From: a bacterium
GTDB lineage: Bacteria > Auribacterota > UBA3054
NCBI GenBank assembly: GCA_017616555.1
Contig: JAFZXZ010000017.1
Coordinates: forward strand, 26,586-90,585
DNA: 64,000 bases
Direction: 5' to 3'
The position numbers and the translations under genes are program-made. Positions within the stretch are counted from its first letter, which is position 1. Each line of letters begins with the position of its first letter. Below, piece by piece: positions 1 through 64,000 of the stretch. Under the pieces are notes generated by a model. It did no database searches. It had not been told where the DNA came from and worked only from the letters and a program-made list of their open reading frames with translations.

Positions 1-3000
1 GCCAGACCAAGGAGAGCGAGAAGTCCAAGGACAGCCGGTTCAGGAACCACGCTGACCTTGACGTTGTCCACCTGGAGATTGACCTGGGAGCCCACGCAGA
101 CACAGAACAAGGTGCAGGGCACGTCAGAGTCATAAGTATAGACGTAATCCGGATTCTCGGTAACGTCGCCGATACTGAATTCCACCAGTTTGCCTTCCAT
201 GTAGTCTATGGTGTAACTCAGATGCGTCCATTCTCCGGCGTATTCCGCTATGACCAGAGGATAGTCCTCGTAGCCCACAGCGTCGCCGACCAAAATAGGC
301 ACGCCGTCCATCACATCGGGAGCGACCCTGAGTTCGATGGAAGGCTGGTAAGTGCTATTCTGCTTCAAGTGCAGCATGGGGATGGTAAGCCTCTCGGGAT
401 CTTCAAAGATCGCGCTCGGAACGAAGAGGTCCATGTCAAAGCGCATGAAGCTGTTCTTGGGAACATCCAGGGCGTGGTAATAGCCGCCGTAGCCGCCGCC
501 GGTCTCGATCAGGAGGCACTGCGTCGCGTTGGTGGTAAGGACGTAGGCGTTGTTGCCTTCGGGCCAGTCGTTTTCCCATTCGTCCTGGCCGGTGATATCG
601 CCTTCCTTGAAGAAGGGTTCCTCGAAATCGGCGAAGTAATAGACGTTGCCAACTACGAAGGCCACGACGGAGGTGGCGCAGCCGGCTTCCCCGCCGTCCA
701 CTTTCACTCTGGCGCGATAGAAGTTGTTTTCAAGCTTGCTTCTGTCCGGAGTTATGTTGAGGCTGACGGATTCTTTGACTTTGCCGGTGGGATTCTCGAT
801 CGTGAGGGCGTCGTCGAGGTCGATGACCTCGGCCGTGTAGTCGAAGCTGCCGGAACCGAGGTTCTTGATGCCTATTGACAAAACAGCATTCGTGCCGCAG
901 TTGACATACTGGTCCGCCGACAGTTTAGGAGCAGCCTCCCTGGGTATTCTTTCAATCACCAGGTCGTCCACGCCGTGCTTGGCGTTCTCGCCGGAAGGAT
1001 CATAGTCGGCGTGTCCCCAGGAATTGAAGGAATGGCAATCGGGATTGGTGAGAGCCCAGTTGTTGAAGTTGGTGGTGTAGCCGTCCCAGCTGAAGCTGAG
1101 AAGCCTGTTGTCCTGGAGATCCATGGTGTAGCTGATGTCCACCCAGGTGTCGTAAGGAGCCAGGGGGAAGTTCTTGACCGATTTGTCAACGTTCTGACCG
1201 CCGCTGTATTTCATGATGTACAAAAGCGAGAAGCCTTCGTCATCGGGCACGTAGCCGGCCTCGAATTTCTCAGTTGTTCCGGATTCCTTCTGCAGCGGGC
1301 AGACGCCGGAGGCGGCGCTGTCGCTGGGCCAGTAGAGTTTGTAGCTGACCTTGACGATCAGATTCTCATACCAGGGTTTCGGCAGATACATGCTGCAGGC
1401 GTCGTTGCCGCCGGAGATGTAGTGGAACATGCACTTGCCGTCGCACTCGTAGGCGTTGGTTACGACCACTTTGCCGACGTCCAGCGTCCAGCCTCTCTGG
1501 CCGACGATCGAGCCGTCTTCCATGTCGTTGAAGTTTTCCGCAAAAATAATGTTGCCGCCCTGATACATGACATCGACGACTTTCACGCCGGCTTCTCCGG
1601 CGTCAACGGTCATTTTGGTGCGGCGCCAGGTGTCCTGATAGCCTTCCTTGACACTGAGGGTAAGCTTTTCGGAAACGTTGAAGGAACCTTCCGACGGCGT
1701 GACAGTGAGCCATTCGCCGTCAACGGCGACTTGATAGTTGACCGTGCCGGTCTCGGGGCCGGCGTTGTAGAGATCAAAGGTCGTCTCGGTGGTATCCAGC
1801 TGAATGAGAACGGAATTCACGCAGTTCAGCATCGGATCGTCGGAACGGTTGACCGCCTTAACTTCCACATAGTCGTAGCTGGTTTCCGCACCCTCAAGTT
1901 TGGAGGAAAGCTGGGTGGAAAGACGCAGCCTGGTTGGCTGCCCTGAACCGCCGGCAATATCGCATTCAACCGTCGTGCCGTTGCAACTGGCGCCGACTAT
2001 CTTGTTGTCAAGGGAGTCGTAAGTAAAGGAAATAGTGTTCAGCGTCTTGCCGTCTGTGCTCAGATTGTCAAATTCGATGCCGGCCGGGTTGGAAGCAGCC
2101 GTTCCGGCGTCGCCGTTGCAAAGCAGATAGAACCAGCGTGTGCCGGCCATATCGTAGAAAGCGATCAGGTCAGTGCCGCTGCCGCAGATGAACTTGCAGG
2201 TGATCTTGGCATACTGGGTGCCGGGGCTCGGCGGATTGAGCTCAATGGCCGGGGTAAGCACCATGACGTAAGCGTCGGAGCCGCCCTCGGACTGGGAGAG
2301 CACCATGCCTTTGCCTTCGAAGCCTTCCAGACCGCTCGTAACCGTGGTGTTGCCGGAATAAGTGCTGAAGAAAGCCCAGCCCGGCTGTTCGGCCATCTGT
2401 GTGCCATCTTCATAGCTGTCGAAGTTCTCCAGATACATGGTGTTGGAGTCGCCTCTCGAAACGAAGTCGATGGCGGCGTTGCCATAGATGGCGCCTTCAT
2501 TGCCTTCCGCCAAAGTGGAGAGCTGGGTGGAAAGACGCAGGAAGCGCGGGGCGTCGCCGGAAGCGCAGGCCGATTCGCCTTCCCAGGTCTCGTCATTCAC
2601 CGTCACTTTGACCAGCTTATAAACGCCGTCGGAATAGCGCAGCGTGGCGGAGATCTCGTTCAGCGCGTCGGTCTTGACGTTCTCAAAGAGCTGGGAGGCT
2701 GGATCGGTGGCCAGCAAACCGGAAGTGTTGCAGTTGAAAAAGAAGAAGCGGTTGGTGCTCTGGCCGTAGAGAGCGAAGAGGTCCACGCCGCTGCCTGGGC
2801 AGACCGTGCCTTTCACGACCACGTCGAAATTTCCCTGAACGTAGCCGCTTTCCGCAAGCGTCGCCCAATCCGGGCCGATGACCGGCGTCAGGATCATGTT
2901 GTAATCTTCAGATCCGCCTTCGCTTTTTTTGAGCTGCAGGCACTTTGTGCCGAAAGCCTCGACGATGACCGGCGCGCCGGCATAAGTCGAGAAGGTGGTG

Positions 3001-3128
3001 TAACCAAGATCAAGAAGATTGTCTCCGGCATCGTAGCTCGAGTAATCGTCGCCCCAATACTGGAAGGAGTAGGCCGTTGAGGCCATGAAGACCGCCGCAA
3101 GAAGCGACAGACAGAGTAACCGTTTCAT
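1..3128 (-). CDS. PEP-CTERM sorting-domain surface protein, >1040 aa, last few codons beyond the window start
   Basis: Not in the ORF track because its stop lies outside the window. ATG at 3128 follows an AGGAG RBS. It begins with a signal peptide (MKRLLCLSLLAAVFMASTAYS) and reads in frame to ...NVKVSVVPEPAVLGLLALLGL at position 3. Colinear paralogue of 3217..5739. Confidence 0.9.
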   Translation of the reverse strand, partial: MKRLLCLSLLAAVFMASTAYSFQYWGDDYSSYDAGDNLLDLGYTTFSTYAGAPVIVEAFGTKCLQLKKSEGGSEDYNMILTPVIGPDWATLAESGYVQGNFDVVVKGTVCPGSGVDLFALYGQSTNRFFFFNCNTSGLLATDPASQLFENVKTDALNEISATLRYSDGVYKLVKVTVNDETWEGESACASGDAPRFLRLSTQLSTLAEGNEGAIYGNAAIDFVSRGDSNTMYLENFDSYEDGTQMAEQPGWAFFSTYSGNTTVTSGLEGFEGKGMVLSQSEGGSDAYVMVLTPAIELNPPSPGTQYAKITCKFICGSGTDLIAFYDMAGTRWFYLLCNGDAGTAASNPAGIEFDNLSTDGKTLNTISFTYDSLDNKIVGASCNGTTVECDIAGGSGQPTRLRLSTQLSSKLEGAETSYDYVEVKAVNRSDDPMLNCVNSVLIQLDTTETTFDLYNAGPETGTVNYQVAVDGEWLTVTPSEGSFNVSEKLTLSVKEGYQDTWRRTKMTVDAGEAGVKVVDVMYQGGNIIFAENFNDMEDGSIVGQRGWTLDVGKVVVTNAYECDGKCMFHYISGGNDACSMYLPKPWYENLIVKVSYKLYWPSDSAASGVCPLQKESGTTEKFEAGYVPDDEGFSLLYIMKYSGGQNVDKSVKNFPLAPYDTWVDISYTMDLQDNRLLSFSWDGYTTNFNNWALTNPDCHSFNSWGHADYDPSGENAKHGVDDLVIERIPREAAPKLSADQYVNCGTNAVLSIGIKNLGSGSFDYTAEVIDLDDALTIENPTGKVKESVSLNITPDRSKLENNFYRARVKVDGGEAGCATSVVAFVVGNVYYFADFEEPFFKEGDITGQDEWENDWPEGNNAYVLTTNATQCLLIETGGGYGGYYHALDVPKNSFMRFDMDLFVPSAIFEDPERLTIPMLHLKQNSTYQPSIELRVAPDVMDGVPILVGDAVGYEDYPLVIAEYAGEWTHLSYTIDYMEGKLVEFSIGDVTENPDYVYTYDSDVPCTLFCVCVGSQVNLQVDNVKVSVVPEPAVLGLLALLGL

Positions 3129-3173
3129 AAACACTCCTGATGGTTAGGTTGAATGTAAAACAAATTCTTTGGC

Positions 3174-3207
3174 AAAAAAAGGCCCGGCTTTCGCCGAGCC
3201 TTTTTTT
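3174..3207. terminator. Rho-independent terminator between the two PEP-CTERM genes
   Basis: A7-GGCCCGGC-TTTC-GCCGAGCC-T7 stem-loop just past the stop of 3217..5739. Confidence 0.8.
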
Positions 3208-3216
3208 AGCGCTCTT

Positions 3217-5739
3217 TTATTTGCGTCTGATAAGAGCCAGACCAAGGAGAGCGAGCAAGCCGAAGACAGCCGGTTCAGGAACAACGCTCACTTTGACGTT
3301 GTCGAACTGGATGTTGCCGGCGTAGGTCACGCACAGGCAGAAGAGGTTGCAGCCGGCGCCCTTGTAGTTGTCATTGATGTAGGCATCCACAGGATATTCA
3401 GAATTGTCGTCGATGGTGAATTCCGTGAGCAAGCCTTCCTTGTAGTCGATGACGTAGGAAACGTGCATCCAGTCTTCCGCGTATTCGGTCGTAGAGAACA
3501 TGTAGTCGTTGGCATGGTCGAGACCATAAACGATAGGAACGCCGTCCATGAAGTCGATGTCCAGCGTAATGTCCGCGGCGGACTGGTACATGCTGTTCTG
3601 CTTGAAGTAAATGACTTCCCTGCCGATCAGGTCTTCTCTTTCGAAGATGGCGGGCGGGAGGAAGACATCGCAGTCGAACCTGACCATGCTGTTCTCGGGA
3701 ACATCCAGGGCGTGGTAATAGCCGCCGTAGCCGCCGCCGATCTCGATCATCACGGTCTGGTTGTCGTTGGTGCTCATAACATAGGCAACGTTGGCGCCGG
3801 GGTTGTTGTCGCCCCAGTCGTCCTGGCCGGCAAATTCACCAAGCGCGAAGAACGGTTCTTCAAAGTCAGCGGAGTAATAGACGCCGCCAACCACGAAGGA
3901 AACGATGGTGGTAGTGCATCCGGCGTCGCCGGCGTTGAACACTACTCTGGAGCGGTAGTAGTTGTCACCCAAGCCTTCCCTGTCCACGGTGAACGTCACT
4001 TCCTGACTATCCTCAACGGTGCCGCTGCTCGGGGAGACCGTAACGTTTTCGGCTAGATCGAGAACTTCAGCCGTGTAGTCGAAGGAGCCCTTGCCGCCGT
4101 TCAAGACATTCACAGCAGCGCTGTCGTTAACGCCAACAGATGCAGACAAGGGAACGATCATCTTAGCGTCCGCTTCCTTTTCGACTCTTTCAACCTTAAT
4201 ATTGTCGATGCCATGATTGCATTCAAGAACACCGTTGGCGTTATCCCAGACGGCATATCCCCAGGAATTGTAGAAATGGGTGTCGGGCTGCTTGAGCTGC
4301 CAATTGGTGAAGTTCGTGACAACGCCGTCCCAGCCGAAACTGAGAAGCATATTGGCCTGGAGGTCGATGGTATATTCGACTGTGACCCACTTGTCGTAGG
4401 GGGCGATGGCGAAATTCTTGATTTTCTTAGCGCCATTGTTCTTCTGAATGTTTACCAGATAGAAACCTTCGCCGCTTTCGTCTTTCGAAACATAATTCTC
4501 GAACTTCTCGTGGCTGTTTTTCTGCAGCATACAGACGTCGGTGGCCGTGCCGTCGGAGGGCCAATACACATCAAAGGAGACCTTCACCACAAGGTTTTCA
4601 TACCAACAAGCTTGCGGAAGATACATGCTGCAGGCGTTGTTGCCGCCGGCACCGTAAATGAACATGCATTTGCCGCTGCAGTCGTAGGCGTTGGAGACGA
4701 TAACGTCGCCCATGTCGAGCGTCCAGCCTCTCTGACCGACGATCGAGCCGTCTTCCATATCGTCGAATTTTTCTTCAAAAATTATGTTGCCTTTGGAGCA
4801 CATGACGGAAACGACTTTCGGTTCGCCGGCGCCGCCGGAAACAGTCATGCTGCCGCGGTAGAATCCGTCGGGCATGTCTTCCTTGGCTTTCAGGGTAAGA
4901 ACGGTCGAATCGGTAAACGTGCCGCTGGTGGGGGTGACTTCCAGCCAATCGGCGTCGGTGGTGACGGTGAAGTTGATCTCGCCTTCGGAGGCGCCGTTGA
5001 AGAGCGTGAACTCCGCGCTGGTGGAATCCAGGGGAATGACCGCATCGCTGTCACAGAAAATGGTGGGCTCTTCGGCACGGGCCACGTTCTCGACCTTGAC
5101 GAAATCATAATAGGTGCCGGTAGCGCCTTCGATCACACCGCCAAGATACGTGGAAAGGCGCATCCTCCACGGCTGTTCGAAAGTGGTTTCCAACATAATG
5201 GAGCATTCCTGAGTCTCGCCGTTGCAAGTCACAGACGTGATCTGGTTGTTGAGATGGTCGAAAACGACTGTGATCTCGTTGGGAGTCAAACCGTCGGTGT
5301 TGAAGTTTTCAAAGGTAACGCCGCCCGGACTGGAAGCCATCAAACCGTCCGCTGCGTTCAGGTGCAGATAGAAGAAGCGGCTCATGTTCTTATCGTAAAG
5401 CGCAATAAGGTCGGTATTGGAACCGGAGACAACTTTCGTGGAGATCTTTGTGACTTCTTTGAGAGTGCTGGCAGGCGTGGTATCGAAAGTCGGAGTCAGG
5501 ACCATAACATATTCGGTGGAGCCCGTATCGGACTGGCTCAGTACCATGGCCTTGGAATCAATGTTGGGAGCATTCGTCACGACCGTGGTGTTGCCGGTGT
5601 AGTTGTTGAAGATTTCCCAGCCTTCCTGTTCGGCCATCTGGGTGCCCACTTCGTAGCTTTCAAAATCTTCCTGATAGACGACGCCGGCAAAGACCGGAAC
5701 GCAGACCAGGAGCAATAGAGCTATGAGGATTCGTTTCAT
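3217..5739 (-). CDS. PEP-CTERM sorting-domain surface protein with repeated beta-sandwich and BACON/Ig-like modules
   Basis: Signal peptide; C-terminus VPEPAVFGLLALLGLALIRRK; recurring (Y/F)xExF(E/D)...GQxGW-type modules alternating with WLEVTPTSGT-type segments. Confidence 0.9.
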   Translation of the reverse strand: MKRILIALLLLVCVPVFAGVVYQEDFESYEVGTQMAEQEGWEIFNNYTGNTTVVTNAPNIDSKAMVLSQSDTGSTEYVMVLTPTFDTTPASTLKEVTKISTKVVSGSNTDLIALYDKNMSRFFYLHLNAADGLMASSPGGVTFENFNTDGLTPNEITVVFDHLNNQITSVTCNGETQECSIMLETTFEQPWRMRLSTYLGGVIEGATGTYYDFVKVENVARAEEPTIFCDSDAVIPLDSTSAEFTLFNGASEGEINFTVTTDADWLEVTPTSGTFTDSTVLTLKAKEDMPDGFYRGSMTVSGGAGEPKVVSVMCSKGNIIFEEKFDDMEDGSIVGQRGWTLDMGDVIVSNAYDCSGKCMFIYGAGGNNACSMYLPQACWYENLVVKVSFDVYWPSDGTATDVCMLQKNSHEKFENYVSKDESGEGFYLVNIQKNNGAKKIKNFAIAPYDKWVTVEYTIDLQANMLLSFGWDGVVTNFTNWQLKQPDTHFYNSWGYAVWDNANGVLECNHGIDNIKVERVEKEADAKMIVPLSASVGVNDSAAVNVLNGGKGSFDYTAEVLDLAENVTVSPSSGTVEDSQEVTFTVDREGLGDNYYRSRVVFNAGDAGCTTTIVSFVVGGVYYSADFEEPFFALGEFAGQDDWGDNNPGANVAYVMSTNDNQTVMIEIGGGYGGYYHALDVPENSMVRFDCDVFLPPAIFEREDLIGREVIYFKQNSMYQSAADITLDIDFMDGVPIVYGLDHANDYMFSTTEYAEDWMHVSYVIDYKEGLLTEFTIDDNSEYPVDAYINDNYKGAGCNLFCLCVTYAGNIQFDNVKVSVVPEPAVFGLLALLGLALIRRK

Positions 5740-5868
5740 AATAACCTCGTTGGTTTTGGTTAAGAGATGTTAAAGATTCTATCTGTCAATAATGATATGA
5801 AAAAGCAACTTATAAATAAATATCCCTAAAAAACAGCTTTTTTTATAGATAAAACACATGGAAAACCA

Positions 5869-5885
5869 TTTGTCATTTTGACAAA
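5869..5885. promoter_or_regulatory. 7-3-7 palindrome TTTGTCA-TTT-TGACAAA, candidate enhancer for the sigma54 promoter
   Basis: Perfect inverted repeat about 50-65 bp upstream of the sigma54 motif; function inferred. Confidence 0.4.
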
Positions 5886-5935
5886 AAGCAGCGGCGGCAA
5901 AATTTTAAGTTATGTAAATATCGTGATTTATTTTT

Positions 5936-5951
5936 TGGCACGCTTTTTGCA
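5936..5951 (+). promoter_or_regulatory. Sigma54 (-24/-12) promoter of the MoxR/Bat operon
   Basis: TGGCACG-CTTT-TTGCA matches the TGGCACG-N4-TTGCW consensus exactly. Confidence 0.75.
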
Positions 5952-5962
5952 ATATGTTCGGC

Positions 5963-6829
5963 ATGCGTAAAACGATTTACATAATTGCAGTTTTCCTGCT
6001 GGCGCTGAGCGCGAGTTCGGAAGTAAGGTGGGAGATCCTTCCGGAGAGCACCAACGTCGTCTCAAAGAAGAGCACGCAGCTCATAATGACCGCTACGTGG
6101 ACCGGCTATGAGACGATCTCCGTGCGCACTCCCCGCTTTAAGGAATTGAAAGGCGCCCTGGTAAAAGACATCGTCAGCTACAACGAGTCGAAGCCGGGTG
6201 TTGGCGGGACGCAGCATACCGCTACTTACCTGATCGATCTTCTTGTAACGAACGCCCCGGGAACGGTCGTCGAGACCGGATTGATCGAGGTCATGTCGAG
6301 AGGATTAGAGGACAGCGAATTCAGCAGTTCCGATCTGGCGGGCATAACTTTGAACGTTAAGAGCGCAAAGCTTCCATGGCTCGTTATCGCGGCCGCCCTT
6401 CTGATCGTCCTTGCCGCCGCGCTGGTTTTCGTCTTGAAAAAGAAAACGGCGAAAAAAAGCGCGGATCAGCCCGAACAGAACCTCGAGGAAGAATACCTCG
6501 TGAAGCTGGAGGAAAGCAGGGAGCTGAGGCTTAAGGGCGAGACCGCCGCCTACTTCGGCAAATGCGAAGAGCTCTTAAGAAGCTACCTGCGCGCCAAGTA
6601 TTCCATCGCCGACCTCGACTCATTCGGGGAAAAGGAAGCTTTGAATAACGGCGTGGACCAGAGGATGGTGAGGACGGCCAAGGAAGTATGCGCCCTTTGT
6701 TTCAACGTGCGCTACGCCGGCTACGAGCCCTCCGCCATGGAAGAAAAGCGCGCCTATGATTTTTTGAAAGAATTATTAATCCGTAACAAGCCCAACCGTC
6801 AAAAGGAAACGGATGAGCTTTACATCTAA
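5963..6829 (+). CDS. Bat-operon-associated membrane-anchored protein (Ig-like periplasmic domain, one TM helix, helical C-terminal domain)
   Basis: Signal peptide MRKTIYIIAVFLLALSASS and a central TM helix; architecture parallels 9257..10234. Start 5963 preferred over 5954 because of the sigma54 promoter position. Confidence 0.65.
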   Translation: MRKTIYIIAVFLLALSASSEVRWEILPESTNVVSKKSTQLIMTATWTGYETISVRTPRFKELKGALVKDIVSYNESKPGVGGTQHTATYLIDLLVTNAPGTVVETGLIEVMSRGLEDSEFSSSDLAGITLNVKSAKLPWLVIAAALLIVLAAALVFVLKKKTAKKSADQPEQNLEEEYLVKLEESRELRLKGETAAYFGKCEELLRSYLRAKYSIADLDSFGEKEALNNGVDQRMVRTAKEVCALCFNVRYAGYEPSAMEEKRAYDFLKELLIRNKPNRQKETDELYI

Positions 6830-6840
6830 AAGGAGAATTT

Positions 6841-7830
6841 ATGAATACAGACGTCAAACAGATCCAGGAACAGGTCCAGTCAGCCAGCGCTAAGTTTTCC
6901 GTGCTGCGCCAGGAGATCTCGAACACAATCGTAGGGCAGAGCTACATGATCGACAGGCTTTTGATCGGCTTGCTGTCCAACGGGCACATTTTGTTGGAAG
7001 GCGTTCCGGGACTGGCCAAGACCTTGTGCGTTACGACGCTTGCCAAAGCCGTGAAAGCCGATTTCAAGCGCATCCAGTTCACGCCTGACCTTCTGCCCGC
7101 CGACCTTATCGGCACTATGATCTACGATCCGAAGGAAGGCACCTTCAAGACCAAGAAAGGCCCGATCTTCGCTAATTTGATCCTGGCCGACGAGATCAAC
7201 CGCGCCCCGGCCAAAGTGCAGAGCGCTCTTCTGGAAGCTATGCAGGAACACCAGGTGACGATAGGAGACCAGTCCTTCGCCCTGGACGAACCCTTCCTGG
7301 TCCTGGCCACCCAGAACCCCATAGAGCAGGAAGGCACCTATCCCCTGCCGGAGGCGCAGGTGGACCGCTTCATGCTGAAACTTAAGATCACCTACCCCAA
7401 CAAAAAAGAGGAAAAGGAGATCCAGCGCCGCATGGCCGCTACCAACGTGAAGTGCGAAGTCAATGAGATAATCACTCCGGAAGAGATCCTGGAAGCGAGA
7501 AAAATAGTCGATTCCATCTACATCGACGAGAAAGTCAGCGACTACATCCTCGACATCATTTTCGCGACCAGAGAGCCGGAAGCCTACAAGCTCCCCTTCA
7601 AGGACTACATCCAGTACGGCGCTTCGCCCCGCGCCACCATCGCGCTGACAATAGCCGCCAAGGCCCACGCCTTCCTGCAGGGCAGAGGCTTCGTGACGCC
7701 GCAGGACGTCAAGTCCATCGGCCCGGACGTCTTGCGCCACAGAGTTATAGTGAGCTACGAGGCGGAAGCGGAAGGCATGACTTCCGACGACCTCGTCCAG
7801 AAGATCTTCGACGAAGTGCAGGTGCCCTGA
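6841..7830 (+). CDS. moxR: MoxR family AAA+ ATPase
   Basis: LEGVPGLAKT Walker A, RIQFTPDLLPAD, LADEINRAPAKVQSALLEAM, ATQNPIEQEGTYPLPEAQVDRF. Confidence 0.95.
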   Translation: MNTDVKQIQEQVQSASAKFSVLRQEISNTIVGQSYMIDRLLIGLLSNGHILLEGVPGLAKTLCVTTLAKAVKADFKRIQFTPDLLPADLIGTMIYDPKEGTFKTKKGPIFANLILADEINRAPAKVQSALLEAMQEHQVTIGDQSFALDEPFLVLATQNPIEQEGTYPLPEAQVDRFMLKLKITYPNKKEEKEIQRRMAATNVKCEVNEIITPEEILEARKIVDSIYIDEKVSDYILDIIFATREPEAYKLPFKDYIQYGASPRATIALTIAAKAHAFLQGRGFVTPQDVKSIGPDVLRHRVIVSYEAEAEGMTSDDLVQKIFDEVQVP

Positions 7831-7868
7831 TGATCTTTCCCAATAGGATAGATTAAGGAGAAATCAAG

Positions 7869-8750
7869 ATGTTATCCAAAGAACTGCTCCAGAAAGTCCG
7901 CCAGATCCAGATCAGGACCAGCCACCAGGTGACCGAGGTCATGGCCGGCGAATACAAGAGCGCCTTCAAAGGGCGCGGCATGGAGTTTGACGAAGTCAGG
8001 CTCTACCAGCCCGGCGACGACATCAGGACCATCGACTGGAACGTCACGGCCCGCACCGGCGTTCCGTACGTGAAGCGCTTCGTGGAAGAGCGCGAACTGA
8101 CCGTCATGCTGATGGTGGACGCCAGCTCCTCCGGCGCCTTCGGTTCAGTAACTAAGAGCAAGAACGAGATCGCAGCCGAGATCGCGGGGCTTCTGGCCTA
8201 CACCGCAATAAGGAGCAACGACAGAGTGGGGCTCATCATCTTTACGGATAGAATCGAGCTCTACATCCCGCCGAAGAAAGGCCACTCCCATGTCCTCCGC
8301 GTCATCAGGGAAGTTTTGGGCTTCAAGAAGAGCGAGCGCTCCAAAACGGACGTCGGCGCCGCCCTCGATTTCTTAAACAAAGTCTGCCGCAGGAAGGCCG
8401 TCGTCTTCCTTATCTCGGACTTTTTGTGCGAAGGCTTCGAGAAGCCGATAAACCTCGCCAGCAAGCGTCACGACCTCATTCCGGTCTCCGTTTCCGACCC
8501 GAGGGAAAGCTCGCTTCCGCCGATCGGCCTCATCACTCTCGAAGACGCCGAAACGGGCGAGACCATAACCGTTGACACCTACGACGCCAAAGTCCGCCGG
8601 ACCTTGGAAAAACTCTCAGTAATGAGAAACGAGGAACGCGACAAAAGCTTCACGTCCTCCGGCGTGGACTCCATGCGCGTATCGACCAACGCCAACTACG
8701 GCGACGAGATCGTGCGCTTCTTCAAACGCCGGGAAAAAACCATTTTCTAA
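7869..8750 (+). CDS. DUF58 / VWA-like MoxR partner
   Basis: FKGRGMEFDEVRLYQPGDDIRTIDWNVTAR, VKRFVEERE. Confidence 0.92.
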   Translation: MLSKELLQKVRQIQIRTSHQVTEVMAGEYKSAFKGRGMEFDEVRLYQPGDDIRTIDWNVTARTGVPYVKRFVEERELTVMLMVDASSSGAFGSVTKSKNEIAAEIAGLLAYTAIRSNDRVGLIIFTDRIELYIPPKKGHSHVLRVIREVLGFKKSERSKTDVGAALDFLNKVCRRKAVVFLISDFLCEGFEKPINLASKRHDLIPVSVSDPRESSLPPIGLITLEDAETGETITVDTYDAKVRRTLEKLSVMRNEERDKSFTSSGVDSMRVSTNANYGDEIVRFFKRREKTIF

Positions 8751-8754
8751 ACTT

Positions 8755-9255
8755 ATGTCAAAAATCATTTCCTTAATACAGATCCTTTGCTTCATACTGC
8801 TTCTCCTTATCGCCTACAGGCTCTACTTCCCGCCCAAAGCGAACTGGACCGCCGAGCAGCAGAGAGCCCTGGCCATCACTTTGAGGACCAAAGGGCTCGA
8901 TCTGCAGGCCGCCAAAGAGCTGCAGAAATACCTCTCCGACTACCCCGTTCCCGTAAAAGAGCGCCCGGGAGTATGCGTGACGATCGGCAACATCTATTAC
9001 GACAAGCTTGATTTCGCCAACGCCGTCGCCTACTACTACCGCGCCGAAGCGTTAGACCCGACTTTTGCGAACGACAAGGACGTCCCGAGAAGAGTGGTCG
9101 ATTCCCTAACGAAGCTGGGGCGCCAGAAAGAGGCCGCCGCCGCGAGGAAAAGATACACCGCCCTGGATCCCTCGCTCGACCAGAAGGAAGAAGTGAAGAA
9201 TGAGAAGGAACCGGAAAAACCGGCTCAGGATGAAAATCTAAAAGAGGAAAAATAA
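8755..9255 (+). CDS. Membrane-anchored TPR protein
   Basis: N-terminal TM helix; TPR-like IGNIYYDKLDFANAVAYYYRAEALDP. Confidence 0.65.
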   Translation: MSKIISLIQILCFILLLLIAYRLYFPPKANWTAEQQRALAITLRTKGLDLQAAKELQKYLSDYPVPVKERPGVCVTIGNIYYDKLDFANAVAYYYRAEALDPTFANDKDVPRRVVDSLTKLGRQKEAAAARKRYTALDPSLDQKEEVKNEKEPEKPAQDENLKEEK

Positions 9256-9256
9256 C

Positions 9257-10234
9257 ATGCGTCATATTTGTCTGCTGATACTGCTGACCGCGGCTCTGAT
9301 AGGCTGCCAGAAGAAGAAGGCCGAAAGCGCAGCCGCGCAAACGAGCGACCCCGTCGCCGTGAACGTCTTCGTGGACCGGCCGCAGGTCAGAGTGGGCGAC
9401 CTTGTGAAATACACCATCTCCGTCAACGCCCAGACCAACATCGACGTTCAGATGCCTGATTTCGCCGAGAACCTGGCGCCCATGGGCAGCCTCCTGATCC
9501 ACGACTGGGAGAACCTCCCGGAAGAAAAACTGCCGGGCGGCCGCGTCGTAAGGAAACAGACCTACGAGCTGGAGACCTATCTGACGGGCGTCTATGAGAT
9601 TCCGCCCGCGAAAGTGAATTTCGCCATTACGGGCCACACCAACACGCTCTATAGTTCCGCCCTCTGCGTAGAGGTCGTCTCCATCGCCAAGGAAGGCGAG
9701 ATGACCGACATCAGGGACATCAAGGGCGTGGTTGAGCTGCTTTTGAAGGAAAAGAACAGAACGAAGATCATCATAGTGCTAGCCTCCCTGGCCGCCGTCG
9801 CGCTAGTTCTGCTTCTCTGCCTCAGAAAGAAAAAAGAAGCATCCGCGCCCCCTCCCGTCCCGGCCCACGTCAAGGCTTACGCAGCCCTGGAGGCTCTCCT
9901 TGCCGAAGGGCTCCTGGAAAAAGAACTTTACAAAGAATATTTCAGCCGTCTCTCCATCGTCTTGAGAACTTACATTGAAGACCGCTTCGAGATCCGCGCT
10001 CCGGAACTCACCACGGAGGAATTCCTCGCCATCCTTAGGCAGGATCCCAAGTTCACCTACGAACAGAGGGAAATGCTCCGCTCCTTCCTCATGGAGTGCG
10101 ACATGATCAAATTCGCCAAGGGCGAGACCTCTCTTGAACTGGCGAAGGAAGCAACAAAGAACATCAAAAATTTCATCGAGCAGACAAAAGAGACCGCCGA
10201 ACAGAAAGAAGAAAAAGAAGGAGGAAAGCAATGA
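9257..10234 (+). CDS. Bat-operon conserved lipoprotein/membrane protein (BatD-like Ig domain plus TM helix)
   Basis: Lipobox-like ALIGC; DIRDIKG before the TM helix; LRTYIEDRFEIRAPELTTEEFL. Confidence 0.7.
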   Translation: MRHICLLILLTAALIGCQKKKAESAAAQTSDPVAVNVFVDRPQVRVGDLVKYTISVNAQTNIDVQMPDFAENLAPMGSLLIHDWENLPEEKLPGGRVVRKQTYELETYLTGVYEIPPAKVNFAITGHTNTLYSSALCVEVVSIAKEGEMTDIRDIKGVVELLLKEKNRTKIIIVLASLAAVALVLLLCLRKKKEASAPPPVPAHVKAYAALEALLAEGLLEKELYKEYFSRLSIVLRTYIEDRFEIRAPELTTEEFLAILRQDPKFTYEQREMLRSFLMECDMIKFAKGETSLELAKEATKNIKNFIEQTKETAEQKEEKEGGKQ

Positions 10235-11220
10235 TCCTTCACGACCCATATTGGCTCTTGCTTCTTTTGCTCATCCCTGTGATCCTTTGGGATGCGCTGA
10301 AAAAAACAGGCAAAGCCGGCGTCAGATACTCCGACATCAGCCTGCTTAAAAGAATAAGACCGACTTTAGCTGTCAGGCTCCGTCCCTTCATAGTCCTTTT
10401 GAGAGTGGCCGCCGTGGCATTACTGGCCATCGCTCTGGCCCGCCCTCAGAAAGGCAAAGAGGACACCAAAGTGACGACGGAAGGCATCGACATTATGCTG
10501 ACCATCGACACCTCCGGATCAATGATCGCGGAAGACCTGGCCAAGGACCGCAGCAGGCTTGACGTGGTGAAAGAAGTGACCGCCGACTTCATCAAGCATC
10601 GCTCCAGCGACAGGATCGGCCTCGTGGTTTACGGCGCCGACGCCTACACCCAGTGCCCCCTCACTCTGGACTACGGAACGCTTCTGACTCTCCTCGACCA
10701 GTGCGAGATCGGCATGGCCGACCAAAGCGCCACCGCCATCGGCGACGCGCTAGCCACAGCGCTTCTTAGGCTGAAAGACTCCAGCGTCACGAGCAGAGTG
10801 GTCGTCCTGCTGACCGACGGTATGAACAACGCCGGCAAAATGGCGCCCATGGCCGTCGCGCAGAGCGCCAAGGCTCTAGGCGTCAAGATCTACACGATAG
10901 GCGCCGGCACAAGGGGCATGGCGCCCGTTCCCGGCACCGACTTCTTCGGCCGCAAGATCCTCCAGCAGGTCCCTGTCGAGATCGACGAGGATCTTCTGAA
11001 GAACATCGCCAAGACCACAGGCGGCCAATATTTCCGCGCCACCGAGAAAGCCTCGCTTGAAAAGATCTATAAGGAAATAGATCAGCTCGAGAAGACCAAG
11101 ACGGAATCTCTGACCTACATGGAATGGATAGAAAGATTCCCGGGACTCGTCTTCGCGGCCGCCGCTCTGCTTATCATCGAAACTCTGCTTTTGGCTACCA
11201 GGTTCCAAAAACTGCCATAA
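10231..11220 (+). CDS. batA: BatA VWA-domain protein
   Basis: ALARPQ, MIDAS DTSGS, LLTDG; N- and C-terminal TM helices. Confidence 0.9.
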   Translation: MILHDPYWLLLLLLIPVILWDALKKTGKAGVRYSDISLLKRIRPTLAVRLRPFIVLLRVAAVALLAIALARPQKGKEDTKVTTEGIDIMLTIDTSGSMIAEDLAKDRSRLDVVKEVTADFIKHRSSDRIGLVVYGADAYTQCPLTLDYGTLLTLLDQCEIGMADQSATAIGDALATALLRLKDSSVTSRVVVLLTDGMNNAGKMAPMAVAQSAKALGVKIYTIGAGTRGMAPVPGTDFFGRKILQQVPVEIDEDLLKNIAKTTGGQYFRATEKASLEKIYKEIDQLEKTKTESLTYMEWIERFPGLVFAAAALLIIETLLLATRFQKLP

Positions 11221-11230
11221 GGAGAATATT

Positions 11231-12253
11231 ATGTACTTTGAAAAACTTTACTATATACACCTTCTCTGGATCGTTATAGCCCTGGCGCTCTTTTTGTTCT
11301 ACAGAGCGAGGAAAAGAAGATCCATGCTGGAACAGTTCGCCTCCAGGGAAATGCTCGACAAGCTTCTGACCAGAAGCGAGAGCGGGCGCCTCATTAAGAT
11401 CTTCCTCTTCCTTTTGGGCCTCACGTTCCTGGTGCTTGCGCTTATGGAGCCGAAGTGGGGCTACACCTGGGAAGAGATGAAGAGAGAAGGCCGCGACATC
11501 ATCGTCGCCGTGGACGTTTCCAGGAGCATGCTGGCCCAGGATATCGCGCCAAGCAGGCTTGAGCGCGCCAAGCGCGCTATCCTTGACCTTATGCAGATCA
11601 TGCAGGGCGACCGCATCGGCTTGGTCGCTTTCGCCGGCAGCGCTTTCGTGCAGTGCCCGCTTACCCTTGACTACGGCGCGGCGAAGATGTTTTTATCTGA
11701 ACTCGACCCTTCGCTCATTCCCAAGGGCGGAACGCAGATCGGCGAAGCCATAATAAAATCCGTCAACGCCTTCGAAGGCAATGAACGCAACACCAGGGCG
11801 CTGATACTTATAACAGACGGCGAGAACCTCCAGGGCGACCTCGACAACGCCATAAAAATGGCCAAGGAAAAAGGCATCAAGATCTTCTGCATCGGCATCG
11901 GAACGCCCAGCGGCAGCCCCATCCAGATAACGGATGAAAAGGGCCGCAAGACCTATATCACGGACCGCAGCGGCAACCAGGTGCTAAGCAAGCTCAACGA
12001 AGAAACACTCCAGAAGATCGCGCTGGAAACCGGCGGCGCCTACGCCCAGGCCGTCGCGTCCGGCCTGGAACTGGACGCCATCTATACGAAAAGGATCGCC
12101 AACATGGACACCAAAGAGCTCGATTCTTCCAAGAAGAAGCACTATGAGCACAGGTTCCAGTGGCCCTTGTGCGCCGCCTTCTTCTGCTTCTTTTTGCAGT
12201 CTTTAGTAAGCGAAGGCCAGAAAAAAACCGCCAAGGAAGGAGAAGCTGCATGA
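11231..12253 (+). CDS. batB: BatB VWA-domain protein
   Basis: DVSRSMLAQDIAPSRLERAK, GDRIGLVAFAG, LITDGE. Confidence 0.9.
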   Translation: MYFEKLYYIHLLWIVIALALFLFYRARKRRSMLEQFASREMLDKLLTRSESGRLIKIFLFLLGLTFLVLALMEPKWGYTWEEMKREGRDIIVAVDVSRSMLAQDIAPSRLERAKRAILDLMQIMQGDRIGLVAFAGSAFVQCPLTLDYGAAKMFLSELDPSLIPKGGTQIGEAIIKSVNAFEGNERNTRALILITDGENLQGDLDNAIKMAKEKGIKIFCIGIGTPSGSPIQITDEKGRKTYITDRSGNQVLSKLNEETLQKIALETGGAYAQAVASGLELDAIYTKRIANMDTKELDSSKKKHYEHRFQWPLCAAFFCFFLQSLVSEGQKKTAKEGEAA

Positions 12254-13899
12254 ATATGAAAAACATTCTTCTTATCTTCACCCTCTCGCTCTTAAGTTTC
12301 GCCGCTCCCCTTTACGCTGCGGAAAGCAAGGAACTCGCGGCTAAGATCAGCGAAGGCAACAAGGCTTTCCAGAACGGAAATTTTCAGGAGGCCGAACAAA
12401 AGTACGCCGACGCCCAGATAGACGCCCCCGACAATCCCGAGGCTAATTACAACGCCGGCTTGGCTTGCTACCGCCTGGAAAAATACGATGAGGCGATCTC
12501 CGCTTTCCAAAGAGCCGCCAGCGGCGCCTCCACTGAACTGGAAGCCAAATGCCACTACAACATCGGCAACTGCCTCTTCCGCCAGGGCAAATTAAAAGAA
12601 TCTCTCGAAAGCTACAAGCGCGCCAACGAACTCGACCGCGACGACGAGGACACCAAAGCCAACATCGAGTACGTTACAAGACTGATGAAGGAATTGGCCA
12701 GCCAACAGAAAGACGAGCAGGAAAAAGATCCCCTGCAGAAACTCCTTCGCGAGCTTGAAGCGCTGATCAGGGCGCAGAACATTACCCTCATCAAGACCGC
12801 GAAAAGCCTTGAAAAAGGTACTGACATCCCGCCCGACTTCTTGGGCGGAATCATGACGAACCAGTACGCCCATTCAGAAAAAGCCGACTATCTCATCGTC
12901 GGGTTCCAGGCCCTTTTCACCAACCTGCCGCCTGAAAGGCTGCAGTCAAGTGGCGAAGCGCCGGCAACCCAAGGCTTGGAAAAAACGCCGGAAAACGAAG
13001 CGCTCATCGCCCTCTACCAAACCTTCGCAAATGTGGGCCAGGGCCTCAGCCAGTGCATCCAGGGCGGCGTTCCCCAGACGGACGTCTTCCAGGCTTTGAG
13101 CAACCGCTTCCAGGAAGCCAGGGCGACGGCCGTCGGCCTCGTCTCGGAAAACATTTCGCCTTACGTCAACGACTTGTCCGGGCGCTGTGCGGAGGTCTTC
13201 AACAACTTCTACGACCTCTCCTGCGACCTCTCGCTCCTGGACGCCCCAGCCCTGAAGGAATGCGCCGACAAATTCAATGCCATCGGCCAGGAACTGGTCA
13301 AGGAACTGAAGTCCCGCAGCGGCCAGAAGGACGAATCTGAAGGCGAAGAGAGTGAAGGCGAAGGCGAGGAAAAAGAGGAAGCTCTGCCCGCCGCCAGCTC
13401 CAAAACGCTCGCCATGTGCATTACCAACGCCATAGAATATCTGAAGCTCGGCTCCGCTGCTAGCAAAACCGCTGAAGAAAAGCTGAAAAGCCTAATTACG
13501 GACGCGCCCACGAACCAGTTCGTCGCCCTGGACAATTTCATCAAGGCGAGAAAAGAGTTCGAAGACGACGACCAGAAGAACAACGAAAAGCAGCAGCAGA
13601 ATCAGCAGCAACAGCAGAACGACAATCAGAACCAGGATCAGCAGGATCAGCAGGATCAGAAAGATCAGCAGGACCAGGATCAGAATGAGAACCAGGACCA
13701 GAATCAGCAGCAACAGCAGCAAGAACAGCAGCAGGATCAAAACCAGGATCAGCAGCAGCAGGATCAGGAGAACAGCGAAGAGATGACCAAGGAACAGGCT
13801 GAACAGATGCTCCGCGCTTTCGAAGAGGATAATTCCGACAAAGAAAAGAACCGCAAGAAAATGCCGGGAGCGATCGTGCCTGTGGACAAAAACTGGTAA
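12250..13899 (+). CDS. batC: BatC-like TPR protein with a large helical insertion and Gln-rich tail
   Basis: ATG at 12250 overlaps the batB TGA; signal peptide, TPRs (YNAG, YNIGN), Q/D/N-rich tract, typical C-terminal VDKNW. Confidence 0.8.
   Translation: MNMKNILLIFTLSLLSFAAPLYAAESKELAAKISEGNKAFQNGNFQEAEQKYADAQIDAPDNPEANYNAGLACYRLEKYDEAISAFQRAASGASTELEAKCHYNIGNCLFRQGKLKESLESYKRANELDRDDEDTKANIEYVTRLMKELASQQKDEQEKDPLQKLLRELEALIRAQNITLIKTAKSLEKGTDIPPDFLGGIMTNQYAHSEKADYLIVGFQALFTNLPPERLQSSGEAPATQGLEKTPENEALIALYQTFANVGQGLSQCIQGGVPQTDVFQALSNRFQEARATAVGLVSENISPYVNDLSGRCAEVFNNFYDLSCDLSLLDAPALKECADKFNAIGQELVKELKSRSGQKDESEGEESEGEGEEKEEALPAASSKTLAMCITNAIEYLKLGSAASKTAEEKLKSLITDAPTNQFVALDNFIKARKEFEDDDQKNNEKQQQNQQQQQNDNQNQDQQDQQDQKDQQDQDQNENQDQNQQQQQQEQQQDQNQDQQQQDQENSEEMTKEQAEQMLRAFEEDNSDKEKNRKKMPGAIVPVDKNW
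13573..13775 (+). repeat. Low-complexity CAG/CAGGAT repeats encoding a Gln/Asp/Asn tract in batC
   Basis: Repeated cagcag/caggatcag units visible in the DNA. Confidence 0.85.
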
Positions 13900-13910
13900 A
13901 ATATCTCCCT

Positions 13911-15692
13911 ATGAAAAACACGATGAAAATAAAAGTCTTTTTCCTAACCATTATGCTGGCAATAGGCGCGCTGGCCGAAGTCAAAGTCTCGGCCACGTGC
14001 AGCCGCAAAGCCATCAGCATGGATGAATCGCTGCGCTACACCGTAACGGTGGAGAACGCCAAGAACGCCTCTCCCCCGCAATTGGGCGAGATGGACGGCT
14101 TTCGCGTGATCATGGGGCCCAGCCAGAGCAGCAACATCTCCATAGTGAACGGAGTGCAGTCTTCCTCCCAGGAATTCAGCTACGAACTGCAGGCAGTTAA
14201 GACAGGCAAACTGACGATCGGAGAAGCGAAGATCAAAGCCGACGGCAAGACTTACAATCTGCCGAAGATAACGATCGATGTTTCAGAAGCGAGGAAAAGC
14301 TCCGCCAACTCCCCCGCCACCACGGAAACGGGCGGCGAACTCTTCCTGGAACTGGACGCCAGCACCACTAATACTTTCGTAGGCGAACAGATCTTCCTGA
14401 CGATCACGCTCTACTATAAAGACCTCAATCTCTCCGGCGCCAACCAGCCGGAACTGCAATTCGCGGGCTTCAACGCCCAGGACATCGGCAATTACCAGCA
14501 GGACCGCCAGCGCTACCGCGGCCAGATCTACAACTACCTGCGCTTCCAGAAACTCATAATCCCCCTGAAAGCCGGCAAACTCTCGCTCGGGCCCGCCAAC
14601 ATGCGGGTGTCTGTGAACGTTCCCGTATCCAGAAGAAGCCGCTCAAGGGATCCCTTTGACGATCCTTTCAGCTTTTTCCAGAACTACCGCACCGTTGAGA
14701 AGAACGTCGTTTCCGAACCGCTTGTTTTCAACGTTAAAAATCTGCCGACTCAGAACAAGCCGAAAGATTTCAAAGGCGCCGTCGGGCGTTTCGCCCTGGA
14801 CGCCGACGTCACGCCCAAGAAAGTCAAGGAAGGCGAACCTGTCACGCTTAAATTAACTTTGACAGGCATCGGCAACATCGACCAGGCCATGGTCGATCTT
14901 TCCAGCACCAACGTTACTGGCTTCACGGTTTACGATCCTGTAGTGGACAAGAAGACGAGCGTTTCGGACGGTGTGCTGAAGGGCATCAAAAATTACAGCC
15001 AAATGTGGGTGCCCTTGAGCGCTGACATAAAAGAACTGCCCGCCGTCTCCTTCTCATATTTCGACACCGCCAAAAACGATTACCAGACTCTTACCGCCGG
15101 GCCATTCCCCTTAACTGTGGAAAAATCCGCCCAGAGCCAGAAGGTGACGGTCTCTGAAGCAATTCCCGTGCAGAGAGGCGGCTCCCCCACCATCAAGATC
15201 TTAAACCAGGATATCTTCGGCATCAAACTGGAACGCGGTGAAGACGCCTTGTCCTCCATACGCGACAAGCGCCTGCTCGTCATAGCCGCCATGCTTCCGC
15301 CGGTCATATTCCTACTCTGCGCCCTTATCGCCTACAAGCGCAGTAAAGAGGAAGACCCGAGCTTCAAGAGAAAAAGCCAGGCCTACTCGATTGCCGAGCA
15401 GAACTTGAAGAAAGCGAAAAAACTCAAAGGCAAGCCGGAAGCTATCAAGGAATTCTGCGGCTATCTCTCGGCCGCCCTCAACGACTACGTCGCCGACACC
15501 CTGGATCTCCCCAAGGGCTCCATCAGCGCCGACACCATAGAGGACGCCAAACTGAAAAAAGACTGGCAGGATCTCATGACAAGGATAGAAATGGCGCGCT
15601 TCGCCGGCAACTACGGACCCAAGTGCGATAACGACCAATTGCTTAGTGACACCTCCATCCTCTTGAAAGAATTAAGGAGGACTTTGAAATGA
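13911..15692 (+). CDS. batD: BatD protein
   Basis: Signal peptide, GPSQSSNISIVNG, FKGAVGRF, SFSYFDT, C-terminal TM helix. Confidence 0.88.
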   Translation: MKNTMKIKVFFLTIMLAIGALAEVKVSATCSRKAISMDESLRYTVTVENAKNASPPQLGEMDGFRVIMGPSQSSNISIVNGVQSSSQEFSYELQAVKTGKLTIGEAKIKADGKTYNLPKITIDVSEARKSSANSPATTETGGELFLELDASTTNTFVGEQIFLTITLYYKDLNLSGANQPELQFAGFNAQDIGNYQQDRQRYRGQIYNYLRFQKLIIPLKAGKLSLGPANMRVSVNVPVSRRSRSRDPFDDPFSFFQNYRTVEKNVVSEPLVFNVKNLPTQNKPKDFKGAVGRFALDADVTPKKVKEGEPVTLKLTLTGIGNIDQAMVDLSSTNVTGFTVYDPVVDKKTSVSDGVLKGIKNYSQMWVPLSADIKELPAVSFSYFDTAKNDYQTLTAGPFPLTVEKSAQSQKVTVSEAIPVQRGGSPTIKILNQDIFGIKLERGEDALSSIRDKRLLVIAAMLPPVIFLLCALIAYKRSKEEDPSFKRKSQAYSIAEQNLKKAKKLKGKPEAIKEFCGYLSAALNDYVADTLDLPKGSISADTIEDAKLKKDWQDLMTRIEMARFAGNYGPKCDNDQLLSDTSILLKELRRTLK

Positions 15693-16456
15693 AAAAGATC
15701 CTGACATTGCTTTTCATCGTAGCTTTTGCAGTCGCGGCTAAAGCGAGTTCGTTTGAAGCCGCGAAGTATTTCGCCCAGGGCAATTCCGCTTACACGAACC
15801 AGAATTACCAGGAAGCGATCGCTTGCTACACGCGCTCCGCAAAAGAAGGCCTCTCCTCCCCCGCTTTGAGCTACAATCTCGCCAACGCTTATTATAAGTC
15901 CGGCGACCTTGGCAACGCCATCGCCTGCTACAGAAGAGCCGAGCTTTTCGCCCCCAGGGACGCCGACACTTCCGCCAATCTTTCCCGCGCTTTGAGCCAG
16001 ACCGAGGACAACATCGCGAGGAAGGAAGTCCCCTCCGCCATAAGGTCCTTCTTCTTCCTCTACTTCTACCTCGGGATCATGGAGCAGCTGACGGTCGCCA
16101 TTGTTTCCTGGATCATAGGCTGGTTTGCGCTTTCCGTTTTCATCGTTTCAAGAAAGCCCGGCCTCAGGAGCGCCATGAAAAAATTCGCGATCTTCTTCTT
16201 CATCGTCGCAGCGCTCTTTTCGGCCTCCTTTCTCCACAAATACTACGACGCTTCGCACCAGGGCGTGATAGTTGCGGAGGAAGCAAGGATCCACGCCGGA
16301 CCCGACGCCTCTTACACCGAGATCTTCGTTTTGAAGAACGGTTCGGAAGTGAAGGTGACAGGCTTTGAAGGCAATTGGGTGAAGATCCTGGTCAGCCAGG
16401 AGGAAGGAAGCCAGGCCGGCTGGCTGGAAAGCAGCCAGATAAAAACGATCCTCTGA
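15689..16456 (+). CDS. batE: BatE (TPR plus SH3-like) protein
   Basis: YNLANAYYKSGDLGNAIACYRRA TPR, two TM helices, C-terminal SH3b-like WVKI...GWL. Confidence 0.85.
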   Translation: MKKILTLLFIVAFAVAAKASSFEAAKYFAQGNSAYTNQNYQEAIACYTRSAKEGLSSPALSYNLANAYYKSGDLGNAIACYRRAELFAPRDADTSANLSRALSQTEDNIARKEVPSAIRSFFFLYFYLGIMEQLTVAIVSWIIGWFALSVFIVSRKPGLRSAMKKFAIFFFIVAALFSASFLHKYYDASHQGVIVAEEARIHAGPDASYTEIFVLKNGSEVKVTGFEGNWVKILVSQEEGSQAGWLESSQIKTIL

Positions 16457-16461
16457 TAAAG

Positions 16462-16494
16462 AAAAAACGCGCGCCTTGCGGCGCGCGTTTTTTT
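16462..16494. terminator. Bidirectional Rho-independent terminator (batE / metY)
   Basis: A6-CGCGCGCC-TTGC-GGCGCGCG-T7. Confidence 0.85.
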
Positions 16495-16515
16495 GTTTTC
16501 GCGTTTCAGGCTTTC

Positions 16516-17874
16516 TTATTTGTTTTCGAAAGCCTGCTTGAGGTCGGCGATGATATCGTTCACGTCCTCAAGACCGACGGACAATCTGATAAGCCCGACA
16601 GGGATGCCGGCGGCTTCGAGCTGCTCGTCCGTCAGCTGACGGTGCGTATGGCTCGCAGGATGCAGCACGATCGTCCTGTTTTCAGCCACGTGCGTTTCCA
16701 CACCGATGAACCTGAAGCGGTCGATGAACTCGGAGGCTTCCTTGCGGCCGCCCTTCACGCGGAAAGCGATGACGCCGCTGCAACCGTTGGGCAGATACTT
16801 CTTGGCGAGCTCGTAGTCCGGGCTGCTCTTAAGGCCGGGATAGTTGATCCATTCGACTTCCGGTCTGGATTCCAGGAATTCCGCGACTTTCTGGGCGTTC
16901 TCGGAGTGCCTGGGCATACGAAGATGCAGCGTCTCAAGACCGTGGTTGAGCAAGAAGGCGTTCATGGGACCCTGCTGGGCGCCGATGTCTCTCATGAGCT
17001 GGGCCACCAGTTTTATAGTATAGGCCAGTTTGCCGAAAGCCTTGGTATAAGTGAGGCCGTGATAGCTCTCGTCCGGAGTGGTGAGACCGGGGAACTTGTC
17101 AGCGTGCTTGTCCCAGTCGAAGTTGCCGCTATCGATGACAATGCCGCCGGTCGCGCAGGCATGGCCGTCAAGATACTTCGTGGTAGAGTGGATGACGATG
17201 TCGCAGCCGAACTCGATAGGACGGCAGTTGATGGGCGTCGGGAAGGTGTTGTCAACGATCAAAGGCACGCCGTGCTTGTGGGCGATGCGAGCGAATTTCT
17301 CGATATCCAGGACTTTCACGTTGGGGTTCGTCAAAGTTTCGCCGAAGACCGCCTTGGTGTTGGGACGGAAATATTTGTCCAATTCTTCTTCGGGCAGGTC
17401 CTGATCCACCAGTTCCACTTCGATGCCGAGTTTTTTCATGGTGACCACGAAAAGGTTCAGCGTTCCGCCGTAGATGGAAGCGGAGCTGATGACATGGTCG
17501 CCCGCGGAGGCGATGTTGAAGATGGAGAAGAAACTGGCCGCCTGGCCGGAAGCGGTCAGAACGCCGGCGATGCCGCCTTCCAGGTCGGCGATCTTGTTGG
17601 CGACCACGTCGTCGGTCGGATTCTGCAGTCTGGTGTAAAAGTAACCGGAGGCTTCCAGATCGAAAAGCTTACCCATCTCTTCGCTGGTGGCGTAGCGCCA
17701 GGTCGTGCTCTGGAAAATGGGCAGAGCCCTGGGGCCGCCGTTGGCCGGCTGCCAGCCGCCCTGGGTGCAGATGGTGGCGAGGCTGTATTCCTTGTTGCTG
17801 AGTTTCTTGTAACCGCCGCCGATGCAGGGGATGTCGAACTTGGGGTTCAGAAGGGGGTTTTCATTGTCGTTCAT
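16516..17874 (-). CDS. metY: O-acetylhomoserine aminocarboxypropyltransferase / cysteine synthase family
   Basis: YTRLQNPT, ASGQAA, IVDNTF, HSTTKY (PLP lysine), HPASHTHRQL, LIRLSVGLE. Confidence 0.9.
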   Translation of the reverse strand: MNDNENPLLNPKFDIPCIGGGYKKLSNKEYSLATICTQGGWQPANGGPRALPIFQSTTWRYATSEEMGKLFDLEASGYFYTRLQNPTDDVVANKIADLEGGIAGVLTASGQAASFFSIFNIASAGDHVISSASIYGGTLNLFVVTMKKLGIEVELVDQDLPEEELDKYFRPNTKAVFGETLTNPNVKVLDIEKFARIAHKHGVPLIVDNTFPTPINCRPIEFGCDIVIHSTTKYLDGHACATGGIVIDSGNFDWDKHADKFPGLTTPDESYHGLTYTKAFGKLAYTIKLVAQLMRDIGAQQGPMNAFLLNHGLETLHLRMPRHSENAQKVAEFLESRPEVEWINYPGLKSSPDYELAKKYLPNGCSGVIAFRVKGGRKEASEFIDRFRFIGVETHVAENRTIVLHPASHTHRQLTDEQLEAAGIPVGLIRLSVGLEDVNDIIADLKQAFENK

Positions 17875-17922
17875 GGTGGACCTCTTAAGTTAAAGGTTAT
17901 ATTGTATATATATTAGGCAAAT

Positions 17923-17973
17923 AAAAAGCCGCACAAGATTGTCCTGCTTGCGCGGGCAAAACTTGTGCGGCTT
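17923..17973 (-). terminator. Long-stem terminator downstream of rpsT
   Basis: AAGCCGCACAAG...CTTGTGCGGCTT stem, GCAA loop on the minus strand, followed by a T run. Confidence 0.7.
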
Positions 17974-17995
17974 AAATGGTGCTTATATGAGGCAA

Positions 17996-18256
17996 TCAGG
18001 CTTTCTCGGCCTGGATCTTGTTGGCGCGTTTCGTTAAGCGGGAAATACGACGGCTGGCGGCCTTGCGATGAATGACGCCCAGCTGAGCGGCTTTCGCAAC
18101 CGTGGAGACGGCGCTGCGCAGATCTTTCTCGAGATCTTTGCTCTCGGGAGAGACTTTCTTGGACATGGTCTTCACGCGGGACTTGACCTGCGTGTTGCGT
18201 TCCTGACGTACGGCAGCCTGTTTGAGGCTTTTGACGCGATGCTGATGTGAAGGCAT
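17996..18256 (-). CDS. rpsT: 30S ribosomal protein S20
   Basis: RNTQVKSRVKT, GVIHRKAASRRISRL. Confidence 0.9.
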   Translation of the reverse strand: MPSHQHRVKSLKQAAVRQERNTQVKSRVKTMSKKVSPESKDLEKDLRSAVSTVAKAAQLGVIHRKAASRRISRLTKRANKIQAEKA

Positions 18257-18357
18257 AAATGAACTTGGTTTTAAATTAGATTGATTCGGTTAATTTCAAA
18301 ATGTGCCGACTATGTTATCACAACAGTTGGCAAAAATCAAGGGTGCTTAACTTAGCC

Positions 18358-19707
18358 TTAGAAGAGGCCCTGCTCCAGCATGGCGGTCGCGACTTTCTTG
18401 AAACCGGCGATGTTGGCGCCGGCCACGAGGTCGTAACCCAAGCCGTACTCTTTGGCAGCCTCGGCGGAAGCGTCATGGATGTTCTTCATCATGACGGCAA
18501 GCTTGGCGTCCACTTCCTCGGCGGTCCAATTCAGGCGCTCGCTGTTCTGGGACATTTCCAGGGCGGAGACACCCACGCCGCCGGCATTGGCGGCCTTGGA
18601 GGGAGCGACGATGACGCCCTTCTCGCCTCTCAAATAATTGAGGGCTTCGTTGGTCGTCGGCATGTTGGAGACTTCAATGTAGTACTTCGTGCCGTTGGCG
18701 ACGATCTGCTTGGCTTCTTTGACATCGACTTCGTTCTGGGTGGCGGCGGGCATGACGATGTCGCCCTTGACGCCCCAGGGTTTCTCGCCCGGGAAATATT
18801 TGGCGCCGAATTTGTCGGCGTATTTCTTTATGTTCTTGTCGTTGGCGGCGCGCATCTGAAGCAGATAGTCGATCTTCTCGGGAGTGTTGACGCCCGCTTC
18901 ATCGAGGATGTAGCCGGCGCTGCCGGAAATGGTGATGACCTTGGCGCCGAGTTCGGCGGCCTTCTTGCAGATGCCCCAGGTCACGTTGCCGTAACCGGAA
19001 CAGACGATGGTCTTGCCCTTGATGGAGTCGTTCTCGTGCTTCAAAACTTCGTTGAGGTAGTAGATGGCGCCGTAGCCGGTCGCTTCCGGACGAATGAGGG
19101 AGCCGCCGTAAGTTAAGCCCTTGCCCGTCAGGACGCCGTTCTCAAAGACGCCTTTCAGCCTGCGGTACTGGCCGTAGAGGAAACCGATCTCGCGGCCGCC
19201 TACGCCGATATCGCCGGCCGGAACGTCAACGTCCGGACCGATGTAGCGGTAAAGGGCCGTCATGAAACTCTGGCAGAAACGCATGACTTCCGCGTCGGAT
19301 CTTCCCTTGGGATCGAAGTCGGAGCCGCCCTTGGCGCCGCCTATTGGCTGGCCGGTCAGAGCGTTCTTGAAAGTCTGTTCAAAGCCAAGGAAACGGATGA
19401 TGCCGGGGTAAACGGAAGGATGGAAGCGCAAGCCGCCCTTGTAGGGGCCGATGGCGCCGTTGAACTGGCAGCGGTAGCCGGTGTTGGTGTGGACTTTGCC
19501 GTTGTCGTCCGTCCAGACGACGCGGAAAGTGAACATCCTTTCGGGTTCCACCATCCTGCCCAGGATGTCAGCCTGCTCGTAAGCGGGGTTAGAGGCGATG
19601 ACGGGGTCAATGGAAGTTAAGACTTCCTCCACGGTCTGGCAGAATTCCGGCTGATGCGGATATTTCGCCTTGACTTTTTCGATGACGCTTTGAACGTAGG
19701 CGTTCAT
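18358..19707 (-). CDS. gdhA: NADP-specific glutamate dehydrogenase
   Basis: GPYKGGLRFHPSV, GGAKGGSDFDPKG, DVPAGDIGVG, RPEATGYG. Confidence 0.95.
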   Translation of the reverse strand: MNAYVQSVIEKVKAKYPHQPEFCQTVEEVLTSIDPVIASNPAYEQADILGRMVEPERMFTFRVVWTDDNGKVHTNTGYRCQFNGAIGPYKGGLRFHPSVYPGIIRFLGFEQTFKNALTGQPIGGAKGGSDFDPKGRSDAEVMRFCQSFMTALYRYIGPDVDVPAGDIGVGGREIGFLYGQYRRLKGVFENGVLTGKGLTYGGSLIRPEATGYGAIYYLNEVLKHENDSIKGKTIVCSGYGNVTWGICKKAAELGAKVITISGSAGYILDEAGVNTPEKIDYLLQMRAANDKNIKKYADKFGAKYFPGEKPWGVKGDIVMPAATQNEVDVKEAKQIVANGTKYYIEVSNMPTTNEALNYLRGEKGVIVAPSKAANAGGVGVSALEMSQNSERLNWTAEEVDAKLAVMMKNIHDASAEAAKEYGLGYDLVAGANIAGFKKVATAMLEQGLF

Positions 19708-19890
19708 TTGTATGTCTCCTTGGATCGTTGTATTTTTTAGATTTTTATTTTCAAAACATCCGGTTAGTTATGATACCAAATAGGAAATCACGTTTCAATA
19801 GGATAATAAAAATCCCCTTTCCCCTTCAGCCGTTGGCAAAGCGCAGGCGATAATAGTATAATGAACTAATTATCAAAAGTATTCGAGACT

Positions 19891-23918
<4,028 letters not shown>

Positions 23919-23940
23919 CAATAAATAAAAATTAAAAACC

Positions 23941-25335
23941 ATGCCTTACACCTGCGATGTTTTCGTAATGGGCGCCGGACCCGGCGGGTACCCGGCCGCC
24001 ATCAGAGCCGCCCAGCGCGGACTTAATGTAATGATAGCCGAAAGGACCGCCGTGGGCGGGACCTGCCTCAACTGGGGCTGCATTCCCACCAAGGCCCTGG
24101 TCGCCTCCGCTGAAGCTTTTCACACCGTCAAGAACGCCGCCGCCTTCGGCGTCTCAAATCCTGAAGGCGCGACCATAGATTACGCCAAAGCCATTGAAAG
24201 AAAGGACGGCGTGGTCAAGAAACTGACGGGCGGCATCGCCCAGCTATTGAAGGCCCACGGCGTCACGACCATCATGGGCAAGGCGCGCTTCGTCGATTCA
24301 AGCCACGCGGAAGTCGAGACCGAAAACGGCGTCGAAACGGTGGAATTCAAAAACTGCATCATCGCGACCGGCAGCGAATCCGCGCGTCCCCGCTTCATTC
24401 CCTTCGACGACGAAAGAATAGTGGAGAGCAAGACCTTCCTCGCGCAAACCACCCTCCCCTCCTCCGTCATAATAATCGGCGGCGGCGTGGTGGGCTGCGA
24501 ATTTGCCGGCATCTTAGCGGAATGCGGAACGAAAGTCACGATCGTGGAAATGCTCGACCGTCTCTTGCCCCTTGAAGATCCCGAGATCTCCAAGCACATT
24601 CTGAGAGCCTTCAAGAAGCGCGGCATAAATGTCATGCTGGGCGTCGGCATCTCCGACATTTCGCTAACCGAGACCGGCGTCACCGGCAAGGTCGGCGAAA
24701 CGACCATCGAAGCGGAAAAAATGCTGGTGGCCATTGGCAGAAGCATGAACACTGCGGACATCGGCCTCGACAGGATCGGCATTGAAACGGAACGCGGCTT
24801 CATCGCGGTAAACGACAAGATGCAAACTAAAGTTCCCCATATTTACGCCATCGGCGACATCACCGGCAAGATCCTTCTGGCCCACGTAGCGACCGCCCAA
24901 GGCATCGTGGCTGCGGAAAACTGCGCCGGCGCTAATGAAACCATGGATTACCGCGTGGTGCCCTCTTGCATCTTCACCGTGCCGGAAATAGCTTCCGTCG
25001 GCCTCTCCGAACCGAAGGCCGTTGAAGCCGGACACGAAGTCACGATTGCGCAGTTCCCCATCGGCGCCTTGGGCAAAGCGCTTGCCATGGGCGAAATCGA
25101 AGGCTTCTTTAGGCTCATCTCGGACGCCAAGACCGACGAGCTCTTGGGCGCCCAAATCATGGGCGCGCACGCCTCCGACATCATTGCGGAACTGGCGCTC
25201 GCCATCTCGCAAAAAATGACCGCCAAACAATTAGGCGACGTCATCCACGCCCATCCCAGTCTTGCTGAGGGCGTCATGGAAGCGGCCCACGCCATCCACA
25301 AGCTCTGCGTGCACCAGGCTCCCCCGAGAAAGTAA
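23941..25335 (+). CDS. lpdA: Dihydrolipoamide dehydrogenase
   Basis: GAGPGG, GGTCLNWGCIPTK, HAHPSLAE. Confidence 0.93.
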   Translation: MPYTCDVFVMGAGPGGYPAAIRAAQRGLNVMIAERTAVGGTCLNWGCIPTKALVASAEAFHTVKNAAAFGVSNPEGATIDYAKAIERKDGVVKKLTGGIAQLLKAHGVTTIMGKARFVDSSHAEVETENGVETVEFKNCIIATGSESARPRFIPFDDERIVESKTFLAQTTLPSSVIIIGGGVVGCEFAGILAECGTKVTIVEMLDRLLPLEDPEISKHILRAFKKRGINVMLGVGISDISLTETGVTGKVGETTIEAEKMLVAIGRSMNTADIGLDRIGIETERGFIAVNDKMQTKVPHIYAIGDITGKILLAHVATAQGIVAAENCAGANETMDYRVVPSCIFTVPEIASVGLSEPKAVEAGHEVTIAQFPIGALGKALAMGEIEGFFRLISDAKTDELLGAQIMGAHASDIIAELALAISQKMTAKQLGDVIHAHPSLAEGVMEAAHAIHKLCVHQAPPRK

Positions 25336-25346
25336 AAGTCAAAGAC

Positions 25347-25381
25347 AAAAAAAGCCCGCGAAAGATCGCGGGCTTTTTTTT
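25347..25381. terminator. Bidirectional Rho-independent terminator
   Basis: A7-GCCCGCGA-AAGA-TCGCGGGC-T8. Confidence 0.85.
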
Positions 25382-25392
25382 GCACTTAAGCT

Positions 25393-26358
25393 TTATTCGT
25401 TTTTAGTGAACCTGAAATAGCAGCCTATGTTGTATTGAGACTTCAAGGTCAGCTTGAACTTGTGGTTCTTCTTGTTGAGGGAGAACTTAAGAGCAACCTT
25501 GGCTCCCTCCACGATCGACGTATTGTCGCAGCAATACTGGTTGCCCTTGTCGATCAAATTAAAGCTCTGACCGCCGTACATATCGGGATGCGAGATCCAG
25601 CCGTGATAGAAAGACACGGTGCTGTTGTTGAAGGGATCCTTGTCCTGGTTGTAAATATTGCTATTCTTGCCGGAGAAAGTGTTCTGAACAAGTAAATTCT
25701 CGACAAACGGGGAGCCCTCGGAAAATGTTCCCAGGTTGAAATATTTGTTGGCGTAAGTTGGGCCTATCTTGAAAGTCAGCGTGGTTTTTTTGCGCTTGAA
25801 ATTCAAACTTACGTCATTGGCTTTAAAATAGGCGTCGGAGCCTTTGGGGATCAGGCAGAAATAGTCGGAAAATATGCTGCCTTTGCAGCTGATGAAAAAT
25901 CTGTGCTGACCATCAGCGTCGATCCTTCCCAGCGTCTCGTCCGTCACTACCCCCGACATCTTCAGGGTGCTATCCGATCCCGACTGATCTATCTTGCAAC
26001 CCTTGTTCCCTCCTTTGACTTTGAAGACCATGCCGGTGCCGGCGGCTGGGAAAGCAAAGGGTCCGCCGCCTTCGTAGGGAGCGTAGCCGCCGGAGGTCCT
26101 GCTGTTGAAAATGTAGTATTCGCCCGGTTTCAGTTTTTTGCTCCAGCCGCGGCCGCTGATGTCAGATTCTATTGTGGCAAGGATCTTGGTGTGGCTGTAA
26201 TCCTCGCTGATGGAAAACTGGTAGCCCGGGACTGGCAATCCGCTCTCCTCGTCCTGCACTTCTATCAAAAGTTTTCCATTGTAATTGATCATGGCGTCGG
26301 CGCAAAGAGATCCGAAGGCAGCCAAAAGCCCTAAAAGGAAAAACGTTCTCATCATCAT
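25393..26358 (-). CDS. Hypothetical exported protein, N-terminal prealbumin/Cna-B-like fold possible
   Basis: Signal peptide; DEESGLPVPGYQFSI and LKPGEYYI resemble SpaA/Cna-B segments. Confidence 0.55.
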   Translation of the reverse strand: MMMRTFFLLGLLAAFGSLCADAMINYNGKLLIEVQDEESGLPVPGYQFSISEDYSHTKILATIESDISGRGWSKKLKPGEYYIFNSRTSGGYAPYEGGGPFAFPAAGTGMVFKVKGGNKGCKIDQSGSDSTLKMSGVVTDETLGRIDADGQHRFFISCKGSIFSDYFCLIPKGSDAYFKANDVSLNFKRKKTTLTFKIGPTYANKYFNLGTFSEGSPFVENLLVQNTFSGKNSNIYNQDKDPFNNSTVSFYHGWISHPDMYGGQSFNLIDKGNQYCCDNTSIVEGAKVALKFSLNKKNHKFKLTLKSQYNIGCYFRFTKNE

Positions 26359-26430
26359 TCCGTTCAGTTGGTTATCTTGCCTTTATTATAACATATCGAC
26401 CTATCGTCGCGGAGAGCGGCATACGCCAAA

Positions 26431-26632
26431 GGGAGCATATATCCCCCGCTCACGGACTACGCGCGCTTGGCCTTGATTTGCGTCCTCCGTGAGTTCGCTT
26501 GGGGGTACATGCTGCGTTCGCACTTGAGTCTTGTCAGTATCCTCCGTGAGTTCGCAGGCGATAGAATCATGTGCCCGTAAGCAAACTTAGCGAAGCCTGT
26601 TTGCCAAGGGCATATGATTTATCGCCTGCGAA
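26431..26632. repeat. Structured intergenic element: two long hairpins plus a 16-bp direct repeat
   Basis: TCCTCCGTGAGTTCGC at 26483 and 26540; TTCGCAGGCGATA (26551) pairs with TATCGCCTGCGAA (26620). Confidence 0.7.
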
Positions 26633-26694
26633 ATAGTGGGCGGTTATGATATAATGACAAATAGTTTAATCTGCAATAGAACTTAAGGAACACT

Positions 26695-27867
26695 ATGGAT
26701 TTTCCCCTTTCCAAAAGGCTTTCCATGCTGCCGCCGTATCTCTTCCAAGAGATCGACGCTCTGAAAAGCGAACTGAAGAAATCGGGCGCGGACGTCATCA
26801 ATCTGGGCATCGGCGACCCTGACCTCCCCACTCCTCCGCACATCGTGGAAGCTTTAAGAAAAGCCGCCCTGAATCCCGCCAACCATCAGTACGACTTTGG
26901 CAACGGCAAACAGGCTCTGAGAGAAGCCTGCGCTGATTATTATAAAACCCGTTTCGGCGTGACCGTTGATCCCAACACCGAGATCATACCGCTCCTTGGC
27001 TCCAAGGAAGGCATCGGGCATATCCACCTTGCGTTCGTCAACCCTGGCGAAGTGGTGCTCGTTCCGGAACCGGGATACCCGGTCTATCATTCCGGCACGC
27101 TTTTCGCTGACGCCGAGACTTACTATATGCCGCTTAAGGAAGAGAACGATTATCTTCCCGACCTCGACGCCATTCCGGAAGAAATTGCGCAGAAGGCGAA
27201 GATGATGTTCCTCTGCTACCCCAACAACCCCATCGCTGTCACCGCGCCGCTCTCCTTTTACAAGAAAGCCCTGGACTTCGCGAAGAAATACAACATCATC
27301 ATCGCCCACGACGCGGCCTACGCCGACGTTTACTACGACGGCATCAAGCCCCATTCCTTCCTGGAAGTTGAGGGCGCCAAGGAATACTGCGTGGAGTACT
27401 ACTCGCTTTCCAAGACCTACAATATGACGGGCTGGAGGGTGGCTTTCGCGGTCGGCAATCCTTCTTTGGTGGCCGGGCTCTACCGCATCAAAGGCAACCT
27501 TGACTCCGGCATCTTCGGCGCCGTCCAGGACGCCGCCGTGGAAGCGCTGACGGGCGACCAAAGTTGGCGTGAAGAGCTGCTTCGTACTTACCAGGAAAGA
27601 AGGGATGCGCTAGTCAACGGCCTGCAGGCCCTGGGCTGTCCCGTGAAGCCTAGTCAGGCGGCCTTTTACGTCTGGGCGCCCGTCCCTCAGGGCATGACGA
27701 GCAAGGAGACCGCCATGAAACTTCTTAAGGAAGCGGCGGTGGTGGCCACTCCCGGCAACGGCTTCGGCCCCTCCGGCGAAGGCTATATCAGGATGACTCT
27801 GACCGCTCCCAAGGAAAGGCTCCTTGAAGCGGTGGAAAGGATCAAAAAGCTCAACATTTACAAATGA
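26695..27867 (+). CDS. dapL: LL-diaminopimelate aminotransferase (class I/II PLP)
   Basis: LPPYLF, LGIGDPD, GSKEGI, YPNNP, HDAAY, SLSKTYNMTGWR; extended -10 TGATATAAT upstream. Confidence 0.85.
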   Translation: MDFPLSKRLSMLPPYLFQEIDALKSELKKSGADVINLGIGDPDLPTPPHIVEALRKAALNPANHQYDFGNGKQALREACADYYKTRFGVTVDPNTEIIPLLGSKEGIGHIHLAFVNPGEVVLVPEPGYPVYHSGTLFADAETYYMPLKEENDYLPDLDAIPEEIAQKAKMMFLCYPNNPIAVTAPLSFYKKALDFAKKYNIIIAHDAAYADVYYDGIKPHSFLEVEGAKEYCVEYYSLSKTYNMTGWRVAFAVGNPSLVAGLYRIKGNLDSGIFGAVQDAAVEALTGDQSWREELLRTYQERRDALVNGLQALGCPVKPSQAAFYVWAPVPQGMTSKETAMKLLKEAAVVATPGNGFGPSGEGYIRMTLTAPKERLLEAVERIKKLNIYK

Positions 27868-28355
27868 CATTAAGCTATCTCAGTCTTGGGTCAAATCTGG
27901 GAGACAGACTTGGCAATCTTAAGAGCGCAGTGGCAAAACTGCGCGAAAAGGTTGCTGTCACTTCGTTGTCTTCCGTCTGGGAGACCGCGCCCATAGACTG
28001 TCCCGCCGGTAGCTCTCCTTTCCTCGACATGGTCGTCTCCTGCGAACATGAAATGAATGAGCGCGAACTGCTCGCTTTTACCCAGAGCATCGAAAAGGAG
28101 CTGGGCAGACCTAATGAGCATGAAAAGAATTCTCCCAGGACTTGCGATATCGACATACTGACTTTCAATGATGAGTGCGTGAACGAACCTGAACTCACGA
28201 TCCCGCACCCCAGGATGAAAGAAAGGCTCTTCGTGCTTGCGCCCTTGAGGGAATTGCAGAAAGATGCTTTTCAATTCGGCAAAGAATACGCATCTCTTCT
28301 TGACGCTCAGGAAGTCAGGCTCTACGCCCCCGCCTTTATTTTGCAACAAGCATAA
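27864..28355 (+). CDS. folK: 2-amino-4-hydroxy-6-hydroxymethyldihydropteridine diphosphokinase
   Basis: LSLGSNLGDR, PRTCDIDIL, IPHPRMKERLFVLAPL. Confidence 0.93.
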   Translation: MTLSYLSLGSNLGDRLGNLKSAVAKLREKVAVTSLSSVWETAPIDCPAGSSPFLDMVVSCEHEMNERELLAFTQSIEKELGRPNEHEKNSPRTCDIDILTFNDECVNEPELTIPHPRMKERLFVLAPLRELQKDAFQFGKEYASLLDAQEVRLYAPAFILQQA

Positions 28356-28364
28356 TTTAAACAT

Positions 28365-29345
28365 ATGGAAACAAAACTTCTTCGTCTTTCCTCATCGCCG
28401 CACATCAGGTCGGGAGACTCCATCCCGAAAGTCATGTGGACGGTCTTTCTGGCGCTGCTGCCGGCTTTGATCTGGAGCTACGTCATCTTCGGCCTCATGG
28501 CGGTCAAACTCACGATCGTCTGCGTTCTCTTCGCCATGGTCTGCGAGGCTGTCTGCCTTAAGATTCGGAAGCAGCCGATCAGATCCTGCTGGGACGGCAG
28601 CGCAGCTTTGACCGGGCTCTTAGTCTCCTTCAACGTTCCGCCGACCATCCCCTTGTGGATGCCGATGCTCGGCACAGCGCTGGCGGTCATAATCGTGAAG
28701 CAGTGCTTCGGCGGATTGGGCTGCAATATCTTCAACCCCGCTCTTATCGGGCGCGCGTTCCTTCTGGCTTCCTTCCCGAAGCATATGACGAGCTGGACAC
28801 TGGGCGCGCAGTTCGGCAACCCGGTTGACGCTATCTCCCAGGCGACGCCCCTGGGACTCTTGAAGGAAGGCGGCCAGGACGCTCTCATAAGCGCGTTCGG
28901 TTCGAAGGGCAGCATGTACCTTGACCTGGCCTTCGGCTACGGCAGAGGGGCCATAGGCTGCGTCGGCGAGATCTCCGCCGTATTGCTGCTTTTGGGCGGG
29001 CTCTTCCTGCTCATAAGAGGCATAATCACTTGGCACATCCCCGTAAGCTTCCTTGTGACGCTGGCCTTGGTCACTCTGATCTTCAAGGGCGACCCGCTCT
29101 TCGCGATCCTCTCGGGCGGCGCGATGCTGGGCGCCTGGTTCATGGCGACCGACATGGTCACTTCCCCTCTGACGCACAAAGGGCAATTGATCTTCGGATT
29201 TGGCTGCGGACTTTTGACTTTCATAATAAGACGCTGGGGCGGTTATCCGGAGGGCGTTTCCTACTCAATCCTGATCATGAACGCCACGGTGCCCCTGATC
29301 GACGGTCTTATTTCTAACAGAGTATTCGGGACGGGCAAGAAATGA
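28365..29345 (+). CDS. rnfD: Rnf electron transport complex subunit D
   Basis: SSSPHI, FGGLGCNIFNPAL, DAISQATPL FMN site, FMATD. Confidence 0.92.
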   Translation: METKLLRLSSSPHIRSGDSIPKVMWTVFLALLPALIWSYVIFGLMAVKLTIVCVLFAMVCEAVCLKIRKQPIRSCWDGSAALTGLLVSFNVPPTIPLWMPMLGTALAVIIVKQCFGGLGCNIFNPALIGRAFLLASFPKHMTSWTLGAQFGNPVDAISQATPLGLLKEGGQDALISAFGSKGSMYLDLAFGYGRGAIGCVGEISAVLLLLGGLFLLIRGIITWHIPVSFLVTLALVTLIFKGDPLFAILSGGAMLGAWFMATDMVTSPLTHKGQLIFGFGCGLLTFIIRRWGGYPEGVSYSILIMNATVPLIDGLISNRVFGTGKK

Positions 29346-29986
29346 AAACCATACTGCATTACGGCTTAGTCCTTCTCATCATTGCCGGCGTGGCCGGCGT
29401 AGGGCTGTCCTTGGTTGACAGGATCACAAAGGAGCCCATCCAGGCCGCCCAGGCGAAAAGGCTTGAGGAAGGCCAGAAGCTGGCTTTCCCAAGCGCCTCC
29501 TCTTTCGGTGAACTGAAAAAGGTGGAAACGGAAGGCAAGACCATCTCTTATTACGAAGTCTTCGACGAAAGCAAGAACGTGATCGGCTACGAGCTTTTGT
29601 ACCAGGTCGGCGGCTATCAGTCCCAGATCAAAGTTCTAAGCGGCATCGAGCCCGACGGCAAAGTCGTCGCCATCAGGGTGCTCGAGCAGGCGGAGACTCC
29701 GGGCTTAGGTGCGGAAGTGGACGCGCTTCCTTCCAACGACACCATATTGAGCGCCATCAAAGGACTCTTCTCCTCAAAGGAAGAAAAATCCGAGGAGAGC
29801 CAGATCCCCTGGTTCCAGGCGCAGTTCTCCGGCAAGACGCCCGAGGATCTCATTGTCGTGAAGACGAAAGATCCGAAGCACATCACCGCTCTTTCCGGCG
29901 CGACCATAACAAGTACCGCCGTGACGAAGGCGGTCAAGGAACCGATTGAGCTCTTCCTAAAAGCTAAAGCGGAGGGACAATTATGA
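29342..29986 (+). CDS. rnfG: Rnf subunit G
   Basis: ETPGLG, SGATITS FMN motif, N-terminal TM helix. Confidence 0.9.
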   Translation: MKTILHYGLVLLIIAGVAGVGLSLVDRITKEPIQAAQAKRLEEGQKLAFPSASSFGELKKVETEGKTISYYEVFDESKNVIGYELLYQVGGYQSQIKVLSGIEPDGKVVAIRVLEQAETPGLGAEVDALPSNDTILSAIKGLFSSKEEKSEESQIPWFQAQFSGKTPEDLIVVKTKDPKHITALSGATITSTAVTKAVKEPIELFLKAKAEGQL

Positions 29987-30576
29987 GTCTTCTCAAGGAA
30001 TTTTTAAAAGGCATCTGGGAAAAGAACCCTGTATTGGTCCTTTCCTTGGGCTTGTGCCCGACTCTCGCCACGAGCGGAAGCATGCGCAACGCCGTAGGTA
30101 TGGGCCTTTCCGTCATCGCGGTTCTGACTTTCTCCAACATCATCATTTCCCTTATAAAGGGCTTCGTGCCTTCCAAGATCAGGATCCCCTGCTACATCAT
30201 CGTCATCGCTTTTTTGGTGACGGTCGTCGATATGCTGATTGCGGGCTTCGCACCGGAACTTAGCAAGGCCATCGGACTCTTCATAAAATTGATCGTGGTG
30301 AACTGCATCATCCTTGGCCGCGCGGAAGCTTTCGCCGCCAAGAACAATCCCCTTAGAGCCGCGCTCGACGGGCTTGGCATGGGGATAGGCTTCCTTATCG
30401 CCATCTCCATCATCGCGACCATCAGGGAAGTTTTGGGCGCCAACAAATGGTTCGGGCTGACGGTCGTTCCCGGCTGGGACCCCATCGGCATCATGATCCT
30501 CCCCGCCGGCGCGCTTTTAACTTTCGGCCTCGTCATGGCCGTGCGTAACGTCTTAGCCCAGAGGAGAGCCAAATGA
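29983..30576 (+). CDS. rnfE: Rnf subunit E
   Basis: LGLCPTLA, LIVVNCIILGRAEAFA. Confidence 0.92.
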   Translation: MSLLKEFLKGIWEKNPVLVLSLGLCPTLATSGSMRNAVGMGLSVIAVLTFSNIIISLIKGFVPSKIRIPCYIIVIAFLVTVVDMLIAGFAPELSKAIGLFIKLIVVNCIILGRAEAFAAKNNPLRAALDGLGMGIGFLIAISIIATIREVLGANKWFGLTVVPGWDPIGIMILPAGALLTFGLVMAVRNVLAQRRAK

Positions 30577-31247
30577 ACCTAGCCACTGCCTTTCTAGTCG
30601 TCATTTCCGTTGTTCTCGTCAACAACTTTATCTTCTCGCGCTTCCTTGGCTATTGCCCGTACATCGGCGTTTCCACGGAAAAGAAGTCGGCCCTCGGCAT
30701 GGGGCTCGCCGTCATCTTCGTCATGACGCTATCGAGCGTCGTCTGCTGGCTCGTCTATCACTTCTTCCTCTACCCCTCCGAAAGCAATCTCTTCTACAAG
30801 ATCTTCGGCGGAGGACAGGGAGTCGAATCTTTCGACCTGCGCTACCTGATGACGCTGGTCTTCATCCTTGTCATCGCGGCTCTCGTGCAGTTCGTGGAGA
30901 TGGTCATCCAGAAGATCGCCCCGCCCCTTTACGCGGCATTAGGCATCTACCTTCCTCTTATCACGACGAACTGCGCCGTCCTTGGCGTTACTATCCTCAA
31001 TATCGAGGGCGTCACCATCAACGGCACGGCCCTTGGCTACGGACACCCAATGAGCCTCCTCTTTGGCGTTTTGCAGGGGTTTGGCGCCGGATGCGGCTTC
31101 CTACTCGCCTTAATGCTGATGGCGGGCATAAGGGAGCGTCTGGCGCTCGTTGACATTCCCAAGCCTTTCAGGGGAATGCCCATCGCCTTCCTTACCGCCG
31201 CGCTTTTGGCCATAGCCTTCATGGGCTTCGCCGGCCTTGTTAAATAA
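30573..31247 (+). CDS. rnfA: Rnf subunit A
   Basis: FLGYCPYIGVS, IAALVQFVEM, LPLITTNCAVLG. Confidence 0.92.
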   Translation: MNLATAFLVVISVVLVNNFIFSRFLGYCPYIGVSTEKKSALGMGLAVIFVMTLSSVVCWLVYHFFLYPSESNLFYKIFGGGQGVESFDLRYLMTLVFILVIAALVQFVEMVIQKIAPPLYAALGIYLPLITTNCAVLGVTILNIEGVTINGTALGYGHPMSLLFGVLQGFGAGCGFLLALMLMAGIRERLALVDIPKPFRGMPIAFLTAALLAIAFMGFAGLVK

Positions 31248-31263
31248 AAACGAAGTTATAAAG

Positions 31264-32712
31264 ATGGAAAACGAAAAAGAAAAACCGGCTGCTCCAGTTG
31301 AAGAGCAGGAACAGAGAATAAAGACCAAGCACTCCCTAATACTTGGCAAAACGAAACTGAATTACACCGCCACGACCGGCACGCTCTTTCTTAGGGAGCA
31401 CAAGGACGAGAGCAAAATTAAGGCCAGGATCTTTTTCACCTACTACGAACTGGACGGCGTAAAAGACAAGGCCAAACGCCCCGTGATCTTCATCTACAAC
31501 GGCGGCCCTGGCAGTTCTTCCATCTGGCTGCACATGGGCGCCTTCGGCCCCAGGCGCTGCAAGATGAATGCCGACGGCTCCGCTCCCAAACCGCCTTTTG
31601 AGATCGTGGACAACAAGGAAACGCTCCTCACTGCCGCCGATCTGGTCTTCGTCGATCCTGTCAGCACGGGCTTCTCCCGCGCCGCCGACCTCGAGCACGA
31701 AGACGAATTTCACGGTCTTGAAAAAGACATCGAGGCCATGGGCGACTTCATCATGCGCTTCTGCAGCCAGCAGGGCCGCTGGATGTCCCCGAAGTACCTC
31801 CTGGGCGAAAGCTACGGCACGACGCGCTCCGCAGGGCTTGCCGGATACCTGAACAACGAGCAGGGCATGTACCTGAACGGCATCATCCTCGTCTCCTCCA
31901 TCCTTGATTTCGGCACCGCCCGTTTCGACTTCGGCAACGACCTCCCCTTCATTCTCTTCCTTCCGACCTACGCCGCCATCGCGCACTATCACAAGAAAGC
32001 CGGCGTTGGACAAAAGCAGGACGATTTCCTGGCCGAAGTGGAAAGCTTTGCGGTCAACGAATATCTCCGCGCGCTCTTTTTAGGCACTGAACTTCCTGAA
32101 GATGAAAAACAGGAAGTCGCGAAAAAGCTGGCCGCCTACACCGGACTCACAGAGCAGTTCGTGCTTGACTGCAACCTAAAGCCCAGTATCTGGCGCTTCA
32201 CCAAAAATCTCCTGAAAGAGGAAGGCTATTCCGTCGGCCGCTTCGACGGCAGGATCAAAGGCCGCGACGGCGAACGTGCCGGCGACCATCCCGAGACCGA
32301 CCCAAGCCATTCCGCCACGGCGGGCGTTTTCACGACCTGCTTCAACGACTACGTCAGGACTGAGCTGAACTACGATTCCGAAAAACTATATCTGGTCCTG
32401 ACCGGACGCGCCCATCCCTGGAAATTCGACCACGAGGGCAAATATGTCAACGTGAGCGACAGGCTGCGCCAGGCCATCTGCCGCAACACGGACCTGAAGG
32501 TCCTCATCGCCAACGGCTACTTCGACCTGGCTACGCCGTACTTCGCCACCTGGCACACGGTGAACCATATGCCCTTGACGCCGGAACTCAAGAAGAACAT
32601 CTCCCAGACCTACTACCAGGGCGGGCACATGATGTACACCATCGATTCTGAGCGCGAGAAACTAAAAAAGGACATCGTCAGCTTCATAGCCAAGACGACC
32701 AACAAGAAGTAA
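31264..32712 (+). CDS. Peptidase S10 serine carboxypeptidase
   Basis: YNGGPGSSS, DPVSTGFS, GESYG nucleophile, GGHMMY; ATG at 31264 preferred. Confidence 0.9.
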   Translation: MENEKEKPAAPVEEQEQRIKTKHSLILGKTKLNYTATTGTLFLREHKDESKIKARIFFTYYELDGVKDKAKRPVIFIYNGGPGSSSIWLHMGAFGPRRCKMNADGSAPKPPFEIVDNKETLLTAADLVFVDPVSTGFSRAADLEHEDEFHGLEKDIEAMGDFIMRFCSQQGRWMSPKYLLGESYGTTRSAGLAGYLNNEQGMYLNGIILVSSILDFGTARFDFGNDLPFILFLPTYAAIAHYHKKAGVGQKQDDFLAEVESFAVNEYLRALFLGTELPEDEKQEVAKKLAAYTGLTEQFVLDCNLKPSIWRFTKNLLKEEGYSVGRFDGRIKGRDGERAGDHPETDPSHSATAGVFTTCFNDYVRTELNYDSEKLYLVLTGRAHPWKFDHEGKYVNVSDRLRQAICRNTDLKVLIANGYFDLATPYFATWHTVNHMPLTPELKKNISQTYYQGGHMMYTIDSEREKLKKDIVSFIAKTTNKK

Positions 32713-33098
32713 TGTTCGCTTTCGGTTCTCCTGACACCGCTTTCGTTTCGCCGCGGCACGCTCTTTACCCGCACATGACGGTCTTCAAGAACGTCCTGGG
32801 CGACCTGTCGCTTCGCGGCTATACGAGCGATGAGATAAAAAAGAGAACGACTGAAATGGAAAGCTGGCCCTGGCTCTCCCCTATCTTTTACAAAGCTTGC
32901 CGGGAGCTAACGGAAGAGGAACTCTACCTCGCCGCCCTCGCCAGAGCCGCCGCCTCGCAGGCGCCGATCCTTTTGTGTGAGCTTCCGGAAAATCCGTCTG
33001 AAAAAATATCAGACGCCCTTGAACATTTGAAAACCCAATTCACTGTAAAAATTGCGTCCCCCAATACAGGCACCGCATGGAGTAAACATTCAATATGA
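32712..33098 (+). CDS. Small degenerate ABC-ATPase-like protein (possible remnant)
   Basis: ALYPHMTVFKNV and ALARAAASQAPILLCELP resemble ABC motifs; no Walker A and no LSGGQ. Confidence 0.5.
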   Translation: MFAFGSPDTAFVSPRHALYPHMTVFKNVLGDLSLRGYTSDEIKKRTTEMESWPWLSPIFYKACRELTEEELYLAALARAAASQAPILLCELPENPSEKISDALEHLKTQFTVKIASPNTGTAWSKHSI

Positions 33099-33439
33099 AG
33101 ATCGCCCATTTTTGCATTTACGCATCGCTTCTCGTCCTCTCGAACATCTTCATGACTTTCGCCTGGTACTATCACCTGAAAAACAGGTCCGACTCCGCTG
33201 TAATCCTCGCCATTCTGACAAGCTGGGTGATAGCCTTCTTCGAATACAGCATCATGATCCCTGCCAACCGTTTCGGCAACCAGTCCTTCACCCTCATGCA
33301 GATGAAGATCACCCAGGAGATAGTTACACTCTCGGTCTTCGTGCCCTTCGCGATCTTCATTATGAAAGAGAAAGTTTCCTGGAACTTCCTCTACGCCGCC
33401 CTCTGCATGGTGGCCGCCGCCTACTTTATTTTCAAGTAA
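33095..33439 (+). CDS. DMT family small membrane protein (DUF486-like)
   Basis: SNIFMTFAWYYHLK, SWVIAFFEY, QMKITQEIVTLSVF. Confidence 0.85.
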   Translation: MKIAHFCIYASLLVLSNIFMTFAWYYHLKNRSDSAVILAILTSWVIAFFEYSIMIPANRFGNQSFTLMQMKITQEIVTLSVFVPFAIFIMKEKVSWNFLYAALCMVAAAYFIFK

Positions 33440-33448
33440 ATTGAGAAT

Positions 33449-33476
33449 AAAAAAGCGGACGGGTTGCCCCGTCCGC
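33449..33476 (-). terminator. Rho-independent terminator
   Basis: GCGGACGGG-N-CCCGTCCGC stem with T6 on the minus strand. Confidence 0.75.
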
Positions 33477-33508
33477 CCAAACATTGTAGGAGAAGAATCG
33501 TTTGGTTT

Positions 33509-34210
33509 TTATTTGTTTTTATATACGTCGCGGGGCTGCTTGTACCCCGGTTCGCAGTAATTGTAAGCCATGATCTTGGTGCCGTCCACTGACAATTGGC
33601 TGGTGTAGTCAGCGGGCAGGTCGGCTATGCCTTCCTCGGAGACGACATAAACGTTAACCTGGAAGAATTTCGGGAAATTCATATTGAAGAAACCGAGTTT
33701 GGAGATCTTCTGGGTCTTGCGCAAATAATAGGTCCTGTCGTCGTCAGTCCTGTAGTAGTAGGCAAGGTAATAGCTTCTCGGCTTGATCTCTTTGCCGTAA
33801 TTGTAGAAGATATCGCCTTTCACGGTGCGCTTGGTGCTCTTCATGAACTTGATATGGAAGACGGGATCTTCAGTTCTCTGCAGCGTAGCGTCAACGTAGT
33901 CGGCGCCCTGGGTGATGTCCATAAATTCGCCTGAGAAGAGGTCCAGGGAATTGGCGAAGCCTTTGAAAGTGTACTGGGGATACAGAAGGCGCATTTCCTG
34001 GCGGTTCTTCCAGAATTTGACCTTGCCGGCCACAGGATCCTTGTCCTGGCCGCCCAGGATCGTAGTGTAGCCGTCCCTGGCCACTATGACGGTGTAAGTA
34101 GCGCCGTTGGCGGAAAGATTGTAGGAGCCCGTGTATTGCTTGAAGCCCGGCTTTTCAGCCAGAACACATGTCGCTGTTATCGCTAATATGAGTAAAAGTA
34201 TTTTCTTCAT
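33509..34210 (-). CDS. Hypothetical exported protein
   Basis: Signal peptide MKKILLLILAITATCVLA; GAGG-like RBS (AAGGT) upstream; last gene of the bamA run. Confidence 0.65.
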   Translation of the reverse strand: MKKILLLILAITATCVLAEKPGFKQYTGSYNLSANGATYTVIVARDGYTTILGGQDKDPVAGKVKFWKNRQEMRLLYPQYTFKGFANSLDLFSGEFMDITQGADYVDATLQRTEDPVFHIKFMKSTKRTVKGDIFYNYGKEIKPRSYYLAYYYRTDDDRTYYLRKTQKISKLGFFNMNFPKFFQVNVYVVSEEGIADLPADYTSQLSVDGTKIMAYNYCEPGYKQPRDVYKNK

Positions 34211-34219
34211 ATCAATACC

Positions 34220-34849
34220 TTATTTTTTGTAGCCGTAGGTGCAAAGGGGAAACTGCTGCATCATGTCGCGGAAGAGTTCGTCGTAGCGGTTGTGGATCTC
34301 TCTGGCCCACATGACGTCTCTTTCATACATGTACAGGAAGCTTATGCCCATGACGAGGGAGTCGCGGAAATCCTCGGCTTCCCAGACTTTTTCGCCGGTC
34401 GAAGCGTCGTAGAAAGCGATCCTTGCTGTCACGCTGTTATATGAGAAGACCAGGCCGTAGCGGCTGCACTGCTCTTTCACTTCGCCGTAGCAGACGAGGT
34501 CAACGCCCAGGGCGCTCTTCATCCTGCCGGCGGCGCTTTCGTCGAGGTCGCGGCGGGTGAGCTTAGAAAGGCGATTGTCGGTCTCGCCCATCGGCTGGAC
34601 GTTCCAGTTCTTATAGGAGACCAGGTTGCCGTAGAAGGAGCGCCTGGCGTAAGTGTTGGCGTTCTTCATACCGGCGTTGTTGATGAAGGGCATGACCGCG
34701 ATAGTGGTGTACTTCGGAGTGACCGCAAGATTGATGTGGTTGCGGGTGTTCATGACCACTTCTTCATGAATGTTCTCGTAGGCCCCCCTGGCGCATCCGA
34801 AAAGCAAGAGAGAGGCGGCGGATATCAATATGTATTTCGCGCTTTTCAT
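34220..34849 (-). CDS. Lipoprotein, GNA1162/DUF799-like (TolB-N/CsgG-type fold)
   Basis: ATG at 34849 overlaps the bamA TGA; lipobox LLFGC; TIAVMPF, LGVDLVCYGEV, YDASTGEKVW. Confidence 0.65.
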   Translation of the reverse strand: MKSAKYILISAASLLLFGCARGAYENIHEEVVMNTRNHINLAVTPKYTTIAVMPFINNAGMKNANTYARRSFYGNLVSYKNWNVQPMGETDNRLSKLTRRDLDESAAGRMKSALGVDLVCYGEVKEQCSRYGLVFSYNSVTARIAFYDASTGEKVWEAEDFRDSLVMGISFLYMYERDVMWAREIHNRYDELFRDMMQQFPLCTYGYKK

Positions 34850-37419
34850 CAGAAGGAGAATCCTGTGCCGAGGGTTAAGCCGTCCAAGGGTTTCCAATCT
34901 TTCGATTCACTATCCTTGAAGATCGGGACACCGTAGTTGATCCTGATGGGCATGCGCCACAATTGCAGAATAAGGCTGCCGCCGACGCTGGCGTTGATCT
35001 CGCCGAAGTTGTCGAATTTCTTTCTTTCGACCACGTACTGGCCGTTCATGCAGCGCAGCGCTCTGTAGTACGTCCTTTCCTTCCACCAGACGTTGCCGAT
35101 GTCGGTCCAGACCGCGCCGTGCACGCTGATGTTCTCGTTGTAGCGCCAGATCGGGAAGATGTATTCCGCGGAGACCATGAACTTGAAGTTGCCGCCCAGC
35201 GGGTTGTCGCCGGAGTAGTCCTTCGGCCCGACAAAGCCGTAGCGGAAGCCGCGCATCTCTTCGCTGCCGCCCATAAAGAAGCGGTCGAAGATCGGCGTAT
35301 TGTGGGAAGCGAAGCCGATCGATCCGCGCAGCAGCAAGACGTGCGAACCGCTGAAGACGTAATTGGGCTTCCTTTCGAAGAGCTCGAAGAGCTTGAAGTA
35401 CTGGGAGTGGCTGGCTTCAACAAGACCGTAGATCGTGGAGCCGACGCCAACTCTGCCTTTCAAAATGGTCAGAGCGCCGGAAGTCGGAAGGAACAGGGCG
35501 TCTCTGGTGTCCCTCGTAAGAGTGATTGTCGGAGCGAGCACAGCGTAACTGCCCTTCTCTTTCTTCAGATACTTGTCATAGCGCTCGTATTCAAGAGGGA
35601 CCATGCGTTTCTGGACGCGGCCGTTGCGTTTGTTGACATGGCGTCTCTTGAGCCAGGTGGTGTCTTCGCCGACGATCATATCGTCATAATCCAAGGACTT
35701 GTCAACGCCGACCCTGATGTATTCACCAGCCAAGGCGCCCTCAACTTTTAAAACGCCAAGGTACTTGCCGACAGTCGGGATCCAGGCCATACTAACCGGC
35801 GTAGCGGCCCTGAGGTCGCCGCCGATCCTCATGATCCTGAGATCGGGACCAAGGGCGTTGTTGTTCTTCCAGTAGAGGTCGAAGCCGGCCGCCACTTTTC
35901 TTCCCTTCAGCTGCTCATGCAGGAAGTAGGGCTCCGTGAAACTTAGGATGACGTCCTGGCGGTGAATGCCAAATTCGCCTTTCAAACGAAAATGCTGGCC
36001 GCCGCCGGTGAACCAATTTTTGTAATTCTTCCAGTCAAAGTTGGGCTGCGTAATGGTGATCGTGCCGAAGAGCATGTCCTGGCTGGAGAAGCCGACGCCC
36101 ACGCCGACCTGGCCGGTCAATTTTTCCTTGACGTCAACATAAATGTCTTTCTTGCTGTGATCCTGGGGATTCGGCGCTTCGACTATATCGACTTTCTCAA
36201 AGTAGTCCATGTTCATCAGGCGCTGGCGGCTCGTGTCGATGCGGTAGTAGTTGTAGCGGTCGCCCGGGAAGAAAGAGAGCTCGCGGCGGATGACGACGTC
36301 TTTGGTGCGTTCATTGCCGGTGATGTAAACGATGCCGATGTCGAAGAGGGACGATTCGTCCATTTCGTAGAAAATATCGACTCTCACGCTGTCGTCGGGC
36401 TGCTCTTCGGCAAGCAGTACCTTGGAAGCGCAGACGGCGTCGGCATAGCCCAGAGAACGGAAATAATTCCTAAGATTCTCAGTGTCGCGTTCCACAGCCT
36501 GCGGGGTATAGGGCTCGTCACGATGCACCTCGATCATCGAGATGATGTTGGTGAGGTACATATCCCTCAGTTTGCCCTGCCTGACGGTGATGTCGTTGAC
36601 AAAATAAGGGCGTCCCTCATCGATCGTGATGTCGAGGGCGAGGCCGTCGCCTTTCTCGGTGGAATGGAGGTCGTAATCGACCTGGGCCTCGGGATAGCCG
36701 ATTTCCTGATACATCTCGGTTATTTTCCAGATATCGTCCCTGACCTGATCTTCCTGGTATGTGCCAAAAAGGAACCAGAAACGGGCTTTGGTGCCGATCA
36801 AGAGTTTGATCTTAGCCGTGGAGATAAGCGTATTGCCGGAAATATTGACTTCCCTGATGTAGGATTCCTCGCCTTCCGAAACGAGAATGTTGACGCTGGC
36901 CCTGGTTCCGTCCATGGTGTCGTCTATCTCATAGGTGACATCAGCCATGCCGTAGCCTTTTTCAGCGTAATATTTGCGGATCTCCTCCACGGAGTTTTCA
37001 AGTTTCTCAAGACTCAGGGGCTCGCCTATTTTGAGTTGGACCTTGTCAACCAGGTCCTTTTCCTTAATGCTGTTGTTGCCGGTGAAATCAAGCTTGTCGA
37101 GAATTGGTCTTTCCTTGACAGTGTATGTGACGATCGTGCCGCTGATACCTTCGCTCGTAGTGGTCGAAGCGCTATCGAAATCGCCGGAGGCCAAAAGCCT
37201 CTCAGTGTCAGCCATGGCTTTTTCTTCGCTGTAAACTTCATTGGGATGCGTGCTGATCATGTCACGGATGACCTGCTCGCTGACTCTTCTGTTGCCCTCT
37301 ATGTCAATGCGCTCGATTATGGTCTCGCCATAAGCGGATAAGCCGAGGACCGCCGTCAGAGTCAAAACGGCGAGTCCCAATTTCAGGTCGAATGTCTTCT
37401 TTCCGAAAGTTGATTTCAT
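34849..37419 (-). CDS. bamA: Outer membrane protein assembly factor BamA
   Basis: POTRA repeats (IEGNRRV, FTGNNSI, ISGNTLI, ITGNERTKDVVIRREL), MRGF motif, C-terminal Phe; ATG at 37419 preferred. Confidence 0.92.
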   Translation of the reverse strand: MKSTFGKKTFDLKLGLAVLTLTAVLGLSAYGETIIERIDIEGNRRVSEQVIRDMISTHPNEVYSEEKAMADTERLLASGDFDSASTTTSEGISGTIVTYTVKERPILDKLDFTGNNSIKEKDLVDKVQLKIGEPLSLEKLENSVEEIRKYYAEKGYGMADVTYEIDDTMDGTRASVNILVSEGEESYIREVNISGNTLISTAKIKLLIGTKARFWFLFGTYQEDQVRDDIWKITEMYQEIGYPEAQVDYDLHSTEKGDGLALDITIDEGRPYFVNDITVRQGKLRDMYLTNIISMIEVHRDEPYTPQAVERDTENLRNYFRSLGYADAVCASKVLLAEEQPDDSVRVDIFYEMDESSLFDIGIVYITGNERTKDVVIRRELSFFPGDRYNYYRIDTSRQRLMNMDYFEKVDIVEAPNPQDHSKKDIYVDVKEKLTGQVGVGVGFSSQDMLFGTITITQPNFDWKNYKNWFTGGGQHFRLKGEFGIHRQDVILSFTEPYFLHEQLKGRKVAAGFDLYWKNNNALGPDLRIMRIGGDLRAATPVSMAWIPTVGKYLGVLKVEGALAGEYIRVGVDKSLDYDDMIVGEDTTWLKRRHVNKRNGRVQKRMVPLEYERYDKYLKKEKGSYAVLAPTITLTRDTRDALFLPTSGALTILKGRVGVGSTIYGLVEASHSQYFKLFELFERKPNYVFSGSHVLLLRGSIGFASHNTPIFDRFFMGGSEEMRGFRYGFVGPKDYSGDNPLGGNFKFMVSAEYIFPIWRYNENISVHGAVWTDIGNVWWKERTYYRALRCMNGQYVVERKKFDNFGEINASVGGSLILQLWRMPIRINYGVPIFKDSESKDWKPLDGLTLGTGFSF

Positions 37420-37502
37420 AATATCTGATCGTCTCCAAGACAATATTTCAATATAAGATTATCTTCTGACATCCTACCACAAAACGCACCCCAAATCAAG
37501 TG

Positions 37503-37628
37503 TTATTAACAAAGTTCACAATATATTACACATTCGCAAGTTGGCTAAATATACTAAATTATAGCACTTACTAACAGTTATCCACAAGTTATCAACAATT
37601 TAAAAAGATGTGAAGATCAGGTGGATAA
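37503..37628. promoter_or_regulatory. DnaA-box cluster (oriC candidate or DnaA titration site)
   Basis: TTATCCACA 37578 (perfect), TTATCAACA 37589, TTACTAACA 37568, TTATTAACA 37503, reverse TTATCCACC 37620-37628, in an AT-rich intergenic region. Confidence 0.65.
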
Positions 37629-37661
37629 GGGAAGGAAAACCTGTTCATTTCGCTGGACAAT

Positions 37662-37689
37662 AAAAAAGCCCCGGGAGACCGGGGCTTTT
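37662..37689. terminator. Rho-independent terminator of the third PEP-CTERM gene
   Basis: A6-GCCCCGG-GAGA-CCGGGGC-T4. Confidence 0.8.
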
Positions 37690-37715
37690 AAAACGCTAAG
37701 CGATTCGCCTGCCGT

Positions 37716-40325
37716 TTATTTTCTGCGAAGCAAAAGCAAGGCCAGAGCGAGAAGTCCGAAGACAGCCGGCTCGGGGATAGTGTGGTCGCAGACCACCACG
37801 TTCTTGATGTAGGCGCCGGTATCGCGTTCTTCATCTGGGCCGTCGTTCACAGCTTCGATGTTAAAGGACGTGACGGGCTGGCCGTCGAAATCGGTGTTGA
37901 GCACGATCTCGCCGGTGAAGCAGTTAGTCTCATAATCACCCAGAGTCACCTGAGTGACGCAGGAATTGGCTTCATCAAGATCCATGGTGTAGGAGAAAGT
38001 CTGCCATTGACCGAGCGTGTTGTTTCTCATAAGCTCTTCAACCCCGTCTCCTCCGGCGGGTTTGTAGCCCAAAACAACTTCCTTAGTATCGCGATCCCTT
38101 CTTATGTAGAAAGGCAGGAATCCGTCTCCGGTATTCTGGCAGAACCTTAGATAGGTCGTGTTGTTGTTGTCCGGCAGGTTGACCAGGCAGCGGAAGGAAT
38201 AGTGGCTTCCGGCCGGGACGCCGGCGCTGACCTTAACCTTGCTCTGCTGATCGAAATAGAGGCACTGGATGCCGTCGAAGATCTTAAGAGAAGGCTCGAC
38301 TTCGTAGAAGTTCTCAACTTTCCAGCATTCCTGATTGTTGATTGAGCCGAGATGGAAAAGCTCGCCCTCGAATTCGGTCGTGTAGTACCAGCCGCCCACG
38401 CCGAAGGTCACGAGCTGGACGAAGGAGCCGGAATTGGTGCCATTGCTGGCCTCGTATTCGTATTTGAGCCTGGCGGTATAGTAACCGTCCTTCAGGCCCT
38501 TGCGGTCAAGCCTGTAAATAACCATGCCCTTGGTGCCGATGGTGCCTTTGTCGCGCGAGAGTTTCAAATTGTCCGCGTAATCGAGAACTTCAATGTTGAA
38601 CTTGTAGTTCTGGGCGCCGGCGTTCTCCAAAAGATTGGTGTAAACGCTCAGACCGCCCATGGAGACCGCTTTTTCGTAAGAGGGAATGGCGATCTTGGGA
38701 CGCTGGACTTCCGTGATGAGCAGATTGTCGATGGAAACGCCCACTCTGGAATCTTCGCCGCCGCCGCTGACACCGAATTTTTCAAAGTAGTGCATAGGCA
38801 CCACCCGGTCATTCATCCTCTTTCTCAGAGGCTTTTCCGTAAAGTTGGTGGTGAAGTCGCCGAAGGTGAATTCCGTGAGCTGCTGCATCCTGAAGTCCAT
38901 GGTGTAGGAGAAATCATGCCAGGTCTTGCCAGGCAGACCGTAGTCGCCGACCAGGGGATATCCTGAAGTGTCGTTGTAGGCCCAGAGCCTGACGTCGTTG
39001 CCTTCGGCGTGATACCAAAGGTCAAAGATGGCCGGATTGGCCCAATAGGTCGAGCGGAAATAGAAGCGGTCGGCTTCGTTTTCAAAATCCCAGCGGAATT
39101 TGCAGGAGACTTTGATAATGAGGTTGGAGGGCGTCCAGATGGGATACCAATAGCCGTCCCAGCCGCTGGCTTTTTCAAAGGTCGCGCACTGACCTTCCCA
39201 GGGATCGGATGGCGTGTTGACGTAAGCTTCGTTCGTTACGGGAGAATAATCGTTGCCTTCCTCTTTTCCGAACCAGCCCTGCTGACCGTGAAGCTCGCCA
39301 GGCTGCATATAGGGAGCCTCAAAATCTTCATAGTAGAAGACCAGGCCGGATCTGACGTTCAACGGAATGTCGAATTTTCCGTAAGGCGAGCAGTCGAAAG
39401 TGAGGATCGTGCGGTAGAAACCGTCGCCCATGACGCTGCGATTAAAAGTAACCTTGTGGCTCTTGGTTGTCTTGCAAACACCGGTGGACGCGAAGGTGAG
39501 CCACTCCGGATCGCCCAGGGCGGAAACGGTGTATTCGAATTCACCGCCGCCGTTGTTGGCTACGACGAATTCGCGGCTGGCGACGTTGCGGCCTATTAAA
39601 ACGGGATCAGTCGGCATGGAAGGGACCGGCGTGGTCAGCGCCTCGTAAGCGACCTCGATGTCGTCCACGGCGGTGACGTAACCGCTGCCCTGCGCCACAT
39701 AACCGCCGGCGAAGACAGCCGCGCCGATATGCGTGATCCTGAAGTTGGGAAGGATAACGTTTTCCGGAACGTTGGTGACGCCGTTGGCGATGACGTTGAC
39801 GAGGCGGCGAGAGGGATACTGGATATTGAATTCCAGCTCATTGTCCTTGTCTCCGCCGATGCCGCCAAACTCCATCTGAACTTTGTCGCTGTGGATGATG
39901 TAAAAAGTGCCGCCGTTGCGGTAAGCCCAGAGGGCGCGGCCGTTGGAGGTCCCGTTGCCGAACATGAAGCCGCTGATGTTGCTAAGGGAGCGGTGTTTCA
40001 AACGGATCCTCATAATGCCGGTCTCGGTGAACATGGTTTCCTCGGCCCCGGTGGGGATCCATACGCCGGAGTTGCCGGAGTTAAATCCGTCGGCGTCGTT
40101 CTTCGTCACGGTCAGACACTTTGACTCCATGACGTCGCTTTCCACTTTATAGGCGAAATTCGTCTGGTATTTGGTCTGCCAAACGCTCGCCGCTTCGCAT
40201 TGCGGCAGAAAATCGCCGGAGCTGTAACTTTCAAAGTCCTCCTTGAAGAAAACGCTCGGGTCCGCTTGAACATAAGCCGCGGATACAGCCAGCGCCGCTA
40301 AGAGAAAAATGATTCCTTTTTTCAT
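37716..40325 (-). CDS. PEP-CTERM surface protein, distant paralogue of the pair at 1-5739
   Basis: Signal peptide; FFKEDFESY, YYEDFE...GQQGW and YYTTEFE modules; C-terminus IPEPAVFGLLALALLLLRRK. Confidence 0.88.
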   Translation of the reverse strand: MKKGIIFLLAALAVSAAYVQADPSVFFKEDFESYSSGDFLPQCEAASVWQTKYQTNFAYKVESDVMESKCLTVTKNDADGFNSGNSGVWIPTGAEETMFTETGIMRIRLKHRSLSNISGFMFGNGTSNGRALWAYRNGGTFYIIHSDKVQMEFGGIGGDKDNELEFNIQYPSRRLVNVIANGVTNVPENVILPNFRITHIGAAVFAGGYVAQGSGYVTAVDDIEVAYEALTTPVPSMPTDPVLIGRNVASREFVVANNGGGEFEYTVSALGDPEWLTFASTGVCKTTKSHKVTFNRSVMGDGFYRTILTFDCSPYGKFDIPLNVRSGLVFYYEDFEAPYMQPGELHGQQGWFGKEEGNDYSPVTNEAYVNTPSDPWEGQCATFEKASGWDGYWYPIWTPSNLIIKVSCKFRWDFENEADRFYFRSTYWANPAIFDLWYHAEGNDVRLWAYNDTSGYPLVGDYGLPGKTWHDFSYTMDFRMQQLTEFTFGDFTTNFTEKPLRKRMNDRVVPMHYFEKFGVSGGGEDSRVGVSIDNLLITEVQRPKIAIPSYEKAVSMGGLSVYTNLLENAGAQNYKFNIEVLDYADNLKLSRDKGTIGTKGMVIYRLDRKGLKDGYYTARLKYEYEASNGTNSGSFVQLVTFGVGGWYYTTEFEGELFHLGSINNQECWKVENFYEVEPSLKIFDGIQCLYFDQQSKVKVSAGVPAGSHYSFRCLVNLPDNNNTTYLRFCQNTGDGFLPFYIRRDRDTKEVVLGYKPAGGDGVEELMRNNTLGQWQTFSYTMDLDEANSCVTQVTLGDYETNCFTGEIVLNTDFDGQPVTSFNIEAVNDGPDEERDTGAYIKNVVVCDHTIPEPAVFGLLALALLLLRRK

Positions 40326-40411
40326 AAATCACCTCGTGTTGGTTTGAATTCTAATTGTCAAATATATATTGTAGCAAATTTAACGCTTTCATATTTGGTA
40401 AAATAATTTTC

Positions 40412-40855
40412 ATGGAGCACAAAGATTACATGCAGCTGACTGTCAAGGAAGCCAAAGAGGCCGCCGCTATTGGCGAAGTCCCGGTCGGGTGCGTCATTGC
40501 GGACGAAGCCGGGAACGTCATTGCTTCCGCCCACAACCTTACGGAAAAAGGCCAGGACGCCACCGCCCACGCGGAGCTTTTGGCCATAAAGGAAGCCCAG
40601 AAAAAATTGGGCCGCCGCCTCACTGGCTGCACGCTTTACGTTACCCTTGAGCCCTGCCCCATGTGCTCCGGCGCCATTCTGCTCAGCAGGATCAAAACTG
40701 TCGTTTTCGGAGCGCGCGACTGGGAAAGAGGCGCCCTGCTTTCCAACGCCAACCTCGCCAATACCTGGGCGGGCGGCAAAGTTGAAGTGTTGGAAGGGTT
40801 TTGCTCGCTTGAATGCGAGACGCTTCTCAAGGATTTCTTTTCTGCCCGCAGATAA
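40412..40855 (+). CDS. tadA: tRNA adenosine(34) deaminase-like nucleoside deaminase
   Basis: GEVPVG, TAHAE, TLEPCPMC, LLKDFF; ATG at 40412. Confidence 0.85.
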   Translation: MEHKDYMQLTVKEAKEAAAIGEVPVGCVIADEAGNVIASAHNLTEKGQDATAHAELLAIKEAQKKLGRRLTGCTLYVTLEPCPMCSGAILLSRIKTVVFGARDWERGALLSNANLANTWAGGKVEVLEGFCSLECETLLKDFFSARR

Positions 40856-40871
40856 TCCCCTCCCTTCGGCC

Positions 40872-40913
40872 CAATATATTGTTAAAAAAAGGCCCTTTTG
40901 ATACAATATATTG
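40872..40913 (+). promoter_or_regulatory. Sigma70-type promoter of the SMC operon with two CAATATATTG palindromes
   Basis: TTGTTA (40879)-17 bp-TACAAT (40902) with TG extension; palindromes at 40872-40881 and 40904-40913. Confidence 0.6.
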
Positions 40914-40939
40914 AGTGTGTATTCGTATAAGAAGGGATT

Positions 40940-42481
40940 ATGGACAACAATATAATTGAACAGATCGATCCCGCGCCGCAGCCTGATCTTTTTCAGGCTG
41001 TGGCGCCGGAACCCACTTTTCTGGATCTTCTTCCAGCCAGTCACTGCGCTTTTCTAAGTTCAGAGCGGCGGTGGTATTACGCCACCATTCTCTATTTTCT
41101 CTTTCTGCGCCGCCAGGCCCATGAAGTCGAAAAGTATCACAACGATATCTACGACGCCGTCCAATCGCTCCTGGAAACTGCCGGCCCTTACAGCCAGCAG
41201 ACTTTCCGAGCCGACATGGAGCAGCTCATGCTCTGGGGCAACGTCGAGCGCCGCATCGAACCGAAAAGACTGCAGCACATCGCGGACAGGAGAGTGCAGA
41301 AATTCCTCTACCGCCTGACCGACCATACCAGGGCGCTATTGGAGAGTCTGTCGCTCGTACGCTCCGTGGAGAATCTGAACGCCGTCACGCTTGACCAGGA
41401 CCATCTTCTGGATCTTCAGGAACTCGTCGAAAAGATCGGCCTTTGCCTTTCCCGCGGCGAGAATTTGACGGATGCGGAATTGAGAAGGCTCGCCAGGAAC
41501 ATCTCTGAATTAGACAACCGCTGCCGCCTCGTCGCCAACGAGATCAGCGACTTCGGCGCCAGGATCGCGACTTTCAACATCGAGCCTTTCCAGCTCGAGA
41601 CTCTGCCGCAAATAATCGACCGCCTGGCCAGGTACGTTGACCAATATCTGCAGCGCGTGGCGAACCTGACGCCTCCCGTTTACAACGCGCTCTCGCGCTG
41701 GAATTCCCAGCAGGGGCTCGCCATTTTAAGGAACGCCAGGGAAGCGATGAGGCTGCACGCCGAGAACAATCCTCTGGCAGGCGCCCTGGCTGAGCAGGAC
41801 GACCCCATCGAACAGATGCTGGCGAGGCTTATCCCCTTCTTCGCTCCCGAAGGCGTCTTCCAGCTTCTCTGCCTCCGTGTCAACGAGCAGGTCAGGATAC
41901 TTATCAGCCGCATCAGGCAGTACCTCGACGACATCAGGCACCGCAACATCAGGATAAGGATCCTCCGCCGCCGCGCCAACGAATGCATCGGCGCTCCAGA
42001 TGAAGCGCTGCCGGAGATCAAAGCTTTCATAAGGGAGCTCTTCTCCGTCGGACAAATTTATAACGACATGGGCGGCGGCACTCCGGAAGACCGCGTTCCC
42101 CCGCCGAGGCCCAATTACTGGCGCCGCCGCGCCATAAGGCCGCCTTTCCGCAACGCCGCCATCATCGCCAAAACAGGCTCGGCAAGCGCCAGCCGCGAAC
42201 TGGAAAAAGCGAAGGCCAAACGCCTGAGGGACTTCATGCTCCTGAAAGCTTATCCAATGGGACAGCGCGGCCCCATCCATTTGTTCTCCCTTAAGAACAT
42301 GGACGACATCAGGAACTACATGGATTCCGTCAAGTTCTACAAGATCGGAAGGAAGCACGGCATCAGACTTGGGTACACCTTAAAGCAGCCTGACAAAAAC
42401 GCGCCGCAGGCGGAATTCAAAGGCGGGAAATGGTATTTCTCCTCCCCCGACTACACCGTAGATTTTCAGGAAAACAACTAA
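40940..42481 (+). CDS. JetA/MksF-like kleisin (DUF2397, TIGR02677-like)
   Basis: YATILYF...DMEQLMLWGNV...KFLYRLT resembles the DUF2397 N-terminus; first gene of a kleisin-KITE-SMC triad. Confidence 0.75.
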   Translation: MDNNIIEQIDPAPQPDLFQAVAPEPTFLDLLPASHCAFLSSERRWYYATILYFLFLRRQAHEVEKYHNDIYDAVQSLLETAGPYSQQTFRADMEQLMLWGNVERRIEPKRLQHIADRRVQKFLYRLTDHTRALLESLSLVRSVENLNAVTLDQDHLLDLQELVEKIGLCLSRGENLTDAELRRLARNISELDNRCRLVANEISDFGARIATFNIEPFQLETLPQIIDRLARYVDQYLQRVANLTPPVYNALSRWNSQQGLAILRNAREAMRLHAENNPLAGALAEQDDPIEQMLARLIPFFAPEGVFQLLCLRVNEQVRILISRIRQYLDDIRHRNIRIRILRRRANECIGAPDEALPEIKAFIRELFSVGQIYNDMGGGTPEDRVPPPRPNYWRRRAIRPPFRNAAIIAKTGSASASRELEKAKAKRLRDFMLLKAYPMGQRGPIHLFSLKNMDDIRNYMDSVKFYKIGRKHGIRLGYTLKQPDKNAPQAEFKGGKWYFSSPDYTVDFQENN

Positions 42482-42487
42482 AAGACT

Positions 42488-43228
42488 ATGAACGAACAAT
42501 ACTTTGAAAACGAGACGGAGAACTACTCCGACCAGATCGATCAGCTGAACATCCACAGCGTCAGGGCGCTTCTGAACGTGCTTTTGGAATCGCCCTTCTT
42601 CTACCAGACCGACGACCCGGACCTCTTCGCCTACCTGAGATTGAACCAGGAAGCCGTCGGCCACTTCTTCATGCGCTACTTCGGCTGGGAGCTCTACGTT
42701 GACCGCCAGGCTGCAAGAATAATAAAGCCGCAGCTCTACAACAATTCCTTGAAGCCGTCGCAAAGGGACATGTTCGACCTGACGAGAAGGGACGAATGCT
42801 CGGTCTTCATGCTGCTTTTGGAATTCTACGAAAAGCTCCTCAGGGACTTCAACTCCAATTACGACGACGATAAAAGGCTGCGCTTCCTCATCTCGGACTT
42901 CGTCCAGTACTGCTTCAACCGCTTCAACGAGGAGCTTGAGGACGGCGAATCGAGTGAGAAAGCGATAGTGGACGCCTGCCGCACGCTCTTCCCGAAGCTG
43001 ATAAAATACCGCTTCATCGAGCAGAAAGAAAAAGCCGAGGTCGGAAAAGACGAGCGCCTGCCGGAAGGCTTAGAGCAGCAGGTCATGTACGAATTTCTCC
43101 CCGGCATCCACTGCTACCGTCCGGACGTTCTCACCTTCAAGGAGATCGCCAGGCTCTACTCCAAGCAGGACGGAACTAAAGAAGAAGCTGACTTAAAGGA
43201 AGAAGAAACTGAACAGGAAAATTTTTAA
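42488..43228 (+). CDS. JetB/MksE-like KITE subunit (DUF2398, TIGR02678-like)
   Basis: LLESPFF...DPDLFAYLR...FFMRYFGWEL...ARIIK...LTRRDE; size and position. Confidence 0.72.
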   Translation: MNEQYFENETENYSDQIDQLNIHSVRALLNVLLESPFFYQTDDPDLFAYLRLNQEAVGHFFMRYFGWELYVDRQAARIIKPQLYNNSLKPSQRDMFDLTRRDECSVFMLLLEFYEKLLRDFNSNYDDDKRLRFLISDFVQYCFNRFNEELEDGESSEKAIVDACRTLFPKLIKYRFIEQKEKAEVGKDERLPEGLEQQVMYEFLPGIHCYRPDVLTFKEIARLYSKQDGTKEEADLKEEETEQENF

Positions 43229-43232
43229 ATAG

Positions 43233-46200
43233 GTGAATACGATGAACGGAAACCACAGTTGGGAAAACGCTTTGAATTTGAGGGCATTGCGCCTTATCAA
43301 TTTCCATAACTTCGCCGACGAGACCATAAAGATCCACGGCAGCCTCTTTCTCATGGGCAACAACGGCACCGGCAAGACGACCATAATAGACGCGGTGCAA
43401 TTAGCCCTGACCGGCGGACAAAGGCTGATGTTCAACGCCGCTACCGTAATAGGCGGGCGCTCGGAATCCGGCCGCAGCCTTTCCGGCGTTCTGCTTCAGC
43501 ACAACTTCGAGACCGGCAAAGTTGGCCGTGCCGGCGGCGCAGTCGGCTACGTCGCCCTCGAACTGCTCGATCCCAAGAGCCAGAACCCCGTGACGATAGG
43601 CGTCGGCGCCTTCGCCGAGAATCTCGACCAGCGTCCGGAAATGTGGGGCTTCATTGTTGACGCTCCCCTCTCCGACGTCCAGCTCACCGTTAGGGTGAAC
43701 GACGTTTCCGAAGCGCCCCAGTACCGCCCCGTGGACAAGAAGGAACTGCCAGGCTTGGTCGGCAAGACGCGAGTTTACGACATCGGGCGCTACCGCACGC
43801 AGGTCGCGAACCGCTTCTTCGGCGGACGCTCGAATTTTGAGCGCGTGGCCGATCTCTTAAAGGCCAGCAAATCCTACAAGGACCTGGTCGTCAAAGCCCG
43901 CGACTTCGAAGGCCTCTTCGCGGCCCTCTTGCCCGCTCCCGACCACCAGGTCTTCCAGGACATCGAAACGACGCTGCAGAACCTGGAGACCATCGAGAGC
44001 GACATCAAAGGCCTTAAGAAAGAAGCCGAGCTGCTCGATGAGGCGAACAAGACCGTAGCCAAGATCGCTTCCTCCAAAGCGAGGATCGAGGAATGCCGCT
44101 ACCTGAAGCTAAGGAACTCCCTAAACAACCTCGCCTCGGAATTAAAGAGCCAGGAAAGAGCCGTCGCCGTCAACCGCCAGAACCAGATCGACGCCAAGAA
44201 CAAACTTGACGACCTCCTGCCGAAACTCGAGCAGACAAGGACGACCTTGGCTGAAGTGAGGACCGGCACCGGCGCCAAGCTCTGGGAAGAAGCGGAACGC
44301 CTTGAAAAAGAACTGGCGAAACTGAAAGAGGATTCCGTCACCTTCAAGGAAGAAACGGAAAAAGAATTGCAGAAGCAGGCTACGCTTGAAAAGGACAAGG
44401 CGAACGCCAACGCCGACGTTTTGGAAGCCATCCGCTCCCAGAACGCCATAATAAAGACCATATCTGTTCCGGTCTGCCCCGAGACAGTGAAAGAAGCCTC
44501 TGACCATCTTTCCAAAACGATCGCCTCTTTGAAGAAAGCTTACAAGAACGCCGAGGAAACGACCGAGTGCGACACCGAAGCGCTCTCCCGCTCCCAGAAG
44601 CTGGCAGTAAGGGCCGCCGACAACCTGCTGCAGGCCTTAAGAGACGAAAAGCAGACTCTCTCTCTGCGACTTTCCGACTTGGAAAGGGAAGGCAAAGTGA
44701 CGGCCGCCGTCCCGACCATGGAAGTGATGCCCAGAGTCATCGGCTACAGGGATTTTCTGGACGCGCTGAAGAGAGAAGGCCTGAAAGCCGAGCCGCTCTT
44801 TTCTATGCTCGATTTCGCGCCCAATACGCCGCCCCAGCTCATGAACCTGATCGAGTCTTTCCTTGGCGACGAATGGCTCGGCACCATCATCCCCGAAGAG
44901 GAGGATCTCGAAGAAGTCATAAGGTTGGCCGGCAAAGCCAATCCCGGGATCAGGATAGCCGACACTTCCCGCCTCATGGCCACGAAGAGCCCGAAACCCC
45001 TGGACAATTCCATCGCCAAATATCTGAAGACCGCGAACGGCTTCGCCCGCTGCTTTGTTGACACTCAGCTCGGCAAGATCAGGATCTGCGACCTGGCCGC
45101 CACTCCGGACGGCGACTGGCTGTCCCGAGAAGGCCTTGTCAAAGAGCGCGCCGTTTACCGCTACATCAAGCGTGAAGCGGAAGGACTCCTTGGCAAAGCG
45201 CGCCGCCAGGCCGCCCAGGAAAAACTCCTGACCGAACAGAAGATCAAAAATAAAGAGCTCAGCAATATCGCCGACGGCCTCAGGAAAAAGCAAGCCTCCC
45301 TCAGCGAAACGATTGAAACGATCTACAAGATAAAGATCCAGCTGGAAGAAAAAGTCTCGCCATGGCTCATCGCCCACCGCCTCACCCAGAGAGCCGCCAA
45401 CGACAAGCTCCTCAATGAAATGAAGGAAAGAGTCGAGAAAGCCCAGAGCCTGCAGGCCAAATCCCAGCGCCAGATCGTGAGGATCACCAAGCAGATCAAG
45501 GAGCTAAGAGAGGACAAGCAGTTCCAGACCACCGGCGACATCCACAAACAGCTAGACATCCTAAAAAAGCGCCTGACGGAAGAAGAGAAGGAACGCGAGG
45601 AGCTCGTCGAAATGATCGCCCGCTACAAGGAACGCGTCTCCATTCTGGAAGCCCAGAACGCCAAGACCAGGCTCAGCTACAACGAAGCCGTGAACCAGGC
45701 GGCCGACAAGAAGAAACTTCTGGAAGACAGCCTCTCTGAAGAATACCCCGACCTCGAGAGCTACCTCAAGGAGACCTACGGCGCAGAGAACGTCCAGGAA
45801 GGAAGATTGGCCGAGATAATAAAGATCCAGGAGCGCGTAATAAACCGCGAGATCGGAAGCTTAGTTGGCAGCGACGACTCCCGCTCCAAGGGCGGACTCA
45901 TCCACCATGAGCTGCTCTGGACGAAATATGCCTTCACCTACCGCGAGGACATCAACGACCTCATCGACCAGGACGGCCGCGACCTCAAGACCATAACCTT
46001 GAAACTGAACGACCAGCTCACCCAGCTCGAGAATTCCGTCAGCGACAACAGAAGAAAACTTCTCGAGAAAACGATCCTGGGCGATCTCTCCAACCAGTAC
46101 ACCAGGGACCTCTACAGGTTGAAAGAGAGTTTGGAAGCCGTCAACCTCATGCTGGAAGGCCTTAGTTTCGGCCGCTCCCAGTACCGCTTCACCCAGAAGA

Positions 46201-47042
46201 TCAAGAATGAATACCGTCAGGTTTACGGCATCGTCAGAAGAGCCGGCGACATCGACGAAGACAGCCAGGAGCAGCTGAAAGCCTTCTTCGAATCTAAGAT
46301 CGGCGAACTGCGCATGCAGCCAGACGGCTCTCTCCCCTCCTTCCTTGACTACCGCCACTGGTTCGACTACCAGCTGCATGTGAAAGTCGTAGGCACCGAG
46401 GGCGAAGGCATCGAGTTGACGAACGACATCCGCCGCCTTGGTTCCGGCGGCGAACAGGCCGTGCCGAACTATCTTCTCATAATGGCCATGAGCGCTTTGC
46501 TCTACAACCAGATCAACGCCAGGATCCGCTTCCTCCTCTTCGACGAAGCCTTCTACGGCATCGACGCGGAAAGAAGAGAAGAATTGCTGCGCTTCGCCAA
46601 CAGACTCGGCCTCTCCCTTGTCATCGCCACTCCGGAAATGGACGGCGTCACGGAAGCCATGCGCGAATCCACCACGCTCCTCCTTGAAAAGAACGCCAAC
46701 AACGAGATCTTCATCGGCAACTTCGTCTGGGAATCCCAGGAAGGCCAGCAAATGGATATCTTCAACCAGGAAGCGAACGAAGAGGAGACCTACACCATCG
46801 GCGTGAAGAAAGAGAAAACTCCCGAACCGGAACCCGAGCCCGAACCCGAGCCCGAACCGGAACCCGAACCGAAGCCCGCTCCCAAGAAGACGCTTGCCAA
46901 ACCAAAACCGGCAAAGAAACCCGCACCCAAAAAAGCGCCCGCCAAAGCGGTCAAAAAGCCCGCTCCGAAAAAGCCCGCCAAACCCGCTCCCAAAGCGAAG
47001 CCGAAAGCCAAAGCTAAAGCCAAACCCAAAGGCAAAAAATAA
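43233..47042 (+). CDS. JetC/MksB-like SMC ATPase with Pro/Glu linker and Lys/Ala/Pro-rich tail
   Basis: LINFHNF, Walker A GNNGTGKTT, long coiled coils around a hinge region, LDYRHWF, signature GSGGE, Walker B LLFDEAF. Confidence 0.88.
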   Translation: MNTMNGNHSWENALNLRALRLINFHNFADETIKIHGSLFLMGNNGTGKTTIIDAVQLALTGGQRLMFNAATVIGGRSESGRSLSGVLLQHNFETGKVGRAGGAVGYVALELLDPKSQNPVTIGVGAFAENLDQRPEMWGFIVDAPLSDVQLTVRVNDVSEAPQYRPVDKKELPGLVGKTRVYDIGRYRTQVANRFFGGRSNFERVADLLKASKSYKDLVVKARDFEGLFAALLPAPDHQVFQDIETTLQNLETIESDIKGLKKEAELLDEANKTVAKIASSKARIEECRYLKLRNSLNNLASELKSQERAVAVNRQNQIDAKNKLDDLLPKLEQTRTTLAEVRTGTGAKLWEEAERLEKELAKLKEDSVTFKEETEKELQKQATLEKDKANANADVLEAIRSQNAIIKTISVPVCPETVKEASDHLSKTIASLKKAYKNAEETTECDTEALSRSQKLAVRAADNLLQALRDEKQTLSLRLSDLEREGKVTAAVPTMEVMPRVIGYRDFLDALKREGLKAEPLFSMLDFAPNTPPQLMNLIESFLGDEWLGTIIPEEEDLEEVIRLAGKANPGIRIADTSRLMATKSPKPLDNSIAKYLKTANGFARCFVDTQLGKIRICDLAATPDGDWLSREGLVKERAVYRYIKREAEGLLGKARRQAAQEKLLTEQKIKNKELSNIADGLRKKQASLSETIETIYKIKIQLEEKVSPWLIAHRLTQRAANDKLLNEMKERVEKAQSLQAKSQRQIVRITKQIKELREDKQFQTTGDIHKQLDILKKRLTEEEKEREELVEMIARYKERVSILEAQNAKTRLSYNEAVNQAADKKKLLEDSLSEEYPDLESYLKETYGAENVQEGRLAEIIKIQERVINREIGSLVGSDDSRSKGGLIHHELLWTKYAFTYREDINDLIDQDGRDLKTITLKLNDQLTQLENSVSDNRRKLLEKTILGDLSNQYTRDLYRLKESLEAVNLMLEGLSFGRSQYRFTQKIKNEYRQVYGIVRRAGDIDEDSQEQLKAFFESKIGELRMQPDGSLPSFLDYRHWFDYQLHVKVVGTEGEGIELTNDIRRLGSGGEQAVPNYLLIMAMSALLYNQINARIRFLLFDEAFYGIDAERREELLRFANRLGLSLVIATPEMDGVTEAMRESTTLLLEKNANNEIFIGNFVWESQEGQQMDIFNQEANEEETYTIGVKKEKTPEPEPEPEPEPEPEPEPKPAPKKTLAKPKPAKKPAPKKAPAKAVKKPAPKKPAKPAPKAKPKAKAKAKPKGKK
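46821..47039 (+). repeat. (PE)n repeat followed by KPAPKK/KAKP repeats
   Basis: cccgaaccggaacccgag repeats, then Lys/Pro/Ala codon repeats. Confidence 0.85.
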
Positions 47043-47440
47043 TGGATCCCAAGACCGCGCAAGAACTCGTTGATCAAGCCATTTCCGCCCGTGAAAAAGC
47101 CTACGCCCCCTACTCCAAATTTCAGGTGGGCGCCGCCATCCTCACCAAGGACGGAAAGACCTACCAAGGCTGCAACATCGAGAACGCCTCATACGGGGCC
47201 ACCATCTGCGCGGAACGCGCCGCCGTTTGCAACATGATAGCGAACGGCGGCACGGATCCAATAGCCATCGCCATCTGCTACAACGCGGAGGAATTCGCCG
47301 TCCCCTGCGGCATCTGCCGCCAGGTGCTCTCGGAGTTCTCCCCTAAGGGCGACCTCACGATCCTCATGGCCAAGACCGACGGCACATACCGGGAGACTAC
47401 GCTTTCCGCCCTTCTCCCCGCTTCCTTCAAGCTGAATTGA
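47042..47440 (+). CDS. cdd: Cytidine deaminase (homotetrameric type)
   Basis: AYAPYSKFQVGAA, GCNIENASY, CAER, PCGICRQ; TAATG overlap with the SMC gene. Confidence 0.93.
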   Translation: MDPKTAQELVDQAISAREKAYAPYSKFQVGAAILTKDGKTYQGCNIENASYGATICAERAAVCNMIANGGTDPIAIAICYNAEEFAVPCGICRQVLSEFSPKGDLTILMAKTDGTYRETTLSALLPASFKLN

Positions 47441-47968
47441 TCACTTCCATTCCTGGCGAAGGATGCGCAGCATGATGAAGTCGCTGTACTCGTTGTCGTA
47501 ATAGTACGCTTCTTCCAAAACGCCTTCTTGCTTGAATCCAATCTTTTTGTAGAAATTCAAAGCGTTCGTGTTCAGAGCTACCACGCCTATGGAAACGCGG
47601 TGCATGGATAATTCCTTGAAGGCCATGTCCAGCATGATCGTGATCGCTTCCGTCCCGTATCCCTTGCGCTGATTCTTCGGGTCAGGAATGATTATCGTAA
47701 GGTCAGTCTGATGCCAGGCGGGGAACATGCGCAAGAGGCCGGTCTCGCCGATAACGTTTCCCTCGAGGTCCGTGATCGTATACCAGACCGAATCCTCGGA
47801 CCTGTGTGCGACGGTGATGCGCTTTTTTTCCTCTTCCTCGTCGGTGGGTTTCTCGAAGCCGCACTGGAACATTACTTCCGGCTTGTTGAACCAATGGGCA
47901 AAATACTTTGCGTCCTCTTCCTTTTGCTCGCGCAAAACGACGCTTTTTCCTCTGATCTCTTTTCGCAT
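47441..47968 (-). CDS. GNAT acetyltransferase, RimJ/RimL-like
   Basis: RKGYGTEA, NALNFYKKIGFKQEG. Confidence 0.85.
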   Translation of the reverse strand: MRKEIRGKSVVLREQKEEDAKYFAHWFNKPEVMFQCGFEKPTDEEEEKKRITVAHRSEDSVWYTITDLEGNVIGETGLLRMFPAWHQTDLTIIIPDPKNQRKGYGTEAITIMLDMAFKELSMHRVSIGVVALNTNALNFYKKIGFKQEGVLEEAYYYDNEYSDFIMLRILRQEWK

Positions 47969-47983
47969 ATATTTACCTCGAAA

Positions 47984-48265
47984 TCATTCCGGATACCGAC
48001 GGGATGTATGCAGGAAGGAAACGACTATAAGCTCATTCCCATCCACCATGTACACTATGATGTAAGGCGTATTGAGCACCAAAAACTCATAGGTGCCATT
48101 TACCCTGCCTGGGTGACCTATGCGGGGTTCCGAAGCCAGCAGATCGAGAGTCTGCATAATGCGAACTATGACGTCTCTGGCCGCCGAGCGGTTATCCGCG
48201 AAGATGTGCTCGTAGCCGTTTTTCAGATCTTCCGCGGCTAATTTTGTGTACTTAATCTTAAGCAT
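47984..48265 (-). CDS. RelE/ParE family toxin
   Basis: YTKLAAEDL, DNRSAA, PRIGHPGRVNGTYE, PYIIVY, LHTSR; TGATG overlap with the antitoxin. Confidence 0.88.
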   Translation of the reverse strand: MLKIKYTKLAAEDLKNGYEHIFADNRSAARDVIVRIMQTLDLLASEPRIGHPGRVNGTYEFLVLNTPYIIVYMVDGNELIVVSFLHTSRRYPE

Positions 48266-48495
48266 CAGCGCATCCATTTCTCCAAAATGTCACGCATCTC
48301 TTTGTCCGTGGCGAACTGTTTTTTCTTCGCCTGCTTCACGCCCTCCTCAATATGGGCGACCTGCCAGTCCTGCAAAGAGAGATAGTAATTGATCGCTTCG
48401 TTGATAATGAAGCTTCGGTCGCGCTTTTGGGCCGCTGCCAGCTGGTCGAGTTTCTTCTTCGTTTCCTCTTCGGTCCTGAACGATATGGTATTCAT
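48265..48495 (-). CDS. CopG/RHH antitoxin
   Basis: MNTISFRTEEETKKKLDQLA...RDRSFIINEAI; start 48495 lies downstream of its promoter. Confidence 0.88.
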   Translation of the reverse strand: MNTISFRTEEETKKKLDQLAAAQKRDRSFIINEAINYYLSLQDWQVAHIEEGVKQAKKKQFATDKEMRDILEKWMR

Positions 48496-48517
48496 AATAT
48501 TATCCTGTATTTTTTTG

Positions 48518-48557
48518 TAATACGCTGTATTATACAATATCGCTCGAACCTTAGCAA
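48518..48557 (-). promoter_or_regulatory. TA operon promoter with palindromic operator
   Basis: TTGCTA (48557-48552)-17 bp-TATAAT (48534-48529); TAATAC-GCT-GTATTA palindrome 48518-48532 overlaps the -10. Confidence 0.7.
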
Positions 48558-48567
48558 GCCAAGCGGC

Positions 48568-48602
48568 AAAAAAAGCGACCGACGACTTTTCGTCGCCGGT
48601 CG
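48568..48602 (-). terminator. Rho-independent terminator
   Basis: CGACCGGCGACG-AAAA-GTCGTCGGTCG stem followed by T7 on the minus strand. Confidence 0.7.
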
Positions 48603-48632
48603 AAAGCTGCAGAGCTAGTAACCTAGAATAGA

Positions 48633-49562
48633 TTATTCTGTTTCTTGCTGTTTTATTCTGTAATAGTTGGTATACCAATCGTTGGCATGACCGGAACGCC
48701 ATTGGGATACCACTTCGGTAGATTTCTTCCACTGGCCATTTTTGCCAAAGGTCGCAACATATTTGGTTTTAATACCGCCTTTGATTTCATGTTCATAGGT
48801 GGAATCTTCATTAAAGTTTTGTTCAACAATGACTTTGTTGTCTTGGACGGTAATCTTCCTGTCATAGGTGTATTTGGCTTGTCCCCAGAACAAAAGTTCT
48901 TCACGTTTGGGGAGTATTTTATGAAAAGGAAGAGCGGCGCTTCTCATTATTCTACCATAAACAATGGCCTCTGTATCTGAAACAAAGTTGGTATAGTATG
49001 CCCAGTCGTCCTGAGCCCATAAATGCCCCGGATATTGATTGGCAATGCGCGCGAACCACTCTGTATTCGGCATATACGGAAGCACCGGCCGAGCATCTTT
49101 CTTGCGGGGCTTAAAGGTATAGGACGCCACAGATTCTTCCGCAATGTTCGTCGGGCAGGTTTCCATCAAGGTTTGTGCTTTCCACTCATCTGACGTGCTT
49201 TGTTCTTTACGATGACGGCTGACCACCTTTAATGTCTGTTGATTGTTTTCCAAAGGATTGGTCGTGCCTGTCTTACCCCAATAATTCTTGCTTTGTGCCC
49301 ACACAACATCATTGGTCGTCTTACCTTTCTTTGTGTATAGATACGACTTTTCAACAGAGCCGTCTTCACGGGGTGTTTCTGTTTCCTTCTTGTATTTTTC
49401 TTTATAATTGTCCGTTGTCTCTGCGTTTAAGGACATTTCTGTTGCGCGTTCCTGTGTGGACCAGAATCCGTTGCTCAATACATCATGAACGGTAATGCCC
49501 AAGACCTCACCGACAATCAAAAGAACACCCAACGCCGATGAATATAACCATTTTTCATTCAT
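48633..49562 (-). CDS. Hypothetical exported protein, AT-richer than neighbours
   Basis: AGGAG RBS, N-terminal hydrophobic segment, own promoter and terminator; no family recognised. Confidence 0.65.
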   Translation of the reverse strand: MNEKWLYSSALGVLLIVGEVLGITVHDVLSNGFWSTQERATEMSLNAETTDNYKEKYKKETETPREDGSVEKSYLYTKKGKTTNDVVWAQSKNYWGKTGTTNPLENNQQTLKVVSRHRKEQSTSDEWKAQTLMETCPTNIAEESVASYTFKPRKKDARPVLPYMPNTEWFARIANQYPGHLWAQDDWAYYTNFVSDTEAIVYGRIMRSAALPFHKILPKREELLFWGQAKYTYDRKITVQDNKVIVEQNFNEDSTYEHEIKGGIKTKYVATFGKNGQWKKSTEVVSQWRSGHANDWYTNYYRIKQQETE

Positions 49563-49633
49563 TGAATTCTCCTAAAATTCAATTAAAAAATTCTCTTGCG
49601 CAATGAATTGCGTAATTCCGTAATTTTTCTATT

Positions 49634-49660
49634 ATTTTAATCAAAAAAAAAAAAAAGCAA
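49634..49660 (-). promoter_or_regulatory. Promoter with a T14 homopolymer in the -35/-10 spacer
   Basis: TTGCTT (49660-49655)-15 bp-TAAAAT (49639-49634); A14 at 49643-49656 on the plus strand. Confidence 0.55.
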
Positions 49661-49961
49661 GTCTTGGAAAAGCTTTTATCCATGCGGAATTGCAGAGATT
49701 GCGCTTGCAATCGCCTTTAAAACAAGTTGTTCGCAAGCGCGTGTTTTTAAGATTTGATTTTCAAGTTCGTACTTAAGCAGACGGTTTAAAATGTGAAACG
49801 GTCAGATCGTTTAATTATATCGAGAAGCTGTTTTTGTCAGTTTTTCCTACGCTTTGTCCCCTGTTTCCCTACGGGTCGTTTCCGGTTTGGCTGGCAGATT
49901 AATTTATTGAAATATCCTAATATATGCGCGTAGTTTTAAAATCAAAAAGAGCGAACTTAAT

Positions 49962-51347
49962 ATGACTAACGAAGAACTTGAAAACATGGTTGCCAAACGC
50001 GAGAGACATGATCTCGAGCTGAAGGAGTCGTTCGGAACGGAAACGATTGAAACAGTCTGCGCCTTCGCCAACGCCAGCGGAGGATTAATAATAATCGGCA
50101 TAGACGACAAGGGTGAGCCGGCGAAGAAAAATCTGCGAGTTGAATCTTTGCGGGATTTTGAGAACAAAATATCCACCGCTACGGAACCATCCGTCGCGGT
50201 GGACGTGGAAGAAAACTTATACCGCGGACATAAGGTCGTCGTTATCCGGGGGCAGGAAAACCCGCTCAAGCCCGTGGCGACAAGAGGAAGATGCTTTATA
50301 AGGAAAGGCAGCGTGAACCATCAAATGACGCCAACGGAAATAGCGGAATGCCACATAAAGTCGACAGGCGGCAGCATGGACGCCATAATCATCCCGGGAG
50401 TTGCAAAAGAAGACATCGACATGGAAGCCGTCCGCGATTACATGAAAAGAGCAACGGCGAAAGGCCGCAGAACTTTCACCATGGAAGAAGATCCCTGGGA
50501 CGTGCTGACCAAATTGGAATTGGTAAAGTCCGAAACCGAGATCACGCTAGCAGCCTATTTGCTTTTTGCGAAAGATCCGCAGCTGAAGTTTTCCCAAGCG
50601 GTAATACATGCCGGTGCGTTCAAAGCCAACGGAGCCGTCATTACTGACAGCCGGGATATGCAGGGACACATCCAGGATCAAATCGATGAGACGATTTCCT
50701 TTATTCAGAAAAACATCCATTGCGCCCTTATCGTTCCTCCCGGAAGAGTAGATCATGTTCCAGTCTGGGATTATCCTATAGAAGCAGTACGCGAAACCGT
50801 AACAAACGCCGTTTGCCACAGAGACTACGGCTCGCCTCATGACATACAGATCAAAATACTCGATAACGATCTTGTTGTTTCAAGCCCAGGGGAACTGCCA
50901 TTCGATATGTCCCTGGAAACGCTCATGGATCCAAACCACTCATCCAAACCACGCAATAAACTGATCGCAAAAATATTTTTCGACATGGGTATCATAGAGC
51001 AATACGGAAGAGGCATCACCAAGATCAAGGAAGAATGCGAAAAAAACAGCAACCCTTATCCGGAATGGGACAGCCGCCTGGGTACGTTCACAACGGTTTA
51101 TAGAACGCGAACTGCCAAATCCGATCATATAAAAACCAAGACGATAAAAATCATAACTCCTTTTCAAAAGGAAATCATGCTTTTCTTGAGCCAAAATCCT
51201 TCAGCATCAAGAAAACAACTTATTGAGAAGTTTCCTAGCACGACGGAAGGTGTGTTAAAGAATAATCTTAAACGCTTGAAAGAACTGGGTATTATAAGGC
51301 ATATTGGGCCAAGATTTGGAGGGAAGTGGGAAGTTTTCTTTGATTAA
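49962..51347 (+). CDS. AlbA_2 (Schlafen-like) / HATPase_c_4 / C-terminal wHTH protein
   Basis: ELKES, TVCAFANASGGLIIIGIDD, YPIEAVRETVTNAVCHRDY, PRNKLIA, IEQYGRG, RHIGPRFGGKWEV. Confidence 0.88.
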   Translation: MTNEELENMVAKRERHDLELKESFGTETIETVCAFANASGGLIIIGIDDKGEPAKKNLRVESLRDFENKISTATEPSVAVDVEENLYRGHKVVVIRGQENPLKPVATRGRCFIRKGSVNHQMTPTEIAECHIKSTGGSMDAIIIPGVAKEDIDMEAVRDYMKRATAKGRRTFTMEEDPWDVLTKLELVKSETEITLAAYLLFAKDPQLKFSQAVIHAGAFKANGAVITDSRDMQGHIQDQIDETISFIQKNIHCALIVPPGRVDHVPVWDYPIEAVRETVTNAVCHRDYGSPHDIQIKILDNDLVVSSPGELPFDMSLETLMDPNHSSKPRNKLIAKIFFDMGIIEQYGRGITKIKEECEKNSNPYPEWDSRLGTFTTVYRTRTAKSDHIKTKTIKIITPFQKEIMLFLSQNPSASRKQLIEKFPSTTEGVLKNNLKRLKELGIIRHIGPRFGGKWEVFFD

Positions 51348-51350
51348 ATA

Positions 51351-51533
51351 ATCAATTCCAATAATTATCCTAACGCTTTTATCGTATCTTCCCTTTTAGA
51401 AATGTGTTATATAGAAAGATTCTCTTGTGATTTGTCCCAACGGCCATCCTAACACATTCTCCTATAACTTTTTATTAAGAAAGCATTTACATAGGCTATT
51501 GTTTTTTATAATTATCCTAACAATTGTCCTAAC
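51351..51533. repeat. Array of three tandem pairs of 12-bp repeats (consensus AATTRTCCTAAC) at about 80-bp period
   Basis: Pairs at 51351/51363, 51430/51442 and 51510/51522. Confidence 0.6.
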
Positions 51534-51894
51534 GAAGCAGAGAGTGGAATTGCGGGAGGTTGCGGATGACCCAGTAGAGCAGGATGACGATGAGGACGAC
51601 TATTGGGAGCGCGACGGAGCGTCTGGCCCTCTTGGAGAAGATGAGGATTATTACGGTGGGGATGGCCAGAAAGAGGATGGGATTGTAGCTGAAGGCTTCG
51701 ATAATACGTCCGTTAGCGAGGCTGTGGAGCGCGCGGGAGGTGCCGCAGCCCGGGCAGTCGAAGCCGGTGAGGGCGCGGAAGGAGCAGTGGGGAAAATACG
51801 GGGACGCGGTCGGATCGACAAAAGAGAAAAACGCGATTATAGCCAATATGACCAGAGCGGCGGCGACAAGGTTTATTTTCGCTCGTCTTTCCAT
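51529..51894 (-). CDS. DUF2752 membrane protein
   Basis: PHCSFRALTGFDCPGCGTSRA, AFSYNP, WVIRN. Confidence 0.88.
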   Translation of the reverse strand: MERRAKINLVAAALVILAIIAFFSFVDPTASPYFPHCSFRALTGFDCPGCGTSRALHSLANGRIIEAFSYNPILFLAIPTVIILIFSKRARRSVALPIVVLIVILLYWVIRNLPQFHSLLR

Positions 51895-53201
51895 ACGTGG
51901 CGGTAAAGTCTTGTTATGTGATCGGAGGTGCTTTCCTTGACGAAAGTGTAAAATTCCCAGCCGTAGCGTTCGTAAAAAGAAGTGTGCTCGGTGGCGAGGT
52001 AGAGCGTGTCGCAGCCTTTCGTCTGCATGTCCCTGGCGATGTGGTTTAGAAGCGCGCCCGCCAGTCCCTGCTTCCTAAAAGGCTCTTCCACGAACAGGGC
52101 GCAGAGATTGGGAGCGAGATCCGGCCTCATGTGAAAGTCGTTGGGAATGATGCCGGCGCCGGCGATTATTTTTTTCGTTTCAGGATCCCTTATGACGTAC
52201 CAGTAATTGTCCCTGGGCTCACGCATGCTGGCAAGGTAGGCGCTTTTGGGAATGTGCCATTTGCCGCTGAACCAGGAGGCAGCTTCCTCCATTTCTTTGT
52301 CGCTTTGGGAAACCGTTTCAATAGGTCTTAACGTTTGCGGGATCTTGAAGACGCCGGTTCTCCAGCCTTCGATGAGCGTCGATTTTTGCTCTATGGCGCC
52401 CAAATGAGTGAAAAGCAAGGAGAGCTTGGGATACTGCTCGTCCAGGATGCCGGCCAAAATCAGATGACCGCCCGGGGCTACAGCGGCCATTAGACGCTCT
52501 ACGTTGCGTTCTAAGACGGCGCAGAGGATGTTGGCGATAACTATATCGTATTTTCTCTTAGGGGCGTAAAAAAAGAGGTCCTGCTGAAAAACGGATATTT
52601 TGTCTTCCACTTGGTTTTTTTCAGCATTCTCTTTGGCGGCCATCACCGCCTGGGGCTCGTTGTCGAAGGCGTCGATCTTTTTGATGCCGAGTTTCGCTCC
52701 GGCCACGGAGAGAATGCCCGTGCCGGTGCCGGCGTCCAGAAGACTTTCAGGCTTGTTTTGGTTTGCAATTTCCTCCAGGAATTCCAGGCAGGCTCTGCTG
52801 GTGCCGTGGCTGCCGGTGCCGAAGGCCATGCCGGGATCGTTTATGAGGATGATGTCGTCAGGCTTGGGCGAATACGTTTCCCAGGAAGGCACGATGACAA
52901 GATTCTTCCCTGCTCTGCTGACATGGAAATTTTCTTTCCATTTTTCCGCCCAGTCTTCTTTTTTGACGATCCTTCTGTCCAGGGAAAAATCGGCAGTCAA
53001 TAGTTTCGCCGTCTCCAAAAGTTTTGTTTCGGCTTCTTTTGCTTCATCTTCGCTTTTCAAAAAAAGGCTGAAGACGGCCTTTTCGGAATCGGTGAGCTTT
53101 TCTACGGAAAAATCGGCTTCGGGATCGTCCCAAAGTTCGGCGAGCTGCTCGCAGACGATCGGTTCGGCGCTTAAGCGTAATTCGATGAGATCAGCCATCA
53201 C
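51873..53201 (-). CDS. prmA: Ribosomal protein L11 methyltransferase fused to a C-terminal GNAT domain
   Basis: DWAEKWK, DPGMAFGTGSHGT, LDAGTGTGIL, ANIL; then GNAT FRKQGLAGALL...FYERYGW. Confidence 0.85.
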   Translation of the reverse strand: MMADLIELRLSAEPIVCEQLAELWDDPEADFSVEKLTDSEKAVFSLFLKSEDEAKEAETKLLETAKLLTADFSLDRRIVKKEDWAEKWKENFHVSRAGKNLVIVPSWETYSPKPDDIILINDPGMAFGTGSHGTSRACLEFLEEIANQNKPESLLDAGTGTGILSVAGAKLGIKKIDAFDNEPQAVMAAKENAEKNQVEDKISVFQQDLFFYAPKRKYDIVIANILCAVLERNVERLMAAVAPGGHLILAGILDEQYPKLSLLFTHLGAIEQKSTLIEGWRTGVFKIPQTLRPIETVSQSDKEMEEAASWFSGKWHIPKSAYLASMREPRDNYWYVIRDPETKKIIAGAGIIPNDFHMRPDLAPNLCALFVEEPFRKQGLAGALLNHIARDMQTKGCDTLYLATEHTSFYERYGWEFYTFVKESTSDHITRLYRHVWKDERK

Positions 53202-54613
53202 TTCAGAAGAGAGGCGCCGAGTTCCGTCATTTTCTCGGCTTCGGGAAGAGTGGGCGCTTCCGCGTAGAAACGGCAGACCGGCTCGGTGCCGGAGAACCTG
53301 AGGAGCAGCCAGGAATCGTCCTCCAGCTCGAATTTGACGCCGTCGATGGTTTTGATGTTCACTACCTTGCGGCCGAGGATCTCAGAGGGAGGATTAGTCT
53401 CCAGTTTTTTCATGAAAGCGTCTTTCGCGTTCGGGTCGCACTCTTTGTCGATCCTGTGGTAGCGCAGCTTTCCGAATTCAGAGTCGATGTAGTCCATGGC
53501 TTCGCCGGCGTTCCTGAAGCCGAGACCAATGAGAGCCTCAGTGAAGAGAAGGCCGGACAATACGCCGTCTCTTTCGGGAATGTGCTTCCGGTAGCCAAGG
53601 CCTCCGCTCTCTTCGGTGCCCACCAGGGCGCTGCCGTCAAGAAGGAAGGGAACGATATATTTGAAGCCCACGGGCTTTTCTTCCAATGGAATCCCATATT
53701 TCTCACAGAAGCGGTCGATGGTCTTGGAGCAGGAGACGGTCTTGATCATCTTTCCCGACCACTTTTTGCACTTCATAAAATAAAGCGCGAGAAGCAGGGC
53801 GATCTTGGGAGTTATGATGTACTCTCCCCTGCTGTCAACGGCCGCCAGGCGGTCGGCGTCGCCGTCCGTGACCAGGCAGACGTCGAAACCTTCTTCCTTG
53901 GTTTTCGCGATGCTTTCGGCCATGTTCGGAGGAACAGGCTCTGGGGCGATGCCCGGGAAGGAGGGGTTGCGTTCCGCTCTGATGGTGACAGCCTCATGGC
54001 CGTACTTGTTGAGAATGTCCGCAATATAAGTTTTGCCCACGCCGTAGAGGGAATCCACGAGGACTTTCAGTTTTTTGGTTTTCAGAAGATCCTTGTCCAG
54101 GAAATTCTCCACCCATTCCAGATAGACTTTTTCCGGGTCGCCTGTGAGGACCAGGCCCTTTTTCTCAGCTTCTTCTTTCGTTAGCCTTTTGGGCGGGTTC
54201 TTCCCTACCTGGGCTTCGATGCCCTTGGTAGTGGCAACGTCCGCGGAGCAGCCCGGGGGAAGCTTGATCTTGAAGCCGCTGTAGTTGGCGGGATTGTGGC
54301 TGGCGGTTATCATGACGCCGCCCGCCAGATCAAAATGCTTTACGGCATAGGAAACAGCAGGCGTCGGCAAAGGCTTATTTGAAAGCATCACCTTAAAGCC
54401 GTTGCCCCAGAGGATCTCGGAAACGAGCGAGGCGAAGCGCTTGCCCAGAAAACGGTGGTCGTAGCCAACGACAAGCGAAGCGCCGGATTTGCCTTCCGCT
54501 TTGAGATAATCGGCATAGGCCTGGGCGGCCAGGGAAAGGTTCTCAAAAGTGAAGGTGTCGGCTATCACGCCGCGCCAGCCGTCAGTTCCAAATTTTATAA
54601 TATGCTCAGCCAT
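53198..54613 (-). CDS. Phosphoglucomutase/phosphomannomutase family
   Basis: FGTDGWRG, TASHNP, DGDADR, GTEESGG, RFSGTEP. Confidence 0.92.
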   Translation of the reverse strand: MAEHIIKFGTDGWRGVIADTFTFENLSLAAQAYADYLKAEGKSGASLVVGYDHRFLGKRFASLVSEILWGNGFKVMLSNKPLPTPAVSYAVKHFDLAGGVMITASHNPANYSGFKIKLPPGCSADVATTKGIEAQVGKNPPKRLTKEEAEKKGLVLTGDPEKVYLEWVENFLDKDLLKTKKLKVLVDSLYGVGKTYIADILNKYGHEAVTIRAERNPSFPGIAPEPVPPNMAESIAKTKEEGFDVCLVTDGDADRLAAVDSRGEYIITPKIALLLALYFMKCKKWSGKMIKTVSCSKTIDRFCEKYGIPLEEKPVGFKYIVPFLLDGSALVGTEESGGLGYRKHIPERDGVLSGLLFTEALIGLGFRNAGEAMDYIDSEFGKLRYHRIDKECDPNAKDAFMKKLETNPPSEILGRKVVNIKTIDGVKFELEDDSWLLLRFSGTEPVCRFYAEAPTLPEAEKMTELGASLLK

Positions 54614-54614
54614 C

Positions 54615-55322
54615 TTATTTCTTTTCCATCGCGTAGAAAGCTTTTATCCTCTCAGCCATGTCCGCTTTGCCGAAAAGATAGCTGCCGGCCACGAAAACGT
54701 TGGCGCCGGCCTTGAAGCAGAGATCCTTGGTCTCGCCGTCCACGCCGCCGTCCACTTCCAGGGCGCAGTCGAGGTTTTTCTTCTCTATCTCAGCTTTCAG
54801 CGTTTCGATTTTGGGAAGCATGTCGGCCATGAAGCTTTGTCCGCCGAAGCCGGGCTCTACCGTCATGACTAAAACGATGTCGCAGAGCTCAATGTACGGG
54901 AAGATCGCTTCTGCAGGAGTTTTCGGTTTTACGACTAATCCGACGGCGCAGCCGGAATTTTTAAGACCTGTAAGAGTGTCCGTAATCGTCTTCGCGTCTT
55001 TGAAGGCCGGGCTCTCGATGTGCATGGTGATGATGTCGGCGCCGGCTTCCCTGAACTTGGGAGCGTAGGTGACGGGATCGTCGATCATGAGGTGGACGTC
55101 GAAGATCATATCGCTCTTGGGCCTGAGTTTTTTAACGACCGGATGCCCGAAAGTGAGATTGGGAACAAAGTGGGCGTCCATGATGTCCCAGTGGATGAGG
55201 TTCGCGCCGGCAGTTTCCGCCGTCTTGATCTCTTCCGCCCACTTGGAAAAATCGCAGGACAGAAGCGAGGGCGAAACGCAAATGCCCTTGAGCGTATCCT
55301 TAATTTCTTTTATGGTCTTCAT
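54615..55322 (-). CDS. rpe: Ribulose-phosphate 3-epimerase
   Basis: HWDIMDAHFVPNLTFG, DVHLM, MTVEPGFGGQ, VDGG; ATG at 55322 preferred. Confidence 0.93.
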   Translation of the reverse strand: MKTIKEIKDTLKGICVSPSLLSCDFSKWAEEIKTAETAGANLIHWDIMDAHFVPNLTFGHPVVKKLRPKSDMIFDVHLMIDDPVTYAPKFREAGADIITMHIESPAFKDAKTITDTLTGLKNSGCAVGLVVKPKTPAEAIFPYIELCDIVLVMTVEPGFGGQSFMADMLPKIETLKAEIEKKNLDCALEVDGGVDGETKDLCFKAGANVFVAGSYLFGKADMAERIKAFYAMEKK

Positions 55323-55432
55323 ATAAGAAATTATACTAGAAGCCCGTTTAAAATACAAAGCGGACGGCTGCCGGCACTACCAACTAAACCGGCTAAATGT
55401 TATAATCCTTTGAATATTCTTTTCGGAAATTT

Positions 55433-57922
55433 ATGGAATCCGCTTCCGCCCAAAAGCAAGGCACCAAGCCGCAGCGTTTCTTTACCGACGGTGATCCGGT
55501 CACCGAGAGAGGCATACGCCGCGCCCTGAACATGACCATTCTGTCCGGAGTCTTTAGCAACGTCTGGACAGCCATCACCGTGAACCTCCCCTATCAGATG
55601 TACCTGTCGGTCCTGCAGGCTTCCGGTAAACTGGTCGGCTTGGCCGGCACAATAACAAGCTTCACGATGATCTTGCAACTGCCCGGCGCTTTCATTTCCG
55701 AGATGCTGAAGGAAAGGCGGCCTATGGTCATCTTCTTCGCTTTCATTCAGCGCTTCCTCTGGTTCATCCCGGCTTTCATGCCGCTCTTTTCCAAGGATTA
55801 CAAAGTCCTGGCCATAACCTTGGTCGCCGTCTGCGTAGTAAGTATGGCGCTCGGCAACTTCATCACCGGCTCCTGGCTGGCCTGGATGACGGACCTCATC
55901 CCCAACGACAAGGCCGGCAACTACTGGGGCCGCCGCATGACCATTGTCATGACGGTCTATCTCGGCACGATCTTCCTTTCCGGCTACGCCCTGGACATCC
56001 TGCCGGGAGTTTGGAAGGATCTGCCTCTCCTTGGCTTCATGGTGGTCTTCTTCACGGCCGGCGTCTTCAGCATGATCGATATTTTCTATCAGACCAAGAC
56101 GGCCGAAGTGACTCCCGAGCATCCCAACCGCGACAGAGGCATGCTTGAAAGGGCGGTAATGCCTTTCAAAAACAAAAATTTCCTCTTCCTTACTTTCGCC
56201 TACAGCGCCTGGTTCTTCCTGAACACCATCTTCGCGGCTTTCTCTTACATCTTCATCCGCCAGGAATACGGCATAAGCTACCATGTCATTTCTTTCATCG
56301 CCGGCGCCAATATTCTGGGCATCGTGGCCTTCAGCAGGATCAGCGGCTACATCATTGACAGATTGTCCGCCAGAAACTATGTGATATTCCTGATCATCAT
56401 AGAACCCTTGGTCAACCTCTACTGGTTTTTCATCTATCCTGACAAAAGCTTCAGCTTTTCCCTGCCTTTTATTGAACGCACGTTCGTGGTCGCCCAGCCT
56501 GTTCTTGTCCTTATGATCGGGCAGTTCATGTTCGGCGCGCTGGCCAACGCCGTTTACATGGGACAAATGGCGCTCCTCGGGATCCACGCCCCGACGCACG
56601 ACCGCTCCATCGCCATGGCGAGCCATAACTTCGTCGTGGGCATGATCTCGGCCTTGGGTCCTGTTCTAGCCGGTATTTTCATCGACCACTTCAAAGCGTA
56701 TCACACCGTCATCCTTGGCGCTGACTGGCGTTACATGCAGCTTATCGCGGCTGGGCTTACGATCTTCGCCTGGACCGCCGTCCTTCCCCTGTTCCTTAAG
56801 ATCTCCGTGATGGCTAACGAAATGCCCTTCAAGGATGCCGTAGGCAGATTGGCCTTCTACAATCCTATCAGGATGGCGCGTTCCATGTACAACATCATCA
56901 CCATCCAGAACTCCACGGACGCGGAAGCCAGGGCGGAAGCCGTGGAGGAATTGGGCGAAGAGAACGCAGCCATCGCCGTCAAGGACCTGGTTGAAAAAAT
57001 GGGCGACCCCTCCTATGAAGTAAGAGAGGCCGCCGCCAAAGCACTGGGCACCATCGGCAGCCCGGACGCCATCAAAGCCATTCTGGAACTTCTGAAGGAC
57101 GAGGACACCGACCTGCCCATCACTTTGATCAGGGCTTTGAGAATGAACAACAGCAAGGAAGGCATTCCCGTCATCACTGAGAAGCTGGACTCCCAGAATC
57201 CTTTCGTGCAGCGCGAGGCTGCGAGGACTTTGGGCGTTTTGGGAGGCGTCACCGCCATACCCAGGCTCTGGGAACTATTGAAGACGACCAACAACGCGAC
57301 CGTTGCAACAGCCGTCTCCGGAGCTCTGGCAAAATTAGGCTGTCATGACGCTATCAAGGATGTTTTCGCGCACTACCGCATCACTGAGAACGTGACGCTG
57401 AAAAAGGAAATGGCCCTGGCCATGAGCACCATGCTCGTTCCCGAAGGCGGTTTCTACGAAATAATGACGAAAGAGGACAAAGCTTTCGCCAGCCAGCCGG
57501 AAAAACTGATATCCACTTTCTCCTGGAGCGTGGTCTGCATGGCGGAAAGGCTCTCGAGCTCCCAGACTCCCGGACGCACTCATCACCAGAACGTGCTTTT
57601 GGCGACCGCCCAGAAAGAAAAAGCCAAAAAAATACTGCCAGCCTATGAAAGCAATCCTCCCTTGGCGGCCCTTCTGGCCTGGAACATAGGAAAGGACCTG
57701 AGCTACCTGCGCTTCGGCTTCTCTTTCCCGCACGTCCCCGGAGAGGAAAGCATTTATCTTGACAATCTCTACGACTGCGACGAGCGTTTCGGACTGGGCA
57801 TGTGGCTCATTCACGAAATGAGCGAAGCGGCCAAGAACGCGGAAAATGTCACATCCCTGGACATTCTTATCATCATTCACTTCCTCTCCAACTGGTGCCG
57901 TGAGGAAGCGACCAAGCCTTAA
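55433..57922 (+). CDS. MFS transporter fused to C-terminal HEAT repeats
   Basis: About 12 hydrophobic segments in the first ~460 aa, then VREAAAKALG / VQREAARTLG HEAT repeats. Confidence 0.82.
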   Translation: MESASAQKQGTKPQRFFTDGDPVTERGIRRALNMTILSGVFSNVWTAITVNLPYQMYLSVLQASGKLVGLAGTITSFTMILQLPGAFISEMLKERRPMVIFFAFIQRFLWFIPAFMPLFSKDYKVLAITLVAVCVVSMALGNFITGSWLAWMTDLIPNDKAGNYWGRRMTIVMTVYLGTIFLSGYALDILPGVWKDLPLLGFMVVFFTAGVFSMIDIFYQTKTAEVTPEHPNRDRGMLERAVMPFKNKNFLFLTFAYSAWFFLNTIFAAFSYIFIRQEYGISYHVISFIAGANILGIVAFSRISGYIIDRLSARNYVIFLIIIEPLVNLYWFFIYPDKSFSFSLPFIERTFVVAQPVLVLMIGQFMFGALANAVYMGQMALLGIHAPTHDRSIAMASHNFVVGMISALGPVLAGIFIDHFKAYHTVILGADWRYMQLIAAGLTIFAWTAVLPLFLKISVMANEMPFKDAVGRLAFYNPIRMARSMYNIITIQNSTDAEARAEAVEELGEENAAIAVKDLVEKMGDPSYEVREAAAKALGTIGSPDAIKAILELLKDEDTDLPITLIRALRMNNSKEGIPVITEKLDSQNPFVQREAARTLGVLGGVTAIPRLWELLKTTNNATVATAVSGALAKLGCHDAIKDVFAHYRITENVTLKKEMALAMSTMLVPEGGFYEIMTKEDKAFASQPEKLISTFSWSVVCMAERLSSSQTPGRTHHQNVLLATAQKEKAKKILPAYESNPPLAALLAWNIGKDLSYLRFGFSFPHVPGEESIYLDNLYDCDERFGLGMWLIHEMSEAAKNAENVTSLDILIIIHFLSNWCREEATKP

Positions 57923-59568
57923 GCGTTCTTAAGGATCTCTTCGGCCATTTCTTTCAGAGCGCGGAAGTCCGTCTTGCCGGTTCCCTGCAGCGGGATCTTT
58001 TCGACTTTCAAAACCTGGCTAATTCTGGCGAGGTTGGAGAAGCCGCCTTCTTTTAGCGCATTGTTGACTTCCGTCCTGTCGATGTCCTGCGTCGTCAGCA
58101 TGACGATGAAAGGCTTGCCGTCGCCTTCGAAATACTGCAAGGCAAGGCTCGGCCCCATGGCATTGGAGGGCCACTTGGCTTCCAAGATCTGCTCCAGGGC
58201 CGGCAGGCTGATCATTTCGCCGCCGATCTTCACGAAGCGTTTCAAGCGGCCGGAAATAACGATGACGCCTTCTTCCGTAAGGTAGCCGATGTCGCCCGTG
58301 TTGTACCAAGTTCTGCCGTCGAATTCCAGGAAGGGGCTCTTCAGAGATTTGTCAAGATAGCCATGGAAAATGCTGGGGCCGGAAACACAGATAATGCCTT
58401 CCTGCATAGGCGGAAGTTTCTCGCCGGTCTCTAAGGAGACGATGGCGGCCTTCACGTGCCTGAAGGGCTTGCCTACGCCGACGGTCCTAGGAACTCTGTA
58501 ATCGCCCACGGAAATGACCGGCGCGCATTCCGTCACGCCGTAGCCTTCCCTCAGGATGGCCTGGGGCGCGACCTTCTCGTAGCCTTCGAAGACTTCCTGG
58601 GGCGTTCTCTCGCCGCCCGCCACGACTTTCAGAACATACTGCAGCTGCTCGGGCCTGGCCGCTTTCAGAATGCCTTTCAGGAAAGTGGGAGTGGCCGGCA
58701 GAATGGACATTTTCCAATCTTCCAGCATCTGGGCCAGATTCTTGTAATCAAGAGGATTGGGATAGTGCACCGTTCTGACGCCCGCCACCATGGGCAGCAC
58801 CACGGAAGTGGTGAGACCGTAGGAATGGAAAGGCGGGAGAATGGAGAAAATGGAATCCTGGGAGTTGGCCAAAAGAGCCTCGGCCGCGTCGCCGCTGTTG
58901 ATAAGAAGATTCTTGTGGGTAAGGGGAACGCCTTTGGGCAGGTTCTCGGAACCGGATGTGAAAAGGATCAGCGCGACGTCGTCCTCTTTCGTGTCCTTCT
59001 GATTGTAGAGGGAAAGAATGGTGCTAACGGGCAGCAAGCTCTTCACGAAAGCTTTTAGTTTGCCCCAGGGCGTGGCGCCCGCTTTCAAAATGTCTTCAAG
59101 GAACAAAAGCTTGTCTTCGAAAAGATCCTTGGGCACGTTGTCCATGCGGCTCCAGACTTTCTTGGAAGTCAGAATGGTCGTCAGTTCCGCGCTCTTCAAA
59201 ACGTGCTCCAGGCTCTTTCTGCCCAGCGTCCAGTTCAGGGGCACGGGCACTTTCTTCGCCATGATGCAGCCCACTAGAAGATGGTCGGTGGCCGCAAGCG
59301 ACGGCATGAAGATGCCGATCCTTTCCGCCTTGATGTTCTTGACGGAATCCGCGATAAGAAGCGTCACGACTCTCGACTTGGCGTAGTCCAGTTCGCCGAG
59401 GATGGCATCGGCGTCGGAGATGTATTTGCTGCCCAACCGCGCGCATGCTTTCAGATAGGCTTCAGGGATCGTTGAGCCGTCGATGAACGGTTCCGGCCTA
59501 TTTTCATTGGCGAACCATTTTTTTGAAGGCATGAAACGGAAGGATCTGTTGTCTTGTTCGTTGCTCAT
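57919..59568 (-). CDS. Stand-alone Aas-type acyl-ACP synthetase (AMP-binding)
   Basis: FTSGSENLPKGVPL, LPPFHSYG, EGYGVTE, YNTGD, RFVKIGGEMISL, GTGKTD. Confidence 0.88.
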   Translation of the reverse strand: MSNEQDNRSFRFMPSKKWFANENRPEPFIDGSTIPEAYLKACARLGSKYISDADAILGELDYAKSRVVTLLIADSVKNIKAERIGIFMPSLAATDHLLVGCIMAKKVPVPLNWTLGRKSLEHVLKSAELTTILTSKKVWSRMDNVPKDLFEDKLLFLEDILKAGATPWGKLKAFVKSLLPVSTILSLYNQKDTKEDDVALILFTSGSENLPKGVPLTHKNLLINSGDAAEALLANSQDSIFSILPPFHSYGLTTSVVLPMVAGVRTVHYPNPLDYKNLAQMLEDWKMSILPATPTFLKGILKAARPEQLQYVLKVVAGGERTPQEVFEGYEKVAPQAILREGYGVTECAPVISVGDYRVPRTVGVGKPFRHVKAAIVSLETGEKLPPMQEGIICVSGPSIFHGYLDKSLKSPFLEFDGRTWYNTGDIGYLTEEGVIVISGRLKRFVKIGGEMISLPALEQILEAKWPSNAMGPSLALQYFEGDGKPFIVMLTTQDIDRTEVNNALKEGGFSNLARISQVLKVEKIPLQGTGKTDFRALKEMAEEILKNA

Positions 59569-62500
59569 TTGCTTTGCTTGAGTTTTAACTTAAGTGAACG
59601 GTAGTCTGTTTTGCCGGTTCCAAGGAGCGGCATCTCAGGAATATTTATGACGGAAGAGATACGGGCCACATTGCCGATTCCGGCTTCTTTCAGCGCCTCG
59701 TTCGCGTCTTCCACTGTGAGGTTTTCCAATACGGAGAAAATTATGAGTTCCGGCCTCTCCCCTTCTATTTCGCGGCTTTCCACCGCGATCAGGGGACGCT
59801 CGTCACTACTTGGCCAGCGGTGGTTCAAAACGGCTTCCAGAGCCGGCAGGCTGATCATCTCGCCGCCTATTTTCACGAAGCGTTTTTCCCTGCCGGTTAT
59901 GATCAATTGCCCGGCCTTGGTGAAGTAACCGAGGTCGCCGGTGTTGTACCACTTCTCGTTGTCGCCAAGCGTAAGGAAGGGATCGGGCTTGCCTTCCAGG
60001 TACCCCTTGAAGACGCTCACACCTTTGACGACTATGAGCCCCTGGGTTTCCGCGGGCTTGTCTTCATGCGTTTCCAGATCCACGATCTTGACTTCCATTC
60101 CGGCTATCGGGCGCCCGACGCCCACCACTTTGTCCCCTGCCGTAGTAAGGCAGACCAGGGGCGAGCACTCCGTGATGCCGTAGCCTTCGATGACGTTGAT
60201 CTGGGGCGTTCTCAGGGCGAAGAGGTCGAAGAGTTCCTTGGGCGTTTTCTCGCCGCCCACGCCGACCAGTCTCACGGTCTTGAAGAGCTCAGGTTTCCCG
60301 GCTCTGATGATGCCCTTCATGAAGGTCGCCGTGCCGCCCATCACCGTGGCGCTCCATTTGCAAGTGCCGTAGGCCAATTTGCGGTAAGCGGTGGGATCGG
60401 GATAGTGCGCGATCCTGATGCCGCAGATGGTGGGCATCAAGGTCGTCATGGTAAGTCCGAAGGAGTGGAATGGCGGCAGGAAAGAATACAATACGTCGCT
60501 CGCCACGATCTTCGCGTTCAAAAAGACGCCCTGAATATTGTTCAACAGATTGCGGTTGCTTAAAGGCACGCCTTTGGGCACGTTCTCGGAGCCGCTGGTG
60601 AAGAGGATGACCGCGGTATCGTCAGCCGCTTTGTTAAGAAGGCCCCAGGCTCTCAGCATCTTTTCAGCCGAATAGCCTTTCTGCCTCAGGGCTTTCAGTT
60701 TCAGGGAAAGTCCTATTCTCTTCTTCATGTCTTCCACCAAAACCAGCTTCTCTTCCAGAAGCTCCACGGGAAGATTCTCGACTTTATCGACGAAGGCCTC
60801 AGCGGAAAGAATGACTTCAAGATCGGAGGCCGCCACCACGTGTTTAAGATTTGCTTCGCCCAAGGTCCAGTTCAGCATGACGGGGATCTTGCCGGCCAGC
60901 ATGGAGGCGTAAAGAAGTATGTCGCAGAGCACGGTGGAGGGCAGCATGATGCCGATCCTGTCCCCCGGCATCTCCTTAACGAGCGAGGCGAAGACAACGA
61001 CCGCCATCTTGAATTTTTCGTAGCTCAGAATGCCGAAGGTCTCGTCCGCGGCCATGGGAAGTTTCCCACCCCTGTCCAGGGCTTTCAGGAACGCTTCTAT
61101 GACCGTTTCGGCTTCCGGCAGTCCGCAGGGCCTCTCTACTCCCTTGCGCCATTCCTCGGGCGCCAGGGCCACCTGCTCCGGCAGCACCTGCTGGGAAGCG
61201 CTGGCGGCGAAATGCGCGACGGCGGCGATGTTGACGAGCTCCTGGGGCGCCACGTCCGTCACGCCGTAATTGTCCTGGAGCCAGCCCAAGACTTCCGCGG
61301 TCTCAAGGGAGTCCATGCCAAGGTCGTCCGTCAGACGGTCGCCGGGCGTGATCTCTTCCGGCGCCATTTTCTTCATCCTGGCTATTTCCGCAGTCACTTC
61401 CTTAAGTATCTTGGCGTTCAGAGTGCTTTCGTCAACTTTCTCCTTCTCCTTCACCTCCGCCATCACGGGCAGTTTCTTACTCCAGAAATAGAAGGGATAA
61501 AGCTTGAGCTCTTCCCTGCCGAACTGGTCGTGCCACCCTTGCAGCCAGGCGTTCAATATCATCTTGTCCTGGCAGTTCCTGGGGAAGTCGCCGCCCGCCA
61601 TCTCGATCTTTATTTCAATGGGCCGCTTGGGCACGAAGAAGATCAGATTAGCAAGCACGACCTTGACCCCGTGCCAGAGCTGGGCGAACAGCTTTGGACG
61701 GCGGTTCTCGTAAACGTAGGAGAACGAGCTGCCCCAGAAGCCCGCGGCGTGCGACAGCACCACCGGGGCCTCGGGAACTTTGGAAAGGATATAGTGCAGA
61801 CCCGACTTGGCGCCTATGACTTCATGGTCCTGGCGCCAAAGCGCGCCGCCCGGATAAATGAGGACGTTGTCGCCCTGCTTCAGAGCTTCGACCACGGCGT
61901 CCAGGGCCTTCTCGACTCTGCGGCGCTTCCAAGCGGAAACCGTGCCCTCAATGTCGGGCATCGGGATGGCGTCCAGTCTTCTGAAGAGCCACTGCAGGCC
62001 CTTCATATTGTAAAAATCCTCGATGACCACGACTCTGGGATGCGCGGCGTTCCAGAAAGTCAGGACTTCCATGACAGGGTCCATTTCCGCGGGATGGTTC
62101 GGGAGAATGAGAGCGCCTTTCACGCTCTTGATGTTCTCCAAGCCTTCTATAGTTGCGCGGTACCTGAGCTTCATGAGGATCTTGGCGCCCGTGATCATCA
62201 GCGCAACGGAGGGATTGAGTTCCCTGGAACCGTACTTGAAGCCAACGATCAAACTAAGAAGCACGATGACGGCGCAGCAGATCGCGAAGACCGTAAAGGA
62301 CTGGTTGGGATCGATGACGTGCGCCACCTGCAAAAGGAAGAAGACCAGCGTGGATATCAAAGCCGACAGCAAAGCCAAAAGCGCGCTCTGCAAGGAAGCG
62401 CCGATGCCCACGAAATTCCCCTTCTGGCTGATTTCCAGGAAAGTCGAGTCGTTGAGGTTGACCGCGGCCCCGAAGAAGACGCCCATAACGACCGTGCAGA

Positions 62501-63404
62501 TCATGACCGAGGAAGTGGAGTGGCATATCTGGGGAACCAGGAAAATAATGGACCCCATCAGGACCGTAAAGAGGCTTATGAAGATGAAGCGCGCCCTGTT
62601 CATTACGGGCGACACCAGAGTGCCTATTACAGCGCCTCCCGCAGCCGCTACGGGCAGGGTGGCGGCCTGCTGGATAGTCGCATACCCGTTCATGGTAAGG
62701 TAGGCGTTCAGGGCCATCTGGACGGCGTTGGCGCAGCCCCACAAGGAGGCGCCGCAAATGAGAAGCGTCCAGTGCTTCGTAAATACGTCCTTGGTGCCAG
62801 ACAGAATAGAGCGCTGCGTTTCGCCGTAAGAAGTCAGATCCTCGCCCTTGGGCAGGCAGGCAAGGGAAATAATGATCGTAATGATGGAGACGCCGCCCAG
62901 AATGAAATGCCAGCTATTAGGGCAGTGCTGATACATCAGCGTTCCGCAGAAAGCCCCGGGCATGAGTCCGAAGATGAAGACCATGGACATCAGCCCGTTG
63001 ACGGCCGCCATGGACATCTTGAGATTCTTCTGCACGAAAGGAATGGCGGACATCTTGCCGGCGCTGTAAAGCCCGAAGATGATGCCGATAACGGTAAGAC
63101 TCACCCAGAGAGCCGGAATGATCCCGAACTTCAGGCTTAAGAAGATACCTATGAGCAGCAGCAGAACTCCCGCCATGGAAAGCGCCATCACGTAAGCCTT
63201 CTTCATCGCGGAGACCAGCGCTCCCGAGAAGAAGTAGATCAAAGCCGGGCCCACCGTCACGGTGGCCGCCACCGCCTGGGTGATCCAGGCGCGGTCATCC
63301 ATGCCGTAGATGCCCGTCAGCTGTTCCATGACAAAATACTGCATCGCCCCCAGAACGAAGGAGGAGAGCAGCGTGGAAGTCAGCAGTGCCAGAAGGGAAA
63401 ACAT
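59565..63404 (-). CDS. LplT-like MFS / PlsC acyltransferase / ACP / acyl-ACP synthetase fusion (Aas-like)
   Basis: N-terminal multi-TM MFS; NHPAEMD (HX4D) and IYPGG; DLGMDSL phosphopantetheine site; FTSGSENVPKG adenylation domain. Confidence 0.88.
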   Translation of the reverse strand: MFSLLALLTSTLLSSFVLGAMQYFVMEQLTGIYGMDDRAWITQAVAATVTVGPALIYFFSGALVSAMKKAYVMALSMAGVLLLLIGIFLSLKFGIIPALWVSLTVIGIIFGLYSAGKMSAIPFVQKNLKMSMAAVNGLMSMVFIFGLMPGAFCGTLMYQHCPNSWHFILGGVSIITIIISLACLPKGEDLTSYGETQRSILSGTKDVFTKHWTLLICGASLWGCANAVQMALNAYLTMNGYATIQQAATLPVAAAGGAVIGTLVSPVMNRARFIFISLFTVLMGSIIFLVPQICHSTSSVMICTVVMGVFFGAAVNLNDSTFLEISQKGNFVGIGASLQSALLALLSALISTLVFFLLQVAHVIDPNQSFTVFAICCAVIVLLSLIVGFKYGSRELNPSVALMITGAKILMKLRYRATIEGLENIKSVKGALILPNHPAEMDPVMEVLTFWNAAHPRVVVIEDFYNMKGLQWLFRRLDAIPMPDIEGTVSAWKRRRVEKALDAVVEALKQGDNVLIYPGGALWRQDHEVIGAKSGLHYILSKVPEAPVVLSHAAGFWGSSFSYVYENRRPKLFAQLWHGVKVVLANLIFFVPKRPIEIKIEMAGGDFPRNCQDKMILNAWLQGWHDQFGREELKLYPFYFWSKKLPVMAEVKEKEKVDESTLNAKILKEVTAEIARMKKMAPEEITPGDRLTDDLGMDSLETAEVLGWLQDNYGVTDVAPQELVNIAAVAHFAASASQQVLPEQVALAPEEWRKGVERPCGLPEAETVIEAFLKALDRGGKLPMAADETFGILSYEKFKMAVVVFASLVKEMPGDRIGIMLPSTVLCDILLYASMLAGKIPVMLNWTLGEANLKHVVAASDLEVILSAEAFVDKVENLPVELLEEKLVLVEDMKKRIGLSLKLKALRQKGYSAEKMLRAWGLLNKAADDTAVILFTSGSENVPKGVPLSNRNLLNNIQGVFLNAKIVASDVLYSFLPPFHSFGLTMTTLMPTICGIRIAHYPDPTAYRKLAYGTCKWSATVMGGTATFMKGIIRAGKPELFKTVRLVGVGGEKTPKELFDLFALRTPQINVIEGYGITECSPLVCLTTAGDKVVGVGRPIAGMEVKIVDLETHEDKPAETQGLIVVKGVSVFKGYLEGKPDPFLTLGDNEKWYNTGDLGYFTKAGQLIITGREKRFVKIGGEMISLPALEAVLNHRWPSSDERPLIAVESREIEGERPELIIFSVLENLTVEDANEALKEAGIGNVARISSVINIPEMPLLGTGKTDYRSLKLKLKQSK

Positions 63405-63410
63405 AGCGCC

Positions 63411-64000
63411 TTATTTTTCCACCAGGGAGATAAGCGTGTCGGCCACGTACTGTTTCTGTTCCGTCGTGAGTTCCGCGTAGATGGGCAGAGCCAGCGTTTC
63501 GCTTGCGGCCTTCTCGGATTCCGGGAACGCGCCCTTTTTATAGCCCAGATACTTGAAGCATTCCTGCATGTGCAATGAGACCGGGTAATAGATGTCGCAG
63601 CCGATGCCCGCGGCCTTCAGCCCCGCTATCACTTCGTCCCTTCTGGGCACGCGCACGATGTACTGGTTGAAGATCATATAATTCCCGGCCATTTCCTTCG
63701 GCGTAATGATCTTTTCGCATTTCTCGAAAGCCTTGGTGTAGAAAGCCGCGTTAGCTCTGCGGCCTTCATGCCAGTCGTTGAGATGCGGAAGCTTGACGCT
63801 CAGAACCACAGCCTGCAGGGCGTCCAGCCTGAAGTTGCCGCCGATGTACTGGTGGTAATATTTCGGATGCATGCCGTGCACTCTCATCTTCTCGAGTTTA
63901 GAAAAGAGTTCGTCGTCGTTGGTGGTGACCAATCCGCCGTCGCCCGCGCCGCCCAGGTTCTTCGAGGGGAAGAAGGAGAAGCAGCCCACGGTTCCCATGG
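63411..64000 (-). CDS. DegT/DnrJ/EryC1/StrS aminotransferase, 5'-truncated by the window end
   Basis: [33 protein letters not shown]. Confidence 0.9.

Follow-up and report, generated by a model that had tools for sequence, protein, structure and literature searches.

A single-KITE SMC operon without a nuclease gene: a probable Wadjet-derived condensin in a bacterial class where Smc-ScpAB was not found

The locus and its proteins

Positions 40940 to 47042 of the window (the whole stretch of 64,000 nucleotides analysed here) hold three same-strand ORFs, at exactly the coordinates given by the initial annotation. The genes, their flanks and associated features are:

40355..40855, + strand: tadA-like tRNA adenosine deaminase gene, upstream flank (NCBIfam PRK10860, Pfam)
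40879..40907, + strand: sigma-70-like promoter candidate with an extended -10 TG (consensus scan, 9/12 matches)
40940..42481, + strand: jetA-like kleisin gene of the DUF2397 type, 513 aa (PF09660, PADLOC, AlphaFold2 fold)
42488..43228, + strand: jetB-like KITE gene encoding a single unit, 246 aa (PF09661 over the N-lobe, AlphaFold2 fold)
43233..47042, + strand: jetC-like SMC-family ATPase gene, 1269 aa (AAA_29, SbcC_Walker_B, PADLOC JetC1)
46815..47039, + strand: low-complexity C-terminal tail of JetC, residues 1195-1269 (sequence and charge profile)
47042..47440, + strand: cdd, cytidine deaminase gene, downstream flank (NCBIfam PRK05578)

Only 6 bases separate jetA from jetB, and 4 bases separate jetB from jetC. 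The jetC stop and the cdd start overlap as TAATG, the two genes being translationally coupled in the window's genus. The promoter candidate falls within the 85-base gap between tadA and jetA; as the scan returned five sites in the region against 2.4 expected, it is a weakly supported candidate. Codon use of the trio is host-like (GC3 0.73-0.76, RSCU distance 0.07-0.12), as in the neighbouring housekeeping genes. The description of the locus as an operon of kleisin, KITE and intact SMC ATPase genes, in host-like codon style and placed between tadA and cdd, is borne out by ORFs, protein families and codon use alike.

The housekeeping flanks are genus-specific, and the neighbours in other families are quite different. 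The cdd product scores well above its model's cut-off (PRK05578, 150.4 bits against 74), and the tadA-like ORF matches NCBIfam PRK10860 TadA at 1.8e-32, below the cut-off of that model, along with Pfam MafB19-deam/dCMP_cyt_deam_1. At locus L017 a cdd-like deaminase, by Pfam, comes after jetC; locus L020 has a 150-aa ORF at the tadA position and a 132-aa ORF after jetC, the former corresponding in place and the latter in size to cdd's counterpart here. No tadA-like gene was found at the upstream position in the other families of the class, where the neighbours of the trio differ from family to family. The tadA-like gene is outside the complex and is a flank in the window's genus only. Similarity within the genus is discordant between operon and flanks, which means that some recombination or assembly mixing occurs.

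JetC matches Pfam AAA_29 and SbcC_Walker_B, and PADLOC places the JetC1 model (7.4e-69) ahead of JetC2 (3.3e-37). Its Walker A (GNNGTGKT), signature (LGSGGEQ) and Walker B (LLFDEAF) motifs are invariant in all seven aligned class members. Read from the composition profile alone, the protein would run from an N-terminal head through an arm of about 300 aa, a hinge-like middle (approximately residues 500-640) and a second arm to a C-terminal head. A JetC profile search gave no other match in the same genome, which thus has no JetC paralogue; a separate 559-aa ORF there matches SMC_N above cut-off and is, judging by its size, a candidate RecN-like protein. Beyond a body of about 1200 aa, JetC ends in an acidic (EP)9 run followed by a basic K/P/A-rich stretch. 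The initial annotation had credited the complex as a whole with gaining a basic DNA-binding tail. The tail is real, but it marks a single genus rather than the whole putatively domesticated clade: both genus members aligned have it, and it is missing in five members of other families. In the window's genus it may add non-specific affinity for DNA.

The 513-aa protein is a DUF2397 protein by Pfam (PF09660, 64.8 bits against a cut-off of 28.5), scores 40.6 bits against the NCBIfam TIGR02677 cut-off of 165.85, and is called JetA2 by PADLOC (1.9e-13). The best PDB match of its AlphaFold2 model (pLDDT 75) is nvJetA (9qe0_E, 3.7e-10), followed by MukF. The 246-aa protein matches DUF2398 (PF09661, 36 bits against 26.9) over profile positions 2-81 of 363 only, and PADLOC JetB2 at 9.1e-11. 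Its AlphaFold2 model (pLDDT 75) has two winged-helix units and best matches nvJetB (9qe0_D, 5.7e-6), then ecJetB, paJetB and MukE. Chains of Smc5/6 Nse1/3 are also among the fold matches of this model. With kleisin and KITE folds both encoded beside the ATPase, the architecture is that of an SMC-kleisin-KITE complex.

JetB is predicted to form a homodimer through its N-terminal winged helix. The dimer model scores 0.58 (best control 0.02) with an interface at residues 14-94, contact agreement between runs of at least 72% and partner pLDDT of at least 73. Among proteins solved as same-chain pairs, 20 of 30 attain the mark that it passes, as does 1 of 23 solved as single chains, and the pass may stem from resemblance to solved KITE dimers.

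Relationship to known SMC systems

A derivation from Wadjet type II, as first proposed, does not fit the proteins. The KITE is single, JetC is shorter, and TIGR02677, TIGR02678 and TIGR02680 all score far below cut-off (29.2 against 124.65 bits for TIGR02678, 71.4 against 462.85 for TIGR02680), so that canonical type II was rejected. The tandem KITE of type II, of about 390 aa and four winged helices, is not what a 246-aa protein of two winged-helix units represents; nor is the large type II JetC (TIGR02680, about 1350-1390 aa) matched by a protein of about 1200 aa without its tail whose best PADLOC model is JetC1. The type II system nvJET-II of Neobacillus vireti is described as having a 388-aa tandem KITE with four winged helices, a larger SMC protein and JetD, and as cleaving plasmids (bioRxiv 10.1101/2025.03.10.642339). 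The likeness to it (PDB 9QE0/9QE1) lies in the DUF2397 kleisin and the DUF2398-related KITE, for which nvJetA and nvJetB are the best structural matches; the differences are a single KITE predicted to dimerize, a smaller JetC with a tail, and the lack of JetD.

The complex instead belongs to a separate, single-KITE DUF2397/DUF2398 branch, the other members of which usually carry JetD. We collected 23 such JetABCD operons (L024-L046) from Desulfobulbales, Victivallales, Acidobacteriota MAGs and others. They share the gene order and similar protein lengths (A about 510-560, B about 216-260, C about 1150-1250 aa), with JetC 26-30% identical to that of the class. The closest, L024 and L044, reach 43-47% in JetB by tblastn (L024, 43% in the JetB alignment). 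These operons are scattered across several phyla, as defence systems are, and 19 of the 23 have JetD after jetC, whereas the class forms a long-stemmed clade without it.

The resemblance to MukBEF is one of organization: a kleisin, a KITE dimer and a MukB-like ATPase, without a nuclease, in a lineage lacking Smc-ScpAB, and with MukE and MukF among the fold matches. The families differ, however. MukB_N scores 18.9 bits (cut-off 23) and DUF4194 16.7 (cut-off 32.7); no MukE or MukF Pfam match is listed for the 513-aa or 246-aa protein at E<=0.01; the kleisin is of the DUF2397 type, the phylum is another one, and the nearest relative is a different Wadjet branch. MukBEF is described as vertically kept, with a proposed Wadjet-like ancestor (PMC10586767; bioRxiv 10.1101/2022.10.04.510915).

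MksBEF, by the account in bioRxiv 10.1101/2025.03.10.642339, coexists with Smc-ScpAB in a back-up role and is scattered over the tree. The JetD-less, type I-related MksBEF of Pseudomonas aeruginosa differs from the present complex, which is class-wide where Smc-ScpAB was not found, and whose kleisin and KITE are DUF2397 and DUF2398 rather than DUF3375 and DUF4194. Membership of MksBEF was rejected on that same sub-threshold DUF4194 score and on a kleisin that matches DUF2397 only; MksE matches in relatives reach 20-21.6 bits, below the cut-off of 27.

Distribution, partner genes and mode of evolution

JetC is present in 17 of the 18 genomes from the class to which the organism belongs, which here equals a single order and contains five families, so the patchy distribution expected of an ordinary or decaying Wadjet was not observed. 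JetA and JetB lie beside it in all six other-family loci scanned with Pfam (L013-L016, L018, L019), and two genus loci have same-sized ORFs there that align with JetA and JetB of other families. The single class genome without JetC is 80% complete and also lacks LigA and JetA. Elsewhere in the phylum, this JetC was found in 0 of 52 genomes of at least 85% completeness.

Smc-ScpAB has the opposite distribution. Neither the Smc hinge (PF06470) nor ScpA nor ScpB gave a match in the window's genome, and each was found in 0 of 18 class genomes by searches whose controls were positive in 9-11 of 14 reference genomes; smc-scpAB, whose presence would have spoken against domestication, was thus detected nowhere in the class set. 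In the rest of the phylum the Smc hinge occurs in 47 of 52 genomes and ScpB in 19 of 23. No second KITE of MukE/MksE type was found in the class: sub-threshold DUF4194 matches in 5 of 18 genomes are all jetB itself. The 18 class genomes are all MAGs of 64-93% completeness, and absence is proven in no single one of them. Subject to this incompleteness, this nuclease-less complex is, in the manner of MukBEF, the sole SMC complex of a lineage without Smc-ScpAB.

The pattern is not exclusive to carriers of the operon. In family f11 of the same phylum (91-99% complete), searches found no Smc hinge, no JetC of this kind and no SbcC_Walker_B-type ATPase (each 0/5), and no ScpB or DUF4194 (each 0/3). 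Members of this phylum can therefore live without Smc even where JetABC is lacking, and the fixation of JetABC may have had nothing to do with the loss of Smc. Relatives of the system also occur in three Lentisphaerae/Victivallales genomes, of completeness not known, that likewise gave no Smc hinge match; two of them retain JetD.

The JetD/MksG Toprim nuclease that is encoded with JetABC in a Wadjet of any type was not found with this trio. The initial annotation had noted no Toprim nuclease gene around the locus or in the window, and JetD-family searches of the whole genome were equally empty: PF09664, PF09983 and PF11796 gave no match, and a profile built from 13 cognate JetD proteins had no match in the six-frame translation even at E<=10. 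As this genome is 83.9% complete, its lack of JetD is by itself no proof. The cognate profile, which detected JetD in 4 of 5 control genomes, matched in 0 of 18 class genomes, so that neither the rest of the genome nor the other class members yielded a jetD, and the flanking ORFs of seven class loci (L013-L019) held no Pfam JetD-family match. In the distant relatives, the JetD matches of 19 of 23 loci lie directly downstream of jetC.

The JetC proteins of the class form one clade (SH-aLRT 100), and the grouping of families within it agrees with the taxonomy. Two JetD-bearing operons together are sister to this clade, with support of 98 under LG+G4 and 99 under a PMSF mixture model, a relationship that joins two long branches (tool warnings for both trees); the stem of the class clade is 0.99-1.83 changes per site. 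The other two proteins indicate this sister group as well: identity to it is 43% for JetB and 28% for JetA, against 27-35% and 21-24% to other outgroups. Pairwise identities of JetC and LigA correlate at r 0.96 over 55 genome pairs, kin not being independent, and mean between-family identity is 52.4% for JetC and 54.5% for LigA; between families, JetA is 45-50% and JetB 57-59% identical. The dN/dS ratios are 0.06-0.13 for jetA, 0.10-0.14 for jetB and 0.08-0.11 for jetC, and 0.19-0.22 for the adjacent cdd. The trio is under purifying selection and diverges in a housekeeping-like manner.

A probable chromosomal role and its alternatives

We consider the complex to be, probably, a Wadjet-derived condensin that replaced Smc-ScpAB in this class. 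The first suggestion of a domesticated chromosome organiser, or new condensin branch, has gained ground, as the outcomes for jetD, for distribution and for smc-scpAB all favour domestication. The ancestor would have been a four-gene Wadjet-like plasmid-restriction system whose JetD Toprim nuclease was lost in the common ancestor of the class, the remainder thereafter being passed down vertically among the core genes of a lineage lacking Smc-ScpAB. Its likeliest task is to serve as the chromosomal condensin of the lineage: a JetC dimer bridged by the kleisin would be loaded onto the chromosome, hydrolyse ATP and form loops by extrusion, compacting and individualizing sister chromosomes as MukBEF does in gamma-proteobacteria. 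As the nuclease is missing, extrusion would finish with the DNA uncut. Distribution and evolutionary behaviour are what suggest that the complex extrudes loops, that it acts on the chromosome and that it has taken over the function of Smc-ScpAB. That JetD loss can convert a Wadjet into a segregation module has been put forward as a hypothesis for MukBEF and MksBEF (PMC10586767; bioRxiv 10.1101/2025.03.10.642339; bioRxiv 10.1101/2022.10.04.510915). We also lean towards a condensin origin independent of MukBEF, in which a whole non-proteobacterial class exchanged Smc-ScpAB for a complex that descends, minus the nuclease, from a single-KITE Wadjet branch not classified before, of which JetD-bearing sister operons survive.

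It is unlikely that the trio still works mainly in immunity or surveillance, directed at plasmids and other circles of extrachromosomal DNA. In that case it would pass the target to an unlinked effector acting in trans, the alternative that the initial annotation had named, or would silence or entrap it in place of cutting, and would be fixed in the class as cheap and useful. Smc5/6 silences or entraps viral DNA without cutting it. The nearest relatives are four-gene JetABCD operons with JetD adjoining jetC at most distant loci, JetABC of Wadjet is described as sensing DNA shape and size on its own (PMC10586767), and family f11, without a recognisable SMC complex, shows that nothing compels a condensin role. 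Between jetB and jetC, one class genome carries a fragment of a PDDEXK (YhcG/DUF1016) gene. This fragment is, however, confined to one locus; the only other match is weak and partial, in the window's genome and off the operon contig, and the remaining loci have none, nor is any effector-like neighbour conserved across the five families. Defence systems are characterized as sporadic and fast-evolving (PMC10586767), whereas this trio is near-universal in its class, falls into one clade, keeps pace with LigA in its divergence and has a dN/dS near 0.1.

A role like that of Smc5/6 or RecN in some other chromosomal transaction, be it repair, recombination or decatenation linked to replication, with bulk organization left to unknown factors as must hold for f11, seems to us quite improbable. 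Core-gene behaviour would suit an essential part in DNA metabolism of whatever kind, f11 gets by with no recognisable SMC complex, and the kleisin-KITE architecture is common to Smc5/6, as the Nse1/3 fold matches recall. The complementarity, however, is specifically with Smc-ScpAB, the genome retains the separate 559-aa SMC_N ORF, and loop extrusion on whole DNA molecules is the mode of every characterized relative among MukBEF, MksBEF and Wadjet.

Least credible is an artefact, whether jetD and smc-scpAB left unbinned or unassembled in incomplete or chimeric MAGs or a decaying Wadjet remnant: MAG completeness, the one class genome without the operon and the discordant similarity inside the genus would allow it, but four different genes, jetD, smc, scpA and scpB, would each need to have gone undetected in every one of the 18 genomes, of which 17 yielded jetC and 16 LigA, the site directly after jetC that holds jetD in relatives is assembled here and codes for other genes, and three intact ORFs with invariant ATPase motifs and dN/dS near 0.1 do not resemble decay.

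In the papers cited, the origin of MukBEF and MksBEF from Wadjet-like immune systems through nuclease loss is a hypothesis founded on similarity of structure, since the transition to MukBEF dates far back and has left no close JetD-bearing sisters. Here the nuclease-loss transition appears to be repeated from a different Wadjet branch in a small, well-delimited clade, and the survival of nuclease-bearing relatives at 43-47% JetB identity makes the question directly testable. The distribution also adds to the evidence, which includes a family of this phylum without a recognisable SMC complex, that several lineages can dispense with Smc-ScpAB or replace it. If the condensin reading is true, one genus has added a histone-tail-like basic extension to its ATPase, and the lineage would be a natural experiment on the changes that turn a plasmid-cutting SMC complex into a chromosome organiser.

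Operon architecture and classification

The jetABC operon comprises three closely packed ORFs on one strand (+, window positions 40940–47042), preceded in the window's genome by a TadA-like gene and followed by cdd, the start codon of which overlaps the jetC stop codon (TAATG). A promoter-like site in the tadA–jetA gap is a candidate based on weak evidence.

Features of the operon and of the island downstream of it
40940–42481, + strand: jetA-like kleisin gene, 513 aa; DUF2397 at 64.8 bits (cut-off 28.5); PADLOC JetA2, 1.9e-13
42488–43228, + strand: jetB-like KITE gene, 246 aa; DUF2398 matched at the first 81 of 363 positions only; PADLOC JetB2, 9.1e-11
43233–47042, + strand: jetC-like ATPase gene, 1269 aa; N- and C-terminal ATPase halves, SbcC/Rad50/MukB-like
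48000–51500: low-GC island; RHH protein, family-less 309-aa ORF and Schlafen AlbA_2/HATPase_c_4 protein

The initial annotation had described an operon of kleisin, KITE and intact SMC ATPase genes with host-like codon style. Pfam, PADLOC, AlphaFold2 folds and invariant motifs confirmed the gene content, the Walker A, signature and Walker B motifs of JetC being invariant in 7/7 aligned class members, and codon use does match that of the adjoining housekeeping genes. In PADLOC, JetC matched the JetC1 model (7.4e-69) better than the JetC2 model (3.3e-37), and no JetC paralogue was found in the window's genome.

AlphaFold2 models of the 246-aa and 513-aa proteins, built on alignments of relatives (pLDDT 75 each), had as best PDB matches the KITE subunits nvJetB, ecJetB, paJetB and MukE, and the kleisins nvJetA and then MukF, respectively. 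A homodimer of the 246-aa protein, with a predicted interface at residues 14–94 (the first winged helix), scored 0.58 against 0.02 for the best control. Of proteins solved as one-chain pairs, 20 of 30 attained this score, as did 1 of 23 with single-chain structures; runs agreed in at least 72% of contacts, with a partner pLDDT of at least 73. Because KITE dimers have already been solved, this pass may reflect mere likeness to them. No SMC-complex chain emerged from PDB sequence searches with JetC, JetA or JetB, and the JetC profile matched only the Walker A regions of PtuA and Rad50, so sequence alone gives no link to any solved Wadjet or MukBEF. The ESM Atlas held only generic SbcC/TIGR02680-type clusters without structure.

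Derivation from canonical Wadjet type II, as originally proposed, did not hold. The type II system of Neobacillus vireti combines a four-winged-helix tandem KITE of 388 aa with JetD and a larger SMC (bioRxiv 10.1101/2025.03.10.642339), whereas the window complex has a single KITE and a JetC of approximately 1200 aa plus a tail. Matches to TIGR02677, TIGR02678 and TIGR02680 (40.6, 29.2 and 71.4 bits) fell far below the cut-offs of 165.9, 124.7 and 462.9, and by these criteria the complex is not a canonical type II Wadjet. The JetB profile retrieved 498 proteins at E≤1e-5, of which the best 120 were all 201–252 aa in length and, where named by NCBI, were called ‘DUF2398 family protein’. The operon therefore belongs to a sizeable single-KITE DUF2397/DUF2398 branch in which JetD is normally present, and of which the class clade is a nuclease-less offshoot.

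The JetC tail (residues 1195–1269) consists of nine EP repeats followed by a basic stretch; the last 89 residues include 27 K, 23 P and 15 A. It resembles the TonB EP/KP spacer and lysine-rich histone H1-like tails, and any part it plays in DNA binding would be speculative. The basic tail reported initially is real in the window's genus, where both aligned members carry it, but it is missing from five members of other families; it is therefore a late addition within one genus rather than a part of domestication.

An 869-aa ORF divergent from tadA (37716–40325, − strand) has no Pfam or NCBIfam match and is conserved in the genus (dN/dS 0.13–0.17). The low-GC island (41–45%, genome 54%; GC3 0.47–0.52, deviant codon use), which begins shortly past cdd and a GNAT gene, is probably acquired DNA. 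Two upstream stretches, 5954–15692 and 28365–32712, are ordinary housekeeping context; they hold a Bat-like cluster (a MoxR-type ATPase, VWA proteins resembling BatA and BatB, and a BatC-like TPR protein) and an operon for Rnf electron transport (RnfD, G, E, A). A GC-skew switch near 40 kb was dropped as a replication signal; it coincides with a change of coding strand.

Absence of the nuclease and descent of JetABC

The three Pfam JetD families had no match in the window's genome. PF09664 also had none in 41 relatives, but its control passed the cut-off in no reference genome, and a new probe was therefore made from cognate JetDs. Its source was a set of 23 distant full-length JetC relatives (26–30% identity) from MAGs labelled Victivallales, Lentisphaerae, Akkermansia, Kiritimatiellae, Desulfobulbales, Acidobacteriota and others; 13 PADLOC-identified JetDs adjoining these jetC genes were aligned. 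In a six-frame search, this profile placed JetD directly 3′ of jetC in 19 of these 23; two more loci stop at jetC, and the remaining two, L036 and L038 (both Victivallales), lack JetD. The profile matched 4/5 whole genomes used as positive controls. It gave no JetD match in the genome of the window with the threshold relaxed to E≤10, and none in the 18 class genomes (0/18), in agreement with the initial observation that the window holds no Toprim nuclease gene.

The L036/L038 pair is sister to JetD-bearing operons and thus represents a second, independent loss of JetD. Among other distant loci, the sole JetD match in L043 (8339–10231) is a weak C-terminal one (2.4e-23), in an open frame overlapping the jetC end, and in L044 (8001–11557) jetC is split over several frames by frameshifts or assembly errors. 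Within the class, a 187-aa fragment of a DUF1016/YhcG PDDEXK nuclease lies between jetB and jetC in genome G014 (L019, 4075–4638, − strand); it has no match in the other loci compared and a weak, partial one in the window genome, on a contig other than that of the operon.

A 35-row JetC tree, with 13 rows from the class, resolved class JetC as one clade (SH-aLRT 100) with families grouped as in taxonomy; two paired JetD-bearing operons, L024 and L026, were its sister (support 98), although this join connects two long branches, as the tool warned. A 22-row tree under a quick PMSF mixture model gave the same outcome (supports 100 and 99). The 35 rows left out partial L008 and L009, fragmented L044, L013–L015, L017 and L020, the places of which were already covered, and L021–L023, with lengths and scores equal to included rows. 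Identities to L024 of 43% for JetB and 28% for JetA, against 27–35% and 21–24% for other outgroups, independently indicate the same sister group; by tblastn, no JetD-bearing relative exceeded L044 in JetB identity (47%). Against 1.84 billion representative proteins, the top JetA matches had 52% and 44% identity and all others at most 34%. In five proteins of approximately 950–970 aa (P0135, P0142, P0144, P0160 and P0163), the JetA-like part lies in the C-terminal half and is preceded by an additional N-terminal region of approximately 480 aa, which was not JetD by PADLOC in the three tested.

Distribution and mode of evolution

The window's genome is a MAG of 1.66 Mb (83.9% complete), and its class, which equals its order, comprises 18 species genomes in five families, all MAGs of 64–93% completeness. 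JetC was found in 17 of them, the exception being an 80% complete genome that also lacks JetA and LigA. The A-B-C gene order is maintained in every family, and the neighbours, which include sigma-54 regulators, glycoside hydrolases, DUF1846 and LolA, differ entirely between families; cdd follows jetC only in the window's genus.

Identity to the window copy between families is 50–52% for JetC and 50–54% for the housekeeping protein LigA, with between-family means of 52.4 and 54.5%, and across 55 genome pairs, in which kin are not independent, the two correlate with r 0.96. This LigA-like divergence, with a single clade and near-universal presence, points to vertical inheritance. Within the genus, dN/dS was 0.06–0.13 for jetA, 0.10–0.14 for jetB and 0.08–0.11 for jetC (0.19–0.22 for adjacent cdd). 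In these respects jetABC behaves as core genes do, unlike defence genes, which are described as sporadic and highly divergent (PMC10586767). The genus is a mosaic across 21750–47440 (compared with L017/L055 of G006 and L020/L058 of G002): LigA (96%) and the 869-aa gene (92.5%) are closest to G006, and jetABC is closest to G002 (93–97%) and just 84–86% identical to G006, which puts a breakpoint, through recombination or assembly mixing, near the operon start.

A check for smc-scpAB found the Smc hinge, ScpA and ScpB each in 0/18 class genomes. In the rest of the phylum, among genomes at least 85% complete, the Smc hinge was present in 47/52 and this JetC in 0/52; ScpB was present in 19/23 of a first sample. 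No second MukE/MksE-type KITE was found in the class, the sub-threshold matches in 5/18 genomes all being jetB itself.

A putative Wadjet-derived condensin

Our data are consistent with a model in which the class ancestor would have fixed a JetABC whose nuclease had been lost, and in which JetABC would now perform the work of Smc-ScpAB. We consider this replacement likely; that JetABC extrudes loops and acts on the chromosome is inferred. The earlier proposal of domestication as a chromosome organiser was supported and sharpened. Counting against the model, every class genome is an incomplete MAG. Another family of the phylum, f11 (G023, G032, G040, G047 and G048; 91–99% complete), had no Smc hinge, JetC-like protein or SbcC_Walker_B-type ATPase (0/5 each) and no ScpB or DUF4194 (0/3 each). 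It appears to be a lineage without any recognizable SMC complex, so that loss of Smc need not call for a replacement. The Smc hinge also had no match in three Lentisphaerae/Victivallales genomes with relatives of the operon (G041, G042 and G044; completeness unknown), of which G041 and G042 have JetD and G044 had none found. Likewise, according to a published Hi-C study, Akkermansia muciniphila and two Bacteroidetes have no known condensin (PMC10197239).

If Smc can be lost without a substitute, JetABC might instead remain an immune or silencing module served by an unrecognized effector, a reading that we regard as unlikely given the core-gene behaviour of the operon. Some other DNA transaction, such as repair, would share that behaviour and is a still less probable role. 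An artefact or decay is very improbable: decay was rejected in view of the intact frames and dN/dS of 0.06–0.14 for jetABC.

The route favoured here, from Wadjet to condensin, has been proposed in three studies for MukBEF and MksBEF (PMC10586767; bioRxiv 10.1101/2022.10.04.510915; bioRxiv 10.1101/2025.03.10.642339). Literature searches, which covered main texts, yielded no account of the class clade or of any single-KITE complex of the DUF2397/DUF2398 type that acts as a condensin. Overall, our analysis supports the view that JetABC of this class is a fresh case of a known kind, the MukBEF-like condensins derived from Wadjet.
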